Shown piece by piece: positions 1-64,000 of a stretch of 64,000 nt of DNA (the stretch's first letter is position 1; every line of letters starts with the position of its first letter). The stretch spans positions 1,404-65,403 of the forward strand of contig JBGSQF010000018.1 in assembly GCA_041738235.1 (NCBI GenBank). Direction: 5' to 3'. The DNA comes from Minisyncoccia bacterium. Its GTDB lineage: Bacteria; Patescibacteriota; Minisyncoccia; Moranbacterales; GCA-2747515. The position numbers were made by a program, and so were the translations under genes. The notes below the pieces were generated by a model. That model did no database searches, was not told where the DNA came from, and saw nothing but the letters and a program-made list of their open reading frames with translations.

Positions 1-45
1 GTTCCAATAGAGCGAACAAATCCGTTTCTCTCTCGTTTTGGCAAA

Positions 46-705
46 GTGAGCAAGGGGCTTTTATTAGAGGATATCTTTATTTTTATGGAAGAGATAAAAA
101 AAGAAGAAAAGAGGAAGAAAGGCTTTCGATTTGGGATCAGGTTCTTTTTGATGATAGTTATCTTGTTGGGGATTGTCCTCGGCATTTTGTATATTTGTGG
201 AATGTCGACCGGAAAATCTCTTGGAACTGTGCGTGAATCAAACAAGACATTTAGCCTTGAGAGTTCTGACATTCCTCCAGCGGTAAAAATTTTTGAGGGA
301 CATTATTTTTCCCTTTCACTTCCCGAAATATATAGTGAGAAGAGACATTTATTTTCAGAAGATAAAAAAGCTAATACCCTTGAGCAGACATTCTTTTCGC
401 AAGAGGGAGAGTCCGGGAGAAAATTGGCGGTGACTGTCGAGCGCATGCCTGTTGGAGGGATCTCCGAACTCTCCTCCTACCAATTTCGAGAAATGCATCC
501 TGATGAATACGAACGTGGCGTAACTATTTTGAATGGAGAAGAAATTATTTCTTACACAAAAAAGAATGTAGTGTACGAAGTGACTGGCTATGTGACACAG
601 GGTCTGTTTGTTGCTTCGATCAGCGTCACTTCTGCCGTTGAGGCTCCTGAGAATTTAATGGAAGATTTTTCTTCGATCGTTGGCTCCTTTCAGTGGCGGG
701 AATAA
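46..705 (+). CDS. hypothetical membrane protein (N-terminal TM helix)
   Basis: 219-aa ORF (GTG start). A hydrophobic segment LMIVILLGIVLGILYI follows a basic stretch. No recognisable family. Confidence 0.45.
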   Translation: MSKGLLLEDIFIFMEEIKKEEKRKKGFRFGIRFFLMIVILLGIVLGILYICGMSTGKSLGTVRESNKTFSLESSDIPPAVKIFEGHYFSLSLPEIYSEKRHLFSEDKKANTLEQTFFSQEGESGRKLAVTVERMPVGGISELSSYQFREMHPDEYERGVTILNGEEIISYTKKNVVYEVTGYVTQGLFVASISVTSAVEAPENLMEDFSSIVGSFQWRE

Positions 706-726
706 CCGACAAATACTGAGCAACCT

Positions 727-755
727 TTGACAAAAACAATTTTTTGGTGTATACT
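727..755 (+). promoter_or_regulatory. sigma70-like promoter (TTGACA-N17-TATACT)
   Basis: Near-consensus -35 (727-732) and -10 (750-755) with a 17-nt spacer, upstream of the 872 gene. Confidence 0.4.
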
Positions 756-817
756 ATATCTAGAACTTTGAAGAGAAGCGGAAAAATCCCTTAAAAAGGA
801 TTTTCCAATCTCTCAGG

Positions 818-854
818 GGCGGGTGATCCGGATTTTCCGGGACACCCGCCTTTT
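818..854 (+). promoter_or_regulatory. nested GC-rich hairpin + T-tract in 5' leader
   Basis: GGCGGGTG...CACCCGCC 8-bp stem enclosing a CCGGA/TCCGG inner hairpin, followed by TTTT. A second AAAATCC/GGATTTT hairpin lies at 784-806. Confidence 0.35.
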
Positions 855-871
855 ATATTAACAAAATCCCT

Positions 872-2761
872 ATGTCGGAGGGATACAAAAACACAAAAAA
901 AAGTATACGAATACTTGTCTCCGGAATCTTTATGGTTCTTGGGATTTTTGTGTTTTCCGGAGTGGCGGACGCTGCGACAGGAATCAATAAGCAGATCAGT
1001 TTTCAGGGAAAAGTGGTCAATACTGATGGAACAAATGTTGCCAACGGAAATTATGATTTTGTATTTAAGTTGTACTCCGTGTCTTCTGGGGGCTCTCCAA
1101 TATGGACTGAAACATGGAATAGTGGTACAAGCCAGGTGGCAGTTACTGATGGTATTTTTCAGGTGAACTTGGGAACGCATACTTCATTTCCAGGCTCGGT
1201 GGATTTTAACACTGATAATATTTATCTTGGAGTGACCTTTCATACCGATTCGGAGATGACACCGCGCATTCGTTTTACGGCTGTTCCATACGCATTCAAC
1301 GCAGATAAGATTCACGGATTGAGTGTGACTGACACCACGGGGACATTGACCATTCCAAATGGTAAAACGATTTCTTTTGCGGACGCCTTTGCTACTTCTG
1401 GTGCTTTTTCAACAACATTGACGACAACTGGTGTGACGAGTGTGACGCTCCCGACAAGCGGCACACTCGCCACGCTTGCTGGGGTCGAAGTTCTTACCAA
1501 TAAGACAATTGGTTCAACGGGGCTTATCTTTTCTGGGGCAGCAACGGATATTACCACCACCTCGGGAGAGTCCTTGGTTCTGTCTGCTGGTGGTGCCGGG
1601 ACGGTTGATATACAAGATGCCACGACAGTGGACTCATTGACAACGGATACGGGGGGCGTGTCGATCGCGGCTGGTCAGTCCTATACGGGGGCTGGAGCCG
1701 TAACCTTATCATCGGGGGGGTCGGCTGGGTTGACCCTGGATTCGGCCTCTGGGGTAACTATTATTGCTACGGGTGACTATTTGTCGCTTTCCCACTCTGG
1801 GGTTTCAGGGGCTGCGGCTGGATATATTTGGTACGATTCGAGTGATAATAAGTTTAAGATAAATGAAAATGGCTCAACAAAGGTAGTTTGTAACACAACA
1901 GATGCTGGTTGTGGGGCTGGGGGAGGATTATCAATGGGGGACACCATTGCAAGTGCCACGCAAGGATCTATTCTTTTTGCTGGAACTTCAGGCATACTAG
2001 CTCAGGATAATACTAACTTCTTTTGGGATGATACAAATAACCGTTTGGGAATTGGAACCAATAACCCCAGTCAGGCACTACACGTTAATGGAAGGATCAG
2101 AACGGATGGGGGACTCTTCTTTAACCAAGGCTCCGGATCAACAGACAACTTGATCTATGTAGGATCAGAAGCCTCAGGAAGCGTGAATGCAAGTTTTGGT
2201 TTCTTCGTGGGTGGCATTGGTTCTTCGTCTTCTTCTGATGGTGCCTATTTCTTGGCTCGAGGAAACAGCTTTTCGGGCATATCCAATCAACGTGGGAATA
2301 TGTACTTTGTGGCGGGAAACCCCTCCACTCCGGGGAATACAGAAGGGGCTATTAATTTTTCTACGGGAAGTGATGCTTCAATGGAGATGACCATTGATAA
2401 GAATGGCTATGTTGGTATTGGGACAACGGCACCATCTCGTGCGTTGGATGTGCTACAGTCAGCAAGCGCACCACAACTCAGACTTTCTAAGGACTTGACG
2501 AATTATAGTGAGTTTACCGTGGATTCCGTAGGGGACCTTCAAATTGAGGCCACAGGACATGATATTCGTGCACTTTCGGATAATATGTGGGTGTGTGATA
2601 ACGATGCTTGTCCAGCACTTACCTTAACCGGGCAGGGGAATATTTTTGTGGAGAATGTTCTCAAATTTGGAAATGGCGTGTATATTAAGAATGATTCTAG
2701 TACGGAACTGGGCGTATATGACAAGAATGACAACGCGATGTTGGTGTTTGACGAACAATAA
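872..2761 (+). CDS. large secreted Thr/Gly/Ser-rich surface protein with tail-fibre-like repeats
   Basis: 629 aa with an N-terminal signal-like segment ILVSGIFMVLGIFVFSGVADA. Two copies of a GIGT-x2-PS-x-AL-x-V motif (LGIGTNNPSQALHV, VGIGTTAPSRALDV) and long T/G/S tracts. Confidence 0.6.
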   Translation: MSEGYKNTKKSIRILVSGIFMVLGIFVFSGVADAATGINKQISFQGKVVNTDGTNVANGNYDFVFKLYSVSSGGSPIWTETWNSGTSQVAVTDGIFQVNLGTHTSFPGSVDFNTDNIYLGVTFHTDSEMTPRIRFTAVPYAFNADKIHGLSVTDTTGTLTIPNGKTISFADAFATSGAFSTTLTTTGVTSVTLPTSGTLATLAGVEVLTNKTIGSTGLIFSGAATDITTTSGESLVLSAGGAGTVDIQDATTVDSLTTDTGGVSIAAGQSYTGAGAVTLSSGGSAGLTLDSASGVTIIATGDYLSLSHSGVSGAAAGYIWYDSSDNKFKINENGSTKVVCNTTDAGCGAGGGLSMGDTIASATQGSILFAGTSGILAQDNTNFFWDDTNNRLGIGTNNPSQALHVNGRIRTDGGLFFNQGSGSTDNLIYVGSEASGSVNASFGFFVGGIGSSSSSDGAYFLARGNSFSGISNQRGNMYFVAGNPSTPGNTEGAINFSTGSDASMEMTIDKNGYVGIGTTAPSRALDVLQSASAPQLRLSKDLTNYSEFTVDSVGDLQIEATGHDIRALSDNMWVCDNDACPALTLTGQGNIFVENVLKFGNGVYIKNDSSTELGVYDKNDNAMLVFDEQ

Positions 2762-2770
2762 AATACGGAT

Positions 2771-3532
2771 GTGATCAAGACTATGACGCGAGAATTTGTG
2801 GAATTAAGGAAAAGCATTGTTTATTTTGCGATCGTTCTTTCCTGTCTTTTTTTTGGGTTTTTACTTCTAACAGTACGAGAAACGGTAGTTTTTGGGTTCC
2901 CTGTCAGTGTGCCCGTGTTTGGGGCACCCTCTTTTGCGATGAAACTATTCCTTTTTTCAAAGACATTCCTTGTTCCAGAGGGGGTGCCCATAGTTGCTTT
3001 AGGTCCGATGTCATCTTTTGTGGCACCGATCATTATGGCATTTCTTGTGGCCACACTTCTTTCATTCCCAGTGGGTCTGTATTTGATCGTTCGGTTCCTC
3101 CGTCCGGCACTTCGCCCAAGGGAGAGAAAAACACTGCTCAGGTATATAGCGCCATCAATTTTTTTGTTTTATCTTGGGTGTGCGTTTGCCTATTTTTTTA
3201 TTATTCCAAAGACTTTTTCCATACTCTATGGTTTTGCTCCCCCGCTGGAGGTTGTAACGTTCTTCGCTTTAGATGATTTTATTGCTTCCGTTTTCTTCCT
3301 TACGATCGCGATCGGTTTCTCGTTTCTTTTTCCTGTTGTCATGGTGACCGCATCGCGTATCGGTTTGATCCCGAGGGAATTCTGGCTTTTACACTGGAGG
3401 GGAGCGGTTGCTTCAGTTATCATATTTTCCGCGATCATTACTCCGGATGGAAGTGGGGTAACCATGATATTACTTTCGGTGCCCTTTATGCTTCTTTATG
3501 GTCTGGGAACGGTGATCTCTTTGAAAAGGTAG
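2771..3532 (+). CDS. tatC: twin-arginine translocase subunit TatC
   Basis: 253 aa, polytopic. ELRKSIVYF near the N-terminus matches TatC. FYLGCAFAYFFIIP matches the FYxGxAFAYFvvfP TatC signature, and the ITPDG region matches ITSPED. Confidence 0.75.
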   Translation: MIKTMTREFVELRKSIVYFAIVLSCLFFGFLLLTVRETVVFGFPVSVPVFGAPSFAMKLFLFSKTFLVPEGVPIVALGPMSSFVAPIIMAFLVATLLSFPVGLYLIVRFLRPALRPRERKTLLRYIAPSIFLFYLGCAFAYFFIIPKTFSILYGFAPPLEVVTFFALDDFIASVFFLTIAIGFSFLFPVVMVTASRIGLIPREFWLLHWRGAVASVIIFSAIITPDGSGVTMILLSVPFMLLYGLGTVISLKR

Positions 3533-3538
3533 AGATCT

Positions 3539-4417
3539 ATGTGTTGTGGTATAATAGAAAATATGACATTCCGATTCCTTATAAAATTTTTAAGATACAA
3601 CAACGCCGTGCCGATCATCATCTCTGGGATGATCCTTGGAACGGGTGCAGTATTTGCGACGAATTCCGATCTTCGTCAGGCAGTTTTGTCGTCGTCGGGA
3701 AATGTACAATCGCCAGTTCAAGATGTTCAAAAGACGGACACAACTCGCATTTCTTTGGAAAATATTAACTCGTTTGATTTTAACTTGAAGATCGATTCAA
3801 TTACGGAGGACTCAAAAACATACTTTGTCGTGTATTCCTACAGAACTTTAAATGTAGCAGGTGGGGCGTGGCAAGAAGCTCGTGAGTCAAAGAAAATGGA
3901 GATCCCGAAAGACCTTCTTGGAAAACGTGACCTTAAAGGATATCTTTCAGAACAGATCGGACAGGTGATGGATCGTGAAGTAGCGTATCTTTCTGAGGTT
4001 CAGACAAATCTCAAAAAGACCACTGTGCCAAAAGAATCTACCCAATACGCCTCCCTTGTTGGAAAAGAAATTGATAATAAGAAGAATCCAGGAGCGGATG
4101 TCTCAGAAGGGAAAGCGTCAACGCAAGGAGGGTCAGGCGGGAATTCGGATGGTGAAGTGGGAGCACAAGATGCGTTAGATACGCAAGGGGGAGACGGTCA
4201 GATCGTGACGGTTCTTTCTAAGAAGGAGGTAAATGATATGATCATTGCTGCAATTGATGATTTTTTATCAGTTGACACGAGCATGCCCGATCTGCAAAAT
4301 ATACCAACAGAAAAGGAAAAGACAGTTGAGGAAGGTGTAGCCGCTCCTGAGGGCTCCTCGGTGGACACATCGGCCGGAAGTTTAACTGCAGAGACTACTT
4401 CTGGACAGGAAAATTAA
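3539..4417 (+). CDS. hypothetical secreted/membrane-anchored protein
   Basis: 292 aa. A signal-like segment AVPIIISGMILGTGAVFA precedes a low-complexity acidic/Gly C-terminus. The true start may be the internal Met at 3563. Confidence 0.45.
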   Translation: MCCGIIENMTFRFLIKFLRYNNAVPIIISGMILGTGAVFATNSDLRQAVLSSSGNVQSPVQDVQKTDTTRISLENINSFDFNLKIDSITEDSKTYFVVYSYRTLNVAGGAWQEARESKKMEIPKDLLGKRDLKGYLSEQIGQVMDREVAYLSEVQTNLKKTTVPKESTQYASLVGKEIDNKKNPGADVSEGKASTQGGSGGNSDGEVGAQDALDTQGGDGQIVTVLSKKEVNDMIIAAIDDFLSVDTSMPDLQNIPTEKEKTVEEGVAAPEGSSVDTSAGSLTAETTSGQEN

Positions 4418-4443
4418 TTCACAGTGCATTTGATATGTAGTGG

Positions 4444-4467
4444 AAACGCCGATTTGCGGGCGTTTTT
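4444..4467 (+). terminator. intrinsic terminator
   Basis: AAACGCC-gatttgcg-GGCGTTT stem-loop followed by a T-tract. A TGcTATAAT extended -10 for tatA follows at about 4471-4479. Confidence 0.5.
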
Positions 4468-4510
4468 GATTATGCTATAATAGCGCAAGAATAATATTAA
4501 TCTTAACTTT

Positions 4511-4693
4511 ATGTTGGGTCTTGGTATGCCGGAGATCATTGTTATCGTTTTGGTGGTGGGAATACTTTTTTTTGGAAGCGGAAAGATCACCGAATTTTCT
4601 CGTTCCCTTGGTCGCGTGACAGGGGAATTTAAGAAGGGAAAGCGTGAGGTGGAGGAGGAGTTGAAGGAAGTTACAAAAGAGGACAAAAAGTAA
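4511..4693 (+). CDS. tatA: twin-arginine translocase subunit TatA/E
   Basis: 60 aa, MLGLGMPEIIVIVLVVGILFFGSGKITEFSRSLGRVTGEFKKG. It matches the TatA TM helix, hinge and amphipathic-helix pattern. Confidence 0.75.
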   Translation: MLGLGMPEIIVIVLVVGILFFGSGKITEFSRSLGRVTGEFKKGKREVEEELKEVTKEDKK

Positions 4694-4724
4694 AGACCAG
4701 TTCCTGAATAAAAAAATACATAAT

Positions 4725-5120
4725 ATGTCTCGCTGGAAAAAGGGGGTGCAAAAAAGGATGACTCCGGTTTCTTCTGTGGTGAAGCGGGTGGTTTTTGGTG
4801 TTCGAGAAAAATTTAATCGACTACGGGAAGCTCGAATTTTTCCTCTTTTGAGGCCACAAAAAAAAGATCAAAATATAAATACCCGTAAGAAAGATATTTT
4901 TGACCCTCGTCGGCGAACATTTTTGAAGTACGCGCTTTTTGGAAGTGGGGTTTTTCTTTTGGGAAAGTATCTCAACCCGATCATCAACTTGATCCAAGGG
5001 GATGTCGTACTGAGTGAAAAAACATTTCAGAACTTTAAGGTCACTGAGACGGGGAAGCAGCTCAAGGTGATGGATGATGAGGGGGATGAGTTACTTATTA
5101 TTGATAAAGAGGGTTTTTAG
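4725..5120 (+). CDS. small protein with twin-arginine (Tat) signal motif
   Basis: RRRTFLKYALFGSGVFLLG is a textbook S/T-RRxFLK Tat motif with an h-region. An in-frame TTG at 4848 would give a 22-aa n-region and a 91-aa product. The mature part is only about 50 aa. Confidence 0.45.
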   Translation: MSRWKKGVQKRMTPVSSVVKRVVFGVREKFNRLREARIFPLLRPQKKDQNINTRKKDIFDPRRRTFLKYALFGSGVFLLGKYLNPIINLIQGDVVLSEKTFQNFKVTETGKQLKVMDDEGDELLIIDKEGF

Positions 5121-5121
5121 T

Positions 5122-5790
5122 ATGGCTATTCGTATTTCTAAAAATCGTGTTGCGCTCTCTGGGATACCGCTCAATTTGGCGGCAGAGGTGGATGTTGCTT
5201 CAGCAGGAACAACCAATATTGGTGCAGCGGCGTCCAATAACATTCGTATTACAGGCACCACAACGATCACAGCCTTTGATAATGTGGCCGCGGGGATTCG
5301 ACGTACTGTCCGGTTTCAAGGGGCTCTCACACTAACGCATAACGGTACGTCACTGATCCTTCCTGGTGGGGTCAGTATTGTGACGGTGGCTAACGATACG
5401 GCAGAATTTCTTTCTCTTGGTTCTGGAAATTGGATCTGTCTTTATTATGACTACGCCAGAAAGCGTTCTCAACGGGTTTTTTCCGAGGCATCGAATGCAA
5501 CTCCAACACCGAACGTTGATACGACCGATGTACACATTGTTACTGCGCTTGCGGTTGGGGCAACTTTTGGTGCGCCTACGGGAACCCCAACACATGGGCA
5601 AAAACTTATTATTCGTATCAAGGATAACGCCACCGCGCGATCGCTTGCCTGGAATGGAGCTTACCGAGCCAGTAGTGACCTAGCGCTTCCTACCACGACA
5701 GTTCTTTCCAAAACGATATATCTTGGATTTATGTATAACTCGACCGACGCAAAATGGGATCTTTTGGCAAAACTTGATAACTTTTCTTAA
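5122..5790 (+). CDS. hypothetical Thr/Ala/Gly-rich beta-type protein (first gene of cassette A)
   Basis: 222 aa from ATG 5122, which sits behind an AAGAGGG RBS. The ORF track's 5074 start overlaps the upstream gene. No family recognised. Confidence 0.45.
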   Translation: MAIRISKNRVALSGIPLNLAAEVDVASAGTTNIGAAASNNIRITGTTTITAFDNVAAGIRRTVRFQGALTLTHNGTSLILPGGVSIVTVANDTAEFLSLGSGNWICLYYDYARKRSQRVFSEASNATPTPNVDTTDVHIVTALAVGATFGAPTGTPTHGQKLIIRIKDNATARSLAWNGAYRASSDLALPTTTVLSKTIYLGFMYNSTDAKWDLLAKLDNFS

Positions 5791-5793
5791 ACT

Positions 5794-7734
5794 ATGGCCA
5801 CAAGACTTAAGACCGTTGATTATGCTGTTCCAATGTTGCTGACTTTGGCCGACAACACGCTGACAGCGATGACGACCATTACAGCGTATATCCCTGAGTT
5901 TTCCGGAACGGTCACTATTCGAAAGGCGATCGTCGAGGTGAACTTCAACCAACGATCAGTCGCGACGACCGTAACGCAAAACTTCACTACTCGAGAGGTG
6001 GATGTTTCTGTTGGGGGCGCGACTGCTACGAAGTATATCAACTCCAACCTCTATACGGGATCGGGAGAGACAACTTCTGTTTTTTATGCGGCCGATGCGA
6101 CGGCTCATTTCTCAAGTAATTGGACGAGTGGCACGAATAAAACGATAGCCCTCTCCGTTCTTGTTGATGGGTCGACCGATGCGACAGCCGCGGCGACTTG
6201 GTGTAATGTCTCCGCGACCATCTACATCACCTACGAGTATGATGATACGCAGACGACGCAGATCAAGACGGTCTATATTCCACTCAATGCCCCAACGACG
6301 ACACTGCCAATATCCAAGTCAACTGTGCACGACACGATTCCCGCACTGGATACGTATTGTCCCGAGGCTTCCAAAACGTATCGCAATATTTCCGTTGTAT
6401 TTCAGGGGAACGTCGGTGTTGCCACCGCAACGGACGCAACAATGTCGATGCAGATCGATACGTATACGGCACTTACAACTACATCTGAGGAGCGAGGAGG
6501 TGCCTCGAACTTTTGGAATCGTTATGTATGGGCACATCAGTACTATAATGCCGGGGGAGCTTCAGCGGGTATTGGTATGACCACGAATGCGACCCACAGT
6601 TTTTATATGTGGAACTCGACAGCAAACTACAACCATCCCCAGGTCTTTATGATGGTAACGTATGAATTTGATGCTTCTGCGTCAAATAATATGATCGTGT
6701 CGCTCGTTCTCCCAATGGAAGTGGACTCTCCTATGGGAAATAACTCCTCTGCCAATAATCAGCGTGCCACTCGTGATCTTTGGATCGAGGAGCCAGCAAC
6801 TATTACGATGCAACGGGCGGCTTATTATGTGTATTGGGACCAAATTTCCAATATTAGCCAACTTTGGATGCGTACCGGCGCAGCGTCGTATGTGCAGTAT
6901 ACGGACGCTGCCACCACTTTAGGTGGAAGTAACGGGGCCATGTTTCGCAACGACTCTTTTTCCCTTGCGCGTGGAAGACAAACAGCTAACTTTGACATTT
7001 ACACGACTGAGGCGCAGACCGGAGATCTTGGTTGGAATGTGTCCGGTTTCTGGATCCTCAATTATACGGCTGGGAAACCGAGCCAGGGATATGGTGCCGC
7101 CAATCATACCGTAAAATGGAATTTGAATGCCACCTTTGATGGTGCGGCAAATGTTATCCATGATATTGCCGCTACAGCTCCTATTATCCCCGAAACGAAC
7201 TATTTTATCACCGCTTTGGGGACGAACTATCAGTATATTTCCAATACAACGGGTCAGCCGATCGGTGTGGCCGTGATGTTTCGGGACGATAGTGATACAC
7301 AGTGGGTCACGGCGTATCGGGATATTTCGCATACGGACCCTGAGACGGGGCTCAGGCGATGCTGGAGTCAGATCCGATCTAATTTTAGACGTTTTCCCGG
7401 GGATCTCGATCCGAATCGTGGAATAGATATCACCACAGCTCGAAAGTGGCGATGTGTTCTTGGGAACGCATGCAACTCGTTTGATTACCTTGATCTTTAT
7501 ATTTCTTATCATTCCATTACATTTACTGTGGGTGGAACGATATCGGGAAGTGCTGGTGGGACGGTCGATATCGATCTTCATAGAACTGTTCAGAAGGAGG
7601 AAGTGCTCTCAACAACACGTGTGGGGAATGGTACGTACTCGTTTACTTGGTATGATAATACTGAGAATGTCTATTCGGACGCTCGGGAGGACGGGACGCA
7701 TCTTGGAAGGAGTGACAGTGGTCTTGCAACATAA
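5794..7734 (+). CDS. large Asn/Thr/Tyr-rich protein, paralog A (MATRLKT family, unknown function)
   Basis: 646 aa. N- and C-termini are clearly paralogous to the 8587..10473 ORF (MATRLKT..., ...YHSITFT..GSAGGTV.I.L.RT...VLST.R.GNG.YSFTWYDNT...THLGRS). Many N-x-T/S sequons. No obvious signal peptide. Confidence 0.7.
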   Translation: MATRLKTVDYAVPMLLTLADNTLTAMTTITAYIPEFSGTVTIRKAIVEVNFNQRSVATTVTQNFTTREVDVSVGGATATKYINSNLYTGSGETTSVFYAADATAHFSSNWTSGTNKTIALSVLVDGSTDATAAATWCNVSATIYITYEYDDTQTTQIKTVYIPLNAPTTTLPISKSTVHDTIPALDTYCPEASKTYRNISVVFQGNVGVATATDATMSMQIDTYTALTTTSEERGGASNFWNRYVWAHQYYNAGGASAGIGMTTNATHSFYMWNSTANYNHPQVFMMVTYEFDASASNNMIVSLVLPMEVDSPMGNNSSANNQRATRDLWIEEPATITMQRAAYYVYWDQISNISQLWMRTGAASYVQYTDAATTLGGSNGAMFRNDSFSLARGRQTANFDIYTTEAQTGDLGWNVSGFWILNYTAGKPSQGYGAANHTVKWNLNATFDGAANVIHDIAATAPIIPETNYFITALGTNYQYISNTTGQPIGVAVMFRDDSDTQWVTAYRDISHTDPETGLRRCWSQIRSNFRRFPGDLDPNRGIDITTARKWRCVLGNACNSFDYLDLYISYHSITFTVGGTISGSAGGTVDIDLHRTVQKEEVLSTTRVGNGTYSFTWYDNTENVYSDAREDGTHLGRSDSGLAT

Positions 7735-7751
7735 TTTTTTGTATAAGAGTT

Positions 7752-7913
7752 ATGGCATTTGCGGATATTACTTTGCGGGATAATGGGACAAATACCTTTG
7801 ATATTACGCTTTCTGGTGGAGTCACTTCCACGGGGGGCAGTAATTTCTTTTTCTTTATTCATGAGGTTTGTCTTGTGGCTTTCTTTGTTGGTTCTTTTTT
7901 CTTGGTTTGGTGA
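7752..7913 (+). CDS. small conserved ORF (53 aa), not in ORF track; paralog of 10485..10649
   Basis: MAFADITLRDNGTNTFDITLSGGVTSTGGSNFFFFIHEVCLVAFFVGSFFLVW. It shares RDNGT..FD..LS.GG..S.G..NFF.FF plus a hydrophobic tail with the peptide after paralog B. The nucleotide sequence has diverged while the motif is kept. Confidence 0.4.
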   Translation: MAFADITLRDNGTNTFDITLSGGVTSTGGSNFFFFIHEVCLVAFFVGSFFLVW

Positions 7914-7918
7914 TCTCT

Positions 7919-8275
7919 ATGGCGTCTAAGAGGGTTTTTTGGGGAATGAGCATACTGATGGTCTCGGCATTTCTTGTGGCGGGTTATTTTGCGTATTGGT
8001 ATTTTACTTCGCCTGAAGCGGTCGTACGTAGAGAGGTCGCAAAATGGGTTGGGATCATCGGAAGAGGGGTAGATCTTCCAAAAGGAGAGATACCTACTCT
8101 GGCCACAGTGACCAACAAAGACAGATTGGATCAGCAAGCATTTTTTCAGAAGGCGGAAAATGGAGATAAAATGCTTATTTATAGTCAAAGCGGCATAGTG
8201 ATCCTATATCGGCCATCCTTGAGAAAGGTCATTGATATGAGTCGGGTGGTCATAGAAAAGGCTCAGCCGCAGTAG
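7919..8275 (+). CDS. membrane-anchored protein, paralog of N-terminal half of 10777..11619
   Basis: 118 aa from ATG 7919 (the ORF-track start 7868 overlaps the small ORF). TM helix SILMVSAFLVAGYFAYWYF. It shares PTLATV...QAFFQKAENGDKMLIYS...YRPS with the downstream paralog. Confidence 0.5.
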   Translation: MASKRVFWGMSILMVSAFLVAGYFAYWYFTSPEAVVRREVAKWVGIIGRGVDLPKGEIPTLATVTNKDRLDQQAFFQKAENGDKMLIYSQSGIVILYRPSLRKVIDMSRVVIEKAQPQ

Positions 8276-8505
8276 AAAACTGATCTCTGGGTAAATCTTG
8301 GCTGGACGAGTATTTTGTGTTATATTAGGAAATGTAAACACATTCTTGTTTGGGGCACTTGTTGGTTGTAGTAGACCTTTTAGTGTCGTTTTCAAGAAAA
8401 CAAAGAAATAAAATTTGTTTTCATGAGAATTGAGTTGGGGAAAAATTAAAATACTACACGTTTTTATGTTGGGGTCATGGTTTCTGTGGCGGTTGGCTGT
8501 TTTTC

Positions 8506-8527
8506 GGCACCTTGAGGTGCTTTTTTG
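8506..8527 (+). terminator. intrinsic terminator
   Basis: GGCACC-ttga-GGTGC stem followed by TTTTTT. Confidence 0.4.
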
Positions 8528-8586
8528 TTTTTGTTAAAAATGGCTCAGATATAAGTAAAATGTTAATTTTATAATCTATATAGAGC

Positions 8587-10473
8587 ATGGCAACGCGTTT
8601 AAAAACGATAGAATACTATTTGGATGAGATGGACAGCATCTCCGATAATACTGATACGAATTTTAACCAGATCACAATCGATATTCCCGAGAGTTCCCCG
8701 GATTTTCGATCGGTCACTCTGGAAATAATGTGGCACGATGCTTCAACAGTGACCAATAACACGTCAAGGCGGCAACTCTCAGTACAACTCGGTTCTGCGG
8801 GGTATACTTCGGTCAATAATACCAACACTATTACACAGTCGGGAGAGGATATTTGGCTTCAGTTTGCCGCAAATTTTACCGCATATTTTAATACTAACTG
8901 GTCGGGGACCAGCATGACCTTTGATGCAAGGGCTTTGATAGATTCAGCTGCCACAGCCCCTATTATTCGTGCAATTACATGTAAAGTGACTGTAACGTAT
9001 GCTTATGACGACACTTCGACAACGCACATAAAGACCGTGCGTATCCCACTTTTTGGGAGTTATGGTGCGCTTACGACATCTAAGCCGGGAACTCCAAACG
9101 CCACTATTCCACTTTTTGATACCTGGCTTCCTGAGGACAGTGTAAGTATTAAGCACATGGCTGTCGTGATCCAGGGAAATGAGGAATCTGCGGGTACTGT
9201 GGATATGAGTATGACGATGCAGATAGACGCACTAACGTCTCGAACAACCCCGCTCCACGAAAAAGGACGCGCAACATCGTCTTGGTATCGACATACATGG
9301 AACCAAAATAGTCTGGATACAAGTACATCGCATGAATTTTATCTTTGGGCTTCGGTGACCGACTTTGACCATCCGCAAGTGTGGATGATCGTTACCTATA
9401 CGTTCAATGCGACGAACACAACGACGGTGATGAATAGTTTGATCCTTCCAATGGAGTTTGATAGTCCGGCAGGGGGACCTACTTCGTCTGATTGGCAACG
9501 AGCTTGGAGGGATGTCTGGATCGAGGAGCCGGGAACTATCACCATTAAAGAGACAGCGATCTTTATCCATTATGAACAGCGTGCGGCTGTGTCAGGACTC
9601 AATGCGAGAATGGCAACTGATAGCTTTCATGCGATCACCAGTGTGGGTACTGTGGTTGCCGGAGGGTGTGGTTTTATGCTTCCGGGAGGTCAGGGGTTGT
9701 TCTCTCTGTCGCGTGGGAAAAATACCGGTTACGCAGATATTTACCGAACTGATACGACGGACTTGGTCTGGAATATTAGCAGTTGGTGGATGCTGAATTA
9801 TACCAGCGGTAAGGCAACAGATGGTGTAGGAGCGCATAACCATACGGTGATACGCAATTTATTCACGCACGATACCGTTAACGCTGATAATAACTGCACG
9901 ACCCCTGCTGTATCTCCCAGTATTCCGGAGACAAATTGGTTTATGAACTCTTGTGGATTGAATTATCAATATTTGACGAATACGACGGGAAATCCAACAG
10001 GAATATCGATCCAGGTGGAGCGTCTTACGGCTGAGGGAGGAATAAAGTGGGAGCAGATCTATAACGATAGCGCAGATAGCGATCCTGAAGTGGGAATACG
10101 GCAGTGTTGGGCGACGGCGAGAAAGGTTTTTTTTCGGTGGCCGGGTGATCCGGGAGAGGAGCGTATTGCGATACAAACAGATCGTCGGTATAAAGTGTAC
10201 ACTGCCTTTGGAGCTAACGCCTGGGATCATTTGGATCTCTATATGACGTATCATTCCATAACCTTTACCGCAAGTGGGACAGTAACGGGTTCTGCGGGAG
10301 GAACAGTAGAGATCGGTCTTTATAGAACAACGGGAGAGAAGGTACTTTCTACTTCACGTTCGGGTAACGGAGTCTATTCATTTACTTGGTATGACAATAC
10401 CGCGACGCTTTTTACCGAGGCCATAGAAGACTCAACACATTTGGGAAGGAGTAACGATGCATTGGCATCTTAG
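8587..10473 (+). CDS. large Asn/Thr/Tyr-rich protein, paralog B (MATRLKT family)
   Basis: 628 aa, a paralog of 5794..7734 with the same N- and C-terminal signatures. Confidence 0.7.
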   Translation: MATRLKTIEYYLDEMDSISDNTDTNFNQITIDIPESSPDFRSVTLEIMWHDASTVTNNTSRRQLSVQLGSAGYTSVNNTNTITQSGEDIWLQFAANFTAYFNTNWSGTSMTFDARALIDSAATAPIIRAITCKVTVTYAYDDTSTTHIKTVRIPLFGSYGALTTSKPGTPNATIPLFDTWLPEDSVSIKHMAVVIQGNEESAGTVDMSMTMQIDALTSRTTPLHEKGRATSSWYRHTWNQNSLDTSTSHEFYLWASVTDFDHPQVWMIVTYTFNATNTTTVMNSLILPMEFDSPAGGPTSSDWQRAWRDVWIEEPGTITIKETAIFIHYEQRAAVSGLNARMATDSFHAITSVGTVVAGGCGFMLPGGQGLFSLSRGKNTGYADIYRTDTTDLVWNISSWWMLNYTSGKATDGVGAHNHTVIRNLFTHDTVNADNNCTTPAVSPSIPETNWFMNSCGLNYQYLTNTTGNPTGISIQVERLTAEGGIKWEQIYNDSADSDPEVGIRQCWATARKVFFRWPGDPGEERIAIQTDRRYKVYTAFGANAWDHLDLYMTYHSITFTASGTVTGSAGGTVEIGLYRTTGEKVLSTSRSGNGVYSFTWYDNTATLFTEAIEDSTHLGRSNDALAS

Positions 10474-10484
10474 AAAAAAGACAT

Positions 10485-10649
10485 ATGGGAAACTTCGATA
10501 TAGAAATGCGAGATAATGGGACAGGTGATTTTGACCTTTCTCTTTCTTCGGGGGGTGGAGCGTCATCCGGGAACGGCAACTTCTTTTTATTTTTTGATGT
10601 TTTTCCGGTGCTTTCTTTGATGCTTTTTGGAGCGATCTTGTTTGTATAA
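10485..10649 (+). CDS. small conserved ORF (54 aa), not in ORF track; paralog of 7752..7913
   Basis: MGNFDIEMRDNGTGDFDLSLSSGGGASSGNGNFFLFFDVFPVLSLMLFGAILFV. Same motif and hydrophobic tail as cassette A. Confidence 0.4.
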   Translation: MGNFDIEMRDNGTGDFDLSLSSGGGASSGNGNFFLFFDVFPVLSLMLFGAILFV

Positions 10650-10776
10650 CGTGGGTATGACTGTTCAAAAGGGTTTTTGGTTTTGGTGGGAATCTTTGTG
10701 TGTATGGGGGTAGGATGTGGTTGGTAAATATGATCCTTTTCTTGTATACTAAGAAGAGTAATTATAAGAGACCAAT

Positions 10777-11619
10777 ATGTTCTTATTTCAAAAAAAATCA
10801 AATTCAAGTGAGGCTCCTAACGAGGGCATGACACCGGCTGAGGGTTCTTTGAGGAAGGGTCGGATCAAGGTGGGTCTAGTTGCCAGTGTAATTGTTTTGA
10901 TCATTGCTGGTTCTCTTGGGACAGCTGGGTATTTCTATCACGCGTACAAAAAGGCTCTCACGCAGGTTGTTCCTGCGGCTGATGAGATATCAACGCTAAC
11001 CGAGAAGATATCGCGTATTGCAGAGCTTCCTTCCAGTGAGACTCCTACGCTTGCAACGGTATCCGATATATCAAAACTCTCCGGACAGAATTTTTTTGAG
11101 CGGGCACAAAATGGTGATAAGATACTGATCTATACTGGGGCTGGACTGGCATATATATATCGTCCATCAACAGGCAAGATAATTAATATCTCACAGCTCA
11201 ACACGCAGGACGTTCCCCAGGGAGGGGGAGATCAGGTTGCCTCTACACCCGCTCCTGAGCAGGTGCTTGGCGAGGAGGCGACCCAGCCAGTTGAAGAAAA
11301 GGTAGCAGAGCCCGAGGTTCCTGCTAAGCCTGCTCGCATTGCCCTTTACAATGGCACAGGAAGAAAAGGACTTACCTCGATCTTTGAAAAAGAGTTTCTT
11401 TCTGAAAAAGAGGGTGCATTTGAAGTTGTTGCCAAAGAGAATGCATCCAGTGCGGAGTATCAGGAAACGGTCATTGTGGATCTTACGAATAATCAGTCCG
11501 TTCGTGCTCAGCAGTTGGCGGATAAACTCGGTATATCTATTGCCGACGGGGTGCCTAATGGAGAGGTGTCACCCCCAGATACGGACATTCTGGTGATCTT
11601 AGGCGCCGATATTAAATAG
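10777..11619 (+). CDS. membrane-anchored protein with C-terminal LytR_C-like domain
   Basis: 280 aa with a TM helix VGLVASVIVLIIAGSLGTAGYF. The PTLATV...QNFFERAQNGDKILIYT...YRPS block is shared with 7919..8275. The C-terminus ARIALYNGTGRKGLTS...VIVDL...AQQLADKLG fits the LytR_C pattern. Confidence 0.55.
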   Translation: MFLFQKKSNSSEAPNEGMTPAEGSLRKGRIKVGLVASVIVLIIAGSLGTAGYFYHAYKKALTQVVPAADEISTLTEKISRIAELPSSETPTLATVSDISKLSGQNFFERAQNGDKILIYTGAGLAYIYRPSTGKIINISQLNTQDVPQGGGDQVASTPAPEQVLGEEATQPVEEKVAEPEVPAKPARIALYNGTGRKGLTSIFEKEFLSEKEGAFEVVAKENASSAEYQETVIVDLTNNQSVRAQQLADKLGISIADGVPNGEVSPPDTDILVILGADIK

Positions 11620-11698
11620 GAGCGGCGAAAATGAGGTACTGAAGGAGGGAAAACACCCTCTTTCTTTTTGTTCTAGGCGAGGTTATACTAAGTGTACT

Positions 11699-13114
11699 AT
11701 GAGACAAAAACAAAAAAATACTTGGCGATATACGGCAGTGAGGCTACATTTTCTTTTCGCGCTTCTGATCCTGAGCGTGTATATTGCCGCCTCTTTTTTC
11801 TATAGCCCAGAATTTCTCATTTCAAGTCTAAAAGGCAAGGCCATTGCCTTTGCGGACGACATCGTAGTTACGGCCACCGTGTTAGGTGCTCCTGTGCAAC
11901 CCGTGGTCTCTGGGAACGCTCAGTGTATCGATGGATCGCTGTCTGTTTCGTTGGATTGGGCTGATGATGTGAACTCTACATCGTACGATGTAGAGCGTAA
12001 TGGACCTCCTTTGGTTTCAGGTATTCTCTCATCCGCGTATCAAGATACTTTTGTGGCGGTTGGAACGAGCTACACGTACGTGGTGATTGCCCATGGTCCT
12101 ATGGGATCGGGTATGGCTGTTTCTGATCCATTTGTAGTTACTACGCCATCGCAATGCGCTAACATTCTTCCTGCGCCCACAGTGGCTCTCACTGCTTTTG
12201 ACGGGAGAGGCATAAGTGGGACAATGAGAACAACGGAGCAGAGACCGCTTTTTGAAGGAACATCTAATATCCCAGGTGCCATCATTGCTTTGCAAATAAA
12301 TGGTGTGACCACGGTACAGGCGCAGGTAACAACAAATGTTAATGGTTATTGGAGCTGGCGTCCTTCGGTAAATATTTCTTATGGAGCGCACACGCTTTTT
12401 TTCACAGCTACAGATCCTAATGATACCAACAGACAAGTCTCGGCATCGTTTGATTTTTTGATCGCAAAAGAAAAGACCGAATCCTCTTCCAAGACGTCAA
12501 AGGAAAATAGTTCTCCGATCAGTGTTTCTCATTCAACTGTAGGAGTGTCTTCCCCGACGGTTAAAGTTCCATCAGTGGGAGTTCCTCTTGATTTCTCTCT
12601 TTCTCTGGGAAGGGGAAGTGTTTTGCAGGGCGACAGATTACCTGTAGAGGTTTTCACTAAACGATTGTCTGGGGAATACGAGAACACGAATGCGATCCTG
12701 CGTTTTTCGATCGTGGATGAGGATGGGGTTGAAAGAGTTGTGGAGTTTCAGGATATAGTCCTCACAAAAGAGGGGGTTTATGGATCCTCCCTGCTCATTC
12801 CTGGGTATATGAAGAAAGGACGGTATGCTGTTGTTGCACAGATCCGTTTCGGTTCATACGATGTTGCTCGAGAGCAGGAATTTTTGGTTTTGCCACGGCC
12901 TGTTTTGAATCTTGGGGGAGGTATGGTATTGACCTATCCAGATGTATTGGATCGTCTTGGAGATGTCGCTTTTCTTTTGTTTCTCCTATTACTTTTGTGG
13001 ATCTTTGCTTTTTCAAAGGAGTATCTTTTGTATCTTCGTTCTTGGCGGCATATTACTGAAAGACACTTACAAAAACTCGGGTTTTTTGGAAAGAGAAAGG
13101 GGGTGGGCGTATGA
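11699..13114 (+). CDS. membrane-anchored surface protein (Ig/FN3-like middle, hydrophobic C-terminus)
   Basis: 471 aa with an N-terminal TM helix. The middle beta-rich region has Cys pairs. The C-terminus LGDVAFLLFLLLLLWIFAF is hydrophobic. Confidence 0.45.
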   Translation: MRQKQKNTWRYTAVRLHFLFALLILSVYIAASFFYSPEFLISSLKGKAIAFADDIVVTATVLGAPVQPVVSGNAQCIDGSLSVSLDWADDVNSTSYDVERNGPPLVSGILSSAYQDTFVAVGTSYTYVVIAHGPMGSGMAVSDPFVVTTPSQCANILPAPTVALTAFDGRGISGTMRTTEQRPLFEGTSNIPGAIIALQINGVTTVQAQVTTNVNGYWSWRPSVNISYGAHTLFFTATDPNDTNRQVSASFDFLIAKEKTESSSKTSKENSSPISVSHSTVGVSSPTVKVPSVGVPLDFSLSLGRGSVLQGDRLPVEVFTKRLSGEYENTNAILRFSIVDEDGVERVVEFQDIVLTKEGVYGSSLLIPGYMKKGRYAVVAQIRFGSYDVAREQEFLVLPRPVLNLGGGMVLTYPDVLDRLGDVAFLLFLLLLLWIFAFSKEYLLYLRSWRHITERHLQKLGFFGKRKGVGV

Positions 13115-13422
13115 GTCCCATTGAGGTGATCGTGGTGGTGAAAGGGATAACGTTAGTGGCGCTTCTTTTTTCGATCGTGTTCACTGCTGGGGTAGTTTGG
13201 CGTGTGGAGCGTAAGCTCGACACATCGTACAAGGCATTTTTGGCGGGAATACTTTTTGAGATCGCCGCCAATGTTCTTGGGCTTTTTTCGTTTGACCAAC
13301 TTGGAGGAATCATGAATGTTGTGGCAAATGTGTTCCATATGCTTTTTGCTTTAAGTTTTTTGGCTGGAGTATTGTGGATGCGTAGTATCATTCGGGAAAT
13401 AGATGGAGAGAAAGAGAAGTGA
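13111..13422 (+). CDS. small membrane protein
   Basis: 103 aa with three predicted TM segments. Its start overlaps the previous stop by 4 nt (ATGA). Confidence 0.4.
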   Translation: MSPIEVIVVVKGITLVALLFSIVFTAGVVWRVERKLDTSYKAFLAGILFEIAANVLGLFSFDQLGGIMNVVANVFHMLFALSFLAGVLWMRSIIREIDGEKEK

Positions 13423-13528
13423 CCGATCTGTTTTGCCAATAGAGTAAAACCGCCGCTGTTTGACACGTCGGTTTTTCTTTGCTACGATTTCCTCTTAACC
13501 AAAATGATTTCCTTATCTGAGATGACCT

Positions 13529-14659
13529 ATGGCACTCCAACCGATCGACACGCTGAAGGATGTTCTTCAAAAGACAAAAAAGCCACTGATCATCTTACCG
13601 GAGCATCCAAACGGGGATGTTGTTTCTTCTGCATGGGCATTCTCCGCATATCTTGACGGTAAAGGGGTCATCTCTACGGTGGCAGTCTCTGATCCGTACA
13701 ATAAAAAGGCGCGTTTTAACTTTTTGCCTGCACCAGGAAATATACTCTCATCCCTTGCTGGATCGAAAAACTTTGTATTGGTCTTTGATACGACCAATAA
13801 TGCCATCTCTAATGTGCGTACAGAGCGAAGAGATAATGAGCTTCGTATCACGCTCACCCCGGAGAAGGGATCGATCGATCCTCGAGATTTTTCTTTTATA
13901 CCGGCACAGCTGAAATATGATCTTATCATTACTTTGGGCTGTACGGAAAAGGAGTCGATCGGGAAACTCTATGAAGAAAGCGCTGACATCTTTTATGAGA
14001 TTCCTGTAGTGAATATCGATTGTCAGAGTACTAATGATGGATTTGGTCAGATCAATATTGTGGATATTACTGCGTCGAGCGTTTCGGAGATCGTGGCGAC
14101 GACATTGGTGGCGATCGATGATACGGGAGTGACCAAAGATGTGGCACAGTGTCTTTTGGCGGGGATCATCAGTGCAACCGATAGCTTTCAACAAAAGAAC
14201 ACTACACCGAACTCTTTCTATCTCTCCGCACAGCTTATCGAGCGAGGGGCTAATCAACAGGATATCGTCAAACATTTGTACAAAACGCAACCTCTGGGAC
14301 TTATCAAGCTTTGGGGACGCATTATGGCGAAGTTGCAGTGGGATGAGTCGATAGGGCTTGTGTGGGCACAAGTAACGATCGAGGATTTTGTACAAAGTCG
14401 TATGCATCCCAACGACCTCCCCACGATCCTCGAGAAGATCAAATCGAACTATGCGTCAGGAAAGATATTTCTCCTTATGTATGAACAAAAGTCGGGATCA
14501 ACGGTGGGTATTGTAAAGCTTTCCAGCTCCAACGCACTGGCGAAAAAACTTGATTCTTTTGGATACGTTTCTCGTGGTGAGTACGGCGAGGTACGATTTG
14601 AGGGTGTGGGACGAGACGAAGCGGAAAAAAAGGTCCTTGAGGCGCTCCGATCCGAGTAA
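13529..14659 (+). CDS. DHH-family (NrnA-like) phosphoesterase fold protein, catalytic motifs not evident
   Basis: 376 aa. The N-terminus ILPEHPNGDVVSSAWAFSAYL resembles the NrnA motif I region, and the size and overall pattern fit. I do not see the DHH or GGGH motifs (LIITLGCTE sits where DHH is expected). Confidence 0.4.
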   Translation: MALQPIDTLKDVLQKTKKPLIILPEHPNGDVVSSAWAFSAYLDGKGVISTVAVSDPYNKKARFNFLPAPGNILSSLAGSKNFVLVFDTTNNAISNVRTERRDNELRITLTPEKGSIDPRDFSFIPAQLKYDLIITLGCTEKESIGKLYEESADIFYEIPVVNIDCQSTNDGFGQINIVDITASSVSEIVATTLVAIDDTGVTKDVAQCLLAGIISATDSFQQKNTTPNSFYLSAQLIERGANQQDIVKHLYKTQPLGLIKLWGRIMAKLQWDESIGLVWAQVTIEDFVQSRMHPNDLPTILEKIKSNYASGKIFLLMYEQKSGSTVGIVKLSSSNALAKKLDSFGYVSRGEYGEVRFEGVGRDEAEKKVLEALRSE

Positions 14660-14683
14660 AAGAATATGTTTGTATATAAAAAA

Positions 14684-14708
14684 ACCGGCCGAAAGGTCGT
14701 TTTTTGTT
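14684..14708 (+). terminator. intrinsic terminator
   Basis: CGGCC-gaaa-GGUCG hairpin with a GAAA tetraloop and one G-U pair, followed by TTTTT(G)TTT. An A-tract lies upstream, so it may act bidirectionally. Confidence 0.45.
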
Positions 14709-14765
14709 TGGGGTGACGAGTTGTGGGTAGGGGCGTCGCGATGGACGCCCCCCCCAACAAAAAAG

Positions 14766-15140
14766 CTATGAGTTTTCGATCTGACCTATGCGGTAGGTCA
14801 AATAGGGTATGATCACCCTCTGAAAAAGCAACTTCTTTCCCCCGTAACGGCGGACAAAATTCAATACTCTCCCGATGATTGAATGATATGCTGTTGGGGG
14901 GAGATTTGCCCGGACGATCTTTGTCCCATCTTTTGTAAATTGTATATGGACCAAGAGGTCCCCGGATTCGGCTGTTAAAATCCGTTCCGTTTCGAAAAAA
15001 GGACTTCTTGCCGAAGAGGAAAAGACAAACAATTCCTCCAGAACCGACCAACTTGGGGCGCCTGGACAGCTTATGACGCTTATAGTCCCACGTCCCCATT
15101 TCGGGTAAAAGGTTCTTTTGAGAGTGAGGTTGGTACACAT
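14766..15140 (-). CDS. hypothetical protein
   Basis: 124-aa ORF with protein-like composition. The overlapping 240-aa ORF in another frame is Pro/Ser/Arg-rich and runs into the upstream gene. No family recognised. Confidence 0.25.
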   Translation of the reverse strand: MCTNLTLKRTFYPKWGRGTISVISCPGAPSWSVLEELFVFSSSARSPFFETERILTAESGDLLVHIQFTKDGTKIVRANLPPTAYHSIIGRVLNFVRRYGGKKLLFQRVIIPYLTYRIGQIENS

Positions 15141-15383
15141 GCTCGTAGAGTTTCACCCCGTTTGTTGCCATATCGCTCGGCGAGCGATATAAAAGAGTAC
15201 AAAAAAAACGACATTTGTCAATGGACGAAGAGGAGGCAGTCTTGTTTTTTCTTTTATACCCACGTAGACGGGAATGGACATAAAAGCATTGTTAAGTGTC
15301 AAGTGTTAAGCGCCCCCCTTTTCTTTATTTGTCTATTTGTAAAAAGTTTGTAATTTGTGGCAGATGAAGTACAATAAAATCAT

Positions 15384-18300
15384 ATGACCACACAAACACT
15401 CAACAAAAATATAACCAAAAGTGAAAAGGATCGATCGGAGAAGACCACAAAAACACTTTCGGCCATGCGGACCAGATCTGAGGAGGAGCATGCGCTAGGA
15501 TTGGCACTTGCGATGCGTTTGCCGTATATGGACTTGCATCTTATGCCGGTTGATGCGGATGATGTGTTAAATATGCCATTAGAGGACTCCAAGCGTTTGC
15601 TTGCGGGGGTGTTTGTAAAACGTGGAAGAAGTGTCCGGATCGGAGCGGTTGTTCCCGATAGTCCAGAGTTGGGGGAGTATATAGAACAGTTGGAAGAAAA
15701 AAAGGGTTGGTCCGTTGAGCTCTATGTTATTTCTCAGACTTCATTAGATAAACTCTGGGAACTGTATAGTAAGCGAAACCTTCTCGATAACTTGGATACG
15801 ATGAAGATCGATCTGGATCGCGAGGACTTGGAGAAATTCGAGGAGAACTTCGGGGATATTATCAAGCTCCGGGATCGGATGGAAGAACTACCTACATCTG
15901 AACTTATCGCTCTTGTTTTTTCGGGCGCGATCAAAATGAAGGCAAGTGATATCCACTTTGAGGTGAACGAAAATGATGTTCGGATGCGATATCGTTTGGA
16001 CGGGGTATTGAATGATATTGGAAGTTTTCCTTTACGATCCTATAAGCTGGTTGTTTCGCGTATCAAAATGATGTCGAAACTCAAGCTGAACGTTCGATCT
16101 CGCGCTCAGGATGGACACTTCTCTTTGTCTGCGGATGAAAACAAAGGGTCTGGAAGGATCGATGTTCGTGTGAGCATTATCCCGAGTCGATATGGAGAGA
16201 GTATTGTGATGAGAATTTTGCGACAGGATTCTATTTTGCTTGGTGTTGAGGATCTCGGTCTTCGTGGTCGTGCGTACGAACGACTTCAAGAAGCGATCGG
16301 ACAGACCAATGGAATGGTCCTTACAACAGGTCCGACAGGTTCTGGAAAGACCACCACGCTGTATGCGATCATTAACAAACTTAACAAGTCGGACATCAAG
16401 ATCATCACCATAGAAAATCCGGTTGAATACGAGATAGCAGGCATTTCGCAGACGGAGGTAACTAAAGAGGGGTATGACTTTTCGCAAGGACTTCGTGCAA
16501 TCGTTCGTCAAGACCCAGATGTTATATTAGTGGGGGAGATCCGGGACGATGAGACGGCATCAGTTGCGGTCAATGCGGCACTTACCGGGCACCTGGTGCT
16601 TTCTACGGTGCACACCAATAACGCCGTTGACACTATTCCACGTTTGGTGGAACTGGGTGTAAAACCCTCTCTGATCGGTCCTTCTATTAATGTAGCTATT
16701 GCGCAACGGTTGGTCAGGCGACTGTGTACACATTGTCGAGAAACCTATGTTCCTGCGAAAGATACGATACAGATGCTGCAAAAGATATTGGCGGTCATTT
16801 CACCAAAGGCGGGGGTGGTGATCCCATCAAAGATCGAAACGTTGTATCGTGCCAAGGGATGTGCTAAGTGCAACAATATTGGGTACTCCGGACAGGTGGG
16901 TATATTTGAGGTGCTTGGCATGTCTGATGAGATACAAAAACTCATTGATGCGATGCGTCCGCACGGGGAGATCTTAAAAGTGGCGGTAGAAGAGGGAATG
17001 GTGGCGATGGAACAAGATGGGATCCTTAAAGCCATAGAGGGAGAGACATCCATTGAGGAGGTATGGCGCGTGGCAGGTGAGGGAGATTTCCTGAAGGAGC
17101 TGTATGAAGAGTTGATGCAGCAGACATTAGGCAGGGCACTCTTGCTTTCACATGAGATTCTTGACGATGTGGAACAAAATGCAAAAACAAAGGAACTTTT
17201 TGCTGAACATATCAAAAATGTTCCCGTAGAGAAGTTGCTTCCTTTCATATTTTCCGGTGCATTGCTTTTTGATGCGGGGGATATTCATATTGAACCTGCT
17301 AAAGATAGTTTTTCCGTTCGATTCCGTATTGATGGCATCCTCCAAACTATGGCCGAGCTTCCCCGAACACAATATCCGGGTCTGTTGGGAGAAGTAAAGG
17401 TTTTGAGCGGGCTGAAGTCACAGGCAGTGGCCGGCACAGCCGATAGTCGATTTTCGATCCAGAAAGAGGGACTAGAGGATCAACCCGGAGAAGGATCAGT
17501 GGATATCCGTGTTTCTATTTTGATGGGGGGGTATGGAGAGACAGTGGTGTTGCGACTACTGAATACTGCAGCAGTAGCTCTCGATCTTGAAAAATTGGGT
17601 ATCCGTGAGCAAAATCTTAAAAAGATCAAAAAACAGATGAGTCGGCCGAATGGATTTTTCTGTAATACGGGACCAACTGGTTCCGGAAAGACGACCACGT
17701 TGTATAGCATCTTGAAGATCCTTAATTCTCCAGATATAAAGATCATGACCGTTGAAGATCCGATCGAGTATCGGCTTGACGGCATCTTGCAAACACAGGT
17801 TAACGCTGAGGAAGGATACACATTTTCAAATGCTCTTCGTACGCTTCTTAGACAAAATCCAGATATTATTATGATCGGAGAGATCCGAGATGACGAGACG
17901 GCCCAGATCGCTGCTCAGGCGGCTCTTACAGGACACTTTGTACTTTCTACGCTTCATACAAATAACGCCATAGGGTCTATCCAGCGACTTCTGAATGTCG
18001 GAGTCAGTCCCGACAATCTTGCAGAACTGGCCAATGGATTTATGGCTCAACGACTTATTCGTGTGCTTTGTGAGTGTAAGAGAGAAAAAGAGGCAACGGA
18101 GGAAGAGAAAAAACGACTGACGGATGTTTTGAAAACCATTTCTAGTCAGTCAGGTGTTGTTGTTCCTCCGGTAGGGAAGATCTATGAACCGGGAGGTTGT
18201 GAAAAATGTCGGGGACTGGGGTACCGTGGGAGAAGTGTTATCAGTGAAGTGCTGACCGTTGATGGGAGCATTCAGGAACTTATTGCGCAAAGAGCGTTGA

Positions 18301-18422
18301 GCAGTGAGATAGAAAAGAAGGCTATAGAAGAAGGAATGATAACTATGCAACAGGACGGTGCTCTCAAAGTTGTGGAAGGCGTTACGAGCATAGAAGAAGT
18401 GGCGAGAGTAACAGAGTTTTAG
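15384..18422 (+). CDS. pilB: type IV pilus/T2SS assembly ATPase with two fused PilB/GspE ATPase units
   Basis: 1012 aa in a single ORF. It has a GspE_N-like N1 domain. Two complete N2+ATPase units follow, each with Walker A GPTGSGKTTT, Walker B/Asp box (ILVGEIRD, IMIGEIRD), His box (TGHLVLSTVHTNNA, TGHFVLSTLHTNNA) and a tetra-Cys motif. Confidence 0.8.
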   Translation: MTTQTLNKNITKSEKDRSEKTTKTLSAMRTRSEEEHALGLALAMRLPYMDLHLMPVDADDVLNMPLEDSKRLLAGVFVKRGRSVRIGAVVPDSPELGEYIEQLEEKKGWSVELYVISQTSLDKLWELYSKRNLLDNLDTMKIDLDREDLEKFEENFGDIIKLRDRMEELPTSELIALVFSGAIKMKASDIHFEVNENDVRMRYRLDGVLNDIGSFPLRSYKLVVSRIKMMSKLKLNVRSRAQDGHFSLSADENKGSGRIDVRVSIIPSRYGESIVMRILRQDSILLGVEDLGLRGRAYERLQEAIGQTNGMVLTTGPTGSGKTTTLYAIINKLNKSDIKIITIENPVEYEIAGISQTEVTKEGYDFSQGLRAIVRQDPDVILVGEIRDDETASVAVNAALTGHLVLSTVHTNNAVDTIPRLVELGVKPSLIGPSINVAIAQRLVRRLCTHCRETYVPAKDTIQMLQKILAVISPKAGVVIPSKIETLYRAKGCAKCNNIGYSGQVGIFEVLGMSDEIQKLIDAMRPHGEILKVAVEEGMVAMEQDGILKAIEGETSIEEVWRVAGEGDFLKELYEELMQQTLGRALLLSHEILDDVEQNAKTKELFAEHIKNVPVEKLLPFIFSGALLFDAGDIHIEPAKDSFSVRFRIDGILQTMAELPRTQYPGLLGEVKVLSGLKSQAVAGTADSRFSIQKEGLEDQPGEGSVDIRVSILMGGYGETVVLRLLNTAAVALDLEKLGIREQNLKKIKKQMSRPNGFFCNTGPTGSGKTTTLYSILKILNSPDIKIMTVEDPIEYRLDGILQTQVNAEEGYTFSNALRTLLRQNPDIIMIGEIRDDETAQIAAQAALTGHFVLSTLHTNNAIGSIQRLLNVGVSPDNLAELANGFMAQRLIRVLCECKREKEATEEEKKRLTDVLKTISSQSGVVVPPVGKIYEPGGCEKCRGLGYRGRSVISEVLTVDGSIQELIAQRALSSEIEKKAIEEGMITMQQDGALKVVEGVTSIEEVARVTEF

Positions 18423-18478
18423 AAGAGGATCTTTGGGAGAAGAAATTTCAGTATGGGTATGGAGTAAAAAACAAAAAA

Positions 18479-18498
18479 CACCCCGTGAGGGGTGTTTG
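18479..18498 (+). terminator. intrinsic terminator
   Basis: CACCCC-gtga-GGGGTG perfect 6-bp stem followed by TTTG. Confidence 0.55.
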
Positions 18499-18515
18499 AG
18501 GTTCCATTCTTAATC

Positions 18516-18656
18516 ATCTGTAGACAGTCCCAACGCACTGAAGCATTGGGGTAAGATCGGTGTCCAGGTGTGAACCAGCCGAGACCAGCCCATCCGATTG
18601 AAAACGAAAGATCCCGACTGAGGAGAAAAGATAGAACTCCCCAGGTGTCTACAGAT
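18516..18656 (+). ncRNA. candidate structured RNA closed by an 11-bp inverted repeat
   Basis: ATCTGTAGACA (18516-18526) pairs with TGTCTACAGAT (18646-18656) across 119 nt. Internal hairpins include CCCAA...TTGGG. It sits in a ~360-nt non-coding gap. Identity unknown; an SRP-RNA-like CCAGGU...CCAGCC stretch is only suggestive. Confidence 0.25.
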
Positions 18657-18779
18657 AAATTAAGAACGTAACTGTCAATCCTAGCATAGAATCAAAATCT
18701 TGTCAAGAGTCAAATTTTGCTTTATCATAAGATATGATACAGTGAGAAAGCATCAATTATTTCATAATATTTTATCTAT

Positions 18780-20219
18780 ATGTTCCTCGCGAAAAAGACA
18801 AAGATCGTAGCGACCATTGGCCCGGCATCCTTGGAGAAAGAGGTGTTAAGAAAGCTCTTACGATCAGGGATGAATATGGCCCGACTTAATTTCTCGCACT
18901 CCGACCATCCATGGCACAAGAGCGCTATTGATGTGCTTCGGGAGGTATCTCGGGAAGAGCAGCTTCCTTTGGCTATTTTGGCTGACCTTCAAGGACCAAG
19001 AATTCGTACGCTTGTTTCTGACCCTGTCGAGATCGCTGAGGGAGAAGATGTAGTGTTTTTCGAGAAACCTGAACAGGCGCCAGAGGGGAAAAAGAGCATT
19101 GGTATCGATCAACCGGAGATCCTGAAGCAGTTGAAGGTGGGACAAAATATTCTTATAGAGGATGGAAAATACAGTTTTGAGATCACAAAAGAAGGCGCGA
19201 AAGAGTGTACTACCAAGTCTTTGCGCACAGGGATCATACAAAATCACAAAGGAATGAATTTTCCCAATGCCAACCTTGTATTGTCTGCTCTTACGGAAAA
19301 AGATAAAAGTGATCTTTCTTTTGCTCTGGGCGAGAAAGTGGAGTATGTAGCCCTTTCATTCGTCGGAAGTAAGGAGAATGTTTTTGAGTTACGAGACCTC
19401 ATAAAACCGTTCGTGGTAGAGGGAGAATATGAGCCAGAGATCATTGTAAAGATCGAACGACAGGAAGCACTTCGAAACCTTGATGAAATACTTGCTGTAA
19501 CGGACGTGGTGATGGTGGCGCGTGGAGATCTGGCAACGGAGGCGGGAGCGAGTCGTGTGACAGTGCTTCAGAAGGAGATCATTCGCAAGAGTCTTGCGCA
19601 GACGAAACCAGTGATCGTGGCAACTCAAATGTTGGAGAGCATGATGGTAAACCCACAACCAACACGTGCTGAGATCAGTGATGTTTCCAACGCTGTTATC
19701 GATCATGCCGACGCTGTCATGTTGTCGGGTGAAACGGCCGGAGGAAAGTATCCAGTCGAGTGTGTTTCAACGATGAGCTCTATAATTCGAGATACGGAGG
19801 AGTCACCCTTTGATGATATTGTGAAACGACTTGAGGTGTCCGTGCAGTCGAAGTATTTTCACGTTGTCCAGGGCGTATATCAATTATCACAGAGTGAGAA
19901 TGTTTCGGCTATTTTGGTGGTGACACATTCTGGTACGACGGCGCGCTTGCTTTCGCATTTTCGTCCGAAAGTTCCGATCTATGTGGTGACACCACGAGAG
20001 GATGTGTACCGAAAACTCGCCCTTCTTTGGGGTGTCATTCCTTATCTCATGGAGGGTACGGCAGTAGGAAAAGATGAGGATGAGCGGGGGACGGTTCGGG
20101 CATTTGAAAAGATGTTGGTGGAAAAGGGTCTCTTAAAGGAAGGTGATCAGGTGGTGAGCGTATTTCGTACCGCTGGGGAGAAAACAAAGACGGTGGAATT
20201 TCGAGAAAGGGGAATATAA
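18780..20219 (+). CDS. pyk: pyruvate kinase
   Basis: 479 aa. KIVATIGPAS, NFSHSDH and MVARGDLATEAG motifs are present, followed by a C-terminal allosteric domain. Confidence 0.85.
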   Translation: MFLAKKTKIVATIGPASLEKEVLRKLLRSGMNMARLNFSHSDHPWHKSAIDVLREVSREEQLPLAILADLQGPRIRTLVSDPVEIAEGEDVVFFEKPEQAPEGKKSIGIDQPEILKQLKVGQNILIEDGKYSFEITKEGAKECTTKSLRTGIIQNHKGMNFPNANLVLSALTEKDKSDLSFALGEKVEYVALSFVGSKENVFELRDLIKPFVVEGEYEPEIIVKIERQEALRNLDEILAVTDVVMVARGDLATEAGASRVTVLQKEIIRKSLAQTKPVIVATQMLESMMVNPQPTRAEISDVSNAVIDHADAVMLSGETAGGKYPVECVSTMSSIIRDTEESPFDDIVKRLEVSVQSKYFHVVQGVYQLSQSENVSAILVVTHSGTTARLLSHFRPKVPIYVVTPREDVYRKLALLWGVIPYLMEGTAVGKDEDERGTVRAFEKMLVEKGLLKEGDQVVSVFRTAGEKTKTVEFRERGI

Positions 20220-20322
20220 AGTCGATGTGCAATAAATGACGCAAGGTATATGGGCGGGAGTGTATTTCCGCCCTTGAAATTATCTCTTGTGCATGATACG
20301 TTGTTGTTTGTGGGTTATATTT

Positions 20323-20409
20323 GGAGAGGTCGCATAGTGGTCGAGTGCACCGCCTTGGAAAGGCGGCATACCTTCACCGGTATCGAGAGTTCGAATCTCT
20401 CCCTCTCCG
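20323..20409 (+). tRNA. tRNA-Ser (anticodon GGA)
   Basis: Acceptor stem GGAGAGG/CCTCTCC. Anticodon stem CCGCC/GGCGG with loop TTGGAAA. A long variable arm (ATACC...GGTAT) and T-arm GAGAG-TTCGAAT-CTCTC. CCA is not encoded. Confidence 0.8.
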
Positions 20410-20619
20410 CATTAAGTATTTAGTATCGAGGATGATTTTGGAGCCTTGAAACAAATAACAAAAACAGTTTAGAAGCTGTTGTTTTTTGTCCTTTATTCTT
20501 ATCCATCTTTCCCAAATAAAAAACCGATCCCTTGATCGGCTCAACTCTGTTATTACAGATCATTTCTCTCCAAAGCGCGTCCCTGCGCTCTTTCTGATTC
20601 CTTTCTTTTTCTCGCCCGC

Positions 20620-20937
20620 CTATTGGGCCTCTATCGACCCGTGGCTGATGAAGCGGCGGTCGCCGGAGCAGCCGTCGTACAACGTCAGGTTGATGGGATC
20701 TCCGTTCTTGAACGCCAGAAACATATAGGCGTGCATCTCTTTGAAGTTCCCGTTGCTCCGAGAGAGATGGAAGAAGTTTGATCCGCAGCCGTTCCCGGTG
20801 TCGGTGAGTACGACGATGTCGGATGGATCAATGTAGATGCGGTTGATGTGAACATAGTTGATCTCCTCTTCCGCAGTGACGGAGCTTGCTGCCAGGGAAA
20901 GCAGGAGAGCACAAACAGCGATGAGGTCTTGTCTCAT
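20620..20937 (-). CDS. small secreted protein (hypothetical)
   Basis: Start taken at the internal Met, giving a signal-peptide-like N-terminus MRQDLIAVCALLLSLAASSVTA. About 105 aa, directly downstream of the large surface protein on the same strand. Confidence 0.4.
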   Translation of the reverse strand: MRQDLIAVCALLLSLAASSVTAEEEINYVHINRIYIDPSDIVVLTDTGNGCGSNFFHLSRSNGNFKEMHAYMFLAFKNGDPINLTLYDGCSGDRRFISHGSIEAQ

Positions 20938-20974
20938 GAGGTGTTTCCTCTGTTGCGTTGTGGATTGATGACCT

Positions 20975-23848
20975 TCAATCATCGAGCAGGAGCATAAGGA
21001 ATAGGTCATCTTCTTCCTTTTGCGTCATGGGAGGCGGATCAGGGTTTGGTTGAGTCGGGACAGACACCTCGATACCACCTTCTTCGAGACAGTTGTTTCC
21101 GTTGTTTGTCTCTACGAGATTTGCGGTAACGCAGGTCTTCAACGTGTACATCCCTTCTTGCAAAGGAGCCGTTGCGTTGAGAGATATTTGTGTTTGCGCT
21201 CCGCTTGGCAGATTGCCTGCCGAGATGGTGGTGCTTCCCATGGTGTACTGTGTTCCACCAGTATGGATAAGCGTTGAGGTAACGGTTGCGTCATTGGGAA
21301 TGCCGCTTCCGTAATTGTGAACGACACTCTGAACCGTGAAGTTGCTTCCGGTATCGAGCGCGTAAGAGCCATCAATCCCCGTAGCTGTAATGGCGAGGTC
21401 ATAGGAAGGTGGTGGAGGTGGAGGTGGAGGTGGAGGAGCATCTATCTCGTAGCAGAGGTAGTTGTCATCCCACGTATGCGGGTCGGAAGGTTCACTCCAT
21501 TGCACGCACTGTTTCCCGCTTAACGGTCCCGCACTGCCCCATGAGAAATGCACGGGACTTTCCGTCGGCACGCACAGATAGTTGTCGTTCCATGAGTCAG
21601 AGTCAGCCGATTCGCTTATCTGTGTACACCGCATGCCACCAATCGGACCAGCACTACTCCATTGAATGCCATACTCCTTTGTGGAGCAGAAGTAGTTATC
21701 GCTCCAGGCATCAGGATCAGCACTTTCCGCTATCTGCGTGCAGTGGGCACCACTTACCGGACCAGCGTACGACCACACGAAAGATCCATCCGGACTCGTG
21801 GGGAAGTTCGTGACCGTAAATCCCATCACTTGGCAGTTGTTTCCCTCATTCAGCTCCGGCTCATCTCCCTGATAGTCGGCGCAGCATTGGTACGTGCGAC
21901 TGCCTACGTCCCCAAGTCTGAATCCATCGATCATGTGCTCCATCTTTGTGTACCCAACCCTAAGGTCGGATGCATCCAGCCCATCGTCTCCACGATAGTT
22001 ATCTTGGTTGACGTAGTATGCCAGACGATTTCCATTTTGGACATTGCGGTTTCCCTGATTCTTTACCTCGCAGAACGGGTGTACGATTGAGTCTTTCGGA
22101 ATGAAAGTCCCTGGCGTCACAGTCTGTCCTGCGTCTGTTTCGAGGTAGAGATTCGAGACGACGAGATCGCTTTTGTACGGCATGACGTTGAGCGTCATAC
22201 TCTTACAGTTGTTCCCCTCGTTCATCTCTGGCACATCATTTCCGGTGTCTACGCAACAAGTGTAAACCCTGTTGCCTGTATCTCCCAATTTCCATTTGCT
22301 AAACACCGACTCCGTAGTTGTGCTCCCTACAGGAGGCTCACCTGAGTCAAGGTGATCATAGTCCCTTACTTCCCCGTCCATCTTATGTTCAACTGCAATC
22401 CCGATGGGACTGCTTATGCTTCCCTGACTCCCAATCACGCAACGAGGGATCCACTCCTGGTCCTCGATAGCGGTGGCGCCGTCGTAGTAGGCTGTTCCAC
22501 TTTCATCCGTCATATAGACCTGAGAAACGACAAAATCCGGTTTGAGGTTGGATATGGCATAGTGTTTCTCTTCGCTCGTGTTATACTCATCTGTCTCGAC
22601 CACCTTGTTAGTACAGTCGATCTTAACCCGGAAGTCGAGCGTAGAGTAACCCTCAGGAACAGTATAGGTTTTGGTCTCCGAGAGATCCATTCGCCCTTCG
22701 TCCAGCTTGGCGATGTGGATTTGGCCTTGCGCCCACTGAATCCATTCTCCATTGTCCAGTTCTGCGTAATAGCAAATCTGGATATACTCCGATCCATCGG
22801 GGTTCCAGTTGCCCGCATCACCTTCATCCGCCCAGACGTGGGCTTTGACATCGATCTTCATACCAGGAATCGCCGGTCGTGAAGTATTCCATTTCTCCCC
22901 ATCCTTTCCGTAGTAGTCAACGTCGTACTTAAGGTCGACGGGGGAATCGGGGTTGGAAATATTGTCAGTTGGTTCTCCCTCCTCCGGCGGATATCGATTT
23001 CCACTCCCAACAATGGGAACTTCCGTTGCTCCGATAACGCCACAGAACTCCGCTTGAGCAGTCGATACCCCAAGAGCGGACAAGAACATGCTCGCCACTC
23101 TGTCGCCCATTGACTGGTCAACGGACGTGAAGCACGCTCCTTCCGGCGGATTGCAGACGTAGCTATCCGCCTTGTTGTCCCAACATACACCTTTCTTACC
23201 CGTTGGATAAGCCTTGAAAAGCCTGTGGCTATCGGTTTCCAACACATAATGCTGGAACTGGTTGATCCACGGGATAGTGTCCACAACGGGATCGACAATT
23301 CCTGCCACCCAGAGATAGTCCAGATCAATGGTAAGTTGGATGTTTGAAACAACATCCACACCATCTTCCGGAAGATTCTCCTTGAAGTAGAAGAAGACGT
23401 AGTAGTCGGTCTCTGCTTCCAGGTTCTGCGGAAGAAGCACGTGTGCGGCATGGACGACGGAATTGTTTGGATTGGTCCAATAATCCAAGACTTCCGTATC
23501 GCGTCCTACCTGCGAGTTAGACGGAAATGTCGTCTCGATCCGATCCAACTCGATATAGCGATGATCTCCTTTTAGGACCGCTTCAACTTCGATGCCGAAG
23601 TCATGTGTCTGCAGAATTTGGATCGCTTCATCGTCAAAACGAAGTCGCGTAGCGATCGTATTGCCGTAAGCGATGGTTCTGCCTTTGTGGGATGACCATT
23701 CCTTCAATGAATCATCGGGATCATACTCATCCAAATACCAGTCCGCGATGCACGAAGCCTCGGTAATAGGAATGAGTCCTATGAGGCAGGCGGCATAACT
23801 GTGCGGGATGCACAGAATGCCAAGCAAAAAAGCGATAGCGTATCGCAC
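20975..23848 (-). CDS. large secreted surface protein with CARDB-like domains, three Trp-rich mini-repeats and a poly-Pro linker
   Basis: 957 aa with signal peptide MRYAIAFLLGILCIPHSYAA. E-x-NE-x-NN motifs (VPEMNEGNNC, EPELNEGNNC, ETNNGNNC) match the CARDB pattern. Three tandem ~35-aa W..AGP..G..C.Q..E..D...W.DNYLC repeats and a P12 linker are present. Confidence 0.65.
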   Translation of the reverse strand: MRYAIAFLLGILCIPHSYAACLIGLIPITEASCIADWYLDEYDPDDSLKEWSSHKGRTIAYGNTIATRLRFDDEAIQILQTHDFGIEVEAVLKGDHRYIELDRIETTFPSNSQVGRDTEVLDYWTNPNNSVVHAAHVLLPQNLEAETDYYVFFYFKENLPEDGVDVVSNIQLTIDLDYLWVAGIVDPVVDTIPWINQFQHYVLETDSHRLFKAYPTGKKGVCWDNKADSYVCNPPEGACFTSVDQSMGDRVASMFLSALGVSTAQAEFCGVIGATEVPIVGSGNRYPPEEGEPTDNISNPDSPVDLKYDVDYYGKDGEKWNTSRPAIPGMKIDVKAHVWADEGDAGNWNPDGSEYIQICYYAELDNGEWIQWAQGQIHIAKLDEGRMDLSETKTYTVPEGYSTLDFRVKIDCTNKVVETDEYNTSEEKHYAISNLKPDFVVSQVYMTDESGTAYYDGATAIEDQEWIPRCVIGSQGSISSPIGIAVEHKMDGEVRDYDHLDSGEPPVGSTTTESVFSKWKLGDTGNRVYTCCVDTGNDVPEMNEGNNCKSMTLNVMPYKSDLVVSNLYLETDAGQTVTPGTFIPKDSIVHPFCEVKNQGNRNVQNGNRLAYYVNQDNYRGDDGLDASDLRVGYTKMEHMIDGFRLGDVGSRTYQCCADYQGDEPELNEGNNCQVMGFTVTNFPTSPDGSFVWSYAGPVSGAHCTQIAESADPDAWSDNYFCSTKEYGIQWSSAGPIGGMRCTQISESADSDSWNDNYLCVPTESPVHFSWGSAGPLSGKQCVQWSEPSDPHTWDDNYLCYEIDAPPPPPPPPPPSYDLAITATGIDGSYALDTGSNFTVQSVVHNYGSGIPNDATVTSTLIHTGGTQYTMGSTTISAGNLPSGAQTQISLNATAPLQEGMYTLKTCVTANLVETNNGNNCLEEGGIEVSVPTQPNPDPPPMTQKEEDDLFLMLLLDD
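21409..21438. repeat. (GGTGGA)n hexanucleotide tandem repeat encoding the poly-Pro linker
   Basis: Five tandem GGTGGA units inside the 20975..23848 gene, giving PPPPPPPPPP on the minus strand. Confidence 0.7.
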
Positions 23849-23969
23849 GGTTTTTCACCTCTCAAGTTCTTAAAGGTCCATCTATTACGGTGTGTAGAGA
23901 AATCCTTATTCTCCCTACTGCCAGATTACATAAAAACGGGCAGAGGGGAGAAAAGATTTCTGATATGCC

Positions 23970-24488
23970 CTATTGCGACTGCATCTGTCTTTGCATTTCA
24001 TACGCTTCTTCCTCTATGTCATGTTGAATTTCACGATCAGTTTTATTACGTTCTCTCGTGCCAGTATCGTCCAAATGGTCGAGAACATTAAGTGCCATGT
24101 CCATGTAATCCAATGTCTCCTGCTGACATCGCTCTATGGTTCCCATATCTTCTCCTGCAGCAATTTTTTGCTCCAATCGTTCCTTGCGCTCTTGAAACAA
24201 TTCTTTTGCCCGTTCCTTAGTGATGCCGAGGTAATACAACGTCTCAAGGATGTCATATTCATTATATTTAGAATCCGTATTCATGCATTTCACGTTGTAG
24301 AAGAGATTGGAATATTGATAGTAAGCCCAACGATCCCCACCGGGACTAAAACTCTTAGGCGGAGACGCTACAAAGTATGTTATGAAGTTGGTAAGAAGAA
24401 TAGCAACAACAAAAATCAACACCATCACAATGATGTGCCTCTTCGTAAAACCTTGCTTTTGTGGCAAGTCTTGACTCTTTTGATCCAT
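23970..24488 (-). CDS. membrane-anchored hypothetical protein
   Basis: 172 aa. TM helix IIVMVLIFVVAILLTNFITYFV followed by a charged coiled-coil-like C-terminus. Confidence 0.45.
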   Translation of the reverse strand: MDQKSQDLPQKQGFTKRHIIVMVLIFVVAILLTNFITYFVASPPKSFSPGGDRWAYYQYSNLFYNVKCMNTDSKYNEYDILETLYYLGITKERAKELFQERKERLEQKIAAGEDMGTIERCQQETLDYMDMALNVLDHLDDTGTRERNKTDREIQHDIEEEAYEMQRQMQSQ

Positions 24489-24793
24489 ATAGAATAGGCA
24501 GCTAAAAAAGTTATTTAGTCCATAAAATATTCACCACAAAGCATACCAGTGATACCAAGGCGAGTCAACAGTACGTCTAAAAACTTAAATAAGACATTAT
24601 TCTGTCTTATTCCCTAAAATGAGACAGGGGCTGTCCCGTGTCTCATTTGTCTCATTTTGCCCTCAAAAACCCGACCCGACCTCTTTAAATCACAAGACTG
24701 GACAGACCCCTGAAAAAGCCTTACAATTCCCTACATTCATGGGTTCCAGACCGAGGTAGCCCGCCAATTTTCACTTTTTCCCGAAACGTAGGG

Positions 24794-25468
24794 GTGAGTT
24801 TCGCTGATCTCACTTCTTTGGTCAGTTGTCCCGCAGATTTTGTTTGTATAGTGTTCGAACTTGGTTCAGGAAACGATGCCCTGATTATGAAGCACTCACT
24901 TTCACCAGAAGAAAGAAAGAAGTTTCTCGGACGACACGAGGAACTTTTTCGTGATTTTACGGGACGTGAGGAACTACTTCAAACGATCACCAGATATAAG
25001 AGTTACCCGCATAAGCTTTTTCCTACGACACTGAGAGCACATCAACATCAAGTGGCGGCATTTGTCGCCTATTTCCTCAATGAGTTTCCGGAGCTGTCTC
25101 AAAAAGCAGGTCTTGATGAAGAAAGGATGATCGTTATGGCCTGGATACACGATGACAATGAGGTGGATATGAGGCATGGTGATATCCAATCGGCAAGTGA
25201 GGTGCATAGAACCAAAAAAGAAAACGAGGATCTTTTATCTGATATACAGCAGTCAATACAATGTACTGCTGCTCGATTTCCGGAGAAGGTGGGAGGGTTT
25301 TTGTATCGAGAGCTATTGGAAGATGTGGGTATGCGGGTAGATAGCCGTGAGAGCCAGTTGGTAAAATTTTGTGACAAGATGGTGGGTTTTGGGGAGGCGC
25401 TTCACGAAATACATGCAGGGAATACAACATTTTCTACCGGGATGATCGATCCCAATTTTGGAAGGTAA
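24794..25468 (+). CDS. HD-domain phosphohydrolase-like protein
   Basis: H..H (RAHQHQVAAF) and HDD (MAWIHDDNE) motifs are spaced as in HD-superfamily enzymes. The real start may be the Met at 24884. Confidence 0.45.
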   Translation: MSFADLTSLVSCPADFVCIVFELGSGNDALIMKHSLSPEERKKFLGRHEELFRDFTGREELLQTITRYKSYPHKLFPTTLRAHQHQVAAFVAYFLNEFPELSQKAGLDEERMIVMAWIHDDNEVDMRHGDIQSASEVHRTKKENEDLLSDIQQSIQCTAARFPEKVGGFLYRELLEDVGMRVDSRESQLVKFCDKMVGFGEALHEIHAGNTTFSTGMIDPNFGR

Positions 25469-25750
25469 AATGCGCATCCTATGCAGTACTATGGAAACTA
25501 TTTAAAGAAACTCTCAGAAAAGCTCCCACTTTTTTTCGAATTAATGAGGCAATATCCTCATCTAATAGGTATTGCCCCAGAAGCAGGAGCGATCTTTTCT
25601 CAAGCGCACTATGCTTTTTGGAAAGAGGCGCTTCTGGAGTATGCTCCGCAAGAAGAGATCGTTCGACTATTCTCGGGAAAAAGAGGATCTCACCTTTCTC
25701 GTTCATAGGGAGGGGTGTATGATAAATATGGAATATTTAAAATAAAATAT

Positions 25751-26293
25751 ATGAACAAAAAGATTGTGCTTGTGGCGATCGGTTTCTTTCTTCTTGGATT
25801 TATGGTGGCATCTTCGTTCGTTATTTGGGATCTAAAAGATCGGGGAATAAATGGGATTGGTAATGGAACGATGTCTGGACCCACTCCTTACGAACCGCCA
25901 CACGGCGTAACACCTGGGGGTCCTGTGATAGGAGGTGATCGAGATGAGCATGGCTGTCTTACTCCCGCGGGATATTCTTGGTGTGAGAGCAAGCAGAAAT
26001 GTCTTCGTGCTTGGGAGGAGTCCTGTGGGGACAAGGGGTCGCAGGGTGATTGTCGGATCCTTAACTGTCATGGGCTGGACATCAGTTGTGGGGAAAGCGC
26101 GTCTTTTGCTTGTGATGCGATGTATCGAATAGGCGATAAGTGTCGCCAGTATGCGTCGTGCGTGGTCATTGAAGGGGAGTGTCAGCAAAAGGTGGATCCG
26201 AGGTTTGATGCTTGTAAAGCATGTGTAGCAACTTGTGAAAAAACGTATCAGAATGATCCTATGAAGTCGATGGATTGTGAGAGTTCGTGTTGA
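25751..26293 (+). CDS. Cys-rich secreted/membrane-anchored small protein
   Basis: Start at MNKKIVLVAIGFFLLGFMVASSFVIW (signal/anchor). There are 18 Cys in about 120 aa of mature sequence, with CxxC-like spacing. Confidence 0.45.
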   Translation: MNKKIVLVAIGFFLLGFMVASSFVIWDLKDRGINGIGNGTMSGPTPYEPPHGVTPGGPVIGGDRDEHGCLTPAGYSWCESKQKCLRAWEESCGDKGSQGDCRILNCHGLDISCGESASFACDAMYRIGDKCRQYASCVVIEGECQQKVDPRFDACKACVATCEKTYQNDPMKSMDCESSC

Positions 26294-26443
26294 AGTTCTG
26301 TTTTTTTGAAGGTGAAAGAGGTTGAAATATCCAACCTCTTTTTTTATGTGTGTACGAAGTGGTTGAAGGATAAGAGGATTGACAGAAGATGGGATCTGTT
26401 TTATTGTTTTGGTGCAGAAATTCCTGCAGGCGGAGCGAAAACA

Positions 26444-26893
26444 ATGTCTCAAGAAGTTAAATATCCGACGCCAGGATGGAACAGGGAGCTTGCCGATCTG
26501 CTGGGTCGTGCGGAGCATCTCTACTCGCATCCTGTTGGTCCAGCAAATCGCATGTCTGTTTCGATCTACGGAAGGGATGGGAGTGTGACGCGTTTGGAAT
26601 CGAAACGGGCAGCGGGTTCAAAGCTGGTCGTTGCACACATACTCGGTGTACTGGGGGGACCGAACCGGGTGGATGTCATGCATTCCAGTGTGCGAATTCT
26701 CGCGGGTGGCGTGTACAATATTGGGTCAACGGTGACAGGAATCATCGGTGTCGGGACGGATCATCGGGTGCTCACGCGTTATTTCCACGAGCACGCCGAA
26801 GACGAACTGGCACACCCCGGTAACCATGGGGCCATTCGTGCCCTGATCAACATCTGCGAGAAGGGTGGAACGATCAAGCTGACCATCAACTAA
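26444..26893 (+). CDS. hypothetical protein (locally G+C-rich)
   Basis: 149 aa from MSQEVKY. Composition is visibly more GC-rich than the neighbouring genes. No family recognised. Confidence 0.35.
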   Translation: MSQEVKYPTPGWNRELADLLGRAEHLYSHPVGPANRMSVSIYGRDGSVTRLESKRAAGSKLVVAHILGVLGGPNRVDVMHSSVRILAGGVYNIGSTVTGIIGVGTDHRVLTRYFHEHAEDELAHPGNHGAIRALINICEKGGTIKLTIN

Positions 26894-27089
26894 CGGAAGC
26901 TGGAAAAAATCGAGAAGGGTGGGAAGTGCGAACGTGCATACCCACCCTTTTTAAAAACAAGTAGATCACCACGAAAAGTGTGGTCGTGTATTCCTTTGAG
27001 AAACGGGTCGGTAATTTCGAGTATGAAATAAAAAATCCTATTTATTGTAATAGAAGTATAATTTCCACAATGTCTAGAGGGAAAATACA

Positions 27090-28913
27090 ATGGATAACAT
27101 CGTTTCTGAGGTAAAATCACGGCTGAACGTCGTTGATCTTATTGGGGAATATGTCCGCCTTACTAGGGCGGGTTCGAGTTTTAAGGGGCTTTGTCCGTTT
27201 CATAACGAGAAGACCCCTTCTTTTGTAGTTTCTGAGGAAAGGCAATCTTGGCATTGTTTTGGGTGTCAGAAGGGAGGGGATGCTTTTACCTTTCTTATGG
27301 AGGCGGAAGGGGTGGAGTTCCGGGAGGCCCTCAAGATCTTGGCGGATCGGACAGGGGTAGAACTCCCGCGATACAATCCCCAGGTGGAAAAGAAGATCAG
27401 ATCGTCATATGAAGTTTTGGAAAGTGCCACGAAGTGGTATGAGGAGCAGTTGCAGAGTGCTCGAGGGGAATTAGCAAAACGATATCTCCTGGAACGTGGT
27501 ATTTCAGAAGAGAGCATGCAAGTGTTTCATTTGGGGTATGCGCCACAAGGATGGAATAATATCGAAACGTTTCTAAAAACCAAAGGATATACTGCGCAGG
27601 AGATCGCACAAACGGGATTATTGGTAAGTAGACAACAAGAAACAAGCATTAAACAACAAGAAGGTCGTTCTGCGTATGATCGTTTCCGCGATCGCATTTT
27701 GTTTCCTATTGGAGATATATTGGGTCGGGTGATCGGATACAGCGCTCGTGTGATGCCTGGGGCAGATGAGAAACAGGGAAAGTACATCAATACGCCCGAG
27801 ACACCTCTCTACCACAAAAGTAAGGCCCTTTACGGGATCGCTCAGGCCAAACAGTCGATCAAGAAAGAGGATCGGGTGATCGTAGTGGAGGGAAATATGG
27901 ATGTTATCGCGATGTACCAGAGTGGATTTCAAAATACGGTGGCAGTTTCTGGAACAGCCATGACAGAGGAGCATATTGGGATACTGAGGCGATATACCAA
28001 AAATATTATTCTGTTCTTTGATATGGATCGTGCCGGTCGTGAGGCGGCATATAAGAGTACGATCTCCTGTCTTCGAGGGGAGATGAACGTTTTTTTAATG
28101 AAGGCGCAAGGAGGAAAAGATGCTGCGGAATTGGCGCAGGAACATCCAGATGAGCTACGTGCAGCGGTTCGAAATGCGCGGAGTGCAATGGAATTCTTTT
28201 GTGAAGAGATATTGGAAGGGAGCGATCTTTCGAGATCCGAAGAGAAGAAAGAGGCCGTGGAAAAACTCCTTCCGTTACTGGTGGCGTTGGTAAATGAGGT
28301 GGAGCAGTTTGACTGGGTGCGGAGGATCGCGGAACGGGTCGAGGTGGAGACATCGGCTGTTGCGGCGGCATTGCATCGGCACATTGAGCGTCAGACACAT
28401 CCTATGCGACAAGTGGAGCATCCCGGAGAAAGTGCTCCCATTGCAGAAAAGAGACGTAAAGATGTTTTACAAGAAGCGATCGTGGGAAGGATGTTCATGT
28501 ATCCGCATGTATGGAAAGAAACGGTAGCGTATATACAAAAGGAGATGGATCCATCTGTGCGTGATTTTTTGCATAAAAGCGTTCTTTTGGAGAGGGCATT
28601 TTCGTTGGGCGAGTCCGTCGGGTATGATTTTGGTCAGTTTCGATTGTCGTTGGAGGAAGGTACTTTGGTGGATGAAGCTCAAAGAATAGTGTCACATTTT
28701 GGAGAGTTTGGTGTAGAAGAAAGTGGAGGTGATGCAGAAAGATGGGATGAAACAAAAAAACTTATTTTACAGTTGGAGAAGGAAATGTGGAAGCAGATCC
28801 TCGAACAGTTGGTAAAAGATATTCGGAAGTCGGACCAAGCCGGTGATATTGCAACGCGCGATACGCTTGCTCGTCGGTTTGGAGAGGTTTCCCAAAAATT
28901 GCAATCATTTTAA
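27090..28913 (+). CDS. dnaG: DNA primase DnaG
   Basis: CHC2 zinc finger [11 protein letters not shown]...[27 protein letters not shown] and [11 protein letters not shown]. 607 aa. Confidence 0.85.
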
Positions 28914-28953
28914 TTTACTAACGTATTCGCGAGCATATCGCGAGCAATTGTAT

Positions 28954-30411
28954 ATGAAGAAGGCGACTAAAAAAAAGCAACCGACGGCGAAAGGGGCAAG
29001 TAAGAAAAAGACGCAAAGAAAGAACGTAGCAAAGATGAAAAAACCCCAAAAAAAGGTGGCTCGGGTTGTTGTACAGAAAAAGAAGGATGCAAAAAAGAAG
29101 GTGGTCAAGAAGTCTTCCAAAAAGGTGATAAAAAGATCGACAAAGAAGGTATCGACAAAAAAGAACGTAGTAAAAAATGGCCGAACAGGAAAAGGGAAGA
29201 GATCGCCGGGAGAAAAAAAGAAGAAAATATCCAATAGACAAAAAAGTCGCCAGAAATCCCCAAAAAAAGGGAAGGGGAAAGAAGAAGACCTTTCGTTGGA
29301 TGGGATCATCCCCAAGACTCCTGAGGAAATTCTTGCGGAGATCGTGGAGCGTGGAAAGCAGCGTGGGTTTGTGACCGAGGACGAGATCATTCACATCATG
29401 CCGGACATTGAGACGGATCTGGATAATGTGGAGAATTTGTATGAAAAGTTGGAAACTTCAGGGATCAAAGTGATAAGCTCTGACGAGCTTTTAAAGGTTT
29501 CGCCAAAAGAAGACCAAAAAAAGGTGGGAAAGCAGGTAAAGGATTCAGCCTTTTTGGCACGCGTTGGAGAAGATGGTGATGGGTCGAGGGATCTGGTGCA
29601 GATGTATCTCAAGGAGATTGGCCGTGTGTCACTTCTCAATTTCGAACAAGAGATCGCACTTGCCAAGGCGATCGAGAAGGGTGATTCAATGGCAAAACAG
29701 CGTCTTACCGAGGCAAACTTGAGATTGGTGGTGAGTATTGCCAAGAAATATGTTGGACGTTCGCAGAGCTTGTCCCTTCTCGATCTTATCCAAGAGGGAA
29801 ATATCGGACTTTTTCGTGCGGTGGAAAAGTTCGATTACCGTAAGGGATACAAGTTCTCTACATATGCGACATGGTGGATCCGTCAGGCGATCACAAGGGC
29901 CTTGGCCGACCAGTCGCGAACGATCCGTATTCCAGTGCATATGGTAGAAACGATCAATAAGTATATGCAGATACTGCGTCGGTTGGTGCAGGAGCTTGGA
30001 CGTGATCCGCTTCCAGAAGAGATTGCCGCTGAGATGGATCTTGATGTGAGCAAGATCCGCTATATTCAAAAAATATCTCAAGAGACGGTTTCTCTGGAGA
30101 CTTCGGTGGGAGATAGTGATGAGGATAGTGTGTTAGGCGATTTTATCGAGGACACGGAGACACTCATGCCCAATCAGTCAGCTTCTCGAAAATTGCTTAG
30201 AAGACACATTGAAGAAGTATTGGAAGATCTTACGCCGAGAGAACAAAAGATCCTTCAAATACGCTTTGGACTTGAAGATGGTATCACGCACACTTTGGAA
30301 GAGGTGGGGCAGGAATTTGGTGTGACGCGCGAACGTATCCGACAGATCGAGGCCAAGGCGCTTGAAAAGATCCGCGATCACGATATTGCCAAGAAGTTGA
30401 AGGACTATTAA
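28954..30411 (+). CDS. rpoD: RNA polymerase sigma-70 factor RpoD with a polylysine N-terminal extension
   Basis: Regions 1.2-4 are present: [54 protein letters not shown], and an HTH near the C-terminus. The N-terminal ~120 aa are K-rich (KKATKKKQ...[18 protein letters not shown]...). Confidence 0.85.
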
Positions 30412-30572
30412 AAAGTCCAAGCAGAGGAAAAGAAGTGTGGGCGGGCTTTCAGCTCGCCCTTTTTTCTGTGTGGGGGAGACGCTTGCCAAAAGGGTATTTT
30501 CTGGTACAATCTTGGTTGTACTGTTTTGGTTTCGGTATGTTTTCCGAGCGGACAATTTTTTGCAAAATACAT

Positions 30573-30647
30573 TCCGGCGTGGCGCAGCGGTAGCGCAGGG
30601 GACTGTTAATCCCTTGGTCGTAGGTTCGAATCCTACCGCCGGAGCCA
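30573..30647 (+). tRNA. tRNA-Asn (anticodon GTT)
   Basis: Acceptor stem TCCGGCG/CGCCGGA. D-arm GCGC-AGCGGTA-GCGC. Anticodon stem GGGGA/TCCCT with loop CTGTTAA. T-arm GTAGG-TTCGAAT-CCTAC. CCA is encoded. Confidence 0.8.
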
Positions 30648-30756
30648 AGAAAAAACCACCTCCATTTTGGGGGTGGTTTTTCTTTGCTCTCCGTCGAGTA
30701 GGATGAGAAGTTTATACTCGGTAGCGTAGCGGACGGGTAAATCCTACCGCCGGAGC
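30640..30756. repeat. left 117-bp direct repeat (attL-like)
   Basis: Identical to 50075..50191. It begins in the last 8 nt of tRNA-Asn and ends with ATCCTACCGCCGGAGC, a copy of the tRNA 3' end. Confidence 0.85.
30654..30685 (+). terminator. intrinsic terminator after tRNA-Asn (inside the left direct repeat)
   Basis: AACCACCTCC-atttt-GGGGGTGGTT stem followed by TTTTTCTTT. Confidence 0.5.
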
Positions 30757-32348
30757 ATTTCAGGACAACGAGCCCAAAAAGGCTCGTTTTCCATTTTTAT
30801 AGAGCCATTTTTAGCGGTTCGAACACGCTCATTTTCTCGAGACAGGATTTTTTGCATTTTTTGAAATTGCGGATACGGTTTTTCCATTGTATAAGCGACT
30901 TTTCCGTCTTTTACGGAGAGGTTCGAACAAATCGTCCGCAATACCTCTTTTTTGCGCGCGGGATTCTTGGTTTGCGAAAAAGCGTCCCGTGCCGTCACCG
31001 CGAAATCGAAGGCGCGTTCCGTTTCGGTGATCCAATCGTCCATACTGCCGTCGATATTTTCCATCACTTTTTGCAATCGATTTTTTTCTTTTGACAGCGT
31101 TTCTTTTTTGATGCGAAATTCTTCTTCCGTTATCTCTCCGCCCGCCCGCATATCGATGATCGCGTCGATTTTCTTGCAACACCAATCATGCGCGCTCCGC
31201 TGATTGACCAACAAGGATTCCCGCATACCCGACTCCTCCCGATTTTCTTTTGCAATAATGCCCATCGCCCACTTGGCAAAGTCCGAAGGAAGGGCGACCG
31301 ATTCGACGATATTCGCCATCTGTCCCGCAAGGTCTTTTTCGTGCACCACACTTTGAGCGCATTTCGGAATACCTTTCTTTTTGACGCAGTGGTAATGCGT
31401 GTACAAACGCACCACCCCGTTTTTTTGCACTTTTCTCCGATACTCCGCTGTCATTGTTTGCCCGCATTCCCCGCATACCATAAGTCCCGTAAAGGGGAAA
31501 AGGTGTTTTTGCCTTCGGTCTTTCATTTTCCGCCCCAAAATAACTTGGATCTTTTCGTGTTCCTGTTTTGTGATCATCGGCGTATGCGCCCCTTTGTACC
31601 AATTCCCGCTCCCTTCGGGATATTCGAATTCCCCGTAAAAAAACGGATCGCTGAGCATATCGTACCACGCGGAGCGCGAAAGCGGTTTGCCGTTTTCTTT
31701 TCGAAGCCCCCATTCGTTCGTCGCGATTTCCAATACGCGAGATGCCGACTGCTCGCAAGAAAGCACTATTCGAAACATCTTTTGCACAAGAGGGAACGCC
31801 GTTTCGTCGGTTATAATCGTTTTAAATCCCTTTGCCTTGTCGGGCGTGTTTCTATAGCCCACGCGCGTTGTTCCCGGATGCCACCCCATTTCCGCCTTTC
31901 GCTTGAGTCCGCGCTTTACGTCCACGCCCTTGTTATCGTTTTCGAGTTTGGCCTGCGAACAAAACAGATTGAGCAGAAATTTGTCGTTCGGATCGTTTCG
32001 AAAAATTTGATTTATAGTGCGGACTTCCGAAAGTTTTCCCCGATCCATCAAGTCGATAATCGTTCCCGCATCGCCCGCGTTTCTCGAAAGCCGGTTGATA
32101 TTCCAAAGCAGTATCGCGTCGGCCTCTCTCTTTTCGATGCGATCGATCATTTTGTTGAAAAGGGGTCTCGCTCCGCGCGCTTTGGCGCTGTGCGACTCGC
32201 GGACGATTTCAACGACATTCATTCCGTCCGAAGCGATTACGGGGCGCAATTCCGCCTCTTGCGACTCAATGGACAGTGCCTGCCGATCCTCCGCCTCGCT
32301 CGACTTTCGAAGGTACACGATAAACCGCAAAGCATTTTTGGGAAGCAT
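30744..32348 (-). CDS. large serine recombinase
   Basis: 534 aa. Resolvase-type N-terminus (FIVYLRKSSEAEDRQALSIESQ), recombinase domain, zinc ribbon (CGECGQ...YHCVKKKGIPKC) and a coiled-coil C-terminus. The stop codon lies within the att core copy. Confidence 0.8.
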   Translation of the reverse strand: MLPKNALRFIVYLRKSSEAEDRQALSIESQEAELRPVIASDGMNVVEIVRESHSAKARGARPLFNKMIDRIEKREADAILLWNINRLSRNAGDAGTIIDLMDRGKLSEVRTINQIFRNDPNDKFLLNLFCSQAKLENDNKGVDVKRGLKRKAEMGWHPGTTRVGYRNTPDKAKGFKTIITDETAFPLVQKMFRIVLSCEQSASRVLEIATNEWGLRKENGKPLSRSAWYDMLSDPFFYGEFEYPEGSGNWYKGAHTPMITKQEHEKIQVILGRKMKDRRQKHLFPFTGLMVCGECGQTMTAEYRRKVQKNGVVRLYTHYHCVKKKGIPKCAQSVVHEKDLAGQMANIVESVALPSDFAKWAMGIIAKENREESGMRESLLVNQRSAHDWCCKKIDAIIDMRAGGEITEEEFRIKKETLSKEKNRLQKVMENIDGSMDDWITETERAFDFAVTARDAFSQTKNPARKKEVLRTICSNLSVKDGKVAYTMEKPYPQFQKMQKILSRENERVRTAKNGSIKMENEPFWARCPEMLRR

Positions 32349-32512
32349 AGAAATGTAAATATAAATGGATTAATGAGAATACCAAAAGGGGACGACCCCG
32401 GCTTACCCAACGCACCACGAATGATTTGTCGGCGGAATCGCCCCCTTTTGGAGACAAGAAAATTCGCAGTATCGCGGAGGGTAAGCATTTTTAGTATACC
32501 GAATTTTCAGAA

Positions 32513-33184
32513 TTATTTCAAGCAATCAAATCTCCGTGCCATACGGAAAAACGACTGTTCGAGCGAGTGTTCTTTTTTGAGGTAGGCGCGGTATTTCCGT
32601 GTCGGTTTTCCGCGATAGAAATACCGTCCGATTTTTTTCTCGCTTTCTTCCAAATCGGGGATCGTATACGCGTATCCGCAAATGCGCGAATCGTACGTCA
32701 ATTCGAGGCAGTGCCGGCACGCAAAATACGAACACCCTCCGCCCAGATACAATTTTGCGACTCTTCGTCCGCAGTAGATGCCGTTTTTGAGAATCGAACA
32801 TCGGAAAAAATACCGCCTCCCTCCGTATCGGCAGGGGAGGGAGACAATGGGATATTTTTGGCTTATTTCTCTCTTCTCCCCCGTTTGCCAATCGGTGACG
32901 GTGTAGTTGAGTTTCAAATACGACTCTTCCCCGTCCTCCCCGATGTTGATTGTATATCCGACACTGTTTTTTCTTTCGCTCCATCCGCTCGTCCACGTAA
33001 CCGTACCCGAAGCATACCCGACCAAAGATCCCCATCGCTTGAAATCGTAGATGCTTATCGTATGGCATTCTTCTTTTTGCAGTTTTCCCATATAACCGAA
33101 ATAATTAAAGATTGATACCGTTTCCCACCGAATCCCCGAATATGTCCAAAGCGTCTTCAAACAGTTGATCCGGTTTCGTTTCAT
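32513..33184 (-). CDS. Cys-rich (zinc-ribbon-like) hypothetical protein
   Basis: 223 aa with paired CxxC-type spacing (CRYGGRRYFFRC, CGRRV, CSYFACRHC). No family recognised. It overlaps the 3' end of the upstream ORF by ~80 nt, so the start is uncertain. Confidence 0.3.
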   Translation of the reverse strand: MKRNRINCLKTLWTYSGIRWETVSIFNYFGYMGKLQKEECHTISIYDFKRWGSLVGYASGTVTWTSGWSERKNSVGYTINIGEDGEESYLKLNYTVTDWQTGEKREISQKYPIVSLPCRYGGRRYFFRCSILKNGIYCGRRVAKLYLGGGCSYFACRHCLELTYDSRICGYAYTIPDLEESEKKIGRYFYRGKPTRKYRAYLKKEHSLEQSFFRMARRFDCLK

Positions 33185-35360
33185 TTTTTACCCCACCCCC
33201 GCTCTCACGATTGTTTTCCGTTTCCTCGTCCCTTCCCGCGCACGGATAGATAAGTATCTTTCTTTTGTCCGAAGGATCGCGCTCTTGTTCCACCAATCCC
33301 GACGCTTCCAAAGGCGGGAGAATTTGTTGCCTGAAACGCCAATCTTCGAGAAAGCGTCCGTGCACTTCTTGATACTTTTTCAAAATCTCGTGCTTCCCAA
33401 GTCCCACGACAACGCTCAAACCCTCGTTTTTCTTTTGGAAGGCGGGGAGGATCACCGTTTTGTACACTTCGTACACGTACGGCGAGAGATTATACTCTTG
33501 GCTTTCGGAAATCGCTCCCCACAAAGAGACGGCTTCCCGCAAATCGTCCCCGTTTGCCGTGAGACAATTTCCGTTTCGTTTGCGAAACCACACGTTAAGG
33601 AGCGCAAACATCCGCACAAAGGCGATAAACCGCGCGATATCTCTCTGATGGCGCGGTTTGAGATGCGCCTTGCCCTCCAAAAAAATCTTTTCGATCTCTT
33701 CGGGAGAAGACAACATAATTTCGCCAATGTGTTCGTTCCGTATCGCCAAAAGGCGATCCATAAGAAGCGACCGCGCTGGATTTTCGTCGAGGATTTTTTG
33801 GTACGCCTCCGGATCGGTCTCGCGCAAAATCTTTTCGTGAATGCCAGCGCGCACCTTTTCGGGATCAGCTTCGGGAGAAAGCAAAAGAAATCGCGTCCCT
33901 TCCTGTTCGTCAATGAGAATCCCCGCACTGCAAAAAATGACCGCGGGAAATCCCTTGATAAAAATCGTTTTCGTTCGCATTCCGCTCTTTTGGCTTTTGT
34001 CCGTAATCTTGACTGTCATCTCTTTTTTGTCGTGAGAAAGAAGCGGGCGAAGCCGTTCCAAAAGTTGCGTATGCGGTTGATCGAGAAAAATCAAAATCTT
34101 TCGCGACAAATCGATCTCGATTCCGCCCCGTTCCTTGTTGTACACGCCCGCATCGTGAAAAAACGAAGTGGGGGAGCAATACCCGATTTCGATCACGTCC
34201 TCCGGGGGAAACAATTTTGCAATCTCCGTCGGGATGTAACTCTTTCCGGTGGAAGAGGGCGCATTCAAACTGATGTTTATTTGCGCCGATTCCGTATACG
34301 CCGAGAGTTCGCACAAAAACGTCGCCAATTTGTTGGAGTCGTCCTTTTTGATAGTAAGTCCCAACACGTCGAGAAGTTCTTTTGAGCCGATCGGAGAAAA
34401 TCGCGAAACGTCAATCGGCTCTTTTCCCCCCGCAAACGTCGCGAGGGCACGTAATTCCTCCGCGCTTCCTCCGCAGTCACCGAAATAGTTTGAGATGTCG
34501 CTTCCCTTGGGGAGCACCTCCGGCAACTCCGCCCGAAAGACGCTCGTTTGCGGAAGTTCTTCCGACAAGAGCGCAATCACCCGATCTGTGCCTTTCTGTC
34601 CCGCCTCGTCATTGTCAAAACACACCACAACGCGGGAAACCCGTACGAACGCCTCCGCCCATTCCCGCTTAAACGTACCCGCGCCCGCCGTCGAAGTCAC
34701 GGCGCAAAATCCCTTTTGGGACAACATCATCTGATCGAATTCCCCCTCGCAAATCCACACCTCGCCCGCCTCCGCGATGGACTCCTTTCCGTACAAAGAC
34801 GCTCCCGATCCGGTGGGATAAAACTTGTACTTGTCGGGATTCGTTTCTTCCTCCGCGGGGTCTCGGCGCAATTTGAGAAACGCCCATCCCCCCGTATCGT
34901 TGGGAACGGGAATCGTGATCCAATTTTTCCGGTAGAAACGGCCATACCCGATCTTTTGCTTCTCGATTGTTTCGTCCGTGATGCCCCGACCGTTGAGATA
35001 CGTCCGAATTCGCTCCGGTACACTCTCCGCGCACCGTTCCGCCACGCTCCCGTCGAATCGCGCGGGACTTTTGCGTGTCGTGACCTTCTCGCCCCCGATC
35101 GGACTCCGCGCCACGTCGCCGGGCGTATCTCCCAACGCCTTGGCAAGGGTAAAGATATTTCCCGACGCATTGCATTTCTTGCAATGATATTGCCCTGTCT
35201 CGCTTGAAAGATATAAATGCCCCTCTGCGCCCCGACTGTCCTTGTCGCATGCGCCGAACAAACACTTTGCGATAAGTTCCCCGTTGCTTTCTTTGAATGC
35301 GATACCTTTTTTCTCCAAATACTCCCGAATCGTTATCGTTTCCATACTGTTTTTTTGCAT
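33105..35360 (-). CDS. primase with P-loop NTPase domain (CHC2 Zn finger + TOPRIM + Walker-A domain)
   Basis: 751 aa. Zn finger CLFGAC...HCKKCNASGN. TOPRIM VWICEGEFDQMMLSQKGF and VVCFDNDEAGQKG. Downstream Walker A LNAPSSTGKSY. Confidence 0.7.
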   Translation of the reverse strand: MQKNSMETITIREYLEKKGIAFKESNGELIAKCLFGACDKDSRGAEGHLYLSSETGQYHCKKCNASGNIFTLAKALGDTPGDVARSPIGGEKVTTRKSPARFDGSVAERCAESVPERIRTYLNGRGITDETIEKQKIGYGRFYRKNWITIPVPNDTGGWAFLKLRRDPAEEETNPDKYKFYPTGSGASLYGKESIAEAGEVWICEGEFDQMMLSQKGFCAVTSTAGAGTFKREWAEAFVRVSRVVVCFDNDEAGQKGTDRVIALLSEELPQTSVFRAELPEVLPKGSDISNYFGDCGGSAEELRALATFAGGKEPIDVSRFSPIGSKELLDVLGLTIKKDDSNKLATFLCELSAYTESAQINISLNAPSSTGKSYIPTEIAKLFPPEDVIEIGYCSPTSFFHDAGVYNKERGGIEIDLSRKILIFLDQPHTQLLERLRPLLSHDKKEMTVKITDKSQKSGMRTKTIFIKGFPAVIFCSAGILIDEQEGTRFLLLSPEADPEKVRAGIHEKILRETDPEAYQKILDENPARSLLMDRLLAIRNEHIGEIMLSSPEEIEKIFLEGKAHLKPRHQRDIARFIAFVRMFALLNVWFRKRNGNCLTANGDDLREAVSLWGAISESQEYNLSPYVYEVYKTVILPAFQKKNEGLSVVVGLGKHEILKKYQEVHGRFLEDWRFRQQILPPLEASGLVEQERDPSDKRKILIYPCAGRDEETENNRESGGGVKNETKPDQLFEDALDIFGDSVGNGINL

Positions 35361-35392
35361 ACGCTGTGTAAATAATAATGTGAATTAAATGC

Positions 35393-35602
35393 TTACTTTT
35401 CCGATATTTCCCCCAACCCCCGCAAAATTGCCTCCCGATCTCCTTCGTCGTACTCTTCCGCATCAACCAGTGCAGTAAACGCCTTCCGAATCTCCTTTGC
35501 TCCGATGCCCCGTCCCGTGATCGCCTGCGCAAAGCACGCGTAACTCGAAAGCCCGGGATTTCTTTCCGCAATCTCCTCAAACCGCTGGTGTATTGTTTTC
35601 AT
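35393..35602 (-). CDS. small hypothetical protein
   Basis: 69 aa. Overlaps the upstream small ORF by 26 nt. Confidence 0.25.
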   Translation of the reverse strand: MKTIHQRFEEIAERNPGLSSYACFAQAITGRGIGAKEIRKAFTALVDAEEYDEGDREAILRGLGEISEK

Positions 35603-35768
35603 AGTGTTGTATTTTTTCTTGAATGTTTTCCCGCTCCGTCTCCCGAACGACCCGCACCAAACGCACGACCCTCTCGCCCGCCTCCCGCGCCTCCTCGTCG
35701 CTTAAAACGACCCCGAAACGGTTTTGGTACAGCGTCTTGAACGTTTGAATGTCGGCGTTGTCGAGCAT
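35577..35768 (-). CDS. small hypothetical protein
   Basis: 63 aa, acidic and Arg-rich. Confidence 0.25.
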   Translation of the reverse strand: MLDNADIQTFKTLYQNRFGVVLSDEEAREAGERVVRLVRVVRETERENIQEKIQHYENNTPAV

Positions 35769-35774
35769 ACGAAA

Positions 35775-36101
35775 TTATCGGTAAATTTGATTTTTGAGCG
35801 ACCGCAAATTATCCGCAAATGTTCGCGCCCGCACCTCGAGCCGATTGAGAAAATACCGCTGTGCCATAAGTTCGATGTCCTCCTTTACGAAAAACACGAA
35901 CACGCAATTTTTCGGATCGCTCTTGTCAATCCGTTTGATCGCGTACCCCGCCGGAACCGACAAAAGCGCGCTCGCGCAATGAATGTCCCGAATCACAAAA
36001 ACCCCCTCCTCCTCCCTTTCTTTTTTCTCCTCTTCTCTCTCCCCGCAAGCATCTTTTCGCATAGGCGTAATGCTAATGATTATTGGGTGAAAAAAATTCA
36101 C
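35775..36101 (-). CDS. hypothetical protein
   Basis: 108-aa ORF in the element's G+C-rich module. Confidence 0.3.
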   Translation of the reverse strand: MNFFHPIIISITPMRKDACGEREEEKKEREEEGVFVIRDIHCASALLSVPAGYAIKRIDKSDPKNCVFVFFVKEDIELMAQRYFLNRLEVRARTFADNLRSLKNQIYR

Positions 36102-36251
36102 CTATATCTATCGCACAAGTCCTTTTTGGAGCGTGTCAAGAGATATGCTTAAAAATGCAAAAAAATCCCTAAAATAAGGGATTTTTTTTGAAAAAAAGAG
36201 TGTTATGGAGGACTTCCCGCATTTCCCGGGAAGCGTGCCGGGAAGTGTTTT

Positions 36252-37250
36252 TTAGGGGAGAGCGTCGGGACTGATTCGGTATTCGTTTATTTTTCCGTTT
36301 TTCCTTGTTTGTATGATTTCCAGTCCGATCTTTTCGGCTATGGCGCAAATGATCGAACGTTCGTTTGAGACGGTTTTTTGCTCGACACCCATTCTTTGCG
36401 CCAGATCTTTTCTTGTATGCCAAACATTCCTACTCCCTTTTCCTTCGTGATGCAGAAAAGCGAGAATATTATGAGCCGTTTCGGTTATTTCTTCCTTTTG
36501 TCGGTATATTCCAACCGCGTCCCCGTCCCACAAAATCGCGCGCTTTTCAAGCGACGCAAACCCGTTTTTTCCGAGAGGAATCCCGTCCTTTTCCGATGGC
36601 CGTCCCGTATGACCGAAAAACTTTCGGAAAAGAGTTTTGTCGAAAATCGCATTTTTATTTTTGGAAAGAATTTTGTCGAGTGCAATGCACAAGACATCCC
36701 CATCGATTTTTCGCGCCGGAGCAAAAGGCAAGAAAATGACCGCTCTTTCACTTGATTGTTGGGCGAGATCGATTGCCTTGCTTGTGTCAAACGCGTCCGC
36801 GTTTCGCGCGAAGAAAAACATGCGCGATTCCCCCGCAAGAAAATGCGACCCGAGCGACCATGTCTTTTCCGAAATCGAAGCCCGACCGCCGATTCCGAGA
36901 TCGCCCAAAAGACGCAAGAGCAATGCCTCGACATCGATCCGCCACTCTTTCGTCTCATTTTTCTCGATAAATTGAAACCGTGTCGAACCGCACTCGTTGC
37001 AAAAAATACACAATTTTCTAAATTTTTCCAATATCTCGCATGGCGTATGGCAATTATGGCACGGCGCATTTTGTGCCTTTCTCTCATACAGAATTCTTGC
37101 TTTAATCGCCCGCGCAATTTCTTTCTCAAAAGGAAAAACGGACTCCCAAGATAAAGAGGGAGATTCGTTTTCAACTGCGAGAAGTATTTTATGCATCAAA
37201 TCCTTCATCGATTCCCGTGTCTTTAAGAATACGGCACGCTTTTTTCTCAA
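36252..37250 (-). CDS. hypothetical protein (Cys cluster; possible C-terminal HTH)
   Basis: 332 aa. A CHNCHTPC...CIFCNECG cluster. The C-terminus KDLAQRMGVEQKTVSNERSIICAIAEKIG is HTH-like. Confidence 0.4.
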   Translation of the reverse strand: MRKKRAVFLKTRESMKDLMHKILLAVENESPSLSWESVFPFEKEIARAIKARILYERKAQNAPCHNCHTPCEILEKFRKLCIFCNECGSTRFQFIEKNETKEWRIDVEALLLRLLGDLGIGGRASISEKTWSLGSHFLAGESRMFFFARNADAFDTSKAIDLAQQSSERAVIFLPFAPARKIDGDVLCIALDKILSKNKNAIFDKTLFRKFFGHTGRPSEKDGIPLGKNGFASLEKRAILWDGDAVGIYRQKEEITETAHNILAFLHHEGKGSRNVWHTRKDLAQRMGVEQKTVSNERSIICAIAEKIGLEIIQTRKNGKINEYRISPDALP

Positions 37251-38379
37251 ACTCGTCGATCATGCCGAGGTCGCATTTATCGACCCAATCAATGAAGAAA
37301 GAAATCGCTTTGATTCCCCCCTTTGCCTCTTGGCTTTTGAAGCGAAACGAGAAACACGCGCGGTCTATGTAAATTTCTTTATTATTGAGAGCCTTTTGCA
37401 ATCCCAAAGAGTGAGCCATTGTTTTGATGCCATCCGCCCCTGTACTTTTTTTGTCGTTTGGAGGCATGGAGAGAACAACCCTTTTTCCCGTGTTGGTATA
37501 CCGCAAATGAAGCGACCGTAACAACCACGAATCCAAATCGGGAACATTGTCCGCGTTTATTTCGAAATCGTTTTTCATAATAAGGCGCAAATTGTGTTTC
37601 GGGCGCGCTTTCTCGAGAGGGATGCCGAACACCGTTTCGAGGAACACGTTCAGATATTCGTCCCGTGCTTGCCATGATCCTTTTGCTTTGACGTGCAACT
37701 CATTTTCTTTGGGGAGATAGAGAAAATAGATTGCGTCGAGCGCGCGAAAGATCGCCAAGCGGTCCGGCTTGCCACTCTTGTCCATTTGCGTGCACACCTG
37801 CGGATGATCGTCGAACGAAATCGTCGCGCAGGAGTCCTCTTCTATTTTTCGTACATCCACCCAGCATGTTTTGCCTCTTCCTTCTCCTTGGAACATTGAT
37901 TGAAACGCTTCTTTTAAGATTGTTTTTTTGCTTTCCATTATTGATATTGTCGTTTTTGGAACGGGATATCGTTTCCATCCTGAAAGGTCTTGAAACTCCA
38001 AAATCGCCATCGCTTCTTCGAAAACGTCTTCCCTTTCGAGATAATAAAAAAGCGCGCGGTCGCGCATGCTGTAATTGAGACATCTCGAGTCGTCAACGGG
38101 AATGTTGAAATCGCGAATAATGCCTTGAATAGTGGCTACGCCCCGATAATTGCCGAGTATGTCCACTGCAGTAAGTCCGTCCTCCGCTTTTTTTCGGTCA
38201 TCTTCGTCAAGGGAATTGAAAAAATCAAGGATTCTTTCGGAAATAAGTTTTTTTTCTTTTTTATTGGTGACCCTTGGAACATTTGAAGGAAATCCGGTTA
38301 TTTTTCTTGAATCGAAAAAACGCTTGAGAAGATCTGTTTCCTTGACGGAATGAAAAAATACGGGAGGAACAAACGCCAT
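37189..38379 (-). CDS. hypothetical protein
   Basis: 396 aa. No family recognised. Confidence 0.4.
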   Translation of the reverse strand: MAFVPPVFFHSVKETDLLKRFFDSRKITGFPSNVPRVTNKKEKKLISERILDFFNSLDEDDRKKAEDGLTAVDILGNYRGVATIQGIIRDFNIPVDDSRCLNYSMRDRALFYYLEREDVFEEAMAILEFQDLSGWKRYPVPKTTISIMESKKTILKEAFQSMFQGEGRGKTCWVDVRKIEEDSCATISFDDHPQVCTQMDKSGKPDRLAIFRALDAIYFLYLPKENELHVKAKGSWQARDEYLNVFLETVFGIPLEKARPKHNLRLIMKNDFEINADNVPDLDSWLLRSLHLRYTNTGKRVVLSMPPNDKKSTGADGIKTMAHSLGLQKALNNKEIYIDRACFSFRFKSQEAKGGIKAISFFIDWVDKCDLGMIDEFEKKACRILKDTGIDEGFDA

Positions 38380-38445
38380 ACCTCTTTTGTCTTAATTTGA
38401 ATTATAATGTACAATAATGGTATCAAATAGCATTAAATAAATCAA

Positions 38446-38658
38446 ATGGAAAAAGAGCCCAAAGAGAGTCAAAAGATACCGGAACTTCTCACTCTCAAAG
38501 AAGCGTGTGAGATTTTGAAGTGTCATCCCAATACCCTCCGGCAATGGGACAAAAAGGGCATCCTCCCGGCCATACGAATAGGGGAGCGGAAGGCGAGAAG
38601 ATACAAGAAAGATGCTATACTGAAAATGCTTGAAGGGGAAAATAATTTTCCAAAATAA
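38446..38658 (+). CDS. excisionase-family (HTH_17/MerR-like) DNA-binding protein
   Basis: [45 protein letters not shown] matches the excisionase-family HTH pattern. Confidence 0.55.
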
Positions 38659-38672
38659 ATTTTGAGAACACT

Positions 38673-40643
38673 ATGAATATCATCGAATTGCTCCCAAAGG
38701 TTGTTTCCGAAGGAAAAAGAGAAGCCAATCGAACACTGGAATCACTTTCCGATTCGACAAGGCTCATGCTCCAGACCAACGAACTTGTCATTCCGTCGCG
38801 CGATTCCAATTATCACGATTTATTTTCCGAGCTTTCGAAAGCGGGTCAATTGGAGATAAAAACCGAAAACCTTTCTGATGCATCGTGGAAAAATCGTCTT
38901 GTCTATGGGGACAATTTGCTCGTGATGCAGGCGCTTCTCGCGGGAGACCAGGAAACAGGGATGCCGAGTATGCGGGGGCAAATTGATCTCATCTACATTG
39001 ACCCGCCATTTGACAGCAAGGCGGACTACCGAACAAAGGTAGAAATCCCAGGGGCAACACTCGACCAAAAGCCGACCGTCCTCGAACAATTTGCGTATGC
39101 CGATACGTGGGCGGGAGAGGTTAGTGGACAGCAGGTCAAGGGGACACTCGCATATCTGAAGTATCTCTATCCGCGCCTGGTGTTGATGCGGGAACTTCTC
39201 TCGGACAAGGGGTCAATCTATGTGCATCTCGATTGGCACGTCGGGCATTATGTGAAAATTATATTAGATGATATTTTTGGAAAGGATAATTTTAGGAATG
39301 AAATTATTTGGAAGTACACAGGAAGTAGAGCTCCGGATAAGGATTTTGCGAAAAAACACGACACTATATTTAGGTATTCAAAATCAGAAAATCGTAAGTT
39401 TTTCCCAATCTACACTGCGTATTCTGAGGGAACTATAGCGAGATTCAATCAAGAAGATGAGGACGGAAGATTCAAAATTACCTATCGCGACGGCAAGGAG
39501 TACAAAACTTATATGAAGGAGGGTAAGCCCCTTGAGGATGTTTGGATTATTGAACCTGAAAATTTGGATATTGAAGATATTTCAATATTGATGAAGAATG
39601 CAAAAGAAAATACAGACTACAATACACAGAAGCCATCCTTACTAATTGAGAGACTGATAAAATCAGCAACTGAAGAAGGGGATGTTGTCGCAGACTTCTT
39701 TATGGGCTCTGGGACAACTATGGCTGTTGCTGAGAGTTTGAAGAGAAAATGGATTGCTTCTGATATAGGAAAACCTGCAATAATGGTTTCTCGCAAGCGT
39801 TTGATTGATCAGGGGGCAAAGCCGTTTCTCGCGCAGTCCATCGGGGACTACCAGAAAGAACAGCTTCTCCAGACGATGGGGAGCAAATACCGCATCGGCG
39901 ATTTGGCGCAGGTGGTACTGGGACTTTTTGGCGGTTTGCCGTTTCCCGCGGAAGACAATCCGAACAAAAACCTTGGGTATCTCCCGCGCACCAAGCACCT
40001 CATTTACGTCGATTCGCCGAACAAGCTTTGTGGACTCTCGACGCTGAAACGGGCTCAGCAATTTCGGGAATCGCATCTCGGCGGATGGGACAAGGTGGTT
40101 GTGCTCGCGTGGAATTTCGTCTCTGATATCGGACAAATTATCGGGAGCCTGGGGGACAACCGTTTGGAAGTTCTCGTCATTCCTCCGGACTTGCTGGATA
40201 AGCTTTCGAGCAAATCGAACTATGACAAACTCGTAAAATCCGGTGCGGTGCGTTTTTCTTCTTTGCAGTATTTGACCATAAAAGAACCGACCGTTTCCGA
40301 TATCGATGGCGAAGACGAGATTTGTGTCGAGCTGGACAATTATATGCTCCTCTCTCCCGATTCTTTACCTCTTGACGATGCGAACAAAGCGAAATTGCAG
40401 GAAGTTGTTGCAAAAAATCCGCTCGACCTTATCGAATATTGGAGTGTCGATCCCGATTATGACGGAGAGATTTTTCGCAGTGTCTGGCAGGATTATCGGG
40501 GAAATACCGAAAACGACGACGATCCGCTTCGCGTGGTGAAAACAGCGACGATTCGCGTCCCGAAAAAAGAGGGTGTGCGAAAGATATGCGTCAAGGCGGT
40601 GGATGTTTTCGGTTGGGAATCGGAGGTGGTGCGGGAAGTATAA
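38673..40643 (+). CDS. mod: Type III restriction-modification Mod-like DNA methyltransferase (beta-class N6A/N4C)
   Basis: 656 aa. Motif [11 protein letters not shown] lies near the N-terminus and motif [10 protein letters not shown] is distal, with a middle target-recognition region. A DEAH-box Res-like gene follows. Confidence 0.7.
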
Positions 40644-40654
40644 TTTTGGAGCGT

Positions 40655-42295
40655 ATGACATTTGACGAATTGAAACAATTTATTGCCCATCGCGAATCCG
40701 AAAGGCTTGAACTTAAGGAATGGAGGAGTTCATTTTCGATTCTCGGTGAGGGAAAGTTTGAAAATCGGAAATGTTTGCTTGGGTACTGCGTTGCGCTTGG
40801 CAATGAGGGTGGAGGATACGTGCTTATCGGGGTGAAGAATGACGGAACGATTGTTGGTACGAGCGCGGTGTTGCCGGATGATGTAAAGAAGCAAATATAT
40901 GACAGAACCGGACAAAAAATAGAAATCGAAGAAATTTTTGATGGGAGTAAACGAGTGCTTGCGGTGAGTATTCCTTCGAGACCAATGGGAACTCCTCTAA
41001 AATTTGCCGAAGTGCCTTTGATGAGGGTAGGTGATTCGCTGGAACCAATGAGCGACGCGGAGCAAACGCGGATTCTTCTTGAGGGGCAGGATGATTTTTC
41101 GGTGCGGATATGCGAAGCGTCGTCGATGGAAAGTGTCGATGGGGATGCCTTACGGAAATTGCGTGAACTGCGTGTCGAGAAGCAATCGGATATTGATGGG
41201 GCGGTCGAAGGGCTTTCCGACGAGCGTTTTTTGACAGATATTGCTCTGATGCGTAACGGGAAACTGACATACGCGGGAGTTATTCTGATCGCGAAAAAAG
41301 AGTTTCTCGATTGGAATTTCGGAGATGTTGAAATTTGTTTCGAGTACCGCAATCGTTTTGGTGACGAACAGTCAAGAAATGATCGCGTGAATTACCGCGA
41401 GCCGTTCGTACTGGCATACGAGAAGATCTGGGAAAAGGTGGTCTCCCGTCAACAAACGCATTCTTTCGTTTCAGGCTTGCTTCGTGAGGAGATTCCGGCG
41501 TTCGATCGGGATGTTTTTCGGGAGGCGTTATTTAATGCCGTGTGTCATCGAGATTATTCTCAAAAAGGATCGGTTGTTATTATCCAATCGCCCGAAGGTA
41601 TAGAAATTACGAACCCGGGAGGATTCCCGCCGGGGGTTACACAAGAAAACATCATTGATGTCGCAAGCACCCCGCGCAATCGATTATTGGCGGAGAGGTT
41701 TGAGAAGATTTTACCGGGTGTCGAACGGTCCGGTTGGGGCGTGGACAGGATTTTTCGTTATACGATTCAACAGGGAAAAGGTCGTCCCGATTATTCGGGA
41801 AGTACCGGGTATTTTGTCCGTCTTTTTATTCCGGCGATACTCAAGGATGCGCAATTCGTTCAGTATCTCAAAAAGATTGCCGATAGAAAACAAAAGTTGC
41901 TGTCGATCGAAGACCTTCTCTTATTGGAAAAAATACGCGCCGGGGAAAAAACCGGAATCACGTTGAAAACAGTCGGGCATCTTCTGGAGGAAGGATTTAT
42001 AGAACTGTATGGAAAAACACGCGGGGCGCGGTACGTGCTTTCGCACAGGTATTATGCCGATACGGGGAAACTGGGTGAACGAACGCGAAGAATTGGTCTT
42101 TCACGGGATAAGCGCAAGGAGTTAATCTTGGAGCACATACGAAAGCATGGGGAGGGGAGGATGTCGGAATTTATGCAGATCTTTCCGGAATTGAAACGAT
42201 ATGAGATTGGTAATATGCTTATGGAGCTCAAAAAAGATAATAAGATTGAAAAATCCGGGGTGACGGCAAATGCATTATGGAAAATAGTTGTATAA
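40655..42295 (+). CDS. AlbA_2 (Schlafen-like) + HATPase_c_4 domain protein
   Basis: N-terminus ESERLELKEW...YCVALGNEGGGYVLIGVKNDGTIVG is AlbA_2-like. The C-terminal region NAVCHRDYSQKGSVVIIQSPEGIEITNPGG is HATPase_c_4-like. Start taken at Met 40655. Confidence 0.5.
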   Translation: MTFDELKQFIAHRESERLELKEWRSSFSILGEGKFENRKCLLGYCVALGNEGGGYVLIGVKNDGTIVGTSAVLPDDVKKQIYDRTGQKIEIEEIFDGSKRVLAVSIPSRPMGTPLKFAEVPLMRVGDSLEPMSDAEQTRILLEGQDDFSVRICEASSMESVDGDALRKLRELRVEKQSDIDGAVEGLSDERFLTDIALMRNGKLTYAGVILIAKKEFLDWNFGDVEICFEYRNRFGDEQSRNDRVNYREPFVLAYEKIWEKVVSRQQTHSFVSGLLREEIPAFDRDVFREALFNAVCHRDYSQKGSVVIIQSPEGIEITNPGGFPPGVTQENIIDVASTPRNRLLAERFEKILPGVERSGWGVDRIFRYTIQQGKGRPDYSGSTGYFVRLFIPAILKDAQFVQYLKKIADRKQKLLSIEDLLLLEKIRAGEKTGITLKTVGHLLEEGFIELYGKTRGARYVLSHRYYADTGKLGERTRRIGLSRDKRKELILEHIRKHGEGRMSEFMQIFPELKRYEIGNMLMELKKDNKIEKSGVTANALWKIVV

Positions 42296-42388
42296 AAGTT
42301 GTATTATTATTTTCTTGATAAATGCTTTATAAAAAGCATAAAATATACATTTCTTATATAAAACCCCCTTTTTATTAAATGATTATTT

Positions 42389-45274
42389 TTGAATATGGCG
42401 AATTCATCACCTCTCCAATTTGCAAAGGATATTTCCGCAAAGGCCAATAATGCCTGGCTTTCCGGTGAGTATCTTGAGCGGGTTACCCCAACGACAAGAC
42501 AGCTTTTGACGTATTGGTTTGGCGACCAATACTGCGAAAATCGAGGATTGAATTTTCACGAGGGACAACGACAGGCAATTCTGAATATCATTTATTTGCA
42601 CGGGGTGCTCAAGACAAAAAATATCTTCGACGCGTATGAGCAAATTGCGCCGGATCTTTTGCTTCGAAGTGAAGGGGGACTTGCCGAAATATCGAAAACA
42701 AAATACAGTCATCCGAAATATGCGATAAAGATGGCAACGGGAACGGGCAAGACCTGGGTGCTTTCGGCAACACTGATTTGGCAGTATCTCAATGCCAAAC
42801 ATGAAGAGGGGAACTTTACGAAAAACTTTCTTATAGTCGCTCCCGGGCTTATAGTATACGAACGACTTCTTGATGCATTCCTTGGTAAAGAGCGCGAGGG
42901 GAGTGATGGAAGGGATTTTGAATCTTCCGATATTTTTCATACACAGGATCTTTTTTTGCCGGAATCGTACCGAGAAGAGATTTTTGGTTTTTTCAAATCA
43001 TCGGTCGTTGTCAAAGAAGAAATCGGCAGTAAGGTTACCGGTGACGGCCTGGTCGCCGTGACGAACTGGCACCTCCTCGCGGGCGTTGCCGAAGATGCCT
43101 CGGAAGAAATTGAATCGCCCGGCGAAATCGACCCTGTGAGCATGATGAAATCAATTCTCCCGACTCGCCCAAGCGCCAGTGCGGGCAATGATTTGAATGT
43201 GCTTGATAATTCGTATGGACAGGGAAAAGAACTCGCATATCTTCGTGATCTGCCTGATTTGATGGTATTTAATGATGAGGCACATCATTTGGCGTCGAAC
43301 AAAAAAGAAGAAAAGCATTGGCAGAAAAGTTTGTCGCATATTGCTGAAACAAAAGGTGAACATTTCGTTCAAGTAGATTTTTCAGCCACTCCGTACGACC
43401 AGATAGGAAAGAATAAAGTATATTTTCCTCATATTATCGTTGATTTTGAGCTGAAGACAGCGATTCAAAAGGGGTATGTGAAGACGCTCGTTCTTGACCG
43501 AAGGAAGGAAATTGCATCGATGGAGCTTGATTTTAGAGCAGAACGAGATGAGAGTGGAAAGGTTATCGGACTTTCCGAAGGACAGCGTGTGATGCTTCGT
43601 GCGGGTTTGAAAAAACTCCAAATTCTTGAGGCGGATTTTGAGAAGATTGCGCCAGAACGAGACAAGTACCCGAAGATGATGATTGTTTGTGAAGATACGA
43701 AGGTGGCGCCATTTGTCAGTGAATTTCTGGTGCACGAAGGATTGTCAGAGGGGGATGTACTTGAAATTCACTCTGATAAAAAAGGAAATGTAACAAAGGA
43801 AGCGTGGTTGGAAATTAAAAATAAACTGTTTCATTTGGATGAGCACAAGTCTCCAAAAGTTATTGTTTCGGTGCTTATGCTCCGCGAAGGTTTTGATGTG
43901 AATAATATCTGCGTCATTGTTCCGCTCCGTTCCTCGCAGGCTCCTATCCTTCTTGAGCAGACAATTGGGCGGGGGTTGCGTCAAATGTGGCGTGAGTCGG
44001 AGTTTAAGGAAATGAAAGAAGAGAATAGGAGGAGAATGCTTGTGGAAAAAACGAGTCCGCAGAATTACTTTGATATTTTGAGTATTATTGAACATCCATC
44101 TTTTGTCGGTTTTTACGATGAGCTCATGCAGGATGATATGGCTGGCATGGATGACACGGATATTATTGAGGGAGAGGATGTTACTGGGGATATTATCTCG
44201 GTTGGTTTGCGACCCGGATATGAGCAATACGATTTTATGTTTCCTGTAATAGTGAGCGAGGCGGAAGAAGTCATAAAAGAAAAGAAACTCTCTGTTGATG
44301 ATCTTAGCCCCTTTCAGAATGCGAGCTTCGAACAACTTAAGAAGATGGTGAAAGCGGGAGAACAATTTGTATCGCAAGAGATGACGAAAGGCACTCGATT
44401 CGGAGATTATAGTGTGAGTGGTGGAATAATGACCGCTACAAGTTATAACGAGTTTGTTTCCAGGCTCGTCAACCGTGTGACGGTGTTACTCTCGGAACCT
44501 GTTTCCGGACGACATCTCAAGGAGCAAACAAAATTTCCGGCAATCCAAGTAAAACTTCCGGAGCTTGCCGGTTTGGTGGACGGGTATATTCGAAGAAGAC
44601 TCTTTAATCAGGAGGTTGATCCATTTATTGATGAAAATTGGCGAATTTTAATGGTCAATTTGGTTGCAGACCATATCATCCGTGAGGTATCAACTGCCAT
44701 CCTAAAGCTTCAAGAAACGGAGTCAATAAGTGAGCCGGAAGTGATAGAGCGTAAGGTTTCTGAAGTAGCATCACTTCGGATGCGCGAGAGTTATTCATTT
44801 CCGACAAGTAAATCTGTCTATGAGAGGCTCCCATATCCGTCTCGAAATGGTGGTCTGGAGAAAGGTTTTATCGAATATGCGGATTCAGATGCAACAGTAG
44901 AGTCTTTTGTAAAGCTCCTTGTAGAAAAGCATTATTTCATTCGTTTTCGATATCTGAAAGAGGATGGGCTTATGGCGCAATATTACCCTGATTTTTTAGT
45001 GAGATGCAATAATGGAAAAATCTATATTGTAGAAACGAAAGCGCAAGATCAAATCAGTCACCCGAACGTACAGAAAAAACAGATTTCCGCACTCAATTGG
45101 ATTGACCGGGTAAACGCCCTTCCTTCTGAGATGCGAAGGAATGCTACTTGGGAGTATGTACTTATCGGAGACACATTCTTCAATGATTGGAGAAATAAGG
45201 GTGCATCTATTGTTGAAATGCTGGAGTTTGCAAAATTGAGAGCGGTACAGAGAGGCCAATCAAAATTGTTATAG
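42389..45274 (+). CDS. res: Type III restriction enzyme Res subunit (SF2 helicase + PD-(D/E)xK nuclease)
   Basis: 961 aa. Walker A MATGTGKTWV and a DEAH box VFNDEAHHL. The C-terminus YYPDFLV...IYIVETKAQD looks like a PD..ExK nuclease motif. Confidence 0.7.
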   Translation: MNMANSSPLQFAKDISAKANNAWLSGEYLERVTPTTRQLLTYWFGDQYCENRGLNFHEGQRQAILNIIYLHGVLKTKNIFDAYEQIAPDLLLRSEGGLAEISKTKYSHPKYAIKMATGTGKTWVLSATLIWQYLNAKHEEGNFTKNFLIVAPGLIVYERLLDAFLGKEREGSDGRDFESSDIFHTQDLFLPESYREEIFGFFKSSVVVKEEIGSKVTGDGLVAVTNWHLLAGVAEDASEEIESPGEIDPVSMMKSILPTRPSASAGNDLNVLDNSYGQGKELAYLRDLPDLMVFNDEAHHLASNKKEEKHWQKSLSHIAETKGEHFVQVDFSATPYDQIGKNKVYFPHIIVDFELKTAIQKGYVKTLVLDRRKEIASMELDFRAERDESGKVIGLSEGQRVMLRAGLKKLQILEADFEKIAPERDKYPKMMIVCEDTKVAPFVSEFLVHEGLSEGDVLEIHSDKKGNVTKEAWLEIKNKLFHLDEHKSPKVIVSVLMLREGFDVNNICVIVPLRSSQAPILLEQTIGRGLRQMWRESEFKEMKEENRRRMLVEKTSPQNYFDILSIIEHPSFVGFYDELMQDDMAGMDDTDIIEGEDVTGDIISVGLRPGYEQYDFMFPVIVSEAEEVIKEKKLSVDDLSPFQNASFEQLKKMVKAGEQFVSQEMTKGTRFGDYSVSGGIMTATSYNEFVSRLVNRVTVLLSEPVSGRHLKEQTKFPAIQVKLPELAGLVDGYIRRRLFNQEVDPFIDENWRILMVNLVADHIIREVSTAILKLQETESISEPEVIERKVSEVASLRMRESYSFPTSKSVYERLPYPSRNGGLEKGFIEYADSDATVESFVKLLVEKHYFIRFRYLKEDGLMAQYYPDFLVRCNNGKIYIVETKAQDQISHPNVQKKQISALNWIDRVNALPSEMRRNATWEYVLIGDTFFNDWRNKGASIVEMLEFAKLRAVQRGQSKLL

Positions 45275-45389
45275 ATATTAAAAATAGTGAGTGAGAGGGT
45301 GGGGTGTTTTGCGAAAAGAAGGGGTGTATTTTTGATTGTATATTAAAAATAGTGTATTCTTTGTAAGAGCTTGTGAAGCATAATAGATA

Positions 45390-45893
45390 ATGCTCAAGAG
45401 TTTAATTCCTAATCTTAAAAATATGGATATTCAAACAAAAGTTGGAGTTATAGTAACAAACGAGAGGGGGGATATTCTTCTTATTAAGGAAAAGCTGGAG
45501 AAGAAACCGGTCTCTCTTTGGAATATCATTAAGGGGTCATATCAGGGAGGAGAGAGTGTCATGCAGGCAGCAATAAGAGAATGCACGGAAGAGGCTTCTG
45601 TGGACGTGGATCTTTTGTTTTCTTTGGGAACATATATTGCAGAAGAGCCGGGTAAAATCAGGGTGCAGTTTAATTTTTTAGCTCGATCTAAATCTGACAT
45701 CATTGCTCTGGCGTCGGAAAAAGATCAACAGTCAAGAGGTGAGGCGATCGAAGATGCTCGCTGGCTTACAAGGGAAGATGTAGAGAAAATTGGAAAAGAA
45801 GAATTTGCTTCATTAAGAGCATATCAGCTTGTTCAGGACTGGTTGTCTGGAAAAGAGTTTCCTATAGATTCTGTTCAACAGGTTGCCATGTAG
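45390..45893 (+). CDS. NUDIX hydrolase
   Basis: NUDIX box GGESVMQAAIRECTEEASV. Confidence 0.5.
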   Translation: MLKSLIPNLKNMDIQTKVGVIVTNERGDILLIKEKLEKKPVSLWNIIKGSYQGGESVMQAAIRECTEEASVDVDLLFSLGTYIAEEPGKIRVQFNFLARSKSDIIALASEKDQQSRGEAIEDARWLTREDVEKIGKEEFASLRAYQLVQDWLSGKEFPIDSVQQVAM

Positions 45894-45961
45894 AAGAAGA
45901 CAAATAACCAAAAGAAAAAGAGTCATGTTGATGACTCTTTTTAATTATGCCCTCCTAAATA

Positions 45962-46741
45962 TTAGGGACGGCTTATTCTGAGTATGAGTGTTTTGTGAAG
46001 CCTGTTTCCGTTGGCATCTTGTAGGAAGGAGTATCCGGGGTACATCCTCTTGATCCAAGGGATGTTTTCCTCGGTCTTTCCTCCTGGTCGGATGGTTTGG
46101 CTGTGCCTCGAAATAACCTCCATTCGAAGTCCAAGGGACTGGATTAGCTCGGCTAGCGGCACCCTTCCCAAGTCTTGGTCAATGCCAAGAAAGTCGAAAC
46201 ACAATAGAATGAGCTGCCCATGTCGCGCAAGCAGTCTCTGACTATGTCGGATAATGCCTTTGATATACGCTCTTCCATCCTCGCTTCCTCCATAGTCATG
46301 CGGATGTCCTCTTGTGGGCATGGGCATTTGGGGGGGGTTGCTGACGATCGTGTCGAAGGATTTCCGTACTAGATCCTTAGGAACAAGATCACAGCACACC
46401 CAGGAGATACCCCGTGCTTTATTTGATGCAGTTCTTGCCCAGGACAGGGAGCTCTGATCAATGTCTGTCGCGGTTATATGGGTGGCTCCAAGCGCGATCA
46501 AGCAGTTCGCCAGAAATCCCGATTCTCCCGTTCCGATGTCTAGTGCGCGACTTCCAATGTCTAATTTCTTTAGTTCCTGAGCGATTAGGAATCCGCTTTT
46601 TGGAACGTAGCCACCGTTCCTTATATTTATGCGTAACCCAAGCTCTTTGGACGTAAGGAGAAAGGGACTCCCTACAAATTGGTGGAGAATAAAGCCCTCA
46701 GAGGGAACGGACTTGGCGTACAAGTTCGTTGAACCGCTCAT
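45962..46741 (-). CDS. class I SAM-dependent methyltransferase (HemK/N6-MTase-like, NPPQ motif)
   Basis: Motif I ALDIGTGESGFLA. Motif IV IVSNPPQMP. Start taken at the internal Met (46741). Confidence 0.5.
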   Translation of the reverse strand: MSGSTNLYAKSVPSEGFILHQFVGSPFLLTSKELGLRINIRNGGYVPKSGFLIAQELKKLDIGSRALDIGTGESGFLANCLIALGATHITATDIDQSSLSWARTASNKARGISWVCCDLVPKDLVRKSFDTIVSNPPQMPMPTRGHPHDYGGSEDGRAYIKGIIRHSQRLLARHGQLILLCFDFLGIDQDLGRVPLAELIQSLGLRMEVISRHSQTIRPGGKTEENIPWIKRMYPGYSFLQDANGNRLHKTLILRISRP

Positions 46742-47582
46742 ATTCTCCAAGGCCTTTGATTGCCATAACGGTTGAGGAGTAGCCATAGGGACCTCTTTTG
46801 GCGCTAATTAGGTCGAGAGGCTCCATGGGGAAGAAATATGTACTGTGGATACGAAACGGTGTTGCAATGAAGACCATCAGATCTTCTGCCCACCGTAAGT
46901 TATCCATGGAGTAACAAGGTCTTTCCCCATAGAGGGTTTTTAGGAGGGCAAGCTTTCTTTTTGACGCAATGAGGTTGGTCGGCATGTATCCGGATATATC
47001 ATCCTTGACAATATCCTTAAACAAATCCCGACTCTCTTGCCTAGTTATAAAGCATGAGAACTCCTCCCGGGAATAGTTTCTGGCATAGCGAGCGAACGCG
47101 GATGCACTGATAGGGCAATCCCTTATTTCAAGATCGCGTTCAAAATCTACAAGCCAGATAGTGTCTTCATGCTCGCTCCAGATCATGTTTCTTGGGGCAA
47201 AGTCTCCCCATAGAAAACCATGCGTCCTGAATGTGTGGAGTATGTCCCCAATCAAATGAAGCATGGAGTGTCTTTCTGTTCCAATAGACTCTCTGAGCAT
47301 TGCCTCGAGGTTTTTGCCGGTATGTAGGAGTGTGGAAAGCGCCCCCCATGTCTCATCCCACCCACATATCTCTACAACCTGCACACGAATGGTACCATGT
47401 GGCGCAAACTCGATCTCCATAGGATGCTTATTGAGGTGTTCGTGGGCAGAAAGAATATTCCTATATTCCTTGCCACATGTTGATTTCTTGACGGTCATCC
47501 TACCGTCAGGTGTAACCGATATTTCAATCCGATTAGAATCGAATGATAGGACATTGGGCATGGTTTTCTCCTGCCGGTGCAA
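46698..47582 (-). CDS. protein-kinase-like fold phosphotransferase (APH/Kdo-kinase-like)
   Basis: Catalytic-loop-like GFLWGDFAPRNMIW and a DFG-equivalent WLVDFERD. Confidence 0.45.
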   Translation of the reverse strand: MHRQEKTMPNVLSFDSNRIEISVTPDGRMTVKKSTCGKEYRNILSAHEHLNKHPMEIEFAPHGTIRVQVVEICGWDETWGALSTLLHTGKNLEAMLRESIGTERHSMLHLIGDILHTFRTHGFLWGDFAPRNMIWSEHEDTIWLVDFERDLEIRDCPISASAFARYARNYSREEFSCFITRQESRDLFKDIVKDDISGYMPTNLIASKRKLALLKTLYGERPCYSMDNLRWAEDLMVFIATPFRIHSTYFFPMEPLDLISAKRGPYGYSSTVMAIKGLGEYERFNELVRQVRSL

Positions 47583-47587
47583 TGAAG

Positions 47588-48463
47588 TTACAGGGCATAT
47601 CCCAATTTTCTGTACGCCTCAGCAAGGTCTTTCTGTGCAAAAAGGTCTTTTTCTTGTTGAGTAAGACCATCTTGCCAGGTGATGTCTTGACGTATTTCTT
47701 GATTGGAATCGTACATCATGTGGTTTCCCATGAGGAGATGACCCTTATTCCTCTTAAACTCCAACATAGCAGGATCAAAGCGGATGTCGATAAAGTCGCA
47801 TATCCGCGATAATTCTCCAGCTACATCTTTGCAAAGATCCTCGTATCGGACAAGCAATACGTTTTCTTGCAGGGTCATTTCTGCAGCCTGTCTTGCAAAA
47901 GACAAGAGGATTCCCATTTTGTCTTTTACTGGTCGAGGAACCCCTTTTCTCTCCCCAGCATTCCTATTGCTAAATGAAATCCCCCTTGGATCTCGAGTAA
48001 GCAGTAGGATTTTCCAACCATTTCTAGATAGTAGTTGTTCGGCTATCGTTAAGTATTTTGAGTTTTCAACGATAACTCGCGTCCCAAAGACTTCTTGGGC
48101 AACTGACGAGATCACCTCAAGTCCTAAACAGCATTGCTTGAGGACTTGCTCCAACATGGGCAAGCTTGGTTGTTCAGCGGATAGGCTGAGCTGGTGCCGG
48201 ATCTTTCCTGGCTCTGCCAGAACATCAAGCATGCCACATGCTTGATGTATGGCAAGAATTTCGTCTGGGAAGTAGGACAGTTTTCTTTGTATGGAGTACA
48301 GTACTTCGCATCCAACAGTGCCACAGCAACATCTTGAAGCTGAAGCATCAATCATCGACCAATAGGCGGATTCGCCCATATGGGTTACGTTTTTATGCGC
48401 ACCAAGCATCATGCCAAGGAGTGTTGACCCAGACCTTGGGAGTGTTGCTATGTAGGCTTTCAT
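47588..48463 (-). CDS. sulfotransferase-family protein
   Basis: N-terminal 5'-PSB-like motif ATLPRSGSTLL. Confidence 0.55.
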   Translation of the reverse strand: MKAYIATLPRSGSTLLGMMLGAHKNVTHMGESAYWSMIDASASRCCCGTVGCEVLYSIQRKLSYFPDEILAIHQACGMLDVLAEPGKIRHQLSLSAEQPSLPMLEQVLKQCCLGLEVISSVAQEVFGTRVIVENSKYLTIAEQLLSRNGWKILLLTRDPRGISFSNRNAGERKGVPRPVKDKMGILLSFARQAAEMTLQENVLLVRYEDLCKDVAGELSRICDFIDIRFDPAMLEFKRNKGHLLMGNHMMYDSNQEIRQDITWQDGLTQQEKDLFAQKDLAEAYRKLGYAL

Positions 48464-48630
48464 CGAGTTTAACCTCTTGATAGATTGTAAAAGAACAGCT
48501 GTGAATAATACTAACTATTGTGGCAGTTGTCAATAGTGGGCTCTTGCAAAATTTACCATTTTATGCTAATTGTTTCTTACAGTTCTTTTAAGCCAATCCA
48601 TCAAACCCAATATGTGCGAGGTTCTGTTTC

Positions 48631-49905
48631 ATGAAGATCTCTTTTGGTCTCGATTTCGGCACCACCAACTCGGTCCTGGCGATAGCACGGAGTAGCGGCG
48701 TAACAATCGCCGATATCAATCCGAACGGCCAGCCGACCAGTACGCTCAAGTCAGTCCTTTTTTTTGACGAAGAGGGAGGGGTTGATATCGGCCAAGAAGC
48801 CATTGAGCAATACATCTCTTACGGTGGTGCATATGGCCGATTCATGCAGTCCATCAAGGCCTTCCTGCCGAACAGGGGCTTTACCGAAACGTACGTCTAT
48901 AAGAAACGCTATGAGATTGAGGATCTCGTTGCGCTCATCCTGAAAGCGATCAAACACCGTGGCGAGCTCCAGGTCAGGCATGTCGTAGACACGGTATTTT
49001 TGGGACGCCCGGTAGTTTTTTCGGACGATCCAGAGCTTGACCTTCTTGCGGAAGAGCGGTTGCGAACGGCGGCTTTGCGTTCGGGGTTTACGAACGTGCA
49101 TTTTGTGTACGAGCCGATCGCGGCAACCCTTGCCTACGAATCCCGTCTCCCGGAGGGAAAGGAACGCCTAGTATTCATGGGGGATTTTGGAGGGGGCACA
49201 TCGGACTTTGTAGTCATGCGCCTTCGTGGCGGTAAACGTGACCCGAAAGAAAGCCGCGATAACGATATTCTAGCCACCGGCGGTGTGTACGTTGCGGGGG
49301 ATGCCTTTGATGCCTCCATTATGTGGCACAAGCTGACCAAGTATTTTGGAAAGGACGCCAAGACCCGCGGAATGTCGAATCAAATTCTCGATACCCCGAC
49401 TTGGATTTTCCGCACCTTGTGTCAATGGCATATGATCCCGCAGCTCCGCGATCGAAAAACGCTGAGCACGATCCGGTCGCTTATCGGGGTGACGGAGGAT
49501 GATCGGATGGCGCTGAGCAGGTTACAGGCGTTTATCGTCGAGAATCTCGGATACATGCTGTTCCGAGAGATCGAGCGGGCAAAGCGTGGACTTTCCGAAA
49601 GCGAGTCCGAAGCCATCGGCTTTTCCGAGAAGGATATCGAAATCTTGGAAGCCATTACGCGAGAGGAATTTGAGGAAATGGCGGACGATCGCTTCCGGGA
49701 GATAAGCGCTTGTGTGGACGAGACGCTGTCCAGATCTGGTGTCGGGTATGGAGACATCGATGCAGTACTTCTAACCGGAGGATCATCGTTCATCCCAAGA
49801 ATCAGAAGGATTTTCTCGGATAGATTTGGGGAGGAAAAAATCCTGCCCATAGACGCCTTCACGAGCGTGGCCTACGGTCTCGGTCTGAGCGCAATGAAGT
49901 ACTAA
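48631..49905 (+). CDS. Hsp70/actin-superfamily ATPase (NBD only; YegD-like)
   Basis: Phosphate-1 MKISFGLDFGTTNSVLA, GGGTSDFVVMR, and phosphate-2/adenosine motif LLTGGSSFIPRIRRIF. 424 aa with no substrate-binding domain. Confidence 0.6.
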   Translation: MKISFGLDFGTTNSVLAIARSSGVTIADINPNGQPTSTLKSVLFFDEEGGVDIGQEAIEQYISYGGAYGRFMQSIKAFLPNRGFTETYVYKKRYEIEDLVALILKAIKHRGELQVRHVVDTVFLGRPVVFSDDPELDLLAEERLRTAALRSGFTNVHFVYEPIAATLAYESRLPEGKERLVFMGDFGGGTSDFVVMRLRGGKRDPKESRDNDILATGGVYVAGDAFDASIMWHKLTKYFGKDAKTRGMSNQILDTPTWIFRTLCQWHMIPQLRDRKTLSTIRSLIGVTEDDRMALSRLQAFIVENLGYMLFREIERAKRGLSESESEAIGFSEKDIEILEAITREEFEEMADDRFREISACVDETLSRSGVGYGDIDAVLLTGGSSFIPRIRRIFSDRFGEEKILPIDAFTSVAYGLGLSAMKY

Positions 49906-50074
49906 ACCCATATTTCTGGGTTGGCCTCGGCAGTAATGCTTCCGAGGTTTCTTTTTTATATAGAGACATGTACTATTGAATTAATAAAATGAGAGAAAGA
50001 GACGATGGAGACAGTAGAAACTATGCAATGCATAGTTTCTTGTTTTCCTACATTACCCAAGCGTTCCGAACATC

Positions 50075-50191
50075 GTCCAGCATTCGGAGCCAAGAAAAAA
50101 CCACCTCCATTTTGGGGGTGGTTTTTCTTTGCTCTCCGTCGAGTAGGATGAGAAGTTTATACTCGGTAGCGTAGCGGACGGGTAAATCCTA
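50075..50191. repeat. right 117-bp direct repeat (attR-like)
   Basis: Identical to 30640..30756. It carries the same terminator hairpin and the tRNA 3'-end-like core. Confidence 0.85.
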
Positions 50192-50296
50192 CCGCCGGAG
50201 CTAAGATAAAAGAGGCTAAGATAAACATCTTTTTTGTTACTCGCAATGGATGTTAGAACCTGATATAATGAATGAAAATTATTTTGTAGTTTTTTT

Positions 50297-50830
50297 ATGA
50301 ATCACATCCAAGATTGGGAGGAGCTCTCTCGAGAAACAATTTTTGAGAAGTACAGAAGAGGTATTGAGAAAGTTGTTTTTCGTCTTCCTGATAATTCCGA
50401 ACGAGATTTTTATCTCAAGAAGGAAGACAGTCCTATTTGTGTTTTTTCCTTGACTGAGAAAAATGAAGTCATTCTCGCCAAGCAGTACCGACCCGGCCCG
50501 AAGAAGGTGTTGCTGGAGCTTCCAGGTGGGGGAATAGAAAAAGGCGAAACTCCAGAAGATGCTATCACAAGGGAGCTCCTTGAAGAAACCGGCTATATAG
50601 GAAACGTTGAAAGAGTTACGCGTGCCTACGAATGCGGATACTCACCAATGCATCGATATTGCTTTGTGGCTACGAACTGTAAAAAGATTTCAGAACCGAG
50701 GCTTGATGACGGGGAGTTTATTGAAGTCATTTTGATGCCACTTCCCCAATTTCGTGAGCACCTTAGGAGCGGTGAACTGACAGATATTGAAGTCGGCTAT
50801 CTTGGTCTTGATTTCTTGGGATTACTTTGA
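50297..50830 (+). CDS. NUDIX hydrolase
   Basis: NUDIX box GGGIEKGETPEDAITRELLEETGY. Confidence 0.6.
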   Translation: MNHIQDWEELSRETIFEKYRRGIEKVVFRLPDNSERDFYLKKEDSPICVFSLTEKNEVILAKQYRPGPKKVLLELPGGGIEKGETPEDAITRELLEETGYIGNVERVTRAYECGYSPMHRYCFVATNCKKISEPRLDDGEFIEVILMPLPQFREHLRSGELTDIEVGYLGLDFLGLL

Positions 50831-51028
50831 AATAGTGAAATGCGGGGTAGGGTAAACTTTACGCACCTTGTTCCAAGAACTGCTTTAATCCGAAGTAGTA
50901 GAACTTTGCGGTCTTATCTTCCTGTATAGAGGTTCTAATAGTGTTCAGCAGGCGGAGCATAGAGGGTCCTTGTCACTCAAAAGTTTTGAACACGTTAAGT
51001 GGGGAATTATAAACATTAATTATCTGTT

Positions 51029-51238
51029 ATGCAAAAGATCGCCACAAGAGTATTCATCTATGCGTCGCTTGCCTTCGGCGTAATAGGGGTTTTGGTTATT
51101 CTAACATCTCCTGGCCCCGGAGGAACAAGTTCCGATCTCAATACGTTTCTTGTGAAGACCCTCTTTGTGACTGTTTTTATCATACTCCCTTCATTTGCAT
51201 TGAGTGCTGCAGGAAAGTATCTCAATGGGAGGCTTTAG
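51029..51238 (+). CDS. small membrane protein
   Basis: 69 aa with two hydrophobic helices. Confidence 0.3.
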   Translation: MQKIATRVFIYASLAFGVIGVLVILTSPGPGGTSSDLNTFLVKTLFVTVFIILPSFALSAAGKYLNGRL

Positions 51239-51287
51239 TTTGTATTTCCTCGGAGAGTTTTTAAGAGGGATTCAATGTATGTGGTCA

Positions 51288-51320
51288 AAAAAATACCCGG
51301 ATCACCGGGTATTTTTGTTT
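51288..51320. terminator. bidirectional intrinsic terminator
   Basis: AAAAATACCCGG-atca-CCGGGTATTTTTG between convergent genes. Confidence 0.55.
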
Positions 51321-51333
51321 TGTAGAATCAGCT

Positions 51334-51573
51334 TTAACGCACCGCCTTGACGATCGCGATCAGCACTACTGCTCCGAGTAGGGCCACTAAAAAACTGTAT
51401 AGATTGAATCCAGTGACTCCTCCTTGCCCGAAAAAATGCATGATCCACCCTCCTAACAGTGCACCTACGATACCTAAAATGATATCTAAGACCAGACCCT
51501 CATTGGTTCCCATCACTAACGAAGCGACCCAGCCAACGATTGCCCCAAAGACAACCCACAAAATAATTTCCAC
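51334..51573 (-). CDS. GlsB/YeaQ/YmgE-family transglycosylase-associated membrane protein
   Basis: 79 aa. GAIVGWVASLVMG and ILGIVGALLGGWI Gly-zipper TM helices are typical of the family. Confidence 0.6.
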   Translation of the reverse strand: MEIILWVVFGAIVGWVASLVMGTNEGLVLDIILGIVGALLGGWIMHFFGQGGVTGFNLYSFLVALLGAVVLIAIVKAVR

Positions 51574-51790
51574 ATTGGTATTTTTAAACAGTTAATCTCT
51601 ACTTGCTAGTACAGTGCGCAAAGGGGTAAATTTCAAATCAGTTGGTGATCTTTTTGAGAGCTAACAGGGTAAGTTTGTTCGGTAGGGTGTTGAAAATAGC
51701 GATCTAGTGAAAACCTATTCGGCTCTGTGTGAAATTCAGATCGTTTTGCTTGGTACTACTAAATACAAATAAGTAGTAACCATTTTTTGT

Positions 51791-52132
51791 ATGAAAAAGT
51801 ATCTCGCGGTTTTCGTAGCACCCATTGAAGCTTACGATAAAATGAAAGAGGAAATGCAGAGCAAGTCTTCAGAACAGAAGCAGCAGGAGATGGAGACTTG
51901 GATGCAGTGGATGCAGGCACACAAGGAGAGCATTGTTGATAACGGTGGTGGGGTTGGTAGTGCGAAACGTGTTACTGGGGGTGGTGAAGTTACTGACGTT
52001 CGGAATGAAATTGGTGGCTATATGATAGTTCAGGCAGAAAGCGCCGAGGGGGCAGCGGGAATTTTCAAGGACAGTCCTCACTTTGGTGTTACGGGTGGCG
52101 GTGTTGAGGTTATGGAGATAATGCAAATGTGA
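51791..52132 (+). CDS. hypothetical protein
   Basis: 113 aa. No family recognised. Confidence 0.35.
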   Translation: MKKYLAVFVAPIEAYDKMKEEMQSKSSEQKQQEMETWMQWMQAHKESIVDNGGGVGSAKRVTGGGEVTDVRNEIGGYMIVQAESAEGAAGIFKDSPHFGVTGGGVEVMEIMQM

Positions 52133-52610
52133 GTGGTTGAGTGGTTTATTGAGTTTATTTAAATAAATTCACTGGGATGAACCCGTGCCTTTTGGTGTAC
52201 GTTTGAAACATAAAAAATAATTTTGAAACATGGATACGATCACAGGGCGTATAAACGCGACAGCATAAAAAATTCTTGAACAGCATCCAGTAGGTCTCCG
52301 CTGGTTAGAACTTCTTTCAAAGATCAAGGAGTCAGATCCAAGTTTTCATCCAAAAACGGTCAATGGGTGCGTATGGAAGTTGACTGAGAAGTTCTCAAAC
52401 AAGGTTTATAAACCATCCAAAGGACTTTTTCGTTTGTTAAAATATAGACAAAAAAATTCCGATAAAACACATTAAGGACACAGTGAATTTCAGATCGGAG
52501 GAGGTGAACAAAAAAAGTTAAAAATTTGATCTGTTTTTTATCAAATACGGTTCGGTATCCTATTTTGCGAAGGAACTTTTAAAAATGGCCATTGAGAGTC
52601 GTTTTTTAGT

Positions 52611-54203
52611 ATGATAGAATTGGGTTCAGTCATTCGTTTTATGTATCCTATGGATGAAAGAAACATTGGAGAGTACAAGGCTTTTTCTAAAGCAGCCAAG
52701 GACGTTGGATTTGACAAGGACGAAAGAAAATTAGGAGCAATGGATCCGGGGATCCTTTTAGAAGGTACGAGTGAGGAGTTAAAAAGACAGGTGGCCCCAG
52801 AGATGCTCACGTCCTTTTTAAAGTCTTTGCGGGGCGATAGTCATGCTGATCCAAGGCATATGTTGGAGGCTGGTAATTTTCTTTATAGTTGCAGATCAGA
52901 TCAGAGAGATCCGAGAAACAGGATCATTCTCAATGATAAAGAAAACCGCCTCGTCGGTCTCGCGTGTCATCTTGTTGAAAATGCTCTGTATGAAGGGAAA
53001 TTAGAAGATCTTACTCAAGAACAGGCGGCAGCTTTGGCTTTTACGGCAAATGTTTCTGCCAAGCTTATTGAGCAGGGGTCTATGCGATCAGAGGGTTGGT
53101 ATGATACAAAAAAGTTTAAAAAATTTGTGTCAGAGGTGAGAGAGTTTAAAAAGGAACAATTATCAGCCATGTTTCATACTGGCGATCAAGTCATGTCAGC
53201 TGGGGAGATCATTCAGGAATATGAGGGAAGGATAGTGGAAGAGTTGGGGGCCATAGAGGGCATCCTACAGTCTGTTGACTGGAATGATGAAATCTCCGGT
53301 CTAAGGATAAAAATTGACAAGGCTTTCAACACGATCCAAAGGTCCGAGTCTCCTTTGCGCTATACAATAGATGAGCTGAGGGAATTATTCGACGAGTGGA
53401 TGATCGATAGACCGAGAATTATCACGTATATGCAAACCGAGTTCAAGGCTGCTCAAGGATACGCAAGAGGAAACGATCGTCGTCCTCATGACTACAGAGA
53501 TTTTTCTACATTTCTTTGCTATTCTCGTGCGCAAAAACCATTTTCACAGGAGAGTGATAGATATTTTGGGGCTCTTAAACGGCTCAAAGCTGTTTATAGT
53601 GAGAAGCGGGATCTTGACAAAGCAAAAAATCCTAATAAGAAAAGGGAACCTCTAAAGGATTTTGCTTCTATGCGACAGGCTTTCGCAGAAAGCAGTTTGC
53701 CGGATGCTTTTGAAACATTAAAGCTTCTTTTTGAGTTAAAGGATCCTGGTCTTGGTTCAGTGGGCACGTTTATGTCCGGAATGAGAAAAGTATCTCGCAC
53801 AATATCTTCACGGGATTCTGTGAAGATGTATGATCGATCTTTTAGTGTCGCAGATCAGTCGTTGATGAGGAAGGAGAGTAGACCGGCCACTATCCCATAC
53901 TTTATTAAATCTTATTTGATCACCAGTGCTATTATGAAGCGTTGGAAGAACCATCCTTATGAGGGATTTACCAAACTTGCTCAGTTGGGACCTCATTCAC
54001 CCTATGGTGTTGAAACGGCAGGCAAAGTGGCTACTTTTAGTTTCTTGGAGAATAATGGAAACGGTGGGAGACGGGTGGGGTCCAGCTCCCCGTCCTACTC
54101 CGACCTCCATTACATAACGGAGGATATCCCTTTCGTTGTATGGGCGATGAAATATGTACAGTCAAAGGGTGCTCCTGAGAACAATGTGTGGGGTAAGGTC
54201 TAG
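52611..54203 (+). CDS. hypothetical protein
   Basis: 530 aa. Soluble, no recognisable motifs. Confidence 0.45.
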   Translation: MIELGSVIRFMYPMDERNIGEYKAFSKAAKDVGFDKDERKLGAMDPGILLEGTSEELKRQVAPEMLTSFLKSLRGDSHADPRHMLEAGNFLYSCRSDQRDPRNRIILNDKENRLVGLACHLVENALYEGKLEDLTQEQAAALAFTANVSAKLIEQGSMRSEGWYDTKKFKKFVSEVREFKKEQLSAMFHTGDQVMSAGEIIQEYEGRIVEELGAIEGILQSVDWNDEISGLRIKIDKAFNTIQRSESPLRYTIDELRELFDEWMIDRPRIITYMQTEFKAAQGYARGNDRRPHDYRDFSTFLCYSRAQKPFSQESDRYFGALKRLKAVYSEKRDLDKAKNPNKKREPLKDFASMRQAFAESSLPDAFETLKLLFELKDPGLGSVGTFMSGMRKVSRTISSRDSVKMYDRSFSVADQSLMRKESRPATIPYFIKSYLITSAIMKRWKNHPYEGFTKLAQLGPHSPYGVETAGKVATFSFLENNGNGGRRVGSSSPSYSDLHYITEDIPFVVWAMKYVQSKGAPENNVWGKV

Positions 54204-54565
54204 TTAACTTAGTTACCCTCAGTATTTTTTGAAACGTCTTTTCCTTAACGATTTTTTCTGTTGTTGAGTAGTGAGCAGGGACTGGATAGGGAAATATGGT
54301 AGAAAGAGGAAATCGGGACCGTGGTCAAGTAACGGCCCATCGGCAGAGAGCCCATCTGCGTCATCGGTGGGTTTTCTGTTTTTTATATTTGACAGACGGT
54401 TCTCTGGTTCGTTGCTCCTAACTTATTTGTGGATGTTTTATATTGTGTTATAAAGTCTAATTTAAAAGACTTTTTGGAGTTTTTGTATACTTTTTGGAAT
54501 ATTCTCACGCGTGGGTCGTACTATAAACAGTTGGATATATACATGTTGATTTGTAGAACGAATAT

Positions 54566-55081
54566 ATGGAGAAAAAACAAGAAGATTCGATACAAAGTAC
54601 CGAGGCGGAGGGCGGGAATCGGAGAGTCGTCGTTGGTGTAGTTGTGGCTGTTGTGGTTCTCGGGGTGTTGTACGTGGTCTTCAGTCGTCCGTCTGGAGAG
54701 AAAATGATCTCAACTAACGCTCCGGCTTCAAATAATATTCCGTCTCAAACCGGACAGAAGTTTGTTGATCAGGACTATGCCAAGAGTGCCTATCTTATTT
54801 CCGGAGATATGTTGAGTACTGAGGCAAGGCAGGCGCTTGCTGGGTTTGACCTACAGAAAGAATCTTCGTCGGATGGAACGGTTATGTATACGTTAAAAGC
54901 GCTCAAGCCTGAATATCATGATCAGGTCTATATTTTAAAGCCTGGAGAGCAACTCTATTTCATTGAGAAGTTTTTAGGCGATGATGTAAATGAAGATGAA
55001 ACGAATATACGGGATGACACAGCGGCTGTTGTGGATGCTCAGGGGATGATAGTTGAGGCACCACGTGATTTTTCTCAGTAA
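54566..55081 (+). CDS. membrane-anchored hypothetical protein
   Basis: 171 aa with a TM helix VVVGVVVAVVVLGVLYVVF. Confidence 0.4.
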   Translation: MEKKQEDSIQSTEAEGGNRRVVVGVVVAVVVLGVLYVVFSRPSGEKMISTNAPASNNIPSQTGQKFVDQDYAKSAYLISGDMLSTEARQALAGFDLQKESSSDGTVMYTLKALKPEYHDQVYILKPGEQLYFIEKFLGDDVNEDETNIRDDTAAVVDAQGMIVEAPRDFSQ

Positions 55082-55319
55082 AAGGTGTTTTATGGATTTC
55101 TTTTAAAATATACATACGACCCTCCGTCGTTGTGAGGAAGCGAAGCAATCAGGTATGTAAGCCCATAGAGCGGTTGCCACGTCGCGTATCCTCGCAATGA
55201 CAGAGGGGCTTGGTGTGTATTTGTCTGGGATCTCAGTGGTAAATTTATTGGAGGGATCGGTTGTGGTGAGGCGAAGTGACCTCACTTTTTGTACTTTTAG
55301 AACGGTTTGCAATAGATAT

Positions 55320-56357
55320 CTATCGAAGATTCTTGCGGAAAAACTCAATACTTCGTTGCCAAGCCTTTCCTGAGTTATTGCCAATATTGTGGTCATCCCC
55401 GATATATTCGAAGTACTCAACGTTCTTTCCTGCTTTTTTGAGTTCTTCGTTGAGATGTTGAGAGAGTGTGATGGGCACGCTGGCATCTCCTGTGGCATGT
55501 TGGAGCTGGACGGGAGTGGTGATGCCTTCAAGGTATGAGTAGGGATCTAGTTGTCCCCAGAACTCCGGATTTTCTGTGGGTAGCCCATTTTCGCGAATGA
55601 GTGGAGTCTCTCTGATATTTTGTAGGAACGGTATCTGGTCGTTGTACGTTTCAAACATGTCCTTGTAGTTTCCGACCACACCGGCCCATAAGGATGCAGC
55701 TTTGATATCTGGAGAGATGACCAAAACGCGCAAGCCGATCTCCCCACCATTTGAGTGGCCCCAATAGCCAATCCTATTGGGGTCGACATCCGGGTATTTT
55801 TTAAGATAGGAGAGTGCGTACAAAGTATCTACGGTGTATTTTTCGGAAAAGTGTGCGCTCACCGCTTCACCCTCAGACTCTCCATGTCCACGAAGGTCGG
55901 GCTTAAATGTTATAAATCCGCTGCGTGCCAGAGTTGCTTGGTAAGTTGGATAGCTTCCAGTAGTTGAGTATTGTTTTGGCGGGATATATCCATGGATGAA
56001 GAGGATTGCTGGGTACCCACTTTCAGGTTTGGGTGTTAGAGGAATAGTTAAAAGACCATATATCTTGAGTCCCTCGGATCTGTAGGATACGCGATATTGT
56101 TGATAGTCTGTCCCATTGGGGAGTGTTTCTTCGATCGTGAAGGCATCTCCGGGATAGCTTCTTTGACGAAGTGACTCAATGGACATCGGAAATAATTCTG
56201 CTGTCTCTGATCCACTTTGTAAAGAGGAAACATCTTCTAGTTGGGGTGCGTTTTTTTCTGCAATGTTGTTGTCTTTTTGGATAGAATCATTCTTTATGAT
56301 GAGACCGACCCCGATCATGACTCCTACAATAAGTAAGGGTATTGTGATATTGTTCAT
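55320..56357 (-). CDS. alpha/beta hydrolase (S9/dienelactone-hydrolase-like), membrane-anchored
   Basis: Nucleophile elbow GHSNGG. HG oxyanion region ILFIHGY. N-terminal TM helix. Confidence 0.6.
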   Translation of the reverse strand: MNNITIPLLIVGVMIGVGLIIKNDSIQKDNNIAEKNAPQLEDVSSLQSGSETAELFPMSIESLRQRSYPGDAFTIEETLPNGTDYQQYRVSYRSEGLKIYGLLTIPLTPKPESGYPAILFIHGYIPPKQYSTTGSYPTYQATLARSGFITFKPDLRGHGESEGEAVSAHFSEKYTVDTLYALSYLKKYPDVDPNRIGYWGHSNGGEIGLRVLVISPDIKAASLWAGVVGNYKDMFETYNDQIPFLQNIRETPLIRENGLPTENPEFWGQLDPYSYLEGITTPVQLQHATGDASVPITLSQHLNEELKKAGKNVEYFEYIGDDHNIGNNSGKAWQRSIEFFRKNLR

Positions 56358-56506
56358 ATTAAATAGAAAGACAAATGTAGTTATACTACTCTTTCAGCGG
56401 ATAAAAGTTGCATCATATCTAAATATGGGGTTGGTCTTGGTATACATAGGTGATTTTGGGCTATAATAGCGATAAGGGTATCTTTTGAAGATAAATCCAA
56501 TGCTTT

Positions 56507-58837
56507 ATGGAGAAAAATAAAGGACTCACGCAACAAGAGGTTGAAAAAATTCAGAAAGAATTTGGTTTTAATGAGATCCAAGAAAAAAAACCAGGTTTTA
56601 TTATAAAATTTATAAAATGGTTTGTCTCGCCGATCGCACTTATGCTTTTGGCCGCCGCGATCTTATCATTTTTTATCGACAAGACGTTTGATTTTTATTT
56701 TATTCTTGTCTTAATGTTGATCAACTTTTTTGTTGGTTTTTGGCAAGAAAAGAAGGCTGATAATGCCATTGCCAAACTAAGTCAGAAACTGGCCGTTGAG
56801 GTGAAGGTTTTTCGAGATGGAGATTGGAGGTGGCTCAATGCAAAATACTTGGTGGTTGGAGATGTTATCGAGTTGAATTTGGGAGACATCATACCGGCCG
56901 ATACAAAAATATTGGAACAGAAGAATTTGAGTGTGAATGAAGCTGCGCTTACGGGTGAATCCTTACCGAAGGAAAAAACAGAGGGAGATACCTGTTTTTC
57001 TGGATCATTTGTTTCTTTGGGTTGGGCGCGAGCTGAGGTTTCGGCGATAGGAAAAAATACCTATTTTGCGAACATCTTGGTCTCCATTGATAAAACATAT
57101 AAACGGAGTTTATTGGAAAAAGACATCCTGAGTATATCCAAATGGCTAACAGTATTGAGTTTGGGGGCGGCGGTTATTCTCACTTTGGTATTTTTGTTTC
57201 AGGGCAGGCCGCTCTTGGAGATACTAACGCTCGACTTGAGTCTCTTTATCGCCGGGATCCCGATAAGTTTGCCGACGGTCATGACGCTTATTATTAGTTT
57301 TGGTGTAGTTGGGCTTGCCAAGAAAAAAACGATCGTACGACGACTCTCAGCACTTGAAGATCTCGCTAATGTTAATCTGCTACTAAGTGATAAAACGGGA
57401 ACGCTGACAAAGAATGAGATCGTGGTTGAGAAAATAATTTCTTATGGAAAATTTTCGGAGGATGATACGCTTATCTTCGCATCGTTTACTACGCGTGAAA
57501 ATGATCGCAATCCGATCAGTATAGCGATCAGAAAAAAAATAGTAGCGTTGCAATTAAGTGTCGAACACCAGATACTTGATTTTTCTCCATTTGATTCGGA
57601 ACGGAAGAGAAGCAGTGCAAAAGTTATATTTCGAGACAAGCATCTATCGGTGAGAGCCGGGGCAGCCCAGATTATACAAACTTTCTGTGATATGGACGAA
57701 AACATATCTTACAAATTTCAGCAAGATGTTTTGGAGGCTGCGCAAAAAGGATATCGGACGATTGCTATTTCAGTTAAAGATTATGCGGGCGGTAAAAAAG
57801 AAATGGAGCTTTGTGGGCTACTGCTTTTCTCTGATTCGTTGGAAAAGGGGGCGAAGAGGACTATTCAATTCATTAGGGATAACGGGATAAAGATAAAGAT
57901 GTTGACGGGGGACAATAGAGCGATTGCAGAGCGAATCTCCAAAGAACTTGATCTTCAGGGGAAAACGGTTAATCAAAAGAGTTTGGCGAAGAGCTTTGAA
58001 GATATGACGGAGGAGGAGTTTGAGAGCGTTGGTGTTTTTGCGGAAATTCTTCCTGAAGATAAATACCATTTGGTTAAGATCGCGCAGAAGAAGTATGTTG
58101 TTGCGGTGACAGGCGATGGCGTAAATGACCTACCTGCGCTTAAGGCGGCTGATGTCAGTATTGCGGTAAAAAATGCAGTTGATGCTCTCAAAAGTGCAGC
58201 GGACCTTAATCTTTTGGGCAGTGGGATCTCGGTTATCCGTGATGCGATCATAGAGTCGAGAAAGATCTTTGCAAGGTTGTATTCTTATTCTATTTACCGT
58301 ATTTCTGAGAGTTATCGCGTAGTTCTTACTATTGCTGTTTTAGGTCTTATATATGGAACATATCCGCTTCAACCGATCCAGCTTATCTTGTTGGCGCTTC
58401 TCAATGACATTCCCATTATTTCCTTGGCTTTCAATAGGGTGAAGATCGCTACCAGACCATCCAAAATAAACGCGAAGGACAGATTAATGTTGAGCACACT
58501 ATTTGGCTCTGTCGGGCTCCTTAATAGTTTTTTGTTTATAGTTATTTTGAGGAATATCTTGCACATGGACTGGCAGCCGATCCAAACACTTTTTTTCCTA
58601 AAATTGACTGTTTCTGGTCACATGCTTATTTATGTAGCACACACCAAGCAACATTGGTATAAATATCTTCCAAGTCGTTCGGTTATGGTGGCAACATTTG
58701 CAACGCAAATAGTGGCAACTGTTTTTGCAGTGGCGGGGATCTTTATGCCGCGTGTTTCGATCGTGTTGGTCATTTTTGTTTGGTTTTGGGCGATCTTATG
58801 GATGCAAGTCTCAGAACTCATGAAAAAATATAGGTAA
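56507..58837 (+). CDS. cation-transporting P-type ATPase
   Basis: DKTGTLT phosphorylation motif, MLTGDN, GDGVNDLPAL, and about 10 TM helices. The N-terminus LTQQEVEKIQKEFGFNEI is type-III-ATPase-like. Confidence 0.8.
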   Translation: MEKNKGLTQQEVEKIQKEFGFNEIQEKKPGFIIKFIKWFVSPIALMLLAAAILSFFIDKTFDFYFILVLMLINFFVGFWQEKKADNAIAKLSQKLAVEVKVFRDGDWRWLNAKYLVVGDVIELNLGDIIPADTKILEQKNLSVNEAALTGESLPKEKTEGDTCFSGSFVSLGWARAEVSAIGKNTYFANILVSIDKTYKRSLLEKDILSISKWLTVLSLGAAVILTLVFLFQGRPLLEILTLDLSLFIAGIPISLPTVMTLIISFGVVGLAKKKTIVRRLSALEDLANVNLLLSDKTGTLTKNEIVVEKIISYGKFSEDDTLIFASFTTRENDRNPISIAIRKKIVALQLSVEHQILDFSPFDSERKRSSAKVIFRDKHLSVRAGAAQIIQTFCDMDENISYKFQQDVLEAAQKGYRTIAISVKDYAGGKKEMELCGLLLFSDSLEKGAKRTIQFIRDNGIKIKMLTGDNRAIAERISKELDLQGKTVNQKSLAKSFEDMTEEEFESVGVFAEILPEDKYHLVKIAQKKYVVAVTGDGVNDLPALKAADVSIAVKNAVDALKSAADLNLLGSGISVIRDAIIESRKIFARLYSYSIYRISESYRVVLTIAVLGLIYGTYPLQPIQLILLALLNDIPIISLAFNRVKIATRPSKINAKDRLMLSTLFGSVGLLNSFLFIVILRNILHMDWQPIQTLFFLKLTVSGHMLIYVAHTKQHWYKYLPSRSVMVATFATQIVATVFAVAGIFMPRVSIVLVIFVWFWAILWMQVSELMKKYR

Positions 58838-58886
58838 CCTCGAATATTATTGGTATAATGTAACTAGGCCTAGTTCATATCTCTTT

Positions 58887-60434
58887 TTGGTTATGATATT
58901 TTGGATATTTTACTTTTTGGTTGTTGTGTATCTGCAAATATCGCAAATGATCAATGTGAGCACCTTTTTGAATTTGGCGCTCTGTATTTTTATTTTTTTT
59001 CCAATCTCAAGCTCGTGGCCACACGGGAAGGTCGTAAGGATCATAAGGAATATTCTTGGGTATGCCTTTGGGATAATGTTATTGTGGCACGAGTCTTACC
59101 TTCCTCCGGTGCAGACATTGTGGAATTTTTTTGTTCGCCCCGAATTGCGTCCGAGTATGAAGTTCGTTACCGACTTTATTTCTTCTCATTTTGATGTCAA
59201 ATTCTTTGCTATTGCCCTACTGCTCATTCCCATTGTCTACGTATTAACCTATACAAAGACACGAAAATACTCCGCAGTTTTTTTTATAGCGTGCTTGGTA
59301 ATTTTGTTTTTTGATCAAAAAGTGGTGATCAGAAGAGACCTCTCGAGAGATTTCTTTTTGCATGAATCTGGACGGTTAGTGGAGATGTCTCAAAGTCCTC
59401 AAAATAAGTTTGACGTTGTATTTTTGCAGATCTGTTCCTGGTCATGGGCAGACCTCGAATATATACACTTTAATACGCATCCACTTTTTGGACAGTTTGA
59501 TTATATCTTCACGAACTTTAATTCGGCTACATCCTACAGCGATCCGGCAGCACTTCGACTATTACAGGCGAACTGTGGTCAAAAAACTGAGGGAGAAATA
59601 TTCTCAGAAGTTCCAGAAAAGTGCTATCTTTTTGATAATTTGAAAAAACTAGGTTACTCCACGTATACAGCTATGAACCATGATGGGACGTATTCAGATT
59701 TTAAGGACAAAATTCACCAATTTGGTAAGGCAGATCTTCCTATTGGTATCGACAATCTAAAGCCGGTTGAGTTGAGTTTTGACGATTCTGCGATCTATAG
59801 GGATGGTGAGGTTTTGGATAACTGGCTTGAGCTTAGAAAAGGGAATTTTGATAAAGCGGCATTGTATTACAATAGCGTGACGTTGCACACTGGAGGGAGT
59901 TACATTGACAAACCAAAGGTGACTGAAGATGAACAATACGCTTTCGCATTCAACAACCTTGCAACTGATCTTGATGACTTTATTGGAAAAATAAAGAAAA
60001 CTAACAGAAATACGATCTTGGTGCTACTTGGAGAGCATGGCGCGGCTCTGCAGGGGTCTTCGGTAGAATACGCCACGGTCCGGGACGTTCCTCTTCCATC
60101 GATCACTCAGGTGCCAGTTGCTATAAAGCTGTTTGGTCCTAATTTTAACAAGCAAGACAATGGGCAGGATGTGACAATAGATAGTTCGACGAGTTATCTG
60201 GCTTTGGTTCAACTCTTGTCTAACCTGCTTGAAAAGAATCCCATTGACAGAACTGATCTACAGGATGCGAAAATTACTCAAGACCTACCAAGTACAGATT
60301 TTGTGTCTGAGACCGGAACGGGTTTAATTGTTCAAAATTCCAGTGGGTTATTCTACCGATCGAAGAACGACTCTGTTTGGAATAAGTTGTCCGATTCACT
60401 AATCGTTAAACCTGCGGATGATCCCGTAAAATAA
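58887..60434 (+). CDS. polytopic membrane protein with C-terminal alkaline-phosphatase-superfamily-like domain (tentative)
   Basis: N-terminal TM helices. The C-terminal domain contains MNHDGTYSDF and VLLGEHGAAL, reminiscent of sulfatase/LtaS/BcsG-type metal-site motifs. Confidence 0.4.
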   Translation: MVMIFWIFYFLVVVYLQISQMINVSTFLNLALCIFIFFPISSSWPHGKVVRIIRNILGYAFGIMLLWHESYLPPVQTLWNFFVRPELRPSMKFVTDFISSHFDVKFFAIALLLIPIVYVLTYTKTRKYSAVFFIACLVILFFDQKVVIRRDLSRDFFLHESGRLVEMSQSPQNKFDVVFLQICSWSWADLEYIHFNTHPLFGQFDYIFTNFNSATSYSDPAALRLLQANCGQKTEGEIFSEVPEKCYLFDNLKKLGYSTYTAMNHDGTYSDFKDKIHQFGKADLPIGIDNLKPVELSFDDSAIYRDGEVLDNWLELRKGNFDKAALYYNSVTLHTGGSYIDKPKVTEDEQYAFAFNNLATDLDDFIGKIKKTNRNTILVLLGEHGAALQGSSVEYATVRDVPLPSITQVPVAIKLFGPNFNKQDNGQDVTIDSSTSYLALVQLLSNLLEKNPIDRTDLQDAKITQDLPSTDFVSETGTGLIVQNSSGLFYRSKNDSVWNKLSDSLIVKPADDPVK

Positions 60435-60610
60435 CCCAATATTGAGAAGTGCTTCAGTTATTTTGGTAAACAAAAGTATCGTTTTGTGAGAAAAGAAGGT
60501 CATTTTATGTAAGAGATCAACCTGTTCATGCGACACCTAGTGGGTTGATATGGCAACGCACCAACAGAGAGAGTAAAAATATTCGTTTAAAATAATAAAC
60601 AATCAAGTCT

Positions 60611-62371
60611 ATGGCAATTTTGATCCTTTTTGCGTTTGTCTCTGGCATGGTGACTATTTTTGCACCGTGTATTTGGCCTATATTGCCCATTGTGCTGTCA
60701 GTTGGTGCATCGGGAGGAGAGAGAAAACCGCTTGGTCTCGTAGTTGGTTTGTCGGTGAGTTTTATGTTGATCACTTTGGCACTTGCTTCTCTTGTAAGAG
60801 TGATTCCTTTTGATCCAGACGCTCTCCGTCTTTTGGCGGTGGTGGTTATTGGCTTTTTGGGACTTACGCTTATTATTCCGGCTCTCGGTGCACGACTTGA
60901 ATCTTTAGTGAGTCGTTTGGGCGGTCTTGGTGGGCGGTTTACAAGCAACACTGGATCGGGCTTTGGAAATGGATTCGTAACGGGTTTTGCATTGGGGGTT
61001 GTTTGGTCGCCTTGCGCGGGACCAATTCTCGCGACGGTGGCTACCTTGGCGGCTACACAATCGGTGAGCATCTCTGTGGTTTTGATCACGTTTGCTTTTG
61101 TTGTTGGAGTGGCGGTGCCACTTTTTGTGTTAGCTCTTTTGGGGCAAAAGGTTTTGACTAAGACAAGGGTTCTCTCCCCCTACAGCAGTAGCATTCAACG
61201 AGTATTTGGAGTGGTGATGATATTGGCTGCAGTTGCCATTTATACCGGATATGACAGAAAACTTCAGACACAACTGCTTGATATGTTTCCCAGTTATGGA
61301 AATTTCTTGAGCGGACTTGAAAAAAATGACACCATAAAACAAAAACTTAATGAGCTCAAAAATATTGATCCAGGAAACTCACTATTGGAATCGGGAGATT
61401 CGGCGCTTGGAACAAAAAGTGGTCTCAAAGTGTACGGTCAAGCTCCGGAGTTTTCTGGCATTGAGCATTGGTTGAATACTGATATAGCGCTCACAATGAA
61501 AGATCTTCGTGGTAAGGTGGTACTAGTTGATTTCTGGACATACTCTTGTATCAACTGTATTCGTACGCTTCCACATGTCACGAGTTGGTATGAAAAATAT
61601 AAGGATCAGGGATTCGTTGTTGTAGGGGTGCACACTCCGGAATTTGCTTTTGAGAAAAAAACCTCAAATGTAGAGGACGCGTTGAAACAGTACGGGATCA
61701 ATTATCCAGTAGCTCAAGATAATAACTATGTAACATGGCGAGCTTACAACAACCGCTATTGGCCAGCACATTATCTTATAGATGTGGATGGAAATATTCG
61801 AGAGTATCACTTTGGCGAGGGGAACTATGAAGAAACAGAGCAGGCTATTCGAAGTCTTCTTGAAGAGGCGGGTAGGTCGGTAGCAACTTACACACCAACG
61901 AGTGTTGCAACTGAGATACCAGGAAGAGACCAGACTCCAGAAACATATCTTGGGAGTGCACGCATGGAACGATTTGGATCACCCGAGAAGGTTACTGGCG
62001 AAATACAGGTATTTACTGCACCCGAGACCCTGAGGAGGGACTATTTTGCTTACACTGGAACCTGGAGGGTAGATTCCGAAAAGGCCCTTGCTGTGAGTGA
62101 TGCTGGACTGACACTTCATTTTCGTGGGAAAAAAGTATTCTTGGTTCTAGCCCCATCCGACAATACAATACAAGGCATTGCAAAGGTGTTTCTTGATGGG
62201 GTTTTGATAACGGACGAGTCTGCCGGGAGTGATGTGAAGGATGGGCAGGTGATCGTGGATAAGGACCGTCTGTACGAGCTGTTTGATGGGAAGGGAGTGT
62301 CGGGAGAGCATACACTGCGGATAGAATTTGAGTCATCGGGAACGGCAGCATACGCATTTACATTTTCTTGA
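60611..62371 (+). CDS. DsbD/CcdA-family thiol-disulfide transporter fused to thioredoxin-like (TlpA/redoxin) domain
   Basis: TM Cys motifs FAPCIWP and WSPCAGP. C-terminal WTYSCINCIRT is a CxxC thioredoxin motif. Confidence 0.7.
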   Translation: MAILILFAFVSGMVTIFAPCIWPILPIVLSVGASGGERKPLGLVVGLSVSFMLITLALASLVRVIPFDPDALRLLAVVVIGFLGLTLIIPALGARLESLVSRLGGLGGRFTSNTGSGFGNGFVTGFALGVVWSPCAGPILATVATLAATQSVSISVVLITFAFVVGVAVPLFVLALLGQKVLTKTRVLSPYSSSIQRVFGVVMILAAVAIYTGYDRKLQTQLLDMFPSYGNFLSGLEKNDTIKQKLNELKNIDPGNSLLESGDSALGTKSGLKVYGQAPEFSGIEHWLNTDIALTMKDLRGKVVLVDFWTYSCINCIRTLPHVTSWYEKYKDQGFVVVGVHTPEFAFEKKTSNVEDALKQYGINYPVAQDNNYVTWRAYNNRYWPAHYLIDVDGNIREYHFGEGNYEETEQAIRSLLEEAGRSVATYTPTSVATEIPGRDQTPETYLGSARMERFGSPEKVTGEIQVFTAPETLRRDYFAYTGTWRVDSEKALAVSDAGLTLHFRGKKVFLVLAPSDNTIQGIAKVFLDGVLITDESAGSDVKDGQVIVDKDRLYELFDGKGVSGEHTLRIEFESSGTAAYAFTFS

Positions 62372-62453
62372 TCAGAGAGGAGAAAGTTTTTGGTAATTGA
62401 AAAGGAAAAGGACTCCGGCATATACCGAAGTCCTTTCGCGTTGGGACATGCGG

Positions 62454-63296
62454 TCAGATCGTGGCTGACTCGTATGATCCTAATACAAGCGTTCTGAGAC
62501 TGACGGCCTTCACCCTCGCAATGGCCGTTTGGATGTTTCTGGTGCGCATATTTCCGTCGATATCGACGAAGAAGGCGTACAACCCCAAATTTTCCCCCGT
62601 TGGGAATGAGCTGATCTTGCTGAGCCCAATGCCGAGGGCGCCAAAGGGCGCAAGGGTTTGCATGAGCGCTCCCGGCTCGTTCCTCACCACGCAGAGGATC
62701 GTTGTTTTGGCGGTGGTAGTGATCGGTGGCGCGGTTTTTTTGTTTTTGCTGACCACCAAAAATCGAGTGCTATTGGTTTCGTTGTTTTGTACGCCGGTCC
62801 TGACGATCGGGACGCCACTTGCGGAAGCTGCGTACTCGGATCCAATGGCTGCAACTCTTGCATCCCGATCTTCAATAACTCGGGAAAATCCGGCGCTGGT
62901 GCTGTCGACGGCCACTTGGCGAACATGGAGTCTTTCAAGGAGCATGCTGCATTGAGCAAGGGCTTGAGGGTGAGAGTAGACCGTCTCTATCTCATCAATA
63001 TCCCAGAAGCCTGCCAGAACATGCTTGACCGGAACTACCAGCTCACCCTGAGCAAAGACCTTTCTACCGAGGAGGAGGGATTGGACCAGGTAGGTCATAG
63101 TACCTCCCACATCTCCCTCTGTACTGTTTTCTATGGGGAGAAGTCCGAGAGTTATCTCTTTACCAATCGCGTTTGCGACGGCGGGGATCGTGGGGAACTC
63201 AATGATCTCTCCGATGTCACTGAGTCGTTTCTCATAGGACATAGCGGCTAGATGGGAGTAACTTCCCTTGGGGCCAAGAAATCCGAGATTTTGCAT
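62454..63296 (-). CDS. pheA: prephenate dehydratase
   Basis: FLGPKGSYSHLAA N-terminus and TNSTRFLVV (TRF motif). The C-terminus is ACT-like. Confidence 0.7.
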   Translation of the reverse strand: MQNLGFLGPKGSYSHLAAMSYEKRLSDIGEIIEFPTIPAVANAIGKEITLGLLPIENSTEGDVGGTMTYLVQSLLLGRKVFAQGELVVPVKHVLAGFWDIDEIETVYSHPQALAQCSMLLERLHVRQVAVDSTSAGFSRVIEDRDARVAAIGSEYAASASGVPIVRTGVQNNETNSTRFLVVSKNKKTAPPITTTAKTTILCVVRNEPGALMQTLAPFGALGIGLSKISSFPTGENLGLYAFFVDIDGNMRTRNIQTAIARVKAVSLRTLVLGSYESATI

Positions 63297-63564
63297 AGTT
63301 CACCTATTTGGTTGGGAAGGAGCGAAAAAGAGTAACAAAAAAACCGCTTGATGACGGTATTGTTATTCTTTTGTTGATAGTACAATATGGCCGTCATCAA
63401 TTCGGTTGGAATACCCAAAAAAAGAATGTGATTGATGAATGACTTGCCATACGGCTAGGATAAAAGAGAAACCCTTTTGTGTCAACGGTGTATCGCTATA
63501 TTTTTGTGTTTATTATATAATGGACGATAGGTTTTTGACGGCGGATTTTATATTTAATTAAACA

Positions 63565-63999
63565 ATGACACCTAAAAATATGGAACGTCAGAGGGCAAAA
63601 CTCGAGTGGGATGAGAGATATAGTGTTGGGATACAAGTGATCGATAATCAACACAAAACGATGTTTTTAACCATTAACAAACTTATTGATGTCGTGGGCA
63701 ACGACCCTGATAAAGAGGAGCTAAAAGAAATAATACAATCCCTTCTAGAATATAAGAAACTTCACTTTACCACTGAGGAGAGATATTTTGAAAAAGCGCA
63801 CTACGCCGGTGCCCCAGAACATATCGAAGCGCATAAGAAATTTGGAGAAAGATTGGCGGAGATCCAGGAGAAATGCGGTGAAGATGTGATTATGTTGACA
63901 TTTGAGCTAGTTGACTTTCTTGAGGATTGGCTTATTGACCACCTTATGAATATGGATCAAAAGTACAAGGAACCATTGCGGGTAGCTGGGCTTAAATAA
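63565..63999 (+). CDS. hemerythrin-like metal-binding protein
   Basis: W..RYSVGIQVIDNQHK...LHFTTEERYF...HIEAHKKF matches the bacteriohemerythrin H/E ligand pattern. Confidence 0.6.
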   Translation: MTPKNMERQRAKLEWDERYSVGIQVIDNQHKTMFLTINKLIDVVGNDPDKEELKEIIQSLLEYKKLHFTTEERYFEKAHYAGAPEHIEAHKKFGERLAEIQEKCGEDVIMLTFELVDFLEDWLIDHLMNMDQKYKEPLRVAGLK

Positions 64000-64000
64000 A

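Follow-up and report, generated by a model that had tools for sequence, protein, structure and literature searches.

What do two adjacent gene modules, each made up of a large protein, a small ORF and a membrane anchor, do in the genome of a Minisyncoccia bacterium? An earlier note on this DNA had placed a tandemly duplicated surface-protein cassette at positions 5122–11619 of the window (the whole 64-kb stretch analysed). All of its ORFs are present at the coordinates it gave, and the region is real, but its start is wrong: the unit reaches upstream to 872 and takes in a fibre gene and tat genes, so that a boundary at 5122 splits an operon. Our best reading, a tentative one and part of the explanation developed below, is that 5122–11619 is the distal portion of an ~11-kb envelope operon (872–11619) of a Moranbacteria-like CPR bacterium.

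Layout and conservation of the gene cluster

All features described here lie on the + strand. The best sigma-70-like promoter match ahead of the operon (727..755; TTGACA-17-TATACT, 11/12) is a consensus match only, and the total count of promoter-like sites is no higher than shuffle expectation. The first gene of the conserved cluster encodes a 629-aa fibre protein with a Sec-type signal peptide (872..2761). It is followed by genes for TatC (2771..3532; 42–57% identity to LG neighbours in loci L006, L014, L015, L017, L022 and L026), p292 (3539..4417) and TatA (4511..4693; orthologues 69–90% identical); the L006 orthologues of the two tat genes carry PF00902 TatC and PF02416 TatA_B_E, respectively. 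p292, an N-terminally anchored protein with an acidic tail (family f9, 9 loci), has no Pfam or PHROG match and in this lineage is always found between tatC and tatA. RR131 (4725..5120) is a small twin-arginine protein with the motif RRRTFLKYALFGSGVFLLGK and then a ~45-aa beta-hairpin-like tail, and its stop codon lies 1 nt ahead of the start of A0 (5122..5790), a signal-less two-domain protein of 222 aa.

Next comes the first large protein, LG-A (A1, 646 aa; 5794..7734), which is all-beta and has no signal peptide, then the 53-aa A2 (7752..7913), with an N-terminal docking-type motif MAFADITLRDNGTNTFDITLSGG, a Gly-rich linker and a hydrophobic C-terminal helix, and A3 (7919..8275), a short membrane-anchored paralogue of ~118 aa with a PTLATV...NGDK.LIY...YRPS domain. 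From RR131 to A3 the spacing is tight (gaps of 1, 3, 17 and 5 nt). The B unit consists of LG-B (B1, 628 aa; 8587..10473), which is a second allele type of the large protein, B2 (54 aa; 10485..10649), with a docking-type motif (HMM match at 10491) and a hydrophobic helix, and B3 (280 aa; 10777..11619), with an N-in membrane anchor, a conserved extracytoplasmic domain, a linker and a LytR_C domain. Between the A and B units are a terminator-like hairpin with a T-run (8506..8521) and, after it, a promoter-like site (8534–8561), both of them consensus matches only. The B unit seems to be transcribed separately and lacks an RR131 or A0 of its own. The region's strongest terminator-like hairpin, directly after B3 (11641..11664), probably marks the end of the unit.

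The order of large protein, small ORF and anchor, for which the earlier note had suggested a synteny search, recurs in 8 distinct Moranbacteria-type loci. The longer order fibre-TatC-p292-TatA-RR131-A0-LG-small ORF-anchor is found in L006/8, L014, L015, L017, L022 and L026. TatC is encoded three genes from LG in L010 and L020, and in L030 TatA and TatC are encoded downstream of LG. Related tat operons without LG have a core of TatC, TatA and an RR protein, followed by a protein that starts MAIKISKNR.

The LG family in chromosomes and tailed phages

None of the cassette's three proteins matches a described family, in agreement with the earlier note. LG is nevertheless no orphan: its family counts 938 or more clusters (50% identity) and over 593 close homologues that are uniform in length, and has no relative in Pfam, NCBIfam or PDB. 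It is a big, undescribed, all-beta family common to CPR chromosomes and tailed phages. The AlphaFold2 model of LG (pLDDT 89.8, pTM 0.92) is all-beta: roughly four jelly-roll-like domains are joined by an Ig-like one at the C-terminus. Its N-terminus forms a beta-strand of the fold (residues 3–18, pLDDT 93) rather than a signal peptide. The model has no full-length structural match in BFVD (TM-score at most 0.18), and it differs from jelly-roll proteins such as PNGase F and viral single or double jelly-roll capsid proteins in having no full-length match to them. A candidate identity as a double jelly-roll major capsid protein was rejected for lack of full-length structural similarity; LG is also not the capsid protein of its phages, since their major head proteins are of the HK97 type. 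Some family members carry fused ends that, judged by eye, resemble CBM, LamG or FN3 domains.

LG is present in at least 54 genuine tailed-phage contigs (54 IMG/VR loci), where its gene lies among those for virion structure: in the loci examined, genes for portal, terminase, protease, major head, Neck1 and collagen-like tail-fibre proteins (PHROGs) lie within 8 kb of it. Homology of the large proteins to phage structural proteins, which the earlier note had named as grounds for abandoning its reading, is thus found in part, in that relatives are encoded in many virion-structural modules of tailed phages. The phage loci span 33–71% GC (most 58–71%), and LG phages therefore infect many kinds of host. 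No cultured phage with LG was found, the sole INPHARED match being an unannotated 735-kb metagenomic phage, and for this reason the label 'adhesion module' that we use below rests on neighbours and fusions.

The two large proteins are paralogous, as proposed, and align end to end (43% identity, E = 5e-167). Their conservation is patchy over the whole length, contrary to the description of conserved ends and a divergent middle, with the best-conserved stretches at residues 1–30, 151–210 and 571–646. The two modules are indeed adjacent, but they are not a recent tandem duplication: dS between the copies is saturated (a dN/dS comparison that the earlier note had asked for), and LG-A and LG-B each group with a different allele type that is found singly in other genomes, so that two old allele types stand side by side. 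L017 also holds two LG copies (1 of the 8 distinct Moranbacteria-type loci). Within allele types dN/dS is 0.04–0.08; the genes are functional and under purifying selection.

Partners of LG: the docking-type motif, anchors and phage-fibre relatives

The small ORFs share a motif, as had been noted: A2 and B2 are weakly similar by BLASTP (2e-05), and they are the sole two significant matches to the family motif HMM in the window (E = 1.5e-12 and 1.6e-09). The gene after LG begins with this ~22-aa motif, MAFADIxLRDNGxxxFDIxLS. Among 2.1 million six-frame residues, 57/57 HMM matches at E<0.01 follow an LG gene on its own strand, and most begin 0–30 nt past the LG stop. A match lies within 300 nt of 40 of the 68 non-redundant LG genes, the other 28 being missed by the HMM at that threshold. 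The partners that carry the motif range from 51 to 2182 aa; in phages it heads highly variable fibres or propellers, and in Moranbacteria-type loci the version with a membrane helix is conserved through the helix. We infer that the motif may be the peptide by which a partner docks onto LG. In phage receptor-binding proteins such as T7 gp17 and lambdoid side fibres, the N-terminal anchor is conserved and the distal part varies, and the post-LG gene is similarly modular, with a short conserved N-terminus and extremely variable C-terminal parts. It differs in that the conserved part is just ~22 aa, LG, the platform, belongs to an undescribed family, and the CPR version has a membrane helix where the variable part would be.

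The two anchors are related, as claimed (40% identity over ~100 aa, E = 4e-23, for 7868–8275 against 10777–11619), although the first most likely starts at ATG 7919, just past the small-ORF stop, and not at TTG 7868. Of the two, B3 alone has a LytR_C domain (PF13399, residues 187–278, 28.1 bits against a gathering cut-off of 22.2), and a short form similar to A3 occurs in L022. A Sec signal peptide is present in 15 of 15 distant cellular LG homologues (from Elusimicrobia, DPANN archaea and others); it stops exactly before 'ATRIKTVEY', the point that matches LG residue 2. A cell-envelope role for the cassette is plausible.

The upstream proteins also have phage-like features. Relatives of A0 either are tail-fibre proteins of phages or occur in fusions with DUF2793, Mtd_N or BppL_N, and A0 itself, judged by these homologies, is probably built from phage tail-fibre or tailspike-adaptor modules. 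In its model the first 20 residues are disordered, and there is no hydrophobic N-terminus. A0 is 76–86% identical among Moranbacteria (about 50 MAG proteins). Its identity to branched tailspike and tail-fibre adaptors (CBA120 TSP4 N-terminal domains and T4 gp9/gp10-like proteins; PDB 7rej, 7rfv, 9f4a) is low (10–13%), and it differs from them in being only 222 aa long, without an enzymatic or fibre part, and chromosomal. The fibre gene keeps the same position in 8 loci. Its product has a Sec-type signal peptide (...VADA|ATG) and then a weak match to NF053851 Bdello_MAT_N (residues 30–112, E = 2.3e-06, 27.5 bits against a cut-off of 60), with no S74 domain and no Pfam family at E<=0.05. The mosaic adhesive trimer (MAT) fibres of Bdellovibrio, itself a bacterium that lives on others, are surface adhesins that resemble phage fibres and have exchangeable tips (PMC10769870); their conserved domain is ~130 aa, beta-rich and immediately past the signal peptide. 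The fibre protein here may be alike in its order of signal peptide and weakly MAT_N-like domain, although the match is below the cut-off. LG is unlike MATs, being a globular multi-jelly-roll protein without a signal peptide, whereas MATs are trimeric beta-helices exported by Sec as single chains.

The twin-arginine protein and possible roles of the cassette

The earlier note had remarked that the large proteins have no obvious signal peptide. They are signal-less, but a candidate answer had been missed: tatC, tatA and the gene for a twin-arginine protein lie directly ahead of the cassette. A scan for (RR|RK|KR)xF[LI] plus a hydrophobic stretch gave 17 matches, all 0.55–2 kb upstream of chromosomal LG genes, and no match in the 54 phage LG loci. 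The RR131 motif, of the canonical S/T-R-R-x-F-L-K type, sits at the n-/h-region boundary and reads PRRRTFLKY in the window, [KQSR]RR[AT]FLKY in 8 orthologues, SRRNFLK in L105 and KRRKFLK in L106; Saccharimonadia analogues have RK instead of RR (TRKQFL, DRKEFLK), several with no tat gene within 10 kb. The h-region, as read from the sequence, is short and weakly hydrophobic (ALFGSGVFLLG, then K). RR131 had no match to curated Tat-signal models (PF10518 and TIGR01409, which are very short) at Pfam E<=1 and NCBIfam E<=0.1, nor did P0242 at E<=0.05. No A-x-A signal-peptidase site follows the h-region of RR131 (L106 has ALA-AP), and the signal may act as an uncleaved anchor. As an ORF, RR131 has an unusually long basic N-region; translation may in fact begin at ATG 4758.

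Paceibacteria and Saccharimonadia are known to have TatA and TatC, for which no substrates have been named (PMC9166423), and hitchhiking through Tat is an established mechanism in other protein complexes (PMC4273604). The E. coli hitchhiker systems HyaAB/HybOC (hydrogenase), DmsAB and PaoABC (PMC4273604) resemble the locus in having signal-less proteins (here LG and A0) beside a lone twin-arginine-signal partner; further likenesses are that tatA and tatC are both encoded in this genome and that the cargo is predicted to be compactly folded. Those systems carry cofactor-containing redox enzymes, whereas the cargo here would be phage-derived beta-sandwich proteins; in addition, the mature part of the signal-bearing partner is just ~45 aa, and the tat genes are inside the same operon.

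The explanation we favour, tentatively and with somewhat less than even confidence, is that the cassette is an adhesion module of phage origin that the cell has domesticated, exports in folded form by Tat hitchhiking and fixes to its envelope. That LG belongs to a family common to tailed phages and sits in an operon with the cell's own Tat genes suggests that a phage part has been re-used as a surface device. Because LG and A0 are signal-less and encoded immediately after tatC, tatA and RR131, they would fold and assemble in the cytoplasm and leave by riding with RR131 through the Tat translocase that the operon itself encodes. A2 and B2, which join the docking motif to a membrane helix, would hold LG at the membrane's outer face, and the wall-binding LytR_C anchors and the Sec-exported MAT-like fibre would complete the assembly. 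Its likeliest job would be to recognise or adhere to surface glycans of another cell (the presumed episymbiont's host), and the two LG allele types could confer two specificities. Several points count against this reading: the features of RR131 given above (no curated-model match, no A-x-A site, a long basic N-region), the RK motifs and distant or absent tat genes of Saccharimonadia versions, the 28 LG genes missed by the motif HMM, the apparent B transcript without RR131 or A0, and a cargo that could be too large for Tat if LG or A0 oligomerise like phage fibres.

An unlikely alternative is anti-phage exclusion, in which the LG platform and its fibre-less docking peptide act as decoys that sequester or mis-assemble the fibres of infecting phages, or mask a receptor. 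Chromosomal and phage alleles are fully intermixed in the LG tree, and LG alleles in one chromosomal slot are merely 30% identical, with the adjoining A0 83% identical, the pattern expected of an arms-race locus; a fibre-less docking peptide could also compete. However, few LG phages are likely to infect this organism, since most have 58–71% GC, unlike CPR genomes, and the Tat link, LytR_C anchors, Sec-exported fibre and signal peptides of distant homologues point outward, not to cytoplasmic interference.

Less likely again, LG could be an S-layer-like or wall-associated lattice protein of CPR cells, with the phage copies being captured host genes. LG is compact, all-beta and rich in Thr and Asn; its N-x-S/T sequons, which the earlier note had called many, are enriched, though modestly (17 where 9.6 are expected and 14 where 8.1 are, P ~0.01–0.02); and the gene is linked to wall-binding anchors and under strong purifying selection. 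A uniform lattice is harder to reconcile with an LG gene in only some CPR lineages, radically different allele types in the same slot and phages that cover many host GC classes, and the pairing of phage LG with variable fibres suits recognition better.

We give a lower probability still to an enzyme that processes glycans, either secreted or at the surface, such as a PNGase-F-like protein or a depolymerase of the kind found on many phage spikes. The LG family alignment contains invariant Asp, Glu and His residues, and A0 resembles the N-terminal adaptors of depolymerase tailspikes, but the structural match is confined to a single jelly-roll domain (10% identity), many jelly rolls that are not enzymes score almost as high, and LG has no sequence match to any enzyme family. 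A decaying prophage remnant without cellular function, which the phage association of LG and A0 might suggest, is close to refuted by intact ORFs, the low dN/dS, the identity of A0 across MAGs, the retained chromosomal synteny with tat genes, the lack of head, portal or terminase genes in the window's first 20 kb and the cell-specific additions of an RR protein and a membrane helix.

Returning to the domesticated module, a stronger form of this explanation, which we consider doubtful, is that CPR bacteria have a dedicated Tat-hitchhiker route, with a tiny twin-arginine escort carrying pre-assembled A0-LG, a receptor-recognition complex of phage origin, to the cell surface, and that LG cassettes have been captured repeatedly from phages of the CPR cell's bacterial host. 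If this is true, the episymbiont would be borrowing the host-recognition specificity of a phage.

Two large-protein copies of an undescribed family

The open reading frames (ORFs) of both cassettes were present where the earlier note had placed them, and its interpretation as a whole was supported in part. The two copies of the large protein (LG), LG-A (5794-7734) and LG-B (8587-10473), aligned over their full length with 43% identity (E = 5e-167), and the membrane anchors A3 and B3 shared 40% identity across ~100 residues, with a LytR_C domain in B3 only. The short ORFs following LG, A2 and B2, had weak BLASTP similarity and were the sole significant matches to the family-wide motif HMM (described below) in the 64-kb window. 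The sharing of large proteins and anchors was borne out; A3 probably begins at ATG 7919. Conservation within LG was patchy along its length instead of being confined to the two ends around a divergent middle, and the reported N-x-T/S sequons were enriched, but only ~1.7-fold.

The two copies are adjacent, as a tandem duplication would have them, but they belong to allele types that are each matched in other genomes. LG-A fell with the first of the two L017 copies and with the one LG that L006/L008 carry (L numbers denote homologous loci elsewhere), and LG-B was nearer to the LG of L014/L015 (51% identity versus 47-48% to LG-A), the second copy of L017, one L030 copy and one phage. Both types stand side by side in the window and in L017. 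Within an allele type, LG was under strong purifying selection (dN/dS 0.04-0.08) and as conserved as A0, the adjacent tailspike-adaptor-like protein (L014 versus L015: 94% amino-acid identity for LG, 89% for A0). Across genomes, LG alleles in the same slot were as low as 30% identical with the adjacent A0 at 83%. Judged from these comparisons, the slot-wise divergence of LG is cassette replacement and not fast drift. A dN/dS estimate between the two paralogues themselves, which the earlier note had proposed, was uninformative because dS was saturated. Sequence signals, all of them consensus matches only, suggest that the B unit is a separate transcript: terminator-like and promoter-like sites lie between A3 and LG-B, and a strong hairpin of the terminator type follows B3.

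LG had been described as belonging to no recognised family, and this held: searches of Pfam, NCBIfam and PHROGs returned noise only, and neither LG nor A0 had a PDB match by single-sequence or profile searches. Close homologues of LG number >593 and vary little in length (620-660 aa), and at 50% identity an exhaustive profile search gave at least 938 clusters. With 40 homologues as input, AlphaFold2 returned a confident (pLDDT 89.8, pTM 0.92), all-beta model, whose strand pattern gives about four jelly-roll-like domains and a C-terminal Ig-like sandwich. Foldseek against viral models (BFVD) gave TM-scores ≤0.18, so the architecture is new, even if it is assembled from common building blocks. 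Matches at this level to secovirus polyproteins and lambda J-like proteins were rejected as generic likeness among jelly-roll strings. Some family members are fused to ends resembling CBM, LamG or FN3, as judged by eye. The LG family, new and undescribed, spans tailed phages and CPR bacteria and extends as a domain to Elusimicrobia and DPANN archaea; we found no description of it, or of this gene arrangement, in the literature searched.

Several other features were observed in the window. A probable integrated mobile or defence island (30573-45274) lies beside a tRNA-Asn (30573-30647) and encodes a large serine recombinase (30744-32348, minus strand), a Toprim primase-like protein (33105-35360, minus strand), an N6/N4 DNA methylase (38673-40643), a Schlafen/AlbA_2 protein (40586-42295) and a ResIII helicase (42389-45274); GC skew inverts over 30-38 kb. 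A 1012-aa protein (15384-18422) with two GPTGSGKTTT Walker A motifs reads as two putative tandem-fused secretion or pilus ATPases, and a 957-aa CARDB-domain protein (20975-23848, minus strand) is probably a surface protein.

Phage homologues and the motif of the gene after LG

Homology to phage proteins, which the earlier note had set against its own reading, was found, though the family is undescribed: in a pattern scan, full-length LG was encoded in 54 IMG/VR loci at 25-49% identity. These loci are real phages, with genes for portal, large terminase, head protease, major head, Neck1 and collagen-like tail fibres ≤8 kb from LG. Their GC content ranged from 33 to 71% (median 60%), which implies hosts of many kinds, mostly not CPR. 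LG was not found in any cultured phage in the GenBank phage collection (INPHARED), where the single match was an unannotated 735-kb metagenomic phage. This uncultured 'megaphage' record (LR756501.1) holds a full-length homologue at 99450-101399 (30% identity) and a second LG-matching place. Neighbour-joining did not separate phage copies from chromosomal ones; the two were fully intermixed.

A0 (5122-5790) also has relatives in phages. It is 76-86% identical among ~50 Moranbacteria proteins, and hundreds of proteins with other architectures contain its N-terminal domain at ~70% identity, some of them together with DUF2793, Mtd_N, BppL_N or collagen. By tblastn, its N-terminal half matched Rhizobium phages (annotated 'tail fiber') and EBPR siphovirus 2, and its C-terminal half matched mycobacteriophages; the two halves occur apart in phages. 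The ~100-aa domain at residues ~17-112 (5122-5460; 1757 homologues overall), found ~70% identical in very many unrelated architectures, is unusually conserved for a phage fibre module.

The ~22 residues that open A2 and B2 (MAFADIxLRDNGxxxFDIxLS, with variants) also open the phage gene that begins 0-30 nt past the stop codon of LG. Beyond this motif, the partner sequences are wholly different, extending over 51 to 2182 residues of repeats, coiled segments or Kelch propellers. A motif HMM built from 23 N-termini was searched against the six-frame translation of all loci (2.1 million residues), and all 57 matches at E<0.01 lay downstream of LG on the LG strand. Among the 68 non-redundant LG genes, 40 had a motif neighbour within 300 nt at this threshold, and several more had a neighbour with a weaker yet recognisable motif. 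Exchangeable phage fibres typically combine a short conserved N-terminus with a variable distal part. Following this fibre grammar, we read the motif as a peptide that may dock the partner protein onto LG. The small ORFs of the window and its nearest relatives add to the motif just a linker rich in Gly and a hydrophobic helix, which is conserved. The acidic N-terminal part of such ORFs presumably favours an N-out orientation, as in small membrane proteins generally.

The tat operon and a proposed export route

The three-gene order recurs by synteny, as the earlier note had anticipated, and the order in the window is kept in L006/L008, L014, L015, L017, L022 and L026: a Sec-signal fibre gene, tatC, a gene for a conserved membrane protein (p292), tatA, RR131, A0, LG, the small ORF and one or more anchors. 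L018 shares the order from RR131 on, its contig stopping short of the tat genes. The label 'Moranbacteria-like' comes from the names of close relatives, several of which are implausibly named at NCBI, for example 'uncultured Bdellovibrionales'. RR131 (4725-5120) has a canonical twin-arginine motif, RRRTFLKYALFGSGVFLLGK, followed by ~45 residues, and RR131, A0, LG, A2 and A3 are spaced by 1, 3, 17 and 5 nt. The operon's first gene (872-2761), ahead of tatC in 8 loci plus L104/L105, encodes a protein whose Sec signal peptide precedes a region weakly matching the Bdellovibrio MAT N-terminal domain (27.5 bits against a cut-off of 60).

In Saccharimonadia, the module consists of a 64-82-aa protein with [ST/D]RKxFL and a hydrophobic stretch, a fibre-like protein, LG and a Kelch propeller that opens with the docking motif; tatC lies three genes off in two such loci. 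In another lineage, tatA and tatC lie just downstream of the LG module. Four signal-peptide genes (~200, 300, 310 and 205 aa) immediately precede the LG cluster in L001 (5950-9008) and L004 (4931-7979), and this set, with a weak WxLIP_PGBD match in one nearby gene and weak Big_6 and Glucodextran_B matches in another, resembles Gram-positive WxL/Csc surface-complex operons.

Small ORFs on both strands of all loci were scanned with a regular expression for twin-basic Tat-like signals; all 17 matches lay 0.55-2 kb upstream of a chromosomal LG, and none lay in the 54 phage loci. A word-pre-filtered search with the RR131 signal and tail found 4 proteins. Small ORFs of 58-73 aa, with a helix and then a YKIxV-type hairpin, lie directly upstream of LG in several phages (L055 7818-7994, L071 7787-7999, L080 7805-7999, L083 7798-8001, L090 43-264, L100 1437-1628). 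Homology of such upstream ORFs (7 phage loci) to the RR131 C-terminal hairpin would have tied escort to cargo; it was unsupported, with an hhalign probability of 0.8%.

Two LG-less tat operons from groundwater metagenomes keep the core of TatC, TatA and RR protein, followed by a protein starting MAIKISKNR or a close variant, which is an A0-type N-terminus. In L106, a tat operon lacking LG, the apparent cargo (11665-13398) is two His/Asn/Thr-rich repeat proteins (306 and 266 aa) with no family match; a DUF2190-like assignment of an L105 cargo protein was unsupported. A metagenome scan with TatC gave 7 loci, mostly short and too few to judge cargo across CPR tat operons. TatA and TatC are on record in Paceibacteria and Saccharimonadia, with substrates unnamed (PMC9166423). 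The literature searched did not address Tat cargo in CPR, which have no respiratory chains.

In all 15 distant cellular LG homologues with a readable N-terminus (from Elusimicrobia, Endomicrobia, Firestonebacteria, Ignavibacteria, one deltaproteobacterium and DPANN archaea), the end of a Sec-type signal peptide falls exactly in front of 'ATRIKTVEY', a point equivalent to LG residue 2. Giant proteins of 1445-1884 aa in DPANN/Elusimicrobia loci (L038 6678-11021, L044 7926-12263, L034 7877-13531) open with a signal peptide and the LG N-terminal domain; a second protein of 203-208 aa in the archaeal loci also clustered with the LG family. Phage LG thus has neither a signal nor another export feature, distant cellular LG has a fused Sec signal, and CPR LG has no signal of its own but is preceded, two genes before it, by a mini-protein with a Tat signal, in many cases with tat genes nearby. 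The proposal that RR131 would carry signal-less A0 and LG through Tat as hitchhikers draws chiefly on this contrast among the three settings, and the N-in anchor B3 with its LytR_C domain and the CBM-, LamG- or FN3-like fusions support it further.

A candidate surface-recognition module

From homology, synteny, motif and fold as returned by the tools, we infer contacts, export route and adhesion function. The best-supported account is that the cassette is a domesticated phage surface-recognition module, exported folded by Tat and held at the envelope. The folded LG module would leave through the operon's own Tat system, escorted by the RR mini-protein; at the envelope, LytR_C anchors and the docking peptide with its membrane helix would hold it, and the module would present two specificity types. 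Rival readings are that the cassette acts as an anti-phage decoy, forms an S-layer-like structure or encodes a glycan-processing enzyme; that it is a prophage remnant is nearly excluded.

Two documented systems come nearest to the proposed recognition module: enzyme complexes that hitchhike through Tat (PMC4273604) and, in Bdellovibrio, MAT adhesins that resemble phage fibres (PMC10769870). Both Tat hitchhiking and the domestication of phage virion parts are known; the undescribed protein family underneath is new. The two-gene grammar of LG followed by a gene with the ~22-aa motif could aid fibre-gene annotation in many uncultured phages. To our knowledge, little is known of host recognition and attachment by ultra-small CPR episymbionts beyond type IV pili. 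The locus offers concrete, testable candidates for CPR host recognition and for CPR Tat cargo, and may be a case of phage adsorption hardware moved to the cell surface by a route undescribed for such proteins.

Follow-up and report, generated by a model that had tools for sequence, protein, structure and literature searches.

A tandem PilB/GspE-type ATPase with two units in one chain at a RuvB-adjacent locus of the Patescibacteria

The locus and the layout of PilBB

The window analysed here, a 64-kb stretch of Minisyncoccia DNA taken as a whole, contains a plus-strand ORF of 1012 aa plus a stop codon that begins at the earliest start codon (ATG) past the upstream stop in the ORF list. We call this gene for a tandem PilB/GspE-type ATPase PilBB and collect its features and immediate surroundings in Table 1. 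The product of the DHH gene upstream has weak NrnA similarity. The promoter-like site comes from a consensus scan in which the number of sites was not above the shuffled expectation, and the T-run of the hairpin past the gene lies on the minus strand, making it weak as a plus-strand terminator.

Table 1. Features of the PilBB gene and its flanks (positions in the window)
Feature	Position	Strand	Basis or remark
DHH-family phosphoesterase, 376 aa	13529..14659	+	upstream of PilBB; Pfam DHH 26.9 bits against a cut-off of 28.1
Promoter-like TTGTAA-16-TACAAT	15348..15375	+	consensus scan; ends 9 nt ahead of the start codon
PilBB gene	15384..18422	+	ORF list; T2SSE twice; GspE and PilB NCBIfam equivalog models exceeded
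Probable N1 (GSPII/T2SSE_N-like), ~aa 30-130	15471..15773	+	PilB alignments; AF2 pLDDT 80-90
Flexible N1-N2 linker, ~aa 131-167	15774..15884	+	pLDDT < 50 at aa 132-163
Unit 1 N2, ~aa 168-290	15885..16253	+	5TSG alignment; residue roles from PMC5424180
Unit 1 RecA-like CTD, ~aa 291-565	16254..17078	+	motifs, invariant columns, GmPilB mapping, fold match
Inter-unit linker, ~aa 566-614	17079..17225	+	invariant columns; pLDDT < 50 at aa 570-583
Unit 2 N2, ~aa 615-737	17226..17594	+	family alignment, GmPilB mapping
Unit 2 RecA-like CTD, ~aa 738-1012	17595..18419	+	motifs, invariant columns, Thermus PilF core matches
G+C-rich hairpin	18476..18497		54 nt past the stop codon

The T2SSE model (PF00437) matches two stretches of the ORF (730 bits, E = 4e-220, against a cut-off of 24.9 bits) and both motif sets are present, which bears out the preliminary description of two full PilB/GspE units in one uninterrupted ORF. 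The order along the chain is a probable N1, N2a-CTDa, a linker of ~50 aa and N2b-CTDb. A single N1 ahead of two N2+CTD units had also been proposed; Pfam, the alignments and family conservation agree on the two units, and the alignments make the N1 probable. The alignment with Myxococcus xanthus PilB spans aa 11-560 and that with TIGR02538 aa 6-564; aa 6-130 are covered by full-length alignments to PilB models and structures, and E34, Y48, D50 and P55 in the N1 region are invariant in the family alignment. PF05157 had no match in the window protein at E <= 0.01 and matches weakly in relatives and in a single-unit orthologue (L010, below). The c-di-GMP motifs of MshEN domains (RLGxxLLxxGLI...; PMC5013675) were sought in the sequence and are not evident.

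Between the units, the linker contains a conserved amphipathic helix with invariant F569, L570, Y574, L577 and M578. It is a paralogue of the helix preceding unit 1 N2, and the self-alignment of the protein begins at aa 122 of unit 1. An internal translation start at the invariant M578 was considered and rejected: there is no conserved Shine-Dalgarno sequence in the codons before it, where the family consensus reads YEKLM, and the conserved residues nearby fit an amphipathic helix rather than a start.

The assignment to the PilB/GspE-type ATPases, also part of the earlier reading, is upheld by PDB matches, equivalog models and the tetracysteine motif. Matches to PilB, GspE and PilF structures have E = 1e-101 to 1e-88, versus ~1e-32 for PilT; TIGR02533 scores 877 bits (cut-off 630) and TIGR02538 836 bits (cut-off 676), in each case summed over the two units. 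In the predicted model both units have the fold of a PilB/PilF core (target-normalised TM-scores of up to 0.92). The tetracysteine motif is a mark of PilB/GspE that PilT and PilU lack, the latter being proteins of ~350-400 aa without N1; PilBB has the motif and a probable N1, and matches PilT more weakly. Neither unit is PilT-like, and thus the protein is not a PilB-PilT fusion. Matches to AAA-family Pfam models are confined to a short P-loop around Walker A (20-34 bits), and the fold is that of a PilB/PilF core.

The closest characterised relatives are Geobacter metallireducens PilB (GmPilB; 5TSG, 5TSH, 6OLJ) and Myxococcus PilB (3JC8), with the same unit fold (E = 3e-101, ~43% identity, target-normalised TM-score 0.87-0.91), a probable N1 followed by N2+CTD, and the catalytic and communication residues and tetracysteine motif in common. 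Known PilBs, however, have one N2+CTD per chain and form homohexamers, whereas PilBB has two diverged units for one N1 and its gene is unlinked to pilC, pilM or pilT. For unit 2 the best structural match is Thermus thermophilus PilF (5IT5, 5OIU, 6EJF, 6F8L; TM-score 0.92), whose cores give the best PDB matches to aa 616-1007 (E = 1e-88). The duplicated parts of PilF are its N-terminal GSPII domains and it has a single ATPase unit, consistent with its 913-aa chain. Both proteins have been enlarged by internal duplication, but in PilBB it is the ATPase unit itself that is duplicated. All solved relatives have one unit per chain, and a literature search turned up no report of T2SSE or PilB units in tandem; the family is known, but the two-unit architecture is apparently undescribed.

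Conservation and divergence of the two units

Walker A (GPTGSGKT) occurs at aa 316 (nt 16329-16352) in unit 1 and aa 763 (nt 17670-17693) in unit 2, GEIRD at aa 384 and 832, and TGH at aa 401 and 849. We mapped catalytic residues on GmPilB by alignment to 5TSG, with roles taken from PMC5424180. Both units have an invariant Walker A and invariant equivalents of GmPilB E357, E395, R271, R286, T411, H413, H420 and R455. In unit 1 and unit 2, respectively, these comprise the Walker A Lys (K322/K769), the Asp-box Glu (E348/E795), the catalytic Glu of the atypical Walker B (E385/E833), the His box (T401/H403/H410 and T849/H851/H858), the Arg fingers corresponding to GmPilB R271 and R286 (R262/R277 and R709/R724) and the equivalents of R455 (R445 and R893). 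The eight Cys of the two predicted tetracysteine zinc motifs are also invariant in the family alignment: C448-xx-C451 ... C493-xx-C496 in unit 1 (CTHC at 448, CAKC at 493) and C896-x-C898 ... C939-xx-C942 in unit 2 (CEKC at 939). CTHC, CAKC and CEKC had been read correctly from the start, but the first pair of unit 2, then taken as CxxC, has an atypical CxC spacing (C896-E-C898).

Mean column conservation is similarly high in N2-1 (0.82), CTD-1 (0.85), N2-2 (0.80) and CTD-2 (0.80). Comparison of the units gives 94 aligned positions with the same residue in both at a conservation of at least 95%, and 11 that are fixed but different. On the evidence of these alignments, both units are under purifying selection and retain every residue known to be required for binding and hydrolysing ATP and for communication between units.

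One mapped position separates the units. In the open, ATP-bound interface of GmPilB, R257 forms a bridge to the Asp-box Glu (PMC5424180). The equivalent of R257 in unit 1 is H245 (nt 16116-16118), which across 119 clusters is His in 104, Gln in nine, Ser in five and Ala in one, and never Arg; in unit 2 it is R689 (nt 17448-17450), an Arg in 119/119 clusters. The earlier statement that both units are intact consequently holds for the mapped catalytic motifs but not as full equivalence, since unit 1 is without the R257 equivalent. The same loss is seen in 3/18 single-unit relatives, and a second group of doubles keeps the Arg in unit 1, so the loss may be functionally minor.

Origin, distribution and gene neighbourhood

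Aligned to each other, as the preliminary description had proposed, the halves are 42% identical over 443 aa (E = 7e-118). At the DNA level their best match reaches 67.7% over 322 nt, and no exact 12-mer is common to unit 1 and unit 2. Taken together these values indicate neither a recent nor a collapsed duplicate, and the duplication of the PilB unit appears to be old. The architecture is also widespread. Among close relatives, drawn from NCBI, JGI, ENA and Logan assemblies, 119/120 clusters at 90% identity have exactly two Walker A motifs in ~1005-1020 aa, with 98-100% query coverage, and an exhaustive HMMER search over 1.84 billion representatives gave ~14 further full-length doubles at 39-48% identity. 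The suggested survey of relatives for the fusion thus yields at least 119 clusters, plus the divergent representatives, with the same architecture; their source names are Moranbacteria, Parcubacteria (group) or Paceibacterota. An artefactual origin of the ORF, whether from a tandem duplicate that was collapsed or made chimeric or from a sequencing frameshift that merged two adjoining pilB genes, is effectively refuted: a separate neighbouring pilB-pilB pair does exist (L091) and would be a plausible starting point, but the uninterrupted two-unit ORF recurs in >130 independent clusters that span many samples and four independent data sources, its linker bears invariant residues, a second assembly (an independent Logan contig, run SRR28170474) encodes an identical protein, and an assembler could not loop or collapse units so diverged and without a common 12-mer.

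We found one three-unit protein (P0002), on a single contig, and no second one in the metagenome scan. It does not look like a chimera, as all four segments are 60-66% identical to one nearest double (P0035); its units have at most 21 nt of exact DNA in common. Other candidates were rejected. Long spans in Planctomycetota, Acidobacteriota, Aciditerrimonas and others are separate adjacent genes or long N-termini; P0155, P0191, P0243 and P0266 are not degenerate doubles, their tails being low-complexity or coiled-coil; and P0130, P0141, P0145 and P0158 are fragments of doubles. The scan of GTDB genomes with the family alignment is a sample rather than a census, and the statement on long spans holds among the matches listed. 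In a neighbour-joining tree of units the deep nodes have bootstrap values of 0-66. A linker motif common to the main family and the P0124 group, G-x-x-[DR]-[FY]-[LI]-x-E-L-Y, suggests that these descend from one duplication event. The tandems P0131, P0134 and the non-CPR P0143 reflect recurrence, either independent or via gene conversion.

The neighbourhood points to where the fusion arose. A DHH gene lies upstream of the PilB gene in L001-L005, L008-L011, L030, L031 and L075, within a gene order, (PolA)-(TsaE)-DHH-PilB-RuvB, that is conserved in Patescibacteria. In Candidatus Paceibacterota RS_2_5 (L010) the order is PolA-TsaE-DHH-PilB-TPR-RuvB-bPH; L001, with PolA...TsaE...DHH-PilBB...RuvB...bPH, matches it. 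The L010 PilB (569 aa) has one unit versus the two of PilBB, with N1+N2+CTD in the same order and 46-50% identity. RuvB/TsaE/DHH neighbourhoods with a single-unit PilB were found at ~18 Patescibacteria loci. Mean identity to these RuvB-adjacent singles is 0.50 and 0.465 for the two units, versus 0.459 and 0.437 to PilT-linked PilBs. PilBB is therefore the positional orthologue of the single-unit RuvB-adjacent PilB, which implies fusion by duplication in place.

The RuvB-adjacent PilBs form a distinct and widespread class of Patescibacteria paralogues, beside DHH, TsaE, PolA and RuvB and not pilT or pilC. To our knowledge this class is so far uncharacterised. Current annotation lumps the class under 'GspE/PulE family protein'. 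We considered whether it is the pilB2 of TM7x and found no support for this link: in 'Saccharibacteria' (L025, L028) the RuvB-adjacent PilB is without pilC or pilM nearby. Studies of TM7x place pilB1 and pilB2 inside pilus loci (PMC12206443).

PilBB had been described as an orphan, and in the 64-kb window it is one. Among 30 large ORFs scanned with Pfam, none matched T2SSF, PilM/N/O or a prepilin peptidase; regular-expression scans for a prepilin-like G-x-[TSA]-[LIVMF]-x-E followed by a hydrophobic stretch found none in the window; and a BLAST of unit 2 against all its ORFs found no second T2SSE ORF. No pilus genes lie past the window end as far as a 6-kb Logan contig reached, and in relatives PilC, PilM and pilin genes are absent within 10 kb. 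The orphan state is not peculiar to PilBB, being common to the RuvB-adjacent class, and given the positional orthology the absence of pilus genes nearby is ancestral.

Ring assembly and possible roles

PilB, GspE and PilT are thought to act as homohexamers in which, with two-fold symmetry, each of six identical subunits is in turn ATP-bound, ADP-bound and empty (PMC5424180). For PilBB we think it somewhat more likely than not that this conserved, in-place tandem assembles as a trimer, giving a six-unit ring that drives a PilC-type platform to polymerise type IV pilins. Three chains would place six ATPase units, alternately U1 and U2, in a ring of the usual PilB type, and of the two kinds of N2:CTD 'packing-unit' contact one would then be intra-chain and the other inter-chain. 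The platform would be encoded elsewhere in the genome, and the pili would serve to attach to a host and/or to take up DNA; it is family membership that suggests a role in pilus assembly. With the R257-equivalent Arg in unit 2 and not in unit 1, the two kinds of ATP site are probably kinetically non-equivalent, which could build a three-fold alternation into the ring. The numbers of units per chain that we see (one, two and, once, three) all divide six; this pattern and the unit fold lend weak support to a six-unit ring. The full-length AF2 monomer model has a pTM of 0.45, leaving the relative placement of the units undefined, and a model of CTD1-linker-N2b from an 18-sequence alignment was poor (pLDDT 58, pTM 0.39), with no intra-chain packing unit predicted.

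Alternatively, chains could form hexamers with 12 units in two six-unit rings, tethered or stacked like those of the type II AAA+ proteins ClpB and p97, one ring engaging the platform and the other regulating it or adding power. The ~50-residue linker with its disordered stretch would permit either topology, N1 precedes unit 1 only, making the units already positionally distinct, and the 11 paralogue-specific fixed differences suggest specialisation. Nonetheless, we know of no stacked double ring in the PilB/GspE family, and unit numbers of two and three each divide six. Moreover, every subunit in the solved PilB/GspE/PilT hexamers has its N2 packed against the CTD of the next one (PMC5424180), so neighbours in one ring are the natural partners. 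We consider stacked rings unlikely.

A different doubt concerns function. The RuvB-adjacent class might not be a surface-pilus motor at all but serve a ComGA-like competence pseudopilus, or be a DNA- or junction-directed ATPase. In its favour, the surroundings of PolA, TsaE, DHH, RuvB and RuvC are conserved across many Patescibacteria without pilC, pilM or pilT, the PilT-linked PilBs are a separate and more distant class, and CPR bacteria are believed to rely on the uptake of DNA (PMC9894109). The ComGA model (NF041000) scores 447 bits, but this is summed over two units and the ~224 bits per unit fall under the equivalog cut-off of 300, the best models being the PilB and GspE equivalogs; Pfam scans of the window found no comG-like neighbours. 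The neighbours are housekeeping genes whose order may be conserved for reasons that are not functional, and a ComGA-like protein would still assemble a type IV filament. We regard this reading as quite improbable.

Less credible again is that one unit is mainly regulatory or structural, pseudo-catalytic as in heteromeric rings, while the other hydrolyses ATP productively. It would account for the Arg never found in unit 1 of the main family and always in unit 2. Unit 2 also evolves somewhat faster (mean identity U2-U2 0.49 versus U1-U1 0.53) and is more distant than unit 1 from single-unit relatives. However, degenerate sites normally lose catalytic residues such as the Walker A Lys, Asp-box Glu, catalytic Glu, Arg fingers, His box and Cys, all of which are invariant in both units.

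If PilBB does form an alternating six-unit ring, it bears on a general difficulty: the homohexamer model is not easily tested, since any mutation is present in all six subunits at once. Several ATPase modules per chain are known from type II AAA+ proteins (ClpB, p97, NSF) and from engineered single-chain ClpX. The likeness is one of analogy only, in that the equivalence of ring positions would be broken in each; the AAA+ class differs from the PilT-like/RecA-like T2SSE class of PilBB, and its tandems are stacked rings or laboratory constructs. The diverged units of PilBB would fix like positions in the ring and so allow mutations in one kind of site at a time, as with single-chain ClpX, and PilBB could in this way help to show how six-part ring motors work. 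Should the two units also differ in their kinetics (H245 versus R689), it would be a ready test of a fixed rotary firing order.

A broader proposal, which we hold only tentatively and think unlikely to be right as a whole, is that there is a natural series of PilBs with one, two and three units, in which tandems recur in separate lineages, the ring tolerates or even benefits from hard-wired non-equivalence, and the RuvB-adjacent class may serve a machine other than those of the known pilus loci (e.g. for DNA uptake). Were it true, C2-related opposite positions in the ring would always be one U1 and one U2 in the two-unit form, and identical units in the three-unit form. Type IV pili, normally built by the PilB motor, have a central place in the episymbiotic life of the ultra-small Patescibacteria (PMC9894109, PMC12206443), and PilBB exposes, alongside them, a widespread RuvB-adjacent PilB paralogue unlinked to pilus genes.

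The two-unit ORF and its relatives

The gene encodes a 1012-aa PilB/GspE-type ATPase of ~113 kDa (PilBB, or the double), in which Pfam finds T2SSE twice (E = 4e-220) and which has one predicted N1 domain per chain. The preliminary description had claimed a single uninterrupted ORF with two ATPase units (U1 and U2), and this holds. Its motif positions also agree with ours (table below), save that the first U2 Cys pair is CxC, not CxxC. When aligned to each other, aa ~120-565 and aa 566-1012 are 42% identical over 443 aa (E = 7e-118), and the duplicated module thus comprises 'linker helix + N2 + CTD'. The DNA of the halves has a best match of 67.7% over 322 nt and no exact 12-mer in common; together with the protein divergence, this indicates an old duplication.

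We reject the earlier worry that the fusion is an assembly artefact, because an assembler is unable to make a diverged second copy. At least 119 close clusters share the two-unit ORF: a word-indexed search gave 120 clusters with 55-79% identity and 98-100% query coverage, 119 of which (the main family) have exactly two Walker A motifs and a length of 980-1047 aa. Their sources are assemblies of many samples held by NCBI, JGI, ENA and Logan, and an independent Logan contig (run SRR28170474) encodes the identical 1012-aa protein. One carrier of the double is the complete or near-complete MAG GCA_022709545.1 (contig JAKLIP010000002.1). In an exhaustive HMMER search, 1.84 billion representatives yielded 54,247 matches at E <= 1e-3. 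Among the matches listed were ~14 further full-length doubles with 39-48% identity, below which the list consists of ordinary single-unit proteins of 550-600 aa. Where sources name the hosts of the doubles, these are Candidatus Moranbacteria, Parcubacteria group, Candidatus Paceibacterota and Moraniibacteriota.

Databases label the doubles only as 'GspE/PulE family protein' or 'PilB'. NCBIfam lacks a model for the two-unit form; the double passes both the GspE and the PilB cut-offs, because the scores of its two units sum. Solved PilB/GspE-type structures never have more than one unit per chain, whereas the double has two. Tandem ATPase units of this family came up neither in full-text literature searches nor in the 2024 PilB review, the MshEN survey and Saccharibacteria pilus papers; an earlier mention in subscription journals, which lie outside this coverage, is possible.

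Features of the double, of related loci and of the window. Positions are in the window unless a locus is named; U1 and U2 columns give amino acids of the double; GmPilB is Geobacter metallireducens PilB.
Feature	Location (strand)	U1	U2
PilBB ORF	15384-18422 (+)
Walker A (GPTGSGKT)		316	763
GEIRD		384	832
TGH		401	849
Cys pairs		C448-xx-C451, C493-xx-C496	C896-x-C898, C939-xx-C942
GmPilB T327, Walker A		T318	T765
GmPilB E357, Asp-box Glu		E348	E795
GmPilB E395, catalytic Glu		E385	E833
GmPilB R271, Arg finger		R262	R709
GmPilB R286, Arg finger		R277	R724
GmPilB T411/H413/H420, His-box region		T401/H403/H410	T849/H851/H858
GmPilB R455, open-interface Arg		R445	R893
(PolA)-(TsaE)-(DHH)-PilB-RuvB(-RuvC) order	L009-L011, L015, L017-L019, L024-L032, L034, L075; window 13529-14659
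PolA-TsaE-DHH-PilB-TPR-RuvB-bPH	L010 (GTDB, Candidatus Paceibacterota)
DHH-pilB spacer	14660-15383
Terminator-like hairpin	14686-14699
Unannotated 124-aa ORF	14766-15140 (-)
P0143	L089:8001-11144 (GCA_964384625.1, CAYLNH010000035.1)
P0002	L003:10001-14383 (JGI 3300022698, contig Ga0248662_100121)
Adjacent pilB-like genes	L091:2848-6193 (OGXN01000001.1)
CARDB protein	20975-23848 (-)
tRNA-Asn	30573-30647
Exact 17-nt repeat	30629-30645 and 30740-30756
Large serine recombinase	30744-32348 (-)
Element-like region	30573-45300
BcsG match	58887-60434

Catalytic residues and ATPase type

PDB matches were to PilB, GspE and PilF (E = 1e-101 to 1e-88) and to PilT (E ~1e-32); both units are of the extension type. 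An AlphaFold2 model of the double had a mean pLDDT of 79.9 and, for the full-length monomer, a pTM of 0.45, and each modelled unit superposed on PilF/PilB cores with a target-normalised TM-score of up to 0.92. The CTD1-linker-N2b sub-construct modelled poorly.

Mean column conservation across the 119 clusters is 0.82 for N2-1, 0.85 for CTD-1 and 0.80 for both N2-2 and CTD-2. Between the aligned units, 94 positions are >=95% conserved and identical, and 11 are fixed but differ (e.g. D377/N825 and S188/G632). The functional residues of GmPilB, taken from McCallum et al. (PMC5424180), were transferred to the double by HMMER alignment to 5TSG (chain numbering = native + 20). R257 apart, all mapped equivalents are invariant in a 67-sequence alignment save T765, which is conserved in >=90%. 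The claim that both units are catalytically intact is thus borne out by sequence, with the R257 equivalent as the exception.

In GmPilB, R257 of the 'QDGR' motif makes a bridge to E357 when the interface is open and has AMP-PNP bound (PMC5424180). Its equivalent is R689 in U2, an Arg in 119/119 clusters, and H245 in U1, where the clusters have H (104), Q (9), S (5) or A (1) and none has R. The Arg is present in 15/18 single-unit relatives and is retained in U1 of a more divergent group of doubles. The H245/R689 asymmetry is therefore a derived state, fixed within the main family.

Genomic neighbourhood and origin of tandems

No pilus partner genes were found near the double's gene, and in the relatives examined there were none within 10 kb. 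In these relatives a DHH-family phosphoesterase gene always lies directly upstream on the same strand, and the surroundings include RuvB, TsaE, PolA and a gene with a bPH_2 domain. Locus L010 has this neighbourhood around a normal single-unit PilB (569 aa, 46% identity to the double), and the DHH proteins of L010 and the window are orthologues (31% identity, E = 2e-68). Using tblastn with DHH, RuvB and TsaE, we found matching neighbourhoods around single-unit PilBs at ~18 or more Patescibacteria loci, with labels that include Doudna-, Giovannoni-, Nealson-, Wildermuth- and Staskawiczbacteria, Minisyncoccia and 'Saccharibacteria'. Patescibacteria also have another class of PilB, which adjoins PilT (L012, L020, L039, L043, L045, L064) and is more distant from the double than the RuvB-adjacent class. 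By its position, the double is therefore orthologous to a widespread class of RuvB-adjacent PilB paralogues unlinked to pilus genes, and it arose in place by intragenic tandem duplication. The orphan status that the preliminary description gave it is ancestral to this class.

The RuvB-adjacent gene order is kept across many Patescibacteria lineages without pilus genes nearby, and the class is apparently uncharacterised. Measured stop-to-stop, its members at L029-L032, L034 and L075 reach only 433-450 aa, and they seemingly lack N1. The DHH-pilB spacer is 725 nt in the window versus ~90-180 nt in relatives; after DHH it has a terminator-like hairpin, and it may hold a small inserted gene, an ORF with no Pfam match.

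Bootstrapped neighbour-joining trees of the units left the deep nodes unresolved. The units of three relatives nevertheless paired with each other: P0134 (100/100; units 73% identical), P0131 (100/100; 56%) and P0143 (93/100). P0134 and P0131 have the same PolA/TsaE/RuvB neighbourhood but inter-unit linkers unlike those of the main family, which points to independent duplications; extensive gene conversion is less likely. P0143 (1047 aa) is an independent invention of the tandem. It has a T2SSF-like (platform-protein-like) N-terminal region, predicted to be soluble, followed by two T2SSE units; its gene directly follows an ECF sigma/anti-sigma pair, with sulfatase, MoxR and BatA around, a genomic context that is clearly not CPR-like. 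At L091, in a high-GC organism, two separate single-unit pilB-like genes are adjacent and slightly overlap, an unfused counterpart of the tandem.

One relative, P0002 (1460 aa), has three complete T2SSE units, in a DHH/pyruvate kinase/DnaG neighbourhood as at the window gene. The middle one combines a unit-2-type N2, like unit 3 (54-77% identity), with a unit-1-type CTD, like unit 1 (62-85%), a mosaic pattern expected of unequal crossing-over within a double. There is no sign of chimerism, since all segments are 60-66% identical to one nearest double and exact DNA between units is <=21 nt. Only one contig is known to carry P0002, and no further three-unit example turned up in a metagenome scan.

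Elsewhere in the window, the 3' end of a tRNA-Asn is repeated exactly and followed by a large serine recombinase, a 751-aa Toprim protein, an N6/N4 DNA methylase, a Schlafen/AlbA_2 protein and a ResIII helicase; the region is suggestive of a mobile or defence element that has integrated. The stretch at ~30-38 kb combines elevated GC (0.48-0.52) with negative GC skew. GC is also higher (~0.50) around a secreted-looking 957-aa protein with three CARDB domains, a ten-proline run and repeated Cys/Trp-rich modules. A strong full-length match to BcsG (cellulose biosynthesis protein, phosphoethanolamine transferase; E = 2e-122) is seemingly out of place in a reduced genome of Patescibacteria.

Proposed ring assembly

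In PilB/GspE/PilT rings there is rigid packing between the N2 of one subunit and the CTD of the next, and each subunit binds nucleotide between its own N2 and CTD (PMC5424180). From this packing in solved hexamers we infer that three chains would form one six-unit ring with U1 and U2 alternating, in which N2:CTD packing contacts would be of two classes, one intra-chain and the other inter-chain. The unit numbers seen per chain (1, 2 and, as a singleton, 3) all divide six and agree with a single six-unit ring. In a C2-symmetric PilB cycle opposite positions share a state; in a trimer of doubles these would always be one U1 and one U2, which may be the reason that both units must stay fully competent.

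Type IV pili are known to be important in Patescibacteria (PMC9894109, PMC12206443), and this, with family membership, suggests a role for the double in pilus or pseudopilus assembly. The finding would be of moderate interest for specialists in secretion ATPases, and could be of higher interest should the hard-wired asymmetry turn out to inform on mechanism.

Follow-up and report, generated by a model that had tools for sequence, protein, structure and literature searches.

A tRNA-Asn-associated serine-recombinase element of Patescibacteria, probably bounded by 6-bp cores rather than by its 117-bp flanking repeats

Introduction

Two perfect 117-bp direct repeats, one of them starting inside a tRNA-Asn gene, enclose about 19 kb of DNA in the 64,000-nucleotide stretch analysed here (hereafter, the window), and they raise the question of whether the repeats are the attachment (att) sites of an integrated element or whether its recombination sites are to be sought elsewhere. 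tRNA genes are commonly regarded as targets of tyrosine integrases, and a preliminary description of the locus had taken the arrangement for a classic tRNA-targeting island with the repeat as att core, predicting tRNA-Asn plus one repeat copy in relatives that lack the element. We approached the question through the repeats themselves, the recombinase, related elements at the same locus and the junctions of homologous recombinases.

Results

Repeats and tRNA 3' ends

A repeat finder recovered two 117-nt copies with 100% identity in the 64-kb window, at 30640-30756 and 50085-50201, with a start-to-start spacing of 19,445 bp. A perfect repeat of this length cannot have arisen by chance in 64 kb. 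The repeats described earlier are thus real, although the second copy had been placed 10 bp too low, at 50075..50191. Other details of that description held up as well: the repeat begins in the last 8 nt of tRNA-Asn (the gene ends at 30647), encloses the downstream terminator-like hairpin and the T-run after it (30651-30681), closes with a second copy of the tRNA 3' end, and contains in its first copy the recombinase stop codon (30744-30746, within that second tRNA end). Each copy consists of a 105-nt unit, M, which includes the hairpin, between two CGGAGC hexamers (Table 1).

The tRNA-end copies are a 17-mer, AATCCTACCGCCGGAGC, that the repeat finder located three times, at 30629-30645 (the end of the tRNA itself), 30740-30756 and 50185-50201. 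At the first of these the sequence has the form of an unoccupied attB-type site, in which the tRNA arm and CGGAGC (30640-30645) are followed by caagaaaaaacc. The third has a different continuation, and the flank 3' of 50201 resembles the host-side arm of attR in a related element, L170 (local score 27; the mean of the shuffles is 12.4, and none of 2000 reaches 27). M has no such similarity to that arm, so the third 17-mer with its flank would be the ancestral junction and M additional DNA. Beyond the repeat lies a short inverted relic of an element-side left arm (Table 1); chance alone would give about 0.002 such 14-nt left-arm matches over the window. When more than 170 fetched loci were searched by BLAST with the 117-bp repeat, the right flank and the right end of the element as queries, only the tRNA 17-mer and this relic came back, and the 105-nt M had neither a homolog among those loci by BLAST nor a match in IMG/VR by exact-pattern scan.

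Logan contigs bear on the inner junctions. The 3' end of the recombinase gene is joined to the 17-mer and the entire repeat in L001 and L002, which come from two sequencing runs, and L004 links the right end of the element to the initial 30 nt of the repeat. At k=31, then, the two inner junctions are both real.

Table 1. Features of the window, in order of position.
Feature	Position	Strand	Evidence or comparison
tRNA-Asn promoter-like site, TTGCCA-16-TACAAT with TG	30483..30510	+	same motif 5' of tRNA-Asn in relatives L005 and L088
tRNA-Asn(GTT), intact, CCA encoded	30573..30647	+	ARAGORN; Rfam tRNA, 71.4 bits
117-bp repeat copy 1: CGGAGC, 105-nt unit M (30646-30750), second CGGAGC	30640..30756	+	
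Putative attL: pseudo-tRNA arm gggtaAATCCTACCGC, core CGGAGC (30751-30756), element-side right arm ATTTCAGGAC	30731..30790	+	same junction in L005 and L170
Large serine recombinase, 534 aa; last codons (LRR and stop) cross the core in the tRNA-like 17-mer	30744..32348	-	Pfam, PHROG and PDB matches
Conserved hypothetical backbone gene (180 aa as called in Logan contigs)	32513..33184	-	syntenic gene in L005 and L170
Toprim primase/helicase-like replication protein	33105..35360	-	Pfam Toprim_2; PHROG DNA primase and primase/helicase
Backbone genes: two small ORFs, DUF5659 protein (35775-36101), 332-aa and 396-aa proteins	35393..38379	-	synteny with L001, L005 and L170
HTH_17/MerR-type excisionase-like protein, candidate directionality factor or regulator	38446..38658	+	Pfam PF12728, 4e-13; PHROG 'excisionase and transcriptional regulator'
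Type III restriction-modification (RM) cargo	38673..45274	+	PADLOC MTase_III 6.2e-75, REase_III 2.6e-29; Pfam
Mod methylase	38673-40643	+	
Schlafen AlbA_2/HATPase_c_4 protein	40586-42295	+	Pfam
Res helicase-nuclease	42389-45274	+	
Variable cargo region	45390..49905	.	Pfam; different cargo here in L170
NUDIX (cargo)	45390-45893	+	
SAM methyltransferase (cargo)	45962-46786	-	
Protein without assigned function (cargo)	46698-47582	-	
Sulfotransferase (cargo)	47588-48463	-	
HSP70/actin-fold ATPase (cargo)	48631-49905	+	
Putative attR: element-side left arm cGTTCCGAACATCGTCCAgcatt (50062-50084), core CGGAGC (50085-50090), host-type right arm caagaaaaaacc	50050..50110	+	family-conserved arm
117-bp repeat copy 2: core, M, core	50085..50201	+	
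Third tRNA 3'-end copy, then taagataaaagagg...; read as ancestral tRNA-end/flank junction, second unoccupied attB-like site	50185..50240	+	
Relic similar to the element-side left arm but inverted, GGTTCTAACATCC, 47 nt past the repeat	50249..50262	-	exact 14-nt matches to left-arm positions of L110 and L115

The recombinase

The gene that ends inside repeat copy 1 encodes a large serine recombinase (LSR). Pfam placed its catalytic domain, PF00239, at residues 10-155 (E 6.5e-23), followed by PF07508 at 186-271 and PF13408 at 285-340. The protein matched a PHROG integrase at 8.9e-60, and its PDB matches include the SPbeta and TP901-1 integrases; the catalytic domain matches both, and residues 251-477 align to SPbeta integrase. 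In an alignment of 30 LSR homologs, R14, K15 and S16 are nearly invariant and C292, C295, C321 and C330 invariant. The LSR is presumably still active. Homologs numbered 6289 at E<=1e-10, and the best matches of both SigA and the recombinase carry the names Moranbacteria, Moraniibacteriota, Minisyncoccia or Patescibacteria. A scan of 18 element ORFs found no tyrosine recombinase (Phage_integrase domain), leaving the LSR as the only recombinase. The presence of this gene, together with homologous elements at sigA-tRNA-Asn in L005 and L170, upholds the earlier proposal of an integrated element of about 19 kb adjoining tRNA-Asn. The label of classic tRNA-targeting island survives for the tRNA-adjacent position; the tyrosine integrase that it implies does not, the recombinase being an LSR with Resolvase, Recombinase and Zn-ribbon domains.

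Related elements at the sigA-tRNA-Asn locus

The window has the order dnaG, sigA, tRNA-Asn, element, NUDIX. A contig scan for relatives, queried with SigA, returned mostly distant taxa. Two relatives carry an element at this place. L005 (SigA 76% and LSR 74% identical) has the same backbone beside sigA, and its LSR adjoins a real tRNA-Asn, the junction reading ...ggttcgaatcctaccgccggagc and then attcccggac (ccggagc on the tRNA side, followed by attcccggac). L170 (SigA 68%, LSR 40%, primase 50% and Res 93% identical) has the tRNA-Asn-side junction CGGAGCAttgtaggac and, 19.6 kb away, the far junction GGTTCTAAtagtgttcagtaggCGGAGCAaga, i.e. ...GGTTCTAAtagtgttcagtaggCGGAGCAagataagataagg; the direct repeat of this element is only 7 bp, CGGAGCA. 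Common to L005 and L170 is a junction in which ...aatcctaccgccggagc is followed by att(c/g)..ggac and in which the arm is a real tRNA.

In a third relative, L088, with SigA 89% identical over the conserved core, tRNA-Asn is unoccupied and followed by its own terminator. Nothing like the 111 extra repeat bases of the window occurs in L005, L170 or L088, and tRNA-Asn is absent after sigA in L007, the closest species representative (75% identity), and in L087. The preliminary description had proposed empty-site relatives as a check; L088 offers such a site at the same position in another species, and none was found in the same species or genus by the SigA scan of genome contigs. An exact-protein look-up of the NUDIX gene in the right flank gave no match, the canonical circular attP junction, GTCCAGCATTCGGAGCATTTCAGGAC, had none in IMG/VR by exact-pattern scan, and the Logan runs held no k-mer path for a canonical attP. 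No same-species empty site or excised form was present in the collections searched, and the support for the window's junctions is cross-species, from the unoccupied tRNA-Asn of L088 and from free attP-state contigs of homologs.

Short att sites across the LSR family

A scan of JGI metagenomes with the alignment of 30 homologs yielded 79 loci, 48 of them with full-length matches. In 23 of these 48 loci the LSR 3' end overlaps the 3' end of a tRNA on the opposite strand (Asn, Gln, Glu or Leu), and five further independent loci (L093, L097, L101/L102, L109 and L123) adjoin a tRNA-Asn with a group I intron, which ARAGORN missed. No direct repeats of at least 14 nt were found around the 23 homologous LSR-tRNA junctions, a result that speaks against long stretches of att identity in this family. 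In L126, a complete 7.3-kb element at tRNA-Asn, the overlap is 6 bp, GCGGAG, and overlaps in L126, L170 and L110 span 5-8 bp. Since homologous elements overlap by 6-7 bp only (CGGAGCA in L170, GCGGAG in L126), the 117-bp repeat fails as an att core.

Contigs in the free attP state reveal the other partner of the reaction. Five or six of the 48 full-length matches (L098, L100, L118, L121/122 and L129, with an internal junction in L115) have an arm, GGTTCTAAC(A/G)TCGTCCA, then 3-5 variable bases, a tRNA-type core and the LSR 3' end, with no tRNA there. The conserved left arm was found in L115, L118, L121/122, L126, L110, L098, L100 and L170, and it also precedes the far junction of the complete elements L126, L110 and L170. 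L110 has two copies of it 565 bp apart, and L115 contains tandem LSR elements. A search for terminal overlaps, as in circular contigs, found none among the short homolog contigs.

Aligned with a tRNA, the attP arm reads as the T-arm with five inserted bases (GGTTCTA-ACATC-GTCC versus GGTTCGA-(A/G)TCC). In every element with both arms visible, there are 23 nt from the start of GGTTC(G/T)A to the end of the core in the tRNA arm and 28 nt in the attP left arm, or 29 nt in that of the window. A model drawn from the structure of the Listeria serine integrase LI sets the motif for the zinc-ribbon domain 5 bp nearer the crossover in attB than in attP (PMC3783163), and the offset between attB and attP in the present family, read from the sequences, appears to match this shift. 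The family would combine the two marks expected of serine integrases, short att sites and a shift of about 5 bp between attB and attP. On the right-hand side, neither the element-side nor the host-side arm contains a recognisable zinc-ribbon-domain motif, and coding constraint on the integrase tail alone might account for the conservation of the left arm.

Recombination sites in the window

The window carries the same left arm directly left of repeat copy 2, as GGTTCnAAC(A/G)TCGTCCA-N5-CGGAGC at 50062-50090. This position and the 6-7-bp overlaps of the family point to the CGGAGC hexamers at 30751-30756 and 50085-50090 as the recombination sites. The 117-bp repeat would accordingly not be a crossover identity block taken from the tRNA 3' segment, as the family junctions place the crossover in CGGAGC and relatives have no longer repeats. 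On the other side of the element, the ATTTCAGGAC arm comprises the LSR 3' end and, after it, a bidirectional terminator (30767-30788). Direct reading of the reconstructed attP reveals a GTCC-N18-GGAC symmetry centred on the GA of CGGAGC, and from this symmetry the crossover probably takes place inside CGGAGC, at the central GA.

The same reconstruction alters the recombinase. When 50090 is joined to 30757 in silico, the LSR grows from 534 aa to 544 and acquires the tail MLRMLDDVRN, its ending changing from ...CPEMLRR before the stop to ...CPEMLRMLDDVRNAWVM before the stop. In attP-state homologs the protein ends in ...LRxL(D/E)(D/E)VRT..., and these L(D/E)(D/E)VRT tails match the joined form of the window. 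Because the left arm of the window still encodes the conserved tail in frame, we take this as strong evidence that the true attP is the 50090/30757 junction and not a junction of 117-bp blocks. Among the best 120 homologs, about 65 have a tail that is a tRNA T-arm translated in antisense (...DSNPRP...), in about 29 the protein terminates at the core as it does in the window, and about 12-17 have the attP-type tail. By these comparisons attP appears to lie within the 3' end of the integrase gene, where integration swaps the tail. One feature sits awkwardly with a fresh integration: the occupied middle site has a weaker tRNA-like arm, GGGTAAA, versus the GGTTCGA of the intact tRNA end 111 bp away, which is an odd choice.

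Element genes and cargo

The element consists of a backbone (the LSR, a Toprim primase/helicase, conserved genes without assigned function and an excisionase-like HTH protein) and a cargo of type III RM genes, NUDIX, methyltransferase, sulfotransferase and an HSP70-like ATPase. The backbone gene next to the LSR (32513..33184) had no Pfam or PHROG match. The HTH_17 excisionase-like gene is conserved in three elements, those of the window, L005 and L170; directionality factors of serine integrases are not one family. Mod and Res stand in one operon, as in type III RM systems, with a Schlafen/AlbA_2 gene between them that is atypical; they are adjacent in L005 and L170. Res is 93-94% identical to proteins of other CPR contigs, the L170 element included.

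Pfam, PHROGs and PADLOC detected no virion or packaging genes (capsid, portal, terminase, tail), several ORFs being without assignment, and no relaxase, coupling protein or type IV secretion gene had a Pfam match in the element. By gene content it is neither a prophage nor a conjugative element. Paralogy between the NUDIX gene of the element and that of the flank was considered and rejected (E = 0.044 in a single pairwise comparison).

Origin of the duplicated unit

Taken together, we consider it likely that the locus holds a 19,334-bp LSR integrative element of Patescibacteria (Moranbacteria-like), lying 3' of dnaG-sigA-tRNA-Asn with CGGAGC cores, and that the 117-bp repeat is the 6-bp core plus a 111-bp unit of the host side. 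The partners recombined by the LSR would be the very 3' end of tRNA-Asn and a short attP made of the left arm GGTTCnAACATCGTCCA, five more bases, the core CGGAGC and the right arm ATTTCAGGAC. With the functional junctions at the attL core 30751-30756 and the attR core 50085-50090, the layout would be tRNA-k-M-k-[element]-k-M-k-flank, where k is CGGAGC and M the 105 nt. The 111-bp unit on either side of the element would contain the tRNA trailer, CCA and terminator included, then 60 nt, and finally a 17-nt pseudo tRNA 3' end. Of three attB-like sites, the element would thereby occupy the middle one, leaving the tRNA end at 30640 and the ancestral junction at 50196 unoccupied. Taken by itself, we regard the locus as an integrated element of an ordinary kind whose duplicated target is unusual.

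How that target came to be duplicated can be sketched in several ways. One M could be a relic of an older integration through 17-bp identity; this covers one M, and a further event is required to place identical copies on both sides of the LSR element. Exchange between flanking 17-mers might have produced tandem M units, followed by LSR integration into the middle site. The element might instead have integrated at the tRNA, after which unequal exchange took place and one of the element copies was excised. Two integrants at different sites might also have recombined, or a circle that had acquired M might have entered by Campbell-type homologous integration. The manner of loss would also differ: excision by the LSR would leave two tandem 111-bp units, and RecA recombination between the repeats one. 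The empty site foreseen in the preliminary description, tRNA-Asn plus one repeat copy, would thus be expected only if the element is lost by homologous recombination. Separately, we considered whether the 111-bp unit between tRNA and element is a remnant of an element of the LSR family itself, and rejected this, as the unit has no left-arm or right-arm motifs.

A second account makes that 111-bp unit the remnant of an earlier integration through a 17-bp core (AATCCTACCGCCGGAGC), in the style of tyrosine-integrase islands, and the whole locus a decayed two-element array; we entertain it tentatively. The three 17-mers fit it, and the ancestral character of the flank after the third implies that everything between the first and third was inserted. 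Arrays and remnants occur at homologous sites, as in the two left arms of L110 and the tandem LSR elements of L115, and the left-arm-like relic at 50249-50262 would be a further trace. This history accounts for one 111-bp unit, however, and not for two 100%-identical copies around an LSR element, and the unit neither matches any fetched locus nor bears left- or right-arm features of the LSR family. It complements the reading of an LSR element with CGGAGC cores and does not compete with it.

Another account, in line with the preliminary description, takes the repeats at face value, as the ends of a 19,445-bp mobile unit that includes one repeat copy. Its attP would share 117 bp with an attB composed of the tRNA-Asn 3' end and the DNA after it, with crossover anywhere within the shared block, by the recombinase or RecA, both at integration and at excision, so that tRNA-Asn and a single repeat copy would remain. 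Perfect repeats flanking the element exactly are what it calls for, repeats this long are efficient RecA substrates, and in the Logan contigs both ends of the element invariably run into the repeat, with no k-mer path for the canonical attP. Long identity blocks do occur in some tRNA-targeting elements, SLP1 for example. We nevertheless judge it unlikely: LSRs use short sites, with family overlaps of 5-8 bp; the repeat does not include the conserved attP left arm or the in-frame tail, which adjoin its left edge and make sense only with the 50090/30757 attP; and L005 and L170 contain nothing resembling the repeat.

The same contigs bear on a third account, in which the chromosome carries one repeat copy, a free self-replicating circle carries the identical 117 bp, and the assembler threaded the loop in. 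Its de Bruijn graph would have the same topology as the integrated arrangement, the element encodes a primase/helicase, its contigs in SRR28170474 measure 8.8 and 6.4 kb against 1.7 and 3.4 kb for the chromosome, and the contigs of its left end continue past the right edge of the repeat with no branch towards the flanking chromosome. An assembly duplication is nonetheless very unlikely, given that contigs in SRR28170473 are similar in size (element 2.5 kb, chromosome 3.6 and 2.9 kb), that read pairs easily bridge 117 bp, so that the 118-kb NCBI contig is probably pair-supported, that homologous elements are clearly integrated at the locus in L005 and L170, and that a free circle of the LSR family should carry the canonical attP and not host DNA. 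Contig size as a proxy for the copy number of element and chromosome is a weak lead in its own right, the two runs disagreeing.

Discussion

The att sites of the window suggest a wider reading, which we put forward with considerable reserve. A very large, Patescibacteria-wide LSR clade might be specialised on tRNA 3' ends, with the universally conserved T-loop GGTTCGA as outer half-site motif and the acceptor stem as specificity determinant, an arrangement that would allow switches among tRNA-Asn, Gln, Glu and Leu. The attP left arm would be a T-arm mimic with a 5-bp insertion that also encodes the integrase tail, and integration would exchange the conserved ...LRxL(D/E)(D/E)VRT... for a truncated or tRNA-antisense tail, possibly a built-in switch of activity or directionality. 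We found no description of a clade with such tRNA 3'-end-targeting LSRs in the open-access literature. At the level of the family, serine integrases directed at tRNA 3' ends, an attP arm that mimics the T-arm and an exchanged integrase tail would, judged from sequence comparison, be a variation on known serine-integrase elements.

Annotation and excision assays should place the element boundaries at the CGGAGC cores and not where the 117-bp repeat begins or ends; finding a long perfect repeat beside a tRNA does not automatically identify an att core. A CPR clade with thousands of members would be doing by serine chemistry the tRNA-targeting job usually assigned to tyrosine integrases. Its att-site logic can be read from sequence as the 5-bp motif shift predicted from the LI integrase structure, the motif here being a tRNA T-arm. 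With enzymes of this kind, nearly every genome would have attB sites that are natural and predictable, the clade is a test case for the evolution of new serine-integrase specificities, and tail exchange across attP is a candidate for directionality control. The elements also move type III RM modules between diverged CPR hosts, as the identities of Res (93%), SigA (68%) and LSR (40%) illustrate.

Comparison with known systems

Among described systems, the tRNA-associated islands of tyrosine integrases and P4-like prophages resemble the locus in their insertion at a tRNA 3' end, the intact tRNA and the tRNA-proximal integrase gene. The islands also share tRNA 3'-end copies as landmarks and the occurrence of arrays and remnants. 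They differ in their overlap, a tRNA segment of 15-60 bp as opposed to 6 bp in the window, where there is no tyrosine recombinase.

The SSV-type integrases of Sulfolobus viruses are tyrosine recombinases with attP inside the integrase gene, which is split in two on integration into a tRNA. The window element shares with them an attachment site that would lie within the integrase ORF, the tRNA target and the alteration of the gene by integration; unlike them, it would exchange only the last 10-25 codons, and its enzyme is a serine recombinase.

The tycheposons of Prochlorococcus are likewise tRNA-associated, with replication genes of their own (primase, helicase) and variable cargo, although host phylum and backbone differ from those of the window element. 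Tyrosine recombinases are found in the great majority of tycheposons, and a large serine recombinase in a minority, all but 910 of 937 tycheposons and cryptic elements (10.1101/2020.12.28.424599).

The enzyme itself belongs with those of the serine-integrase elements (Listeria A118/LI, SPbeta SprA, TP901-1, Bxb1, phiC31), which have the same set of resolvase, recombinase and zinc-ribbon domains. To our knowledge, characterised serine integrases target protein-coding or intergenic sites. The present family shares with serine-integrase elements the short att sites, the overlap of a few base pairs and a small excisionase-like protein nearby. It agrees with the LI integrase model in having an outer half-site motif 5 bp nearer the centre in attB than in attP (PMC3783163). 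It departs from these elements in targeting extreme tRNA 3' ends with an attP left arm that appears to mimic the T-arm, in the window's probable placement of attP inside the 3' end of the integrase ORF, with the tail altered on integration, and in a cargo that is a restriction-modification system where serine-integrase prophages carry a phage genome.

Chromosomal setting and integration site

The tRNA-Ser(GGA) gene upstream of the element is syntenic with its counterpart in L005, a related locus carrying a homologous element beside sigA and tRNA-Asn; this shows that the two organisms share a conserved chromosomal context on the element's left side. SigA itself carries a lysine-rich N-terminal extension that differs among relatives in both sequence and length.

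Beyond the second repeat copy lies an exact match, in inverted orientation, to the element-side left-arm motif found in related large serine recombinase (LSR) elements. This GGTTCTAACATCC is probably a relic of a separate integration at the same hotspot. Arrays are present at homologous sites on two related contigs, L110 and L115. The small open reading frame at the element's right end matched no family and is probably spurious.

Features of the element, its flanks and related loci
Feature	Location	Strand	Remarks
tRNA-Ser(GGA)	window 20323-20410		about 10 kb upstream
SigA N-terminal extension	window 28954-29400		about 150 residues, ahead of region 1.1
Schlafen AlbA_2 / HATPase_c_4 protein	window 40586-42295		between Mod and Res genes
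Res (type III)	window 42389-45274		related proteins: P0242-P0246
Res counterpart	L170 10001-12877		
61-aa ORF	window 49989-50174		spans element right end into repeat
GGTTCTAACATCC	window 50249-50262	-	47 nt right of second repeat copy
Two left arm + core copies	L110 2370-2935		spacing 565 bp; downstream of one element at tRNA-Glu
attP-type junction	L115 about 529-560		links second LSR gene to first element, at tRNA-Gln
Group I intron in tRNA-Asn(GTT)	L005 11742-12033	-	Rfam Intron_gpI

Introns in tRNA-Asn of relatives

The window's tRNA-Asn has no intron. The anticodon loop of tRNA-Asn(GTT) is split by a group I intron of ~290 nt in several Patescibacteria relatives. The L005 intron aligned to the full-length Rfam model at 42.6 bits (E = 2.7e-9), short of the gathering score of 50, and its exon boundaries are compatible with U/…G/ (slashes marking the boundaries). 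Intron-bearing tRNA-Asn genes, which ARAGORN misses, adjoin the LSR 3' end in L093, L097, L101/L102, L109 and L123.

Element copy state

We compared Logan contigs of the element (L001, L002 and L004) with chromosomal ones (L003, L090, L172 and L173). In run SRR28170474, element contigs reached 8.8 and 6.4 kb, as against 1.7-3.4 kb for contigs of adjacent chromosomal genes, and element-side contigs continued unbranched past the repeat's right edge. These longer, unbranched contigs may hint at extra, extrachromosomal copies, a pattern absent from the other run, SRR28170473.

Type III restriction-modification module

The type III Res is 93-94% identical to proteins on other CPR contigs, some of them named Gracilibacteria. 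One of these close relatives is part of the homologous element in L170, whose LSR and primase are only 40% and 50% identical, respectively, to those of the window element. Evidently, diverged elements and hosts have recently traded this restriction-modification module. The window element has a Schlafen AlbA_2 / HATPase_c_4 gene inserted between those for Mod and Res, which lie next to each other in its L005 and L170 homologues.

Follow-up and report, generated by a model that had tools for sequence, protein, structure and literature searches.

A rare module of kinase-like, sulfotransferase, methyltransferase, NUDIX and Hsp70-like genes in several bacterial phyla

What common task might occupy a sulfotransferase, a protein-kinase-like (PKL) phosphotransferase and a methyltransferase whose genes are packed together opposite the gene for an Hsp70-type ATPase? 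The question is raised by a locus in the window, which is the whole 64,000-nucleotide stretch of Minisyncoccia bacterium DNA that was analysed. The original prediction described a three-gene minus-strand operon facing a gene for an Hsp70 nucleotide-binding domain (NBD). All four open reading frames are present where they had been placed, intact and with their catalytic motifs preserved, and tight packing, a promoter and a terminator bear out the operon. As a four-gene unit, however, the proposal was incomplete, as a fifth gene, encoding a NUDIX hydrolase, had been missed. The locus has the following features.

30640..30756, no strand: left direct-repeat copy, 117 nt, starting with the last 8 nt of tRNA-Asn (context, outside the module)
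38673-40643: mod gene of a Type III restriction-modification (R-M) system, directly upstream of the module
42389-45274: res gene of the same system, directly upstream of the module
45390..45893, plus strand: NUDIX hydrolase, 167 aa, fifth module member (Pfam NUDIX, 1.5e-16), convergent with the methyltransferase gene
45915..45942, minus strand: predicted terminator hairpin between the convergent NUDIX and methyltransferase genes, a 12-bp stem and then a T run
45962..46741, minus strand: HemK-like class I SAM methyltransferase, 259 aa (Pfam MTS, 4e-09), with an alternative ATG at 46786
46698..47561, minus strand: minimal PKL phosphotransferase of a new family, 287 aa, in a reading frame that reaches a TTG at 47582
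47588..48463, minus strand: PAPS-type sulfotransferase, 291 aa (Pfam PF13469 Sulfotransfer_3, 1.4e-12; PF00685 Sulfotransfer_1, 2e-11)
48505..48533, minus strand: predicted sigma-70-type promoter of the three-gene operon, TTGACA-17-TATTAT, 11/12 consensus positions
48631..49905, plus strand: YegD-like Hsp70 NBD, 424 aa (Pfam HSP70, 1.1e-29), divergent from the operon
50085..50201, no strand: right direct-repeat copy, 180 nt past the Hsp70 stop codon

The sulfotransferase, PKL and methyltransferase genes form a single minus-strand operon that is co-transcribed and translationally coupled. The first two genes are separated by 26 nt, the PKL and methyltransferase genes overlap by 44 nt, and the promoter sits in the 167-bp divergent intergenic region between the sulfotransferase and Hsp70 genes. 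The true start of the PKL gene is probably the ATG at 47561, since its homologues are all ~287 aa long. Placement of these genes in a mobile element beside a Type III R-M system was also correct. A perfect 117-nt direct repeat that starts within tRNA-Asn (30640-30756 and 50085-50201) bounds a 19.4-kb tRNA-Asn island with a serine recombinase at its left end, and mod and res adjoin the module within it. Since the Hsp70 gene ends so close to the right repeat, the module occupies the right-hand end of the island as its outermost cargo.

The genes also recur together elsewhere, in ~30 non-redundant loci from unrelated genomes that include CPR bacteria, Bdellovibrionales, gut Alphaproteobacteria and other metagenome-assembled genomes (MAGs). 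The methyltransferase gene directly follows the PKL gene in all 27 loci that have an intact kinase and sufficient downstream sequence, and these two genes are the invariant core. Among the ~30 loci, a NUDIX gene is adjacent in ~21, the sulfotransferase gene in 16 and the Hsp70 NBD gene in 12. NUDIX thus accompanies the core more constantly than does the sulfotransferase, an accessory confined to the main clade. The linkage is far beyond chance, since the gene order is repeated in ~30 independent loci with different phyla and flanks. The reality of the module is further supported by the equal rarity of its core families (88 PKL and 57 methyltransferase clusters among 5.8 billion proteins) and by a natural fusion on one metagenome contig (P0172/L048), where sulfotransferase, PKL and methyltransferase share one reading frame. 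The sulfotransferase clade is likewise tiny, with only 22 representatives at E<=1e-30. These five genes are a rare, self-contained, horizontally mobile and previously undescribed module of several bacterial phyla. The earlier statement that no described system is recognisable here stands, as the module matches no PADLOC model and a literature search found no publication on it.

Catalytic motifs are intact in all five proteins. The PKL, whose family has no Pfam or NCBIfam model and whose window member has no Pfam match, carries invariant K26, E32, D120, N125 and D139 within the motifs VxK, E, WGDFAPRN and DFER, the pattern of the protein-kinase-like fold. The sulfotransferase has both PAPS-binding motifs (PRSGST and RDPRG), an invariant cysteine cluster (CxCGxxGC) with two more cysteines, and a conserved basic loop (RKGVPRPVKxK). 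In the methyltransferase, motif I (LDIGTGE) and motif IV (SNPPQMP) are followed by HDYGGxDGR. The NUDIX box (GX5EX7REXXEE) is complete, and among solved structures the protein is closest to D. radiodurans DR1025, NUDT18 and MTH1. The Hsp70 NBD keeps invariant ATPase motifs and intact phosphate-binding loops and has no substrate-binding domain. Its best NCBIfam model is YegD (4e-50; 171 bits, short of the 331-bit cut-off), and alignment with E. coli YegD gives 26% identity (E=2e-27).

We give a probability of roughly 40% to the reading that a small molecule of nucleotide or nucleotide-sugar type is phosphorylated, sulfated and N-methylated by the module acting as a multi-enzyme, and that NUDIX cuts a diphosphate bond. 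The three transferases probably act together on one substrate; gene order conserved across phyla and the single-frame fusion both argue for one multi-enzyme. All three groups would be placed on a shared anionic small molecule, most likely of nucleotide or nucleotide-sugar/aminosugar type. The PKL, similar to APH, Kdo kinase and Bud32, would phosphorylate a hydroxyl group, the NPP-motif methyltransferase would methylate an amine or amide nitrogen, and the sulfotransferase could use its basic loop to sulfate an already anionic intermediate with PAPS. NUDIX might split a diphosphate bond, which would either detach the product from the nucleotide that carries it or clear toxic nucleotide-type intermediates. 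By analogy with Kae1-Bud32 and E. coli yegD-yegI, the Hsp70 NBD may serve the PKL as a partner or regulator driven by ATP. Biologically, the module might contribute to metabolite synthesis, detoxification or immunity.

Several observations count toward a small-molecule substrate. Two non-orthologous NUDIX subfamilies, MutT/DR1025-like in the main clade and IDI/YfcD-like in the alphaproteobacterial clade, were recruited independently. One module (L025) has three NUDIX genes, an inorganic pyrophosphatase gene and a Ham1 gene directly upstream, and another (L049) lies within a thyA-DHFR-dTMP kinase/dUTPase cluster. Weak APH-family matches occur in 27/27 PKLs scanned, the PKL has a helical C-terminal half like that of APH-type small-molecule kinases, and the sulfotransferase has its basic loop. 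Accessories also differ by clade, with the sulfotransferase in the main clade and a PIG-L/LmbE deacetylase gene overlapping NUDIX in L031 and L049; such variation is typical of tailoring enzymes. Furthermore, an APS kinase gene and a CysQ-like gene adjoin one module (L009), which argues that the PAPS chemistry is real. A partial parallel is the tunicamycin cluster, in which an N-deacetylase is combined with a methyltransferase and a small pyrophosphatase (PMC6965331). The likeness to tunE/tunM/tunN is analogy only: the module shares the pyrophosphatase and methyltransferase, the PIG-L-type deacetylase is limited to one of its clades, and it has no linked scaffold-building enzymes (radical SAM, glycosyltransferase, epimerase), whereas the tun cluster has no kinase, sulfotransferase or Hsp70.

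Other evidence weighs against a small molecule. No conserved transporter, glycosyltransferase or scaffold-building enzyme adjoins the module across the loci, and we know of no recognised partnership between Hsp70 NBDs and small-molecule enzymes. The suggestive contexts of L025, L049 and the PIG-L clade come from few lineages, with small genomes in which such neighbours are common. Also, the characterised methyltransferase relatives and some sulfotransferase relatives act on proteins or peptides, and the PKL folds with the best geometry are linked to RNA or translation.

These relatives lend some weight to a second, rather unlikely reading, in which one target protein or peptide would be phosphorylated by the PKL on Ser/Thr/Tyr, sulfated on Tyr by the TPST-like sulfotransferase and N-methylated on a Gln or Asn side chain by the HemK-like methyltransferase. 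The target might be a protein of the cell or of an invader, perhaps a translation factor or the module's own Hsp70-like protein, with the NBD as presenter or regulator. The best PDB profile match of the methyltransferase is E. coli HemK/PrmC (3.7e-11), and the nearest folds to its AF2 model (pLDDT 94.7) are AerE (TMq 0.59-0.64), HemK2/N6AMT1 and METTL5. HemK/PrmC is the release-factor Gln methyltransferase, of the N5-glutamine type like HemK2, and AerE is a RiPP/peptide Asn N-methyltransferase. These enzymes share with the module protein the class I Rossmann fold, motif I, an NPP motif IV and a following GGxDG(R/L) segment. However, the aromatic residue of NPPY, which stacks against the amide of the target, gives way to Q or I in the module family (NPPQ or NPPI), the N-terminal helical domain of PrmC is missing (the model begins with beta strands), NCBIfam models whose cut-offs are 162-243 bits give 45-50 bits, and the module family, unlike the HemK/PrmC group, invariably has a PKL gene as its partner. 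Similarly, the nearest solved sulfotransferases are the CurM/OLS activating domains and the tyrosylprotein sulfotransferases TPST1/2 (4e-09 to 1e-05), Sulfotransfer_3 proteins that share the PAPS loops (PRSGSTLL, RDPR), but the module enzyme differs in standing alone at 291 aa, in its cysteine cluster and basic loop, and in having no PKS, ACP or secretory-pathway context.

The fold of the PKL resembles protein kinases and Bud32, and in E. coli the neighbours of yegD include yegI, for a Ser/Thr kinase, and pphC, for a phosphatase. The yegD-yegI-pphC-yegL cluster also sets a YegD-like protein beside a kinase gene, but the module has no vWA or PP2C gene, and similarity between the PKL and YegI is undetectable. 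The protein reading is further weakened by the PKL, which has no activation-loop region and whose weak matches are to APH; by the Hsp70, which has no peptide-binding domain; and by the near-constant, twice-recruited NUDIX, which would have no obvious role. Intergenic gaps within the block are <=200 bp and so leave no space for a precursor peptide.

Modification or repair of tRNA or rRNA is improbable. In this reading, the PKL would be either a ribose-hydroxyl kinase like ArkI or a Bud32-type ATPase with an ASKHA partner, the methyltransferase would act on a base nitrogen to give m6A or m2G, and NUDIX would process a 5' end or by-product. Consistent with this, the best-geometry folds for the AF2 model of the PKL (pLDDT 91.9) are Bud32/PRPK (rmsd ~4 Å), the tRNA kinase ArkI and RIO2, the methyltransferase matches METTL5 and RsmC in PDB-sequence and fold searches, and the sulfotransferase has its cysteine cluster and basic loop. 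KEOPS Bud32-Kae1 likewise couples a minimal kinase-like protein genomically to an ASKHA-fold ATPase, and Bud32/PRPK gives the best superposition. In the module, however, the partner is an Hsp70 NBD rather than a Kae1/TsaD protein, there is no Cgi121 or Pcc1 gene, and the Bud32 model scores the PKL at 19.7 bits against a cut-off of 125. Some loci have translation-linked neighbours (MiaA/MiaB, SerRS, HisRS, BipA and a DEAD-box helicase, S15/PNPase, SmpB) and reduced CPR genomes keep the module, but translation genes are frequent neighbours in small genomes. Moreover, RNA sulfation is to our knowledge without precedent, the module proteins have no recognisable RNA-binding domain (THUMP, PUA, S4, KH) or consistently basic pI, and a PIG-L deacetylase is ill-suited to an RNA substrate.

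A similarly low likelihood applies to anti-phage or anti-MGE defence, a biological role that may overlap any substrate model, in which the module, as a functional analogue of Pgl/BREX or MADS, would tag self or attack the nucleic acid or nucleotides of invaders. The window module, as island cargo with the Type III R-M system and a Schlafen/AlbA gene immediately next to it, fits this role, as do the NgoPII endonuclease (NgoPII R-M) and C5 methylase genes directly upstream in L028, the C5 DNA methylase and M78/HTH region beside L001, and the patchy distribution across phyla with decayed copies (L007, L020 and L031, the last with an IS30-like transposase gene). R-M or DNA-methylase genes adjoin the module in three contexts only (the window, L028 and L001), and its usual neighbours are housekeeping genes (tRNA synthetases, ATP synthase, S15/PNPase, dTTP-synthesis genes). 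On paper, Pgl/BREX type 2 and MADS have a similar composition of kinase, N-methyltransferase, ATPase and phosphohydrolase, with R-M beside the module in some genomes. However, the module has no homology to PglW, PglX, PglY or PglZ, its proteins are 3-5x smaller and without a DNA-recognition domain, and it lies mostly outside defence islands. No PADLOC model exists for the PKL, sulfotransferase or methyltransferase family; only the last gives a weak, partial match, to the methyltransferase domain of MADS mad2 (3.9e-14). With no nuclease, membrane, other effector or sensor domain in the module proteins and no copies in phage, plasmid or IMG/VR collections, the defence framing of the original prediction is weak.

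Of the candidate roles it offered, small-molecule modification is the best supported, whereas neither direct DNA modification nor classical antibiotic resistance has support. A cassette of three independent enzymes, each capping a toxic compound, is very improbable: the APH-like PKL (with corramycin phosphotransferase among its fold matches), the mobile island and the classical detoxification chemistries of sulfation and methylation favour it, but fixed order, translational coupling and the three-enzyme fusion point to sequential action on one substrate, plasmid copies are absent, the carriers include CPR bacteria and other uncultured MAGs, and NUDIX and Hsp70 would be left without a role. A second NUDIX gene in the window (50297-50830) lies outside the island.

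All four genes named in the original prediction, which encode a sulfotransferase (ST), a minimal protein-kinase-like phosphotransferase (PKL), a methyltransferase (MTase), and an Hsp70 ATPase composed of a nucleotide-binding domain (NBD) only, are present and intact in the window. That prediction was right about these members, but it overlooked a convergent NUDIX hydrolase gene that also belongs to the module. The components can be listed as follows, with PKL lying between ST and MTase.

45390-45893, convergent with MTase: NUDIX hydrolase (PF00293, 61 bits, cut-off 21.1)
45962-46741, minus strand, in an operon with ST and PKL: MTase, MTS/HemK-like class I, motif IV SNPPQMP
47588-48463, minus strand: ST, matching Pfam Sulfotransfer_3 and Sulfotransfer_1 above thresholds
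48631-49905, plus strand: Hsp70 NBD of 424 aa without a substrate-binding domain (PF00012, 103.6 bits)

The proposal that ST, PKL, and MTase form an operon is sound, because the genes are tightly packed (26 nt between ST and PKL, and a 44-nt overlap of PKL with MTase), a near-consensus promoter (TTGACA-17-TATTAT) precedes ST, and MTase is followed by a terminator hairpin. Translation of PKL probably begins at the ATG at 47561, versus the TTG at 47582, as judged from its homologs, all of which are about 287 aa long. The gaps between module genes measure 2-200 bp, and no small ORF conserved in these gaps was found at the loci examined. The conserved precursor-peptide gene expected of a RiPP biosynthetic cluster was thus not seen. 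A scan of the window and five other loci at Rfam gathering thresholds revealed no riboswitch, and since tRNAs were its only matches, this type of clue to function is absent. Protein pI values likewise gave no hint of the substrate.

Elsewhere, too, these genes travel together, and they prove to be strongly linked across about 30 non-redundant PKL loci, whose flanks were retrieved from contig look-ups, species-representative genomes, and JGI metagenomes. The PKL family is small: from 5.8 billion proteins, a search with a single sequence recovers 37 clusters and one with a profile recovers 88. The MTase family is just as small (57 clusters). Wherever PKL is intact and enough sequence follows it (27 loci), MTase lies directly 3' of PKL; the sole locus that breaks this adjacency (L020) carries a PKL that is truncated. 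NUDIX adjoins the module in about 21 loci, ST is directly 5' of PKL in 16, and a YegD-like Hsp70 NBD gene adjoins it in 12. Named hosts include Bdellovibrionales, Candidatus Buchananbacteria, Falkowbacteria, Ryanbacteria, and gut or rumen Alphaproteobacteria, and no PKL relatives were found in phage, plasmid, and IMG/VR collections. Three sub-architectures can be distinguished.

Main clade: Hsp70, then ST-PKL-MTase, then NUDIX
Alphaproteobacterial clade: NUDIX-PKL-MTase, or PKL-MTase with Hsp70
Third clade: Hsp70, then PKL-MTase, then NUDIX-PIG-L deacetylase

Other candidate partners did not withstand comparison. A 530-aa protein encoded downstream in the window is unrelated to the one encoded upstream of PKL in locus L024, and neither the Cdc48-like AAA protein (L017) nor LigA (L018), both encoded 3' of MTase, is a conserved partner. 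Also, a decaying form of the module is carried by locus L007 and the contigs of P0022 (ERZ1426822 and ERZ1426612), in which ST, already a remnant in L007, and Hsp70 are reduced to C-terminal parts. In this copy PKL, MTase, and NUDIX are intact, and a tyrosine integrase, a Fic gene, and UvrD-like helicases are found nearby.

A natural fusion of the three transferases exists as well. An exhaustive HMMER search with ST uncovered a 732-aa protein (P0172) in which ST occupies residues 28-325, PKL 341-598, and the N-terminal part of MTase 635-726, and whose PKL domain is 33% identical to that of the window (E=1e-46). On the contig that encodes P0172 (locus L048; JGI 3300071167, Ga0612020_1615; 6001-8599), ST, PKL, and MTase share one stop-free frame, which indicates at the level of sequence that the three enzymes would function as one physical unit. 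The remainder of the L048 MTase, including TNPPQMP, resumes after a single +1 frameshift near 8150-8200, for which an assembly error, a recent mutation, and programmed frameshifting are all conceivable explanations. The kinase catalytic motif of L048 reads WGEIAPRN, with E replacing D. The tri-domain protein is a ready single-polypeptide reagent for biochemistry.

Taken together, these data establish that the module is real, conserved, and horizontally mobile, and that its three transferases act together. We infer that ST, PKL, and MTase would add a sulfate, a phosphate, and an N-methyl group, respectively, to one substrate. The reading we favor, at a probability of roughly 0.4, is that this substrate is a small molecule of the nucleotide, nucleotide-sugar, or aminosugar type. 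If this holds, the module represents a previously unrecognized multi-enzyme system in which the transfer of phosphoryl, sulfuryl, and methyl groups goes together with a NUDIX protein and an orphan Hsp70-type ATPase, and horizontal transfer has carried it into CPR bacteria, Bdellovibrionales, gut Alphaproteobacteria, and further uncultured lineages. A sulfated metabolite or a nucleotide modification not seen before may come to light through it. One line of support is that the accessory genes differ by clade (ST, PIG-L), as tailoring enzymes do.

Assignment of ST to the sulfotransferase superfamily is secure (PF13469 at 48.8 bits, cut-off 27; PF00685 at 44.2 bits, cut-off 22), and both of its PAPS-binding motifs, PRSGST (5'-PSB) and RDPRG (3'-PB), are invariant. 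Only 22 representatives at E<=1e-30 were recovered by exhaustive HMMER search in a superfamily of 2617. The protein carries an invariant Cys cluster and a basic loop (RKGVPRPVKxK), the latter favoring a small-molecule substrate; among solved structures, the CurM/OLS ST domains and TPST come closest to it. MTase passes PF05175 (MTS small domain, 36.8 bits against 23), retains motif I (LDIGTGE), and yields a confident AF2 model (pLDDT 94.7). Its top PDB match by sequence is E. coli HemK, and the top fold matches of the model are AerE, HemK2/N6AMT1, and METTL5. Nevertheless, identity with the release-factor glutamine methyltransferase HemK/PrmC is not supported: the TIGR03534 score is 45.2 bits where 199 are required, main-clade members have Q and distant-clade members I at the aromatic position of NPPY, and the modeled N-terminus is built from beta strands in place of the helical bundle of PrmC. 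MTase is a new clade inside the HemK-like group. The closest relatives of MTase and ST do speak for a different proposal, that the module modifies proteins, which we regard as rather unlikely.

PKL has no Pfam family, and its NCBIfam matches to Bud32 and Kdo kinase are below threshold. The protein nonetheless has the bilobal fold and catalytic residues that define the protein-kinase-like superfamily, with K26 (beta3 Lys), E32 (alphaC Glu), D120 and N125 (catalytic D..N), and D139 (DFG-type Asp) all invariant. Its AF2 model (pLDDT 91.9) gives 98 PDB kinase-fold matches at E<=1e-3 and resembles kinase folds generically; the best geometry is that of Bud32/PRPK, the tRNA kinase ArkI, and RIO2, and COQ8 and corramycin phosphotransferase are also among the matches. 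Assignment to Bud32/KEOPS itself is not supported by score (TIGR03724, 19.7 bits against 125), and none of the KEOPS partners Kae1, Cgi121, and Pcc1 occurs at any locus examined. PKL is a new protein-kinase-like family without a Pfam or NCBIfam model. These fold matches could be taken to mean that the module modifies RNA, which seems improbable to us. A possible APH-like character of PKL favors the small-molecule reading: a weak match to the APH/choline-kinase family PF01636 (13.8 bits in the window protein, cut-off 23.2) recurs in all 27 members scanned, at best with 6.3e-06.

Further support for a small-molecule substrate comes from NUDIX. The module proteins contain the NUDIX box GX5EX7REUXEEXGU when aligned, and the main-clade form is closest to DR1025, NUDT18, and MTH1. 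The alphaproteobacterial clade has an IDI/YfcD-like protein that shares only about 17% identity with the main-clade form, and this difference of subfamily implies that NUDIX was recruited twice, independently; this recurrence favors a small-molecule substrate. A second NUDIX gene of the window (50297-50830, NudE/ADP-ribose type), about 100 nt beyond the right repeat of the island, is not a module member. Its position is probably coincidental, given that its product shares 17% identity with the module NUDIX and that the other loci lack a counterpart.

The Hsp70 is the best-conserved protein of the module, with 51-74% identity where PKL is 44-50%. PF00012 matches it only over the NBD, reaching about profile position 370 of 599, and the phosphate-1, phosphate-2, and adenosine motifs (DFGTTN, DFGGGT, and TGG) are invariant, also when aligned with E. 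coli YegD. YegD is the best model (4e-50), under the equivalog cut-off, and orthology is ruled out by NF008673 (170.9 bits against the required 331). By sequence comparison, this protein is classed as a YegD-like NBD that is 26% identical to E. coli YegD and not its ortholog. The YegD literature gives no function, and the module supplies YegD-type NBD-only Hsp70 proteins with a genomic partner that can be tested. In E. coli K-12, yegD adjoins the Ser/Thr kinase gene yegI, pphC, and yegL; by analogy, this may serve as precedent for pairing a kinase with a YegD-like protein.

Gene neighborhoods offer additional hints. In locus L009 (5777-7442), an APS kinase gene and a CysQ-like gene of the inositol-monophosphatase family lie directly beside the module Hsp70 and constitute a local set that supplies PAPS and removes PAP. 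Three NUDIX genes, an inorganic pyrophosphatase gene, and a Ham1 gene are directly upstream of the module in L025, and L049 adjoins MiaA/MiaB and a thyA-DHFR-dTMP kinase/dUTPase cluster; neighbors from nucleotide metabolism again favor a small-molecule substrate. In one sub-clade lacking ST, a PIG-L/LmbE-type deacetylase gene overlaps NUDIX (L031, 4200-5314; L049, 6761-7869; proteins 57% identical), a possible sign that the substrate contains an N-acetyl-aminosugar moiety. Apart from the loci with special contexts, housekeeping genes surround the module.

Some surroundings invite the thought that the module serves in defense. The Type III restriction-modification (R-M) genes mod and res stand beside it at the window locus only, with different neighbors at the other loci examined; an NgoPII endonuclease and a C5 methylase are encoded directly upstream in L028, and a C5 methylase and an M78/HTH region are nearby in L001. 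However, a defense role draws on three contexts only, and we judge it as improbable as RNA modification. Membership in a cataloged anti-phage system is not supported by matches to defining proteins in PADLOC-DB v2, whose models do not match PKL and ST, match MTase only partially (mad2), and give weak single-domain matches of Hsp70 and NUDIX to PDC candidates. Hsp70-like proteins are known from GTPase-centric conflict systems (PMC7159879) and from CoCoNuT Type IV systems (PMC10542128), but both kinds of system are composed differently. DefensePredictor (PMC13092281) mentions no ST, Hsp70, or NUDIX, and searches of the literature for combinations of sulfotransferase, Nudix, Hsp70, kinase, defense, and RNA repair turned up nothing on the module. 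Its composition is shared by no cataloged system, and the module is new as a system.

A further, improbable reading is that the module makes a sulfated, phosphorylated, and N-methylated nucleotide or places such marks directly on RNA or DNA. In either case, nucleotide or nucleic-acid biology would gain its first enzymatic sulfation, and the product could be a self-mark, a toxic nucleotide analog, or an immune signal, any of which would account for some copies beside R-M genes.

The module had also been described as cargo of a mobile element, and indeed it is the rightmost cargo of a 19.4-kb island bounded by a perfect direct repeat at tRNA-Asn. The other island features are given below.

30573-30647: tRNA-Asn, followed by a serine recombinase, a primase/helicase-like gene, and Type III R-M
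30640-30756 and 50085-50201: perfect 117-nt direct repeat bounding the island
32513-33184, 33105-35360, 36252-37250, and 37189-38379: island backbone genes
40586-42295: Schlafen/AlbA_2 and HATPase_c_4 protein of 569 aa, between mod and res, overlapping mod by 58 nt
42389-45274: Type III res (BPTD_3080 restriction-endonuclease model, 2.2e-57)

Several minor observations concern this island. A nested 17-mer, AATCCTACCGCCGGAGC, which is the tRNA 3' end, occurs in three copies (30629, 30740, and 50185). The large serine recombinase (30744-32348) is the only recombinase of the island, and its last 13 nt lie inside the repeat; a repeat of 117 nt is unusual for an element with a large serine recombinase alone. 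The backbone encodes a 751-aa Toprim primase/helicase-like protein and three proteins without a Pfam or PHROG match, and could be an uncharacterized replication or mobilization module. The Schlafen/AlbA_2-HATPase_c_4 protein, which also matches a PHROG 'DNA helicase' family (3.4e-33), could be a third component or regulator of the Type III R-M system, and res has a weak C-terminal TnsA-like endonuclease match (residues 849-897). Elsewhere in the window, 15384-18422 encodes a 1012-aa protein with two T2SSE (type II/IV secretion ATPase) stretches, an unusual tandem ATPase.
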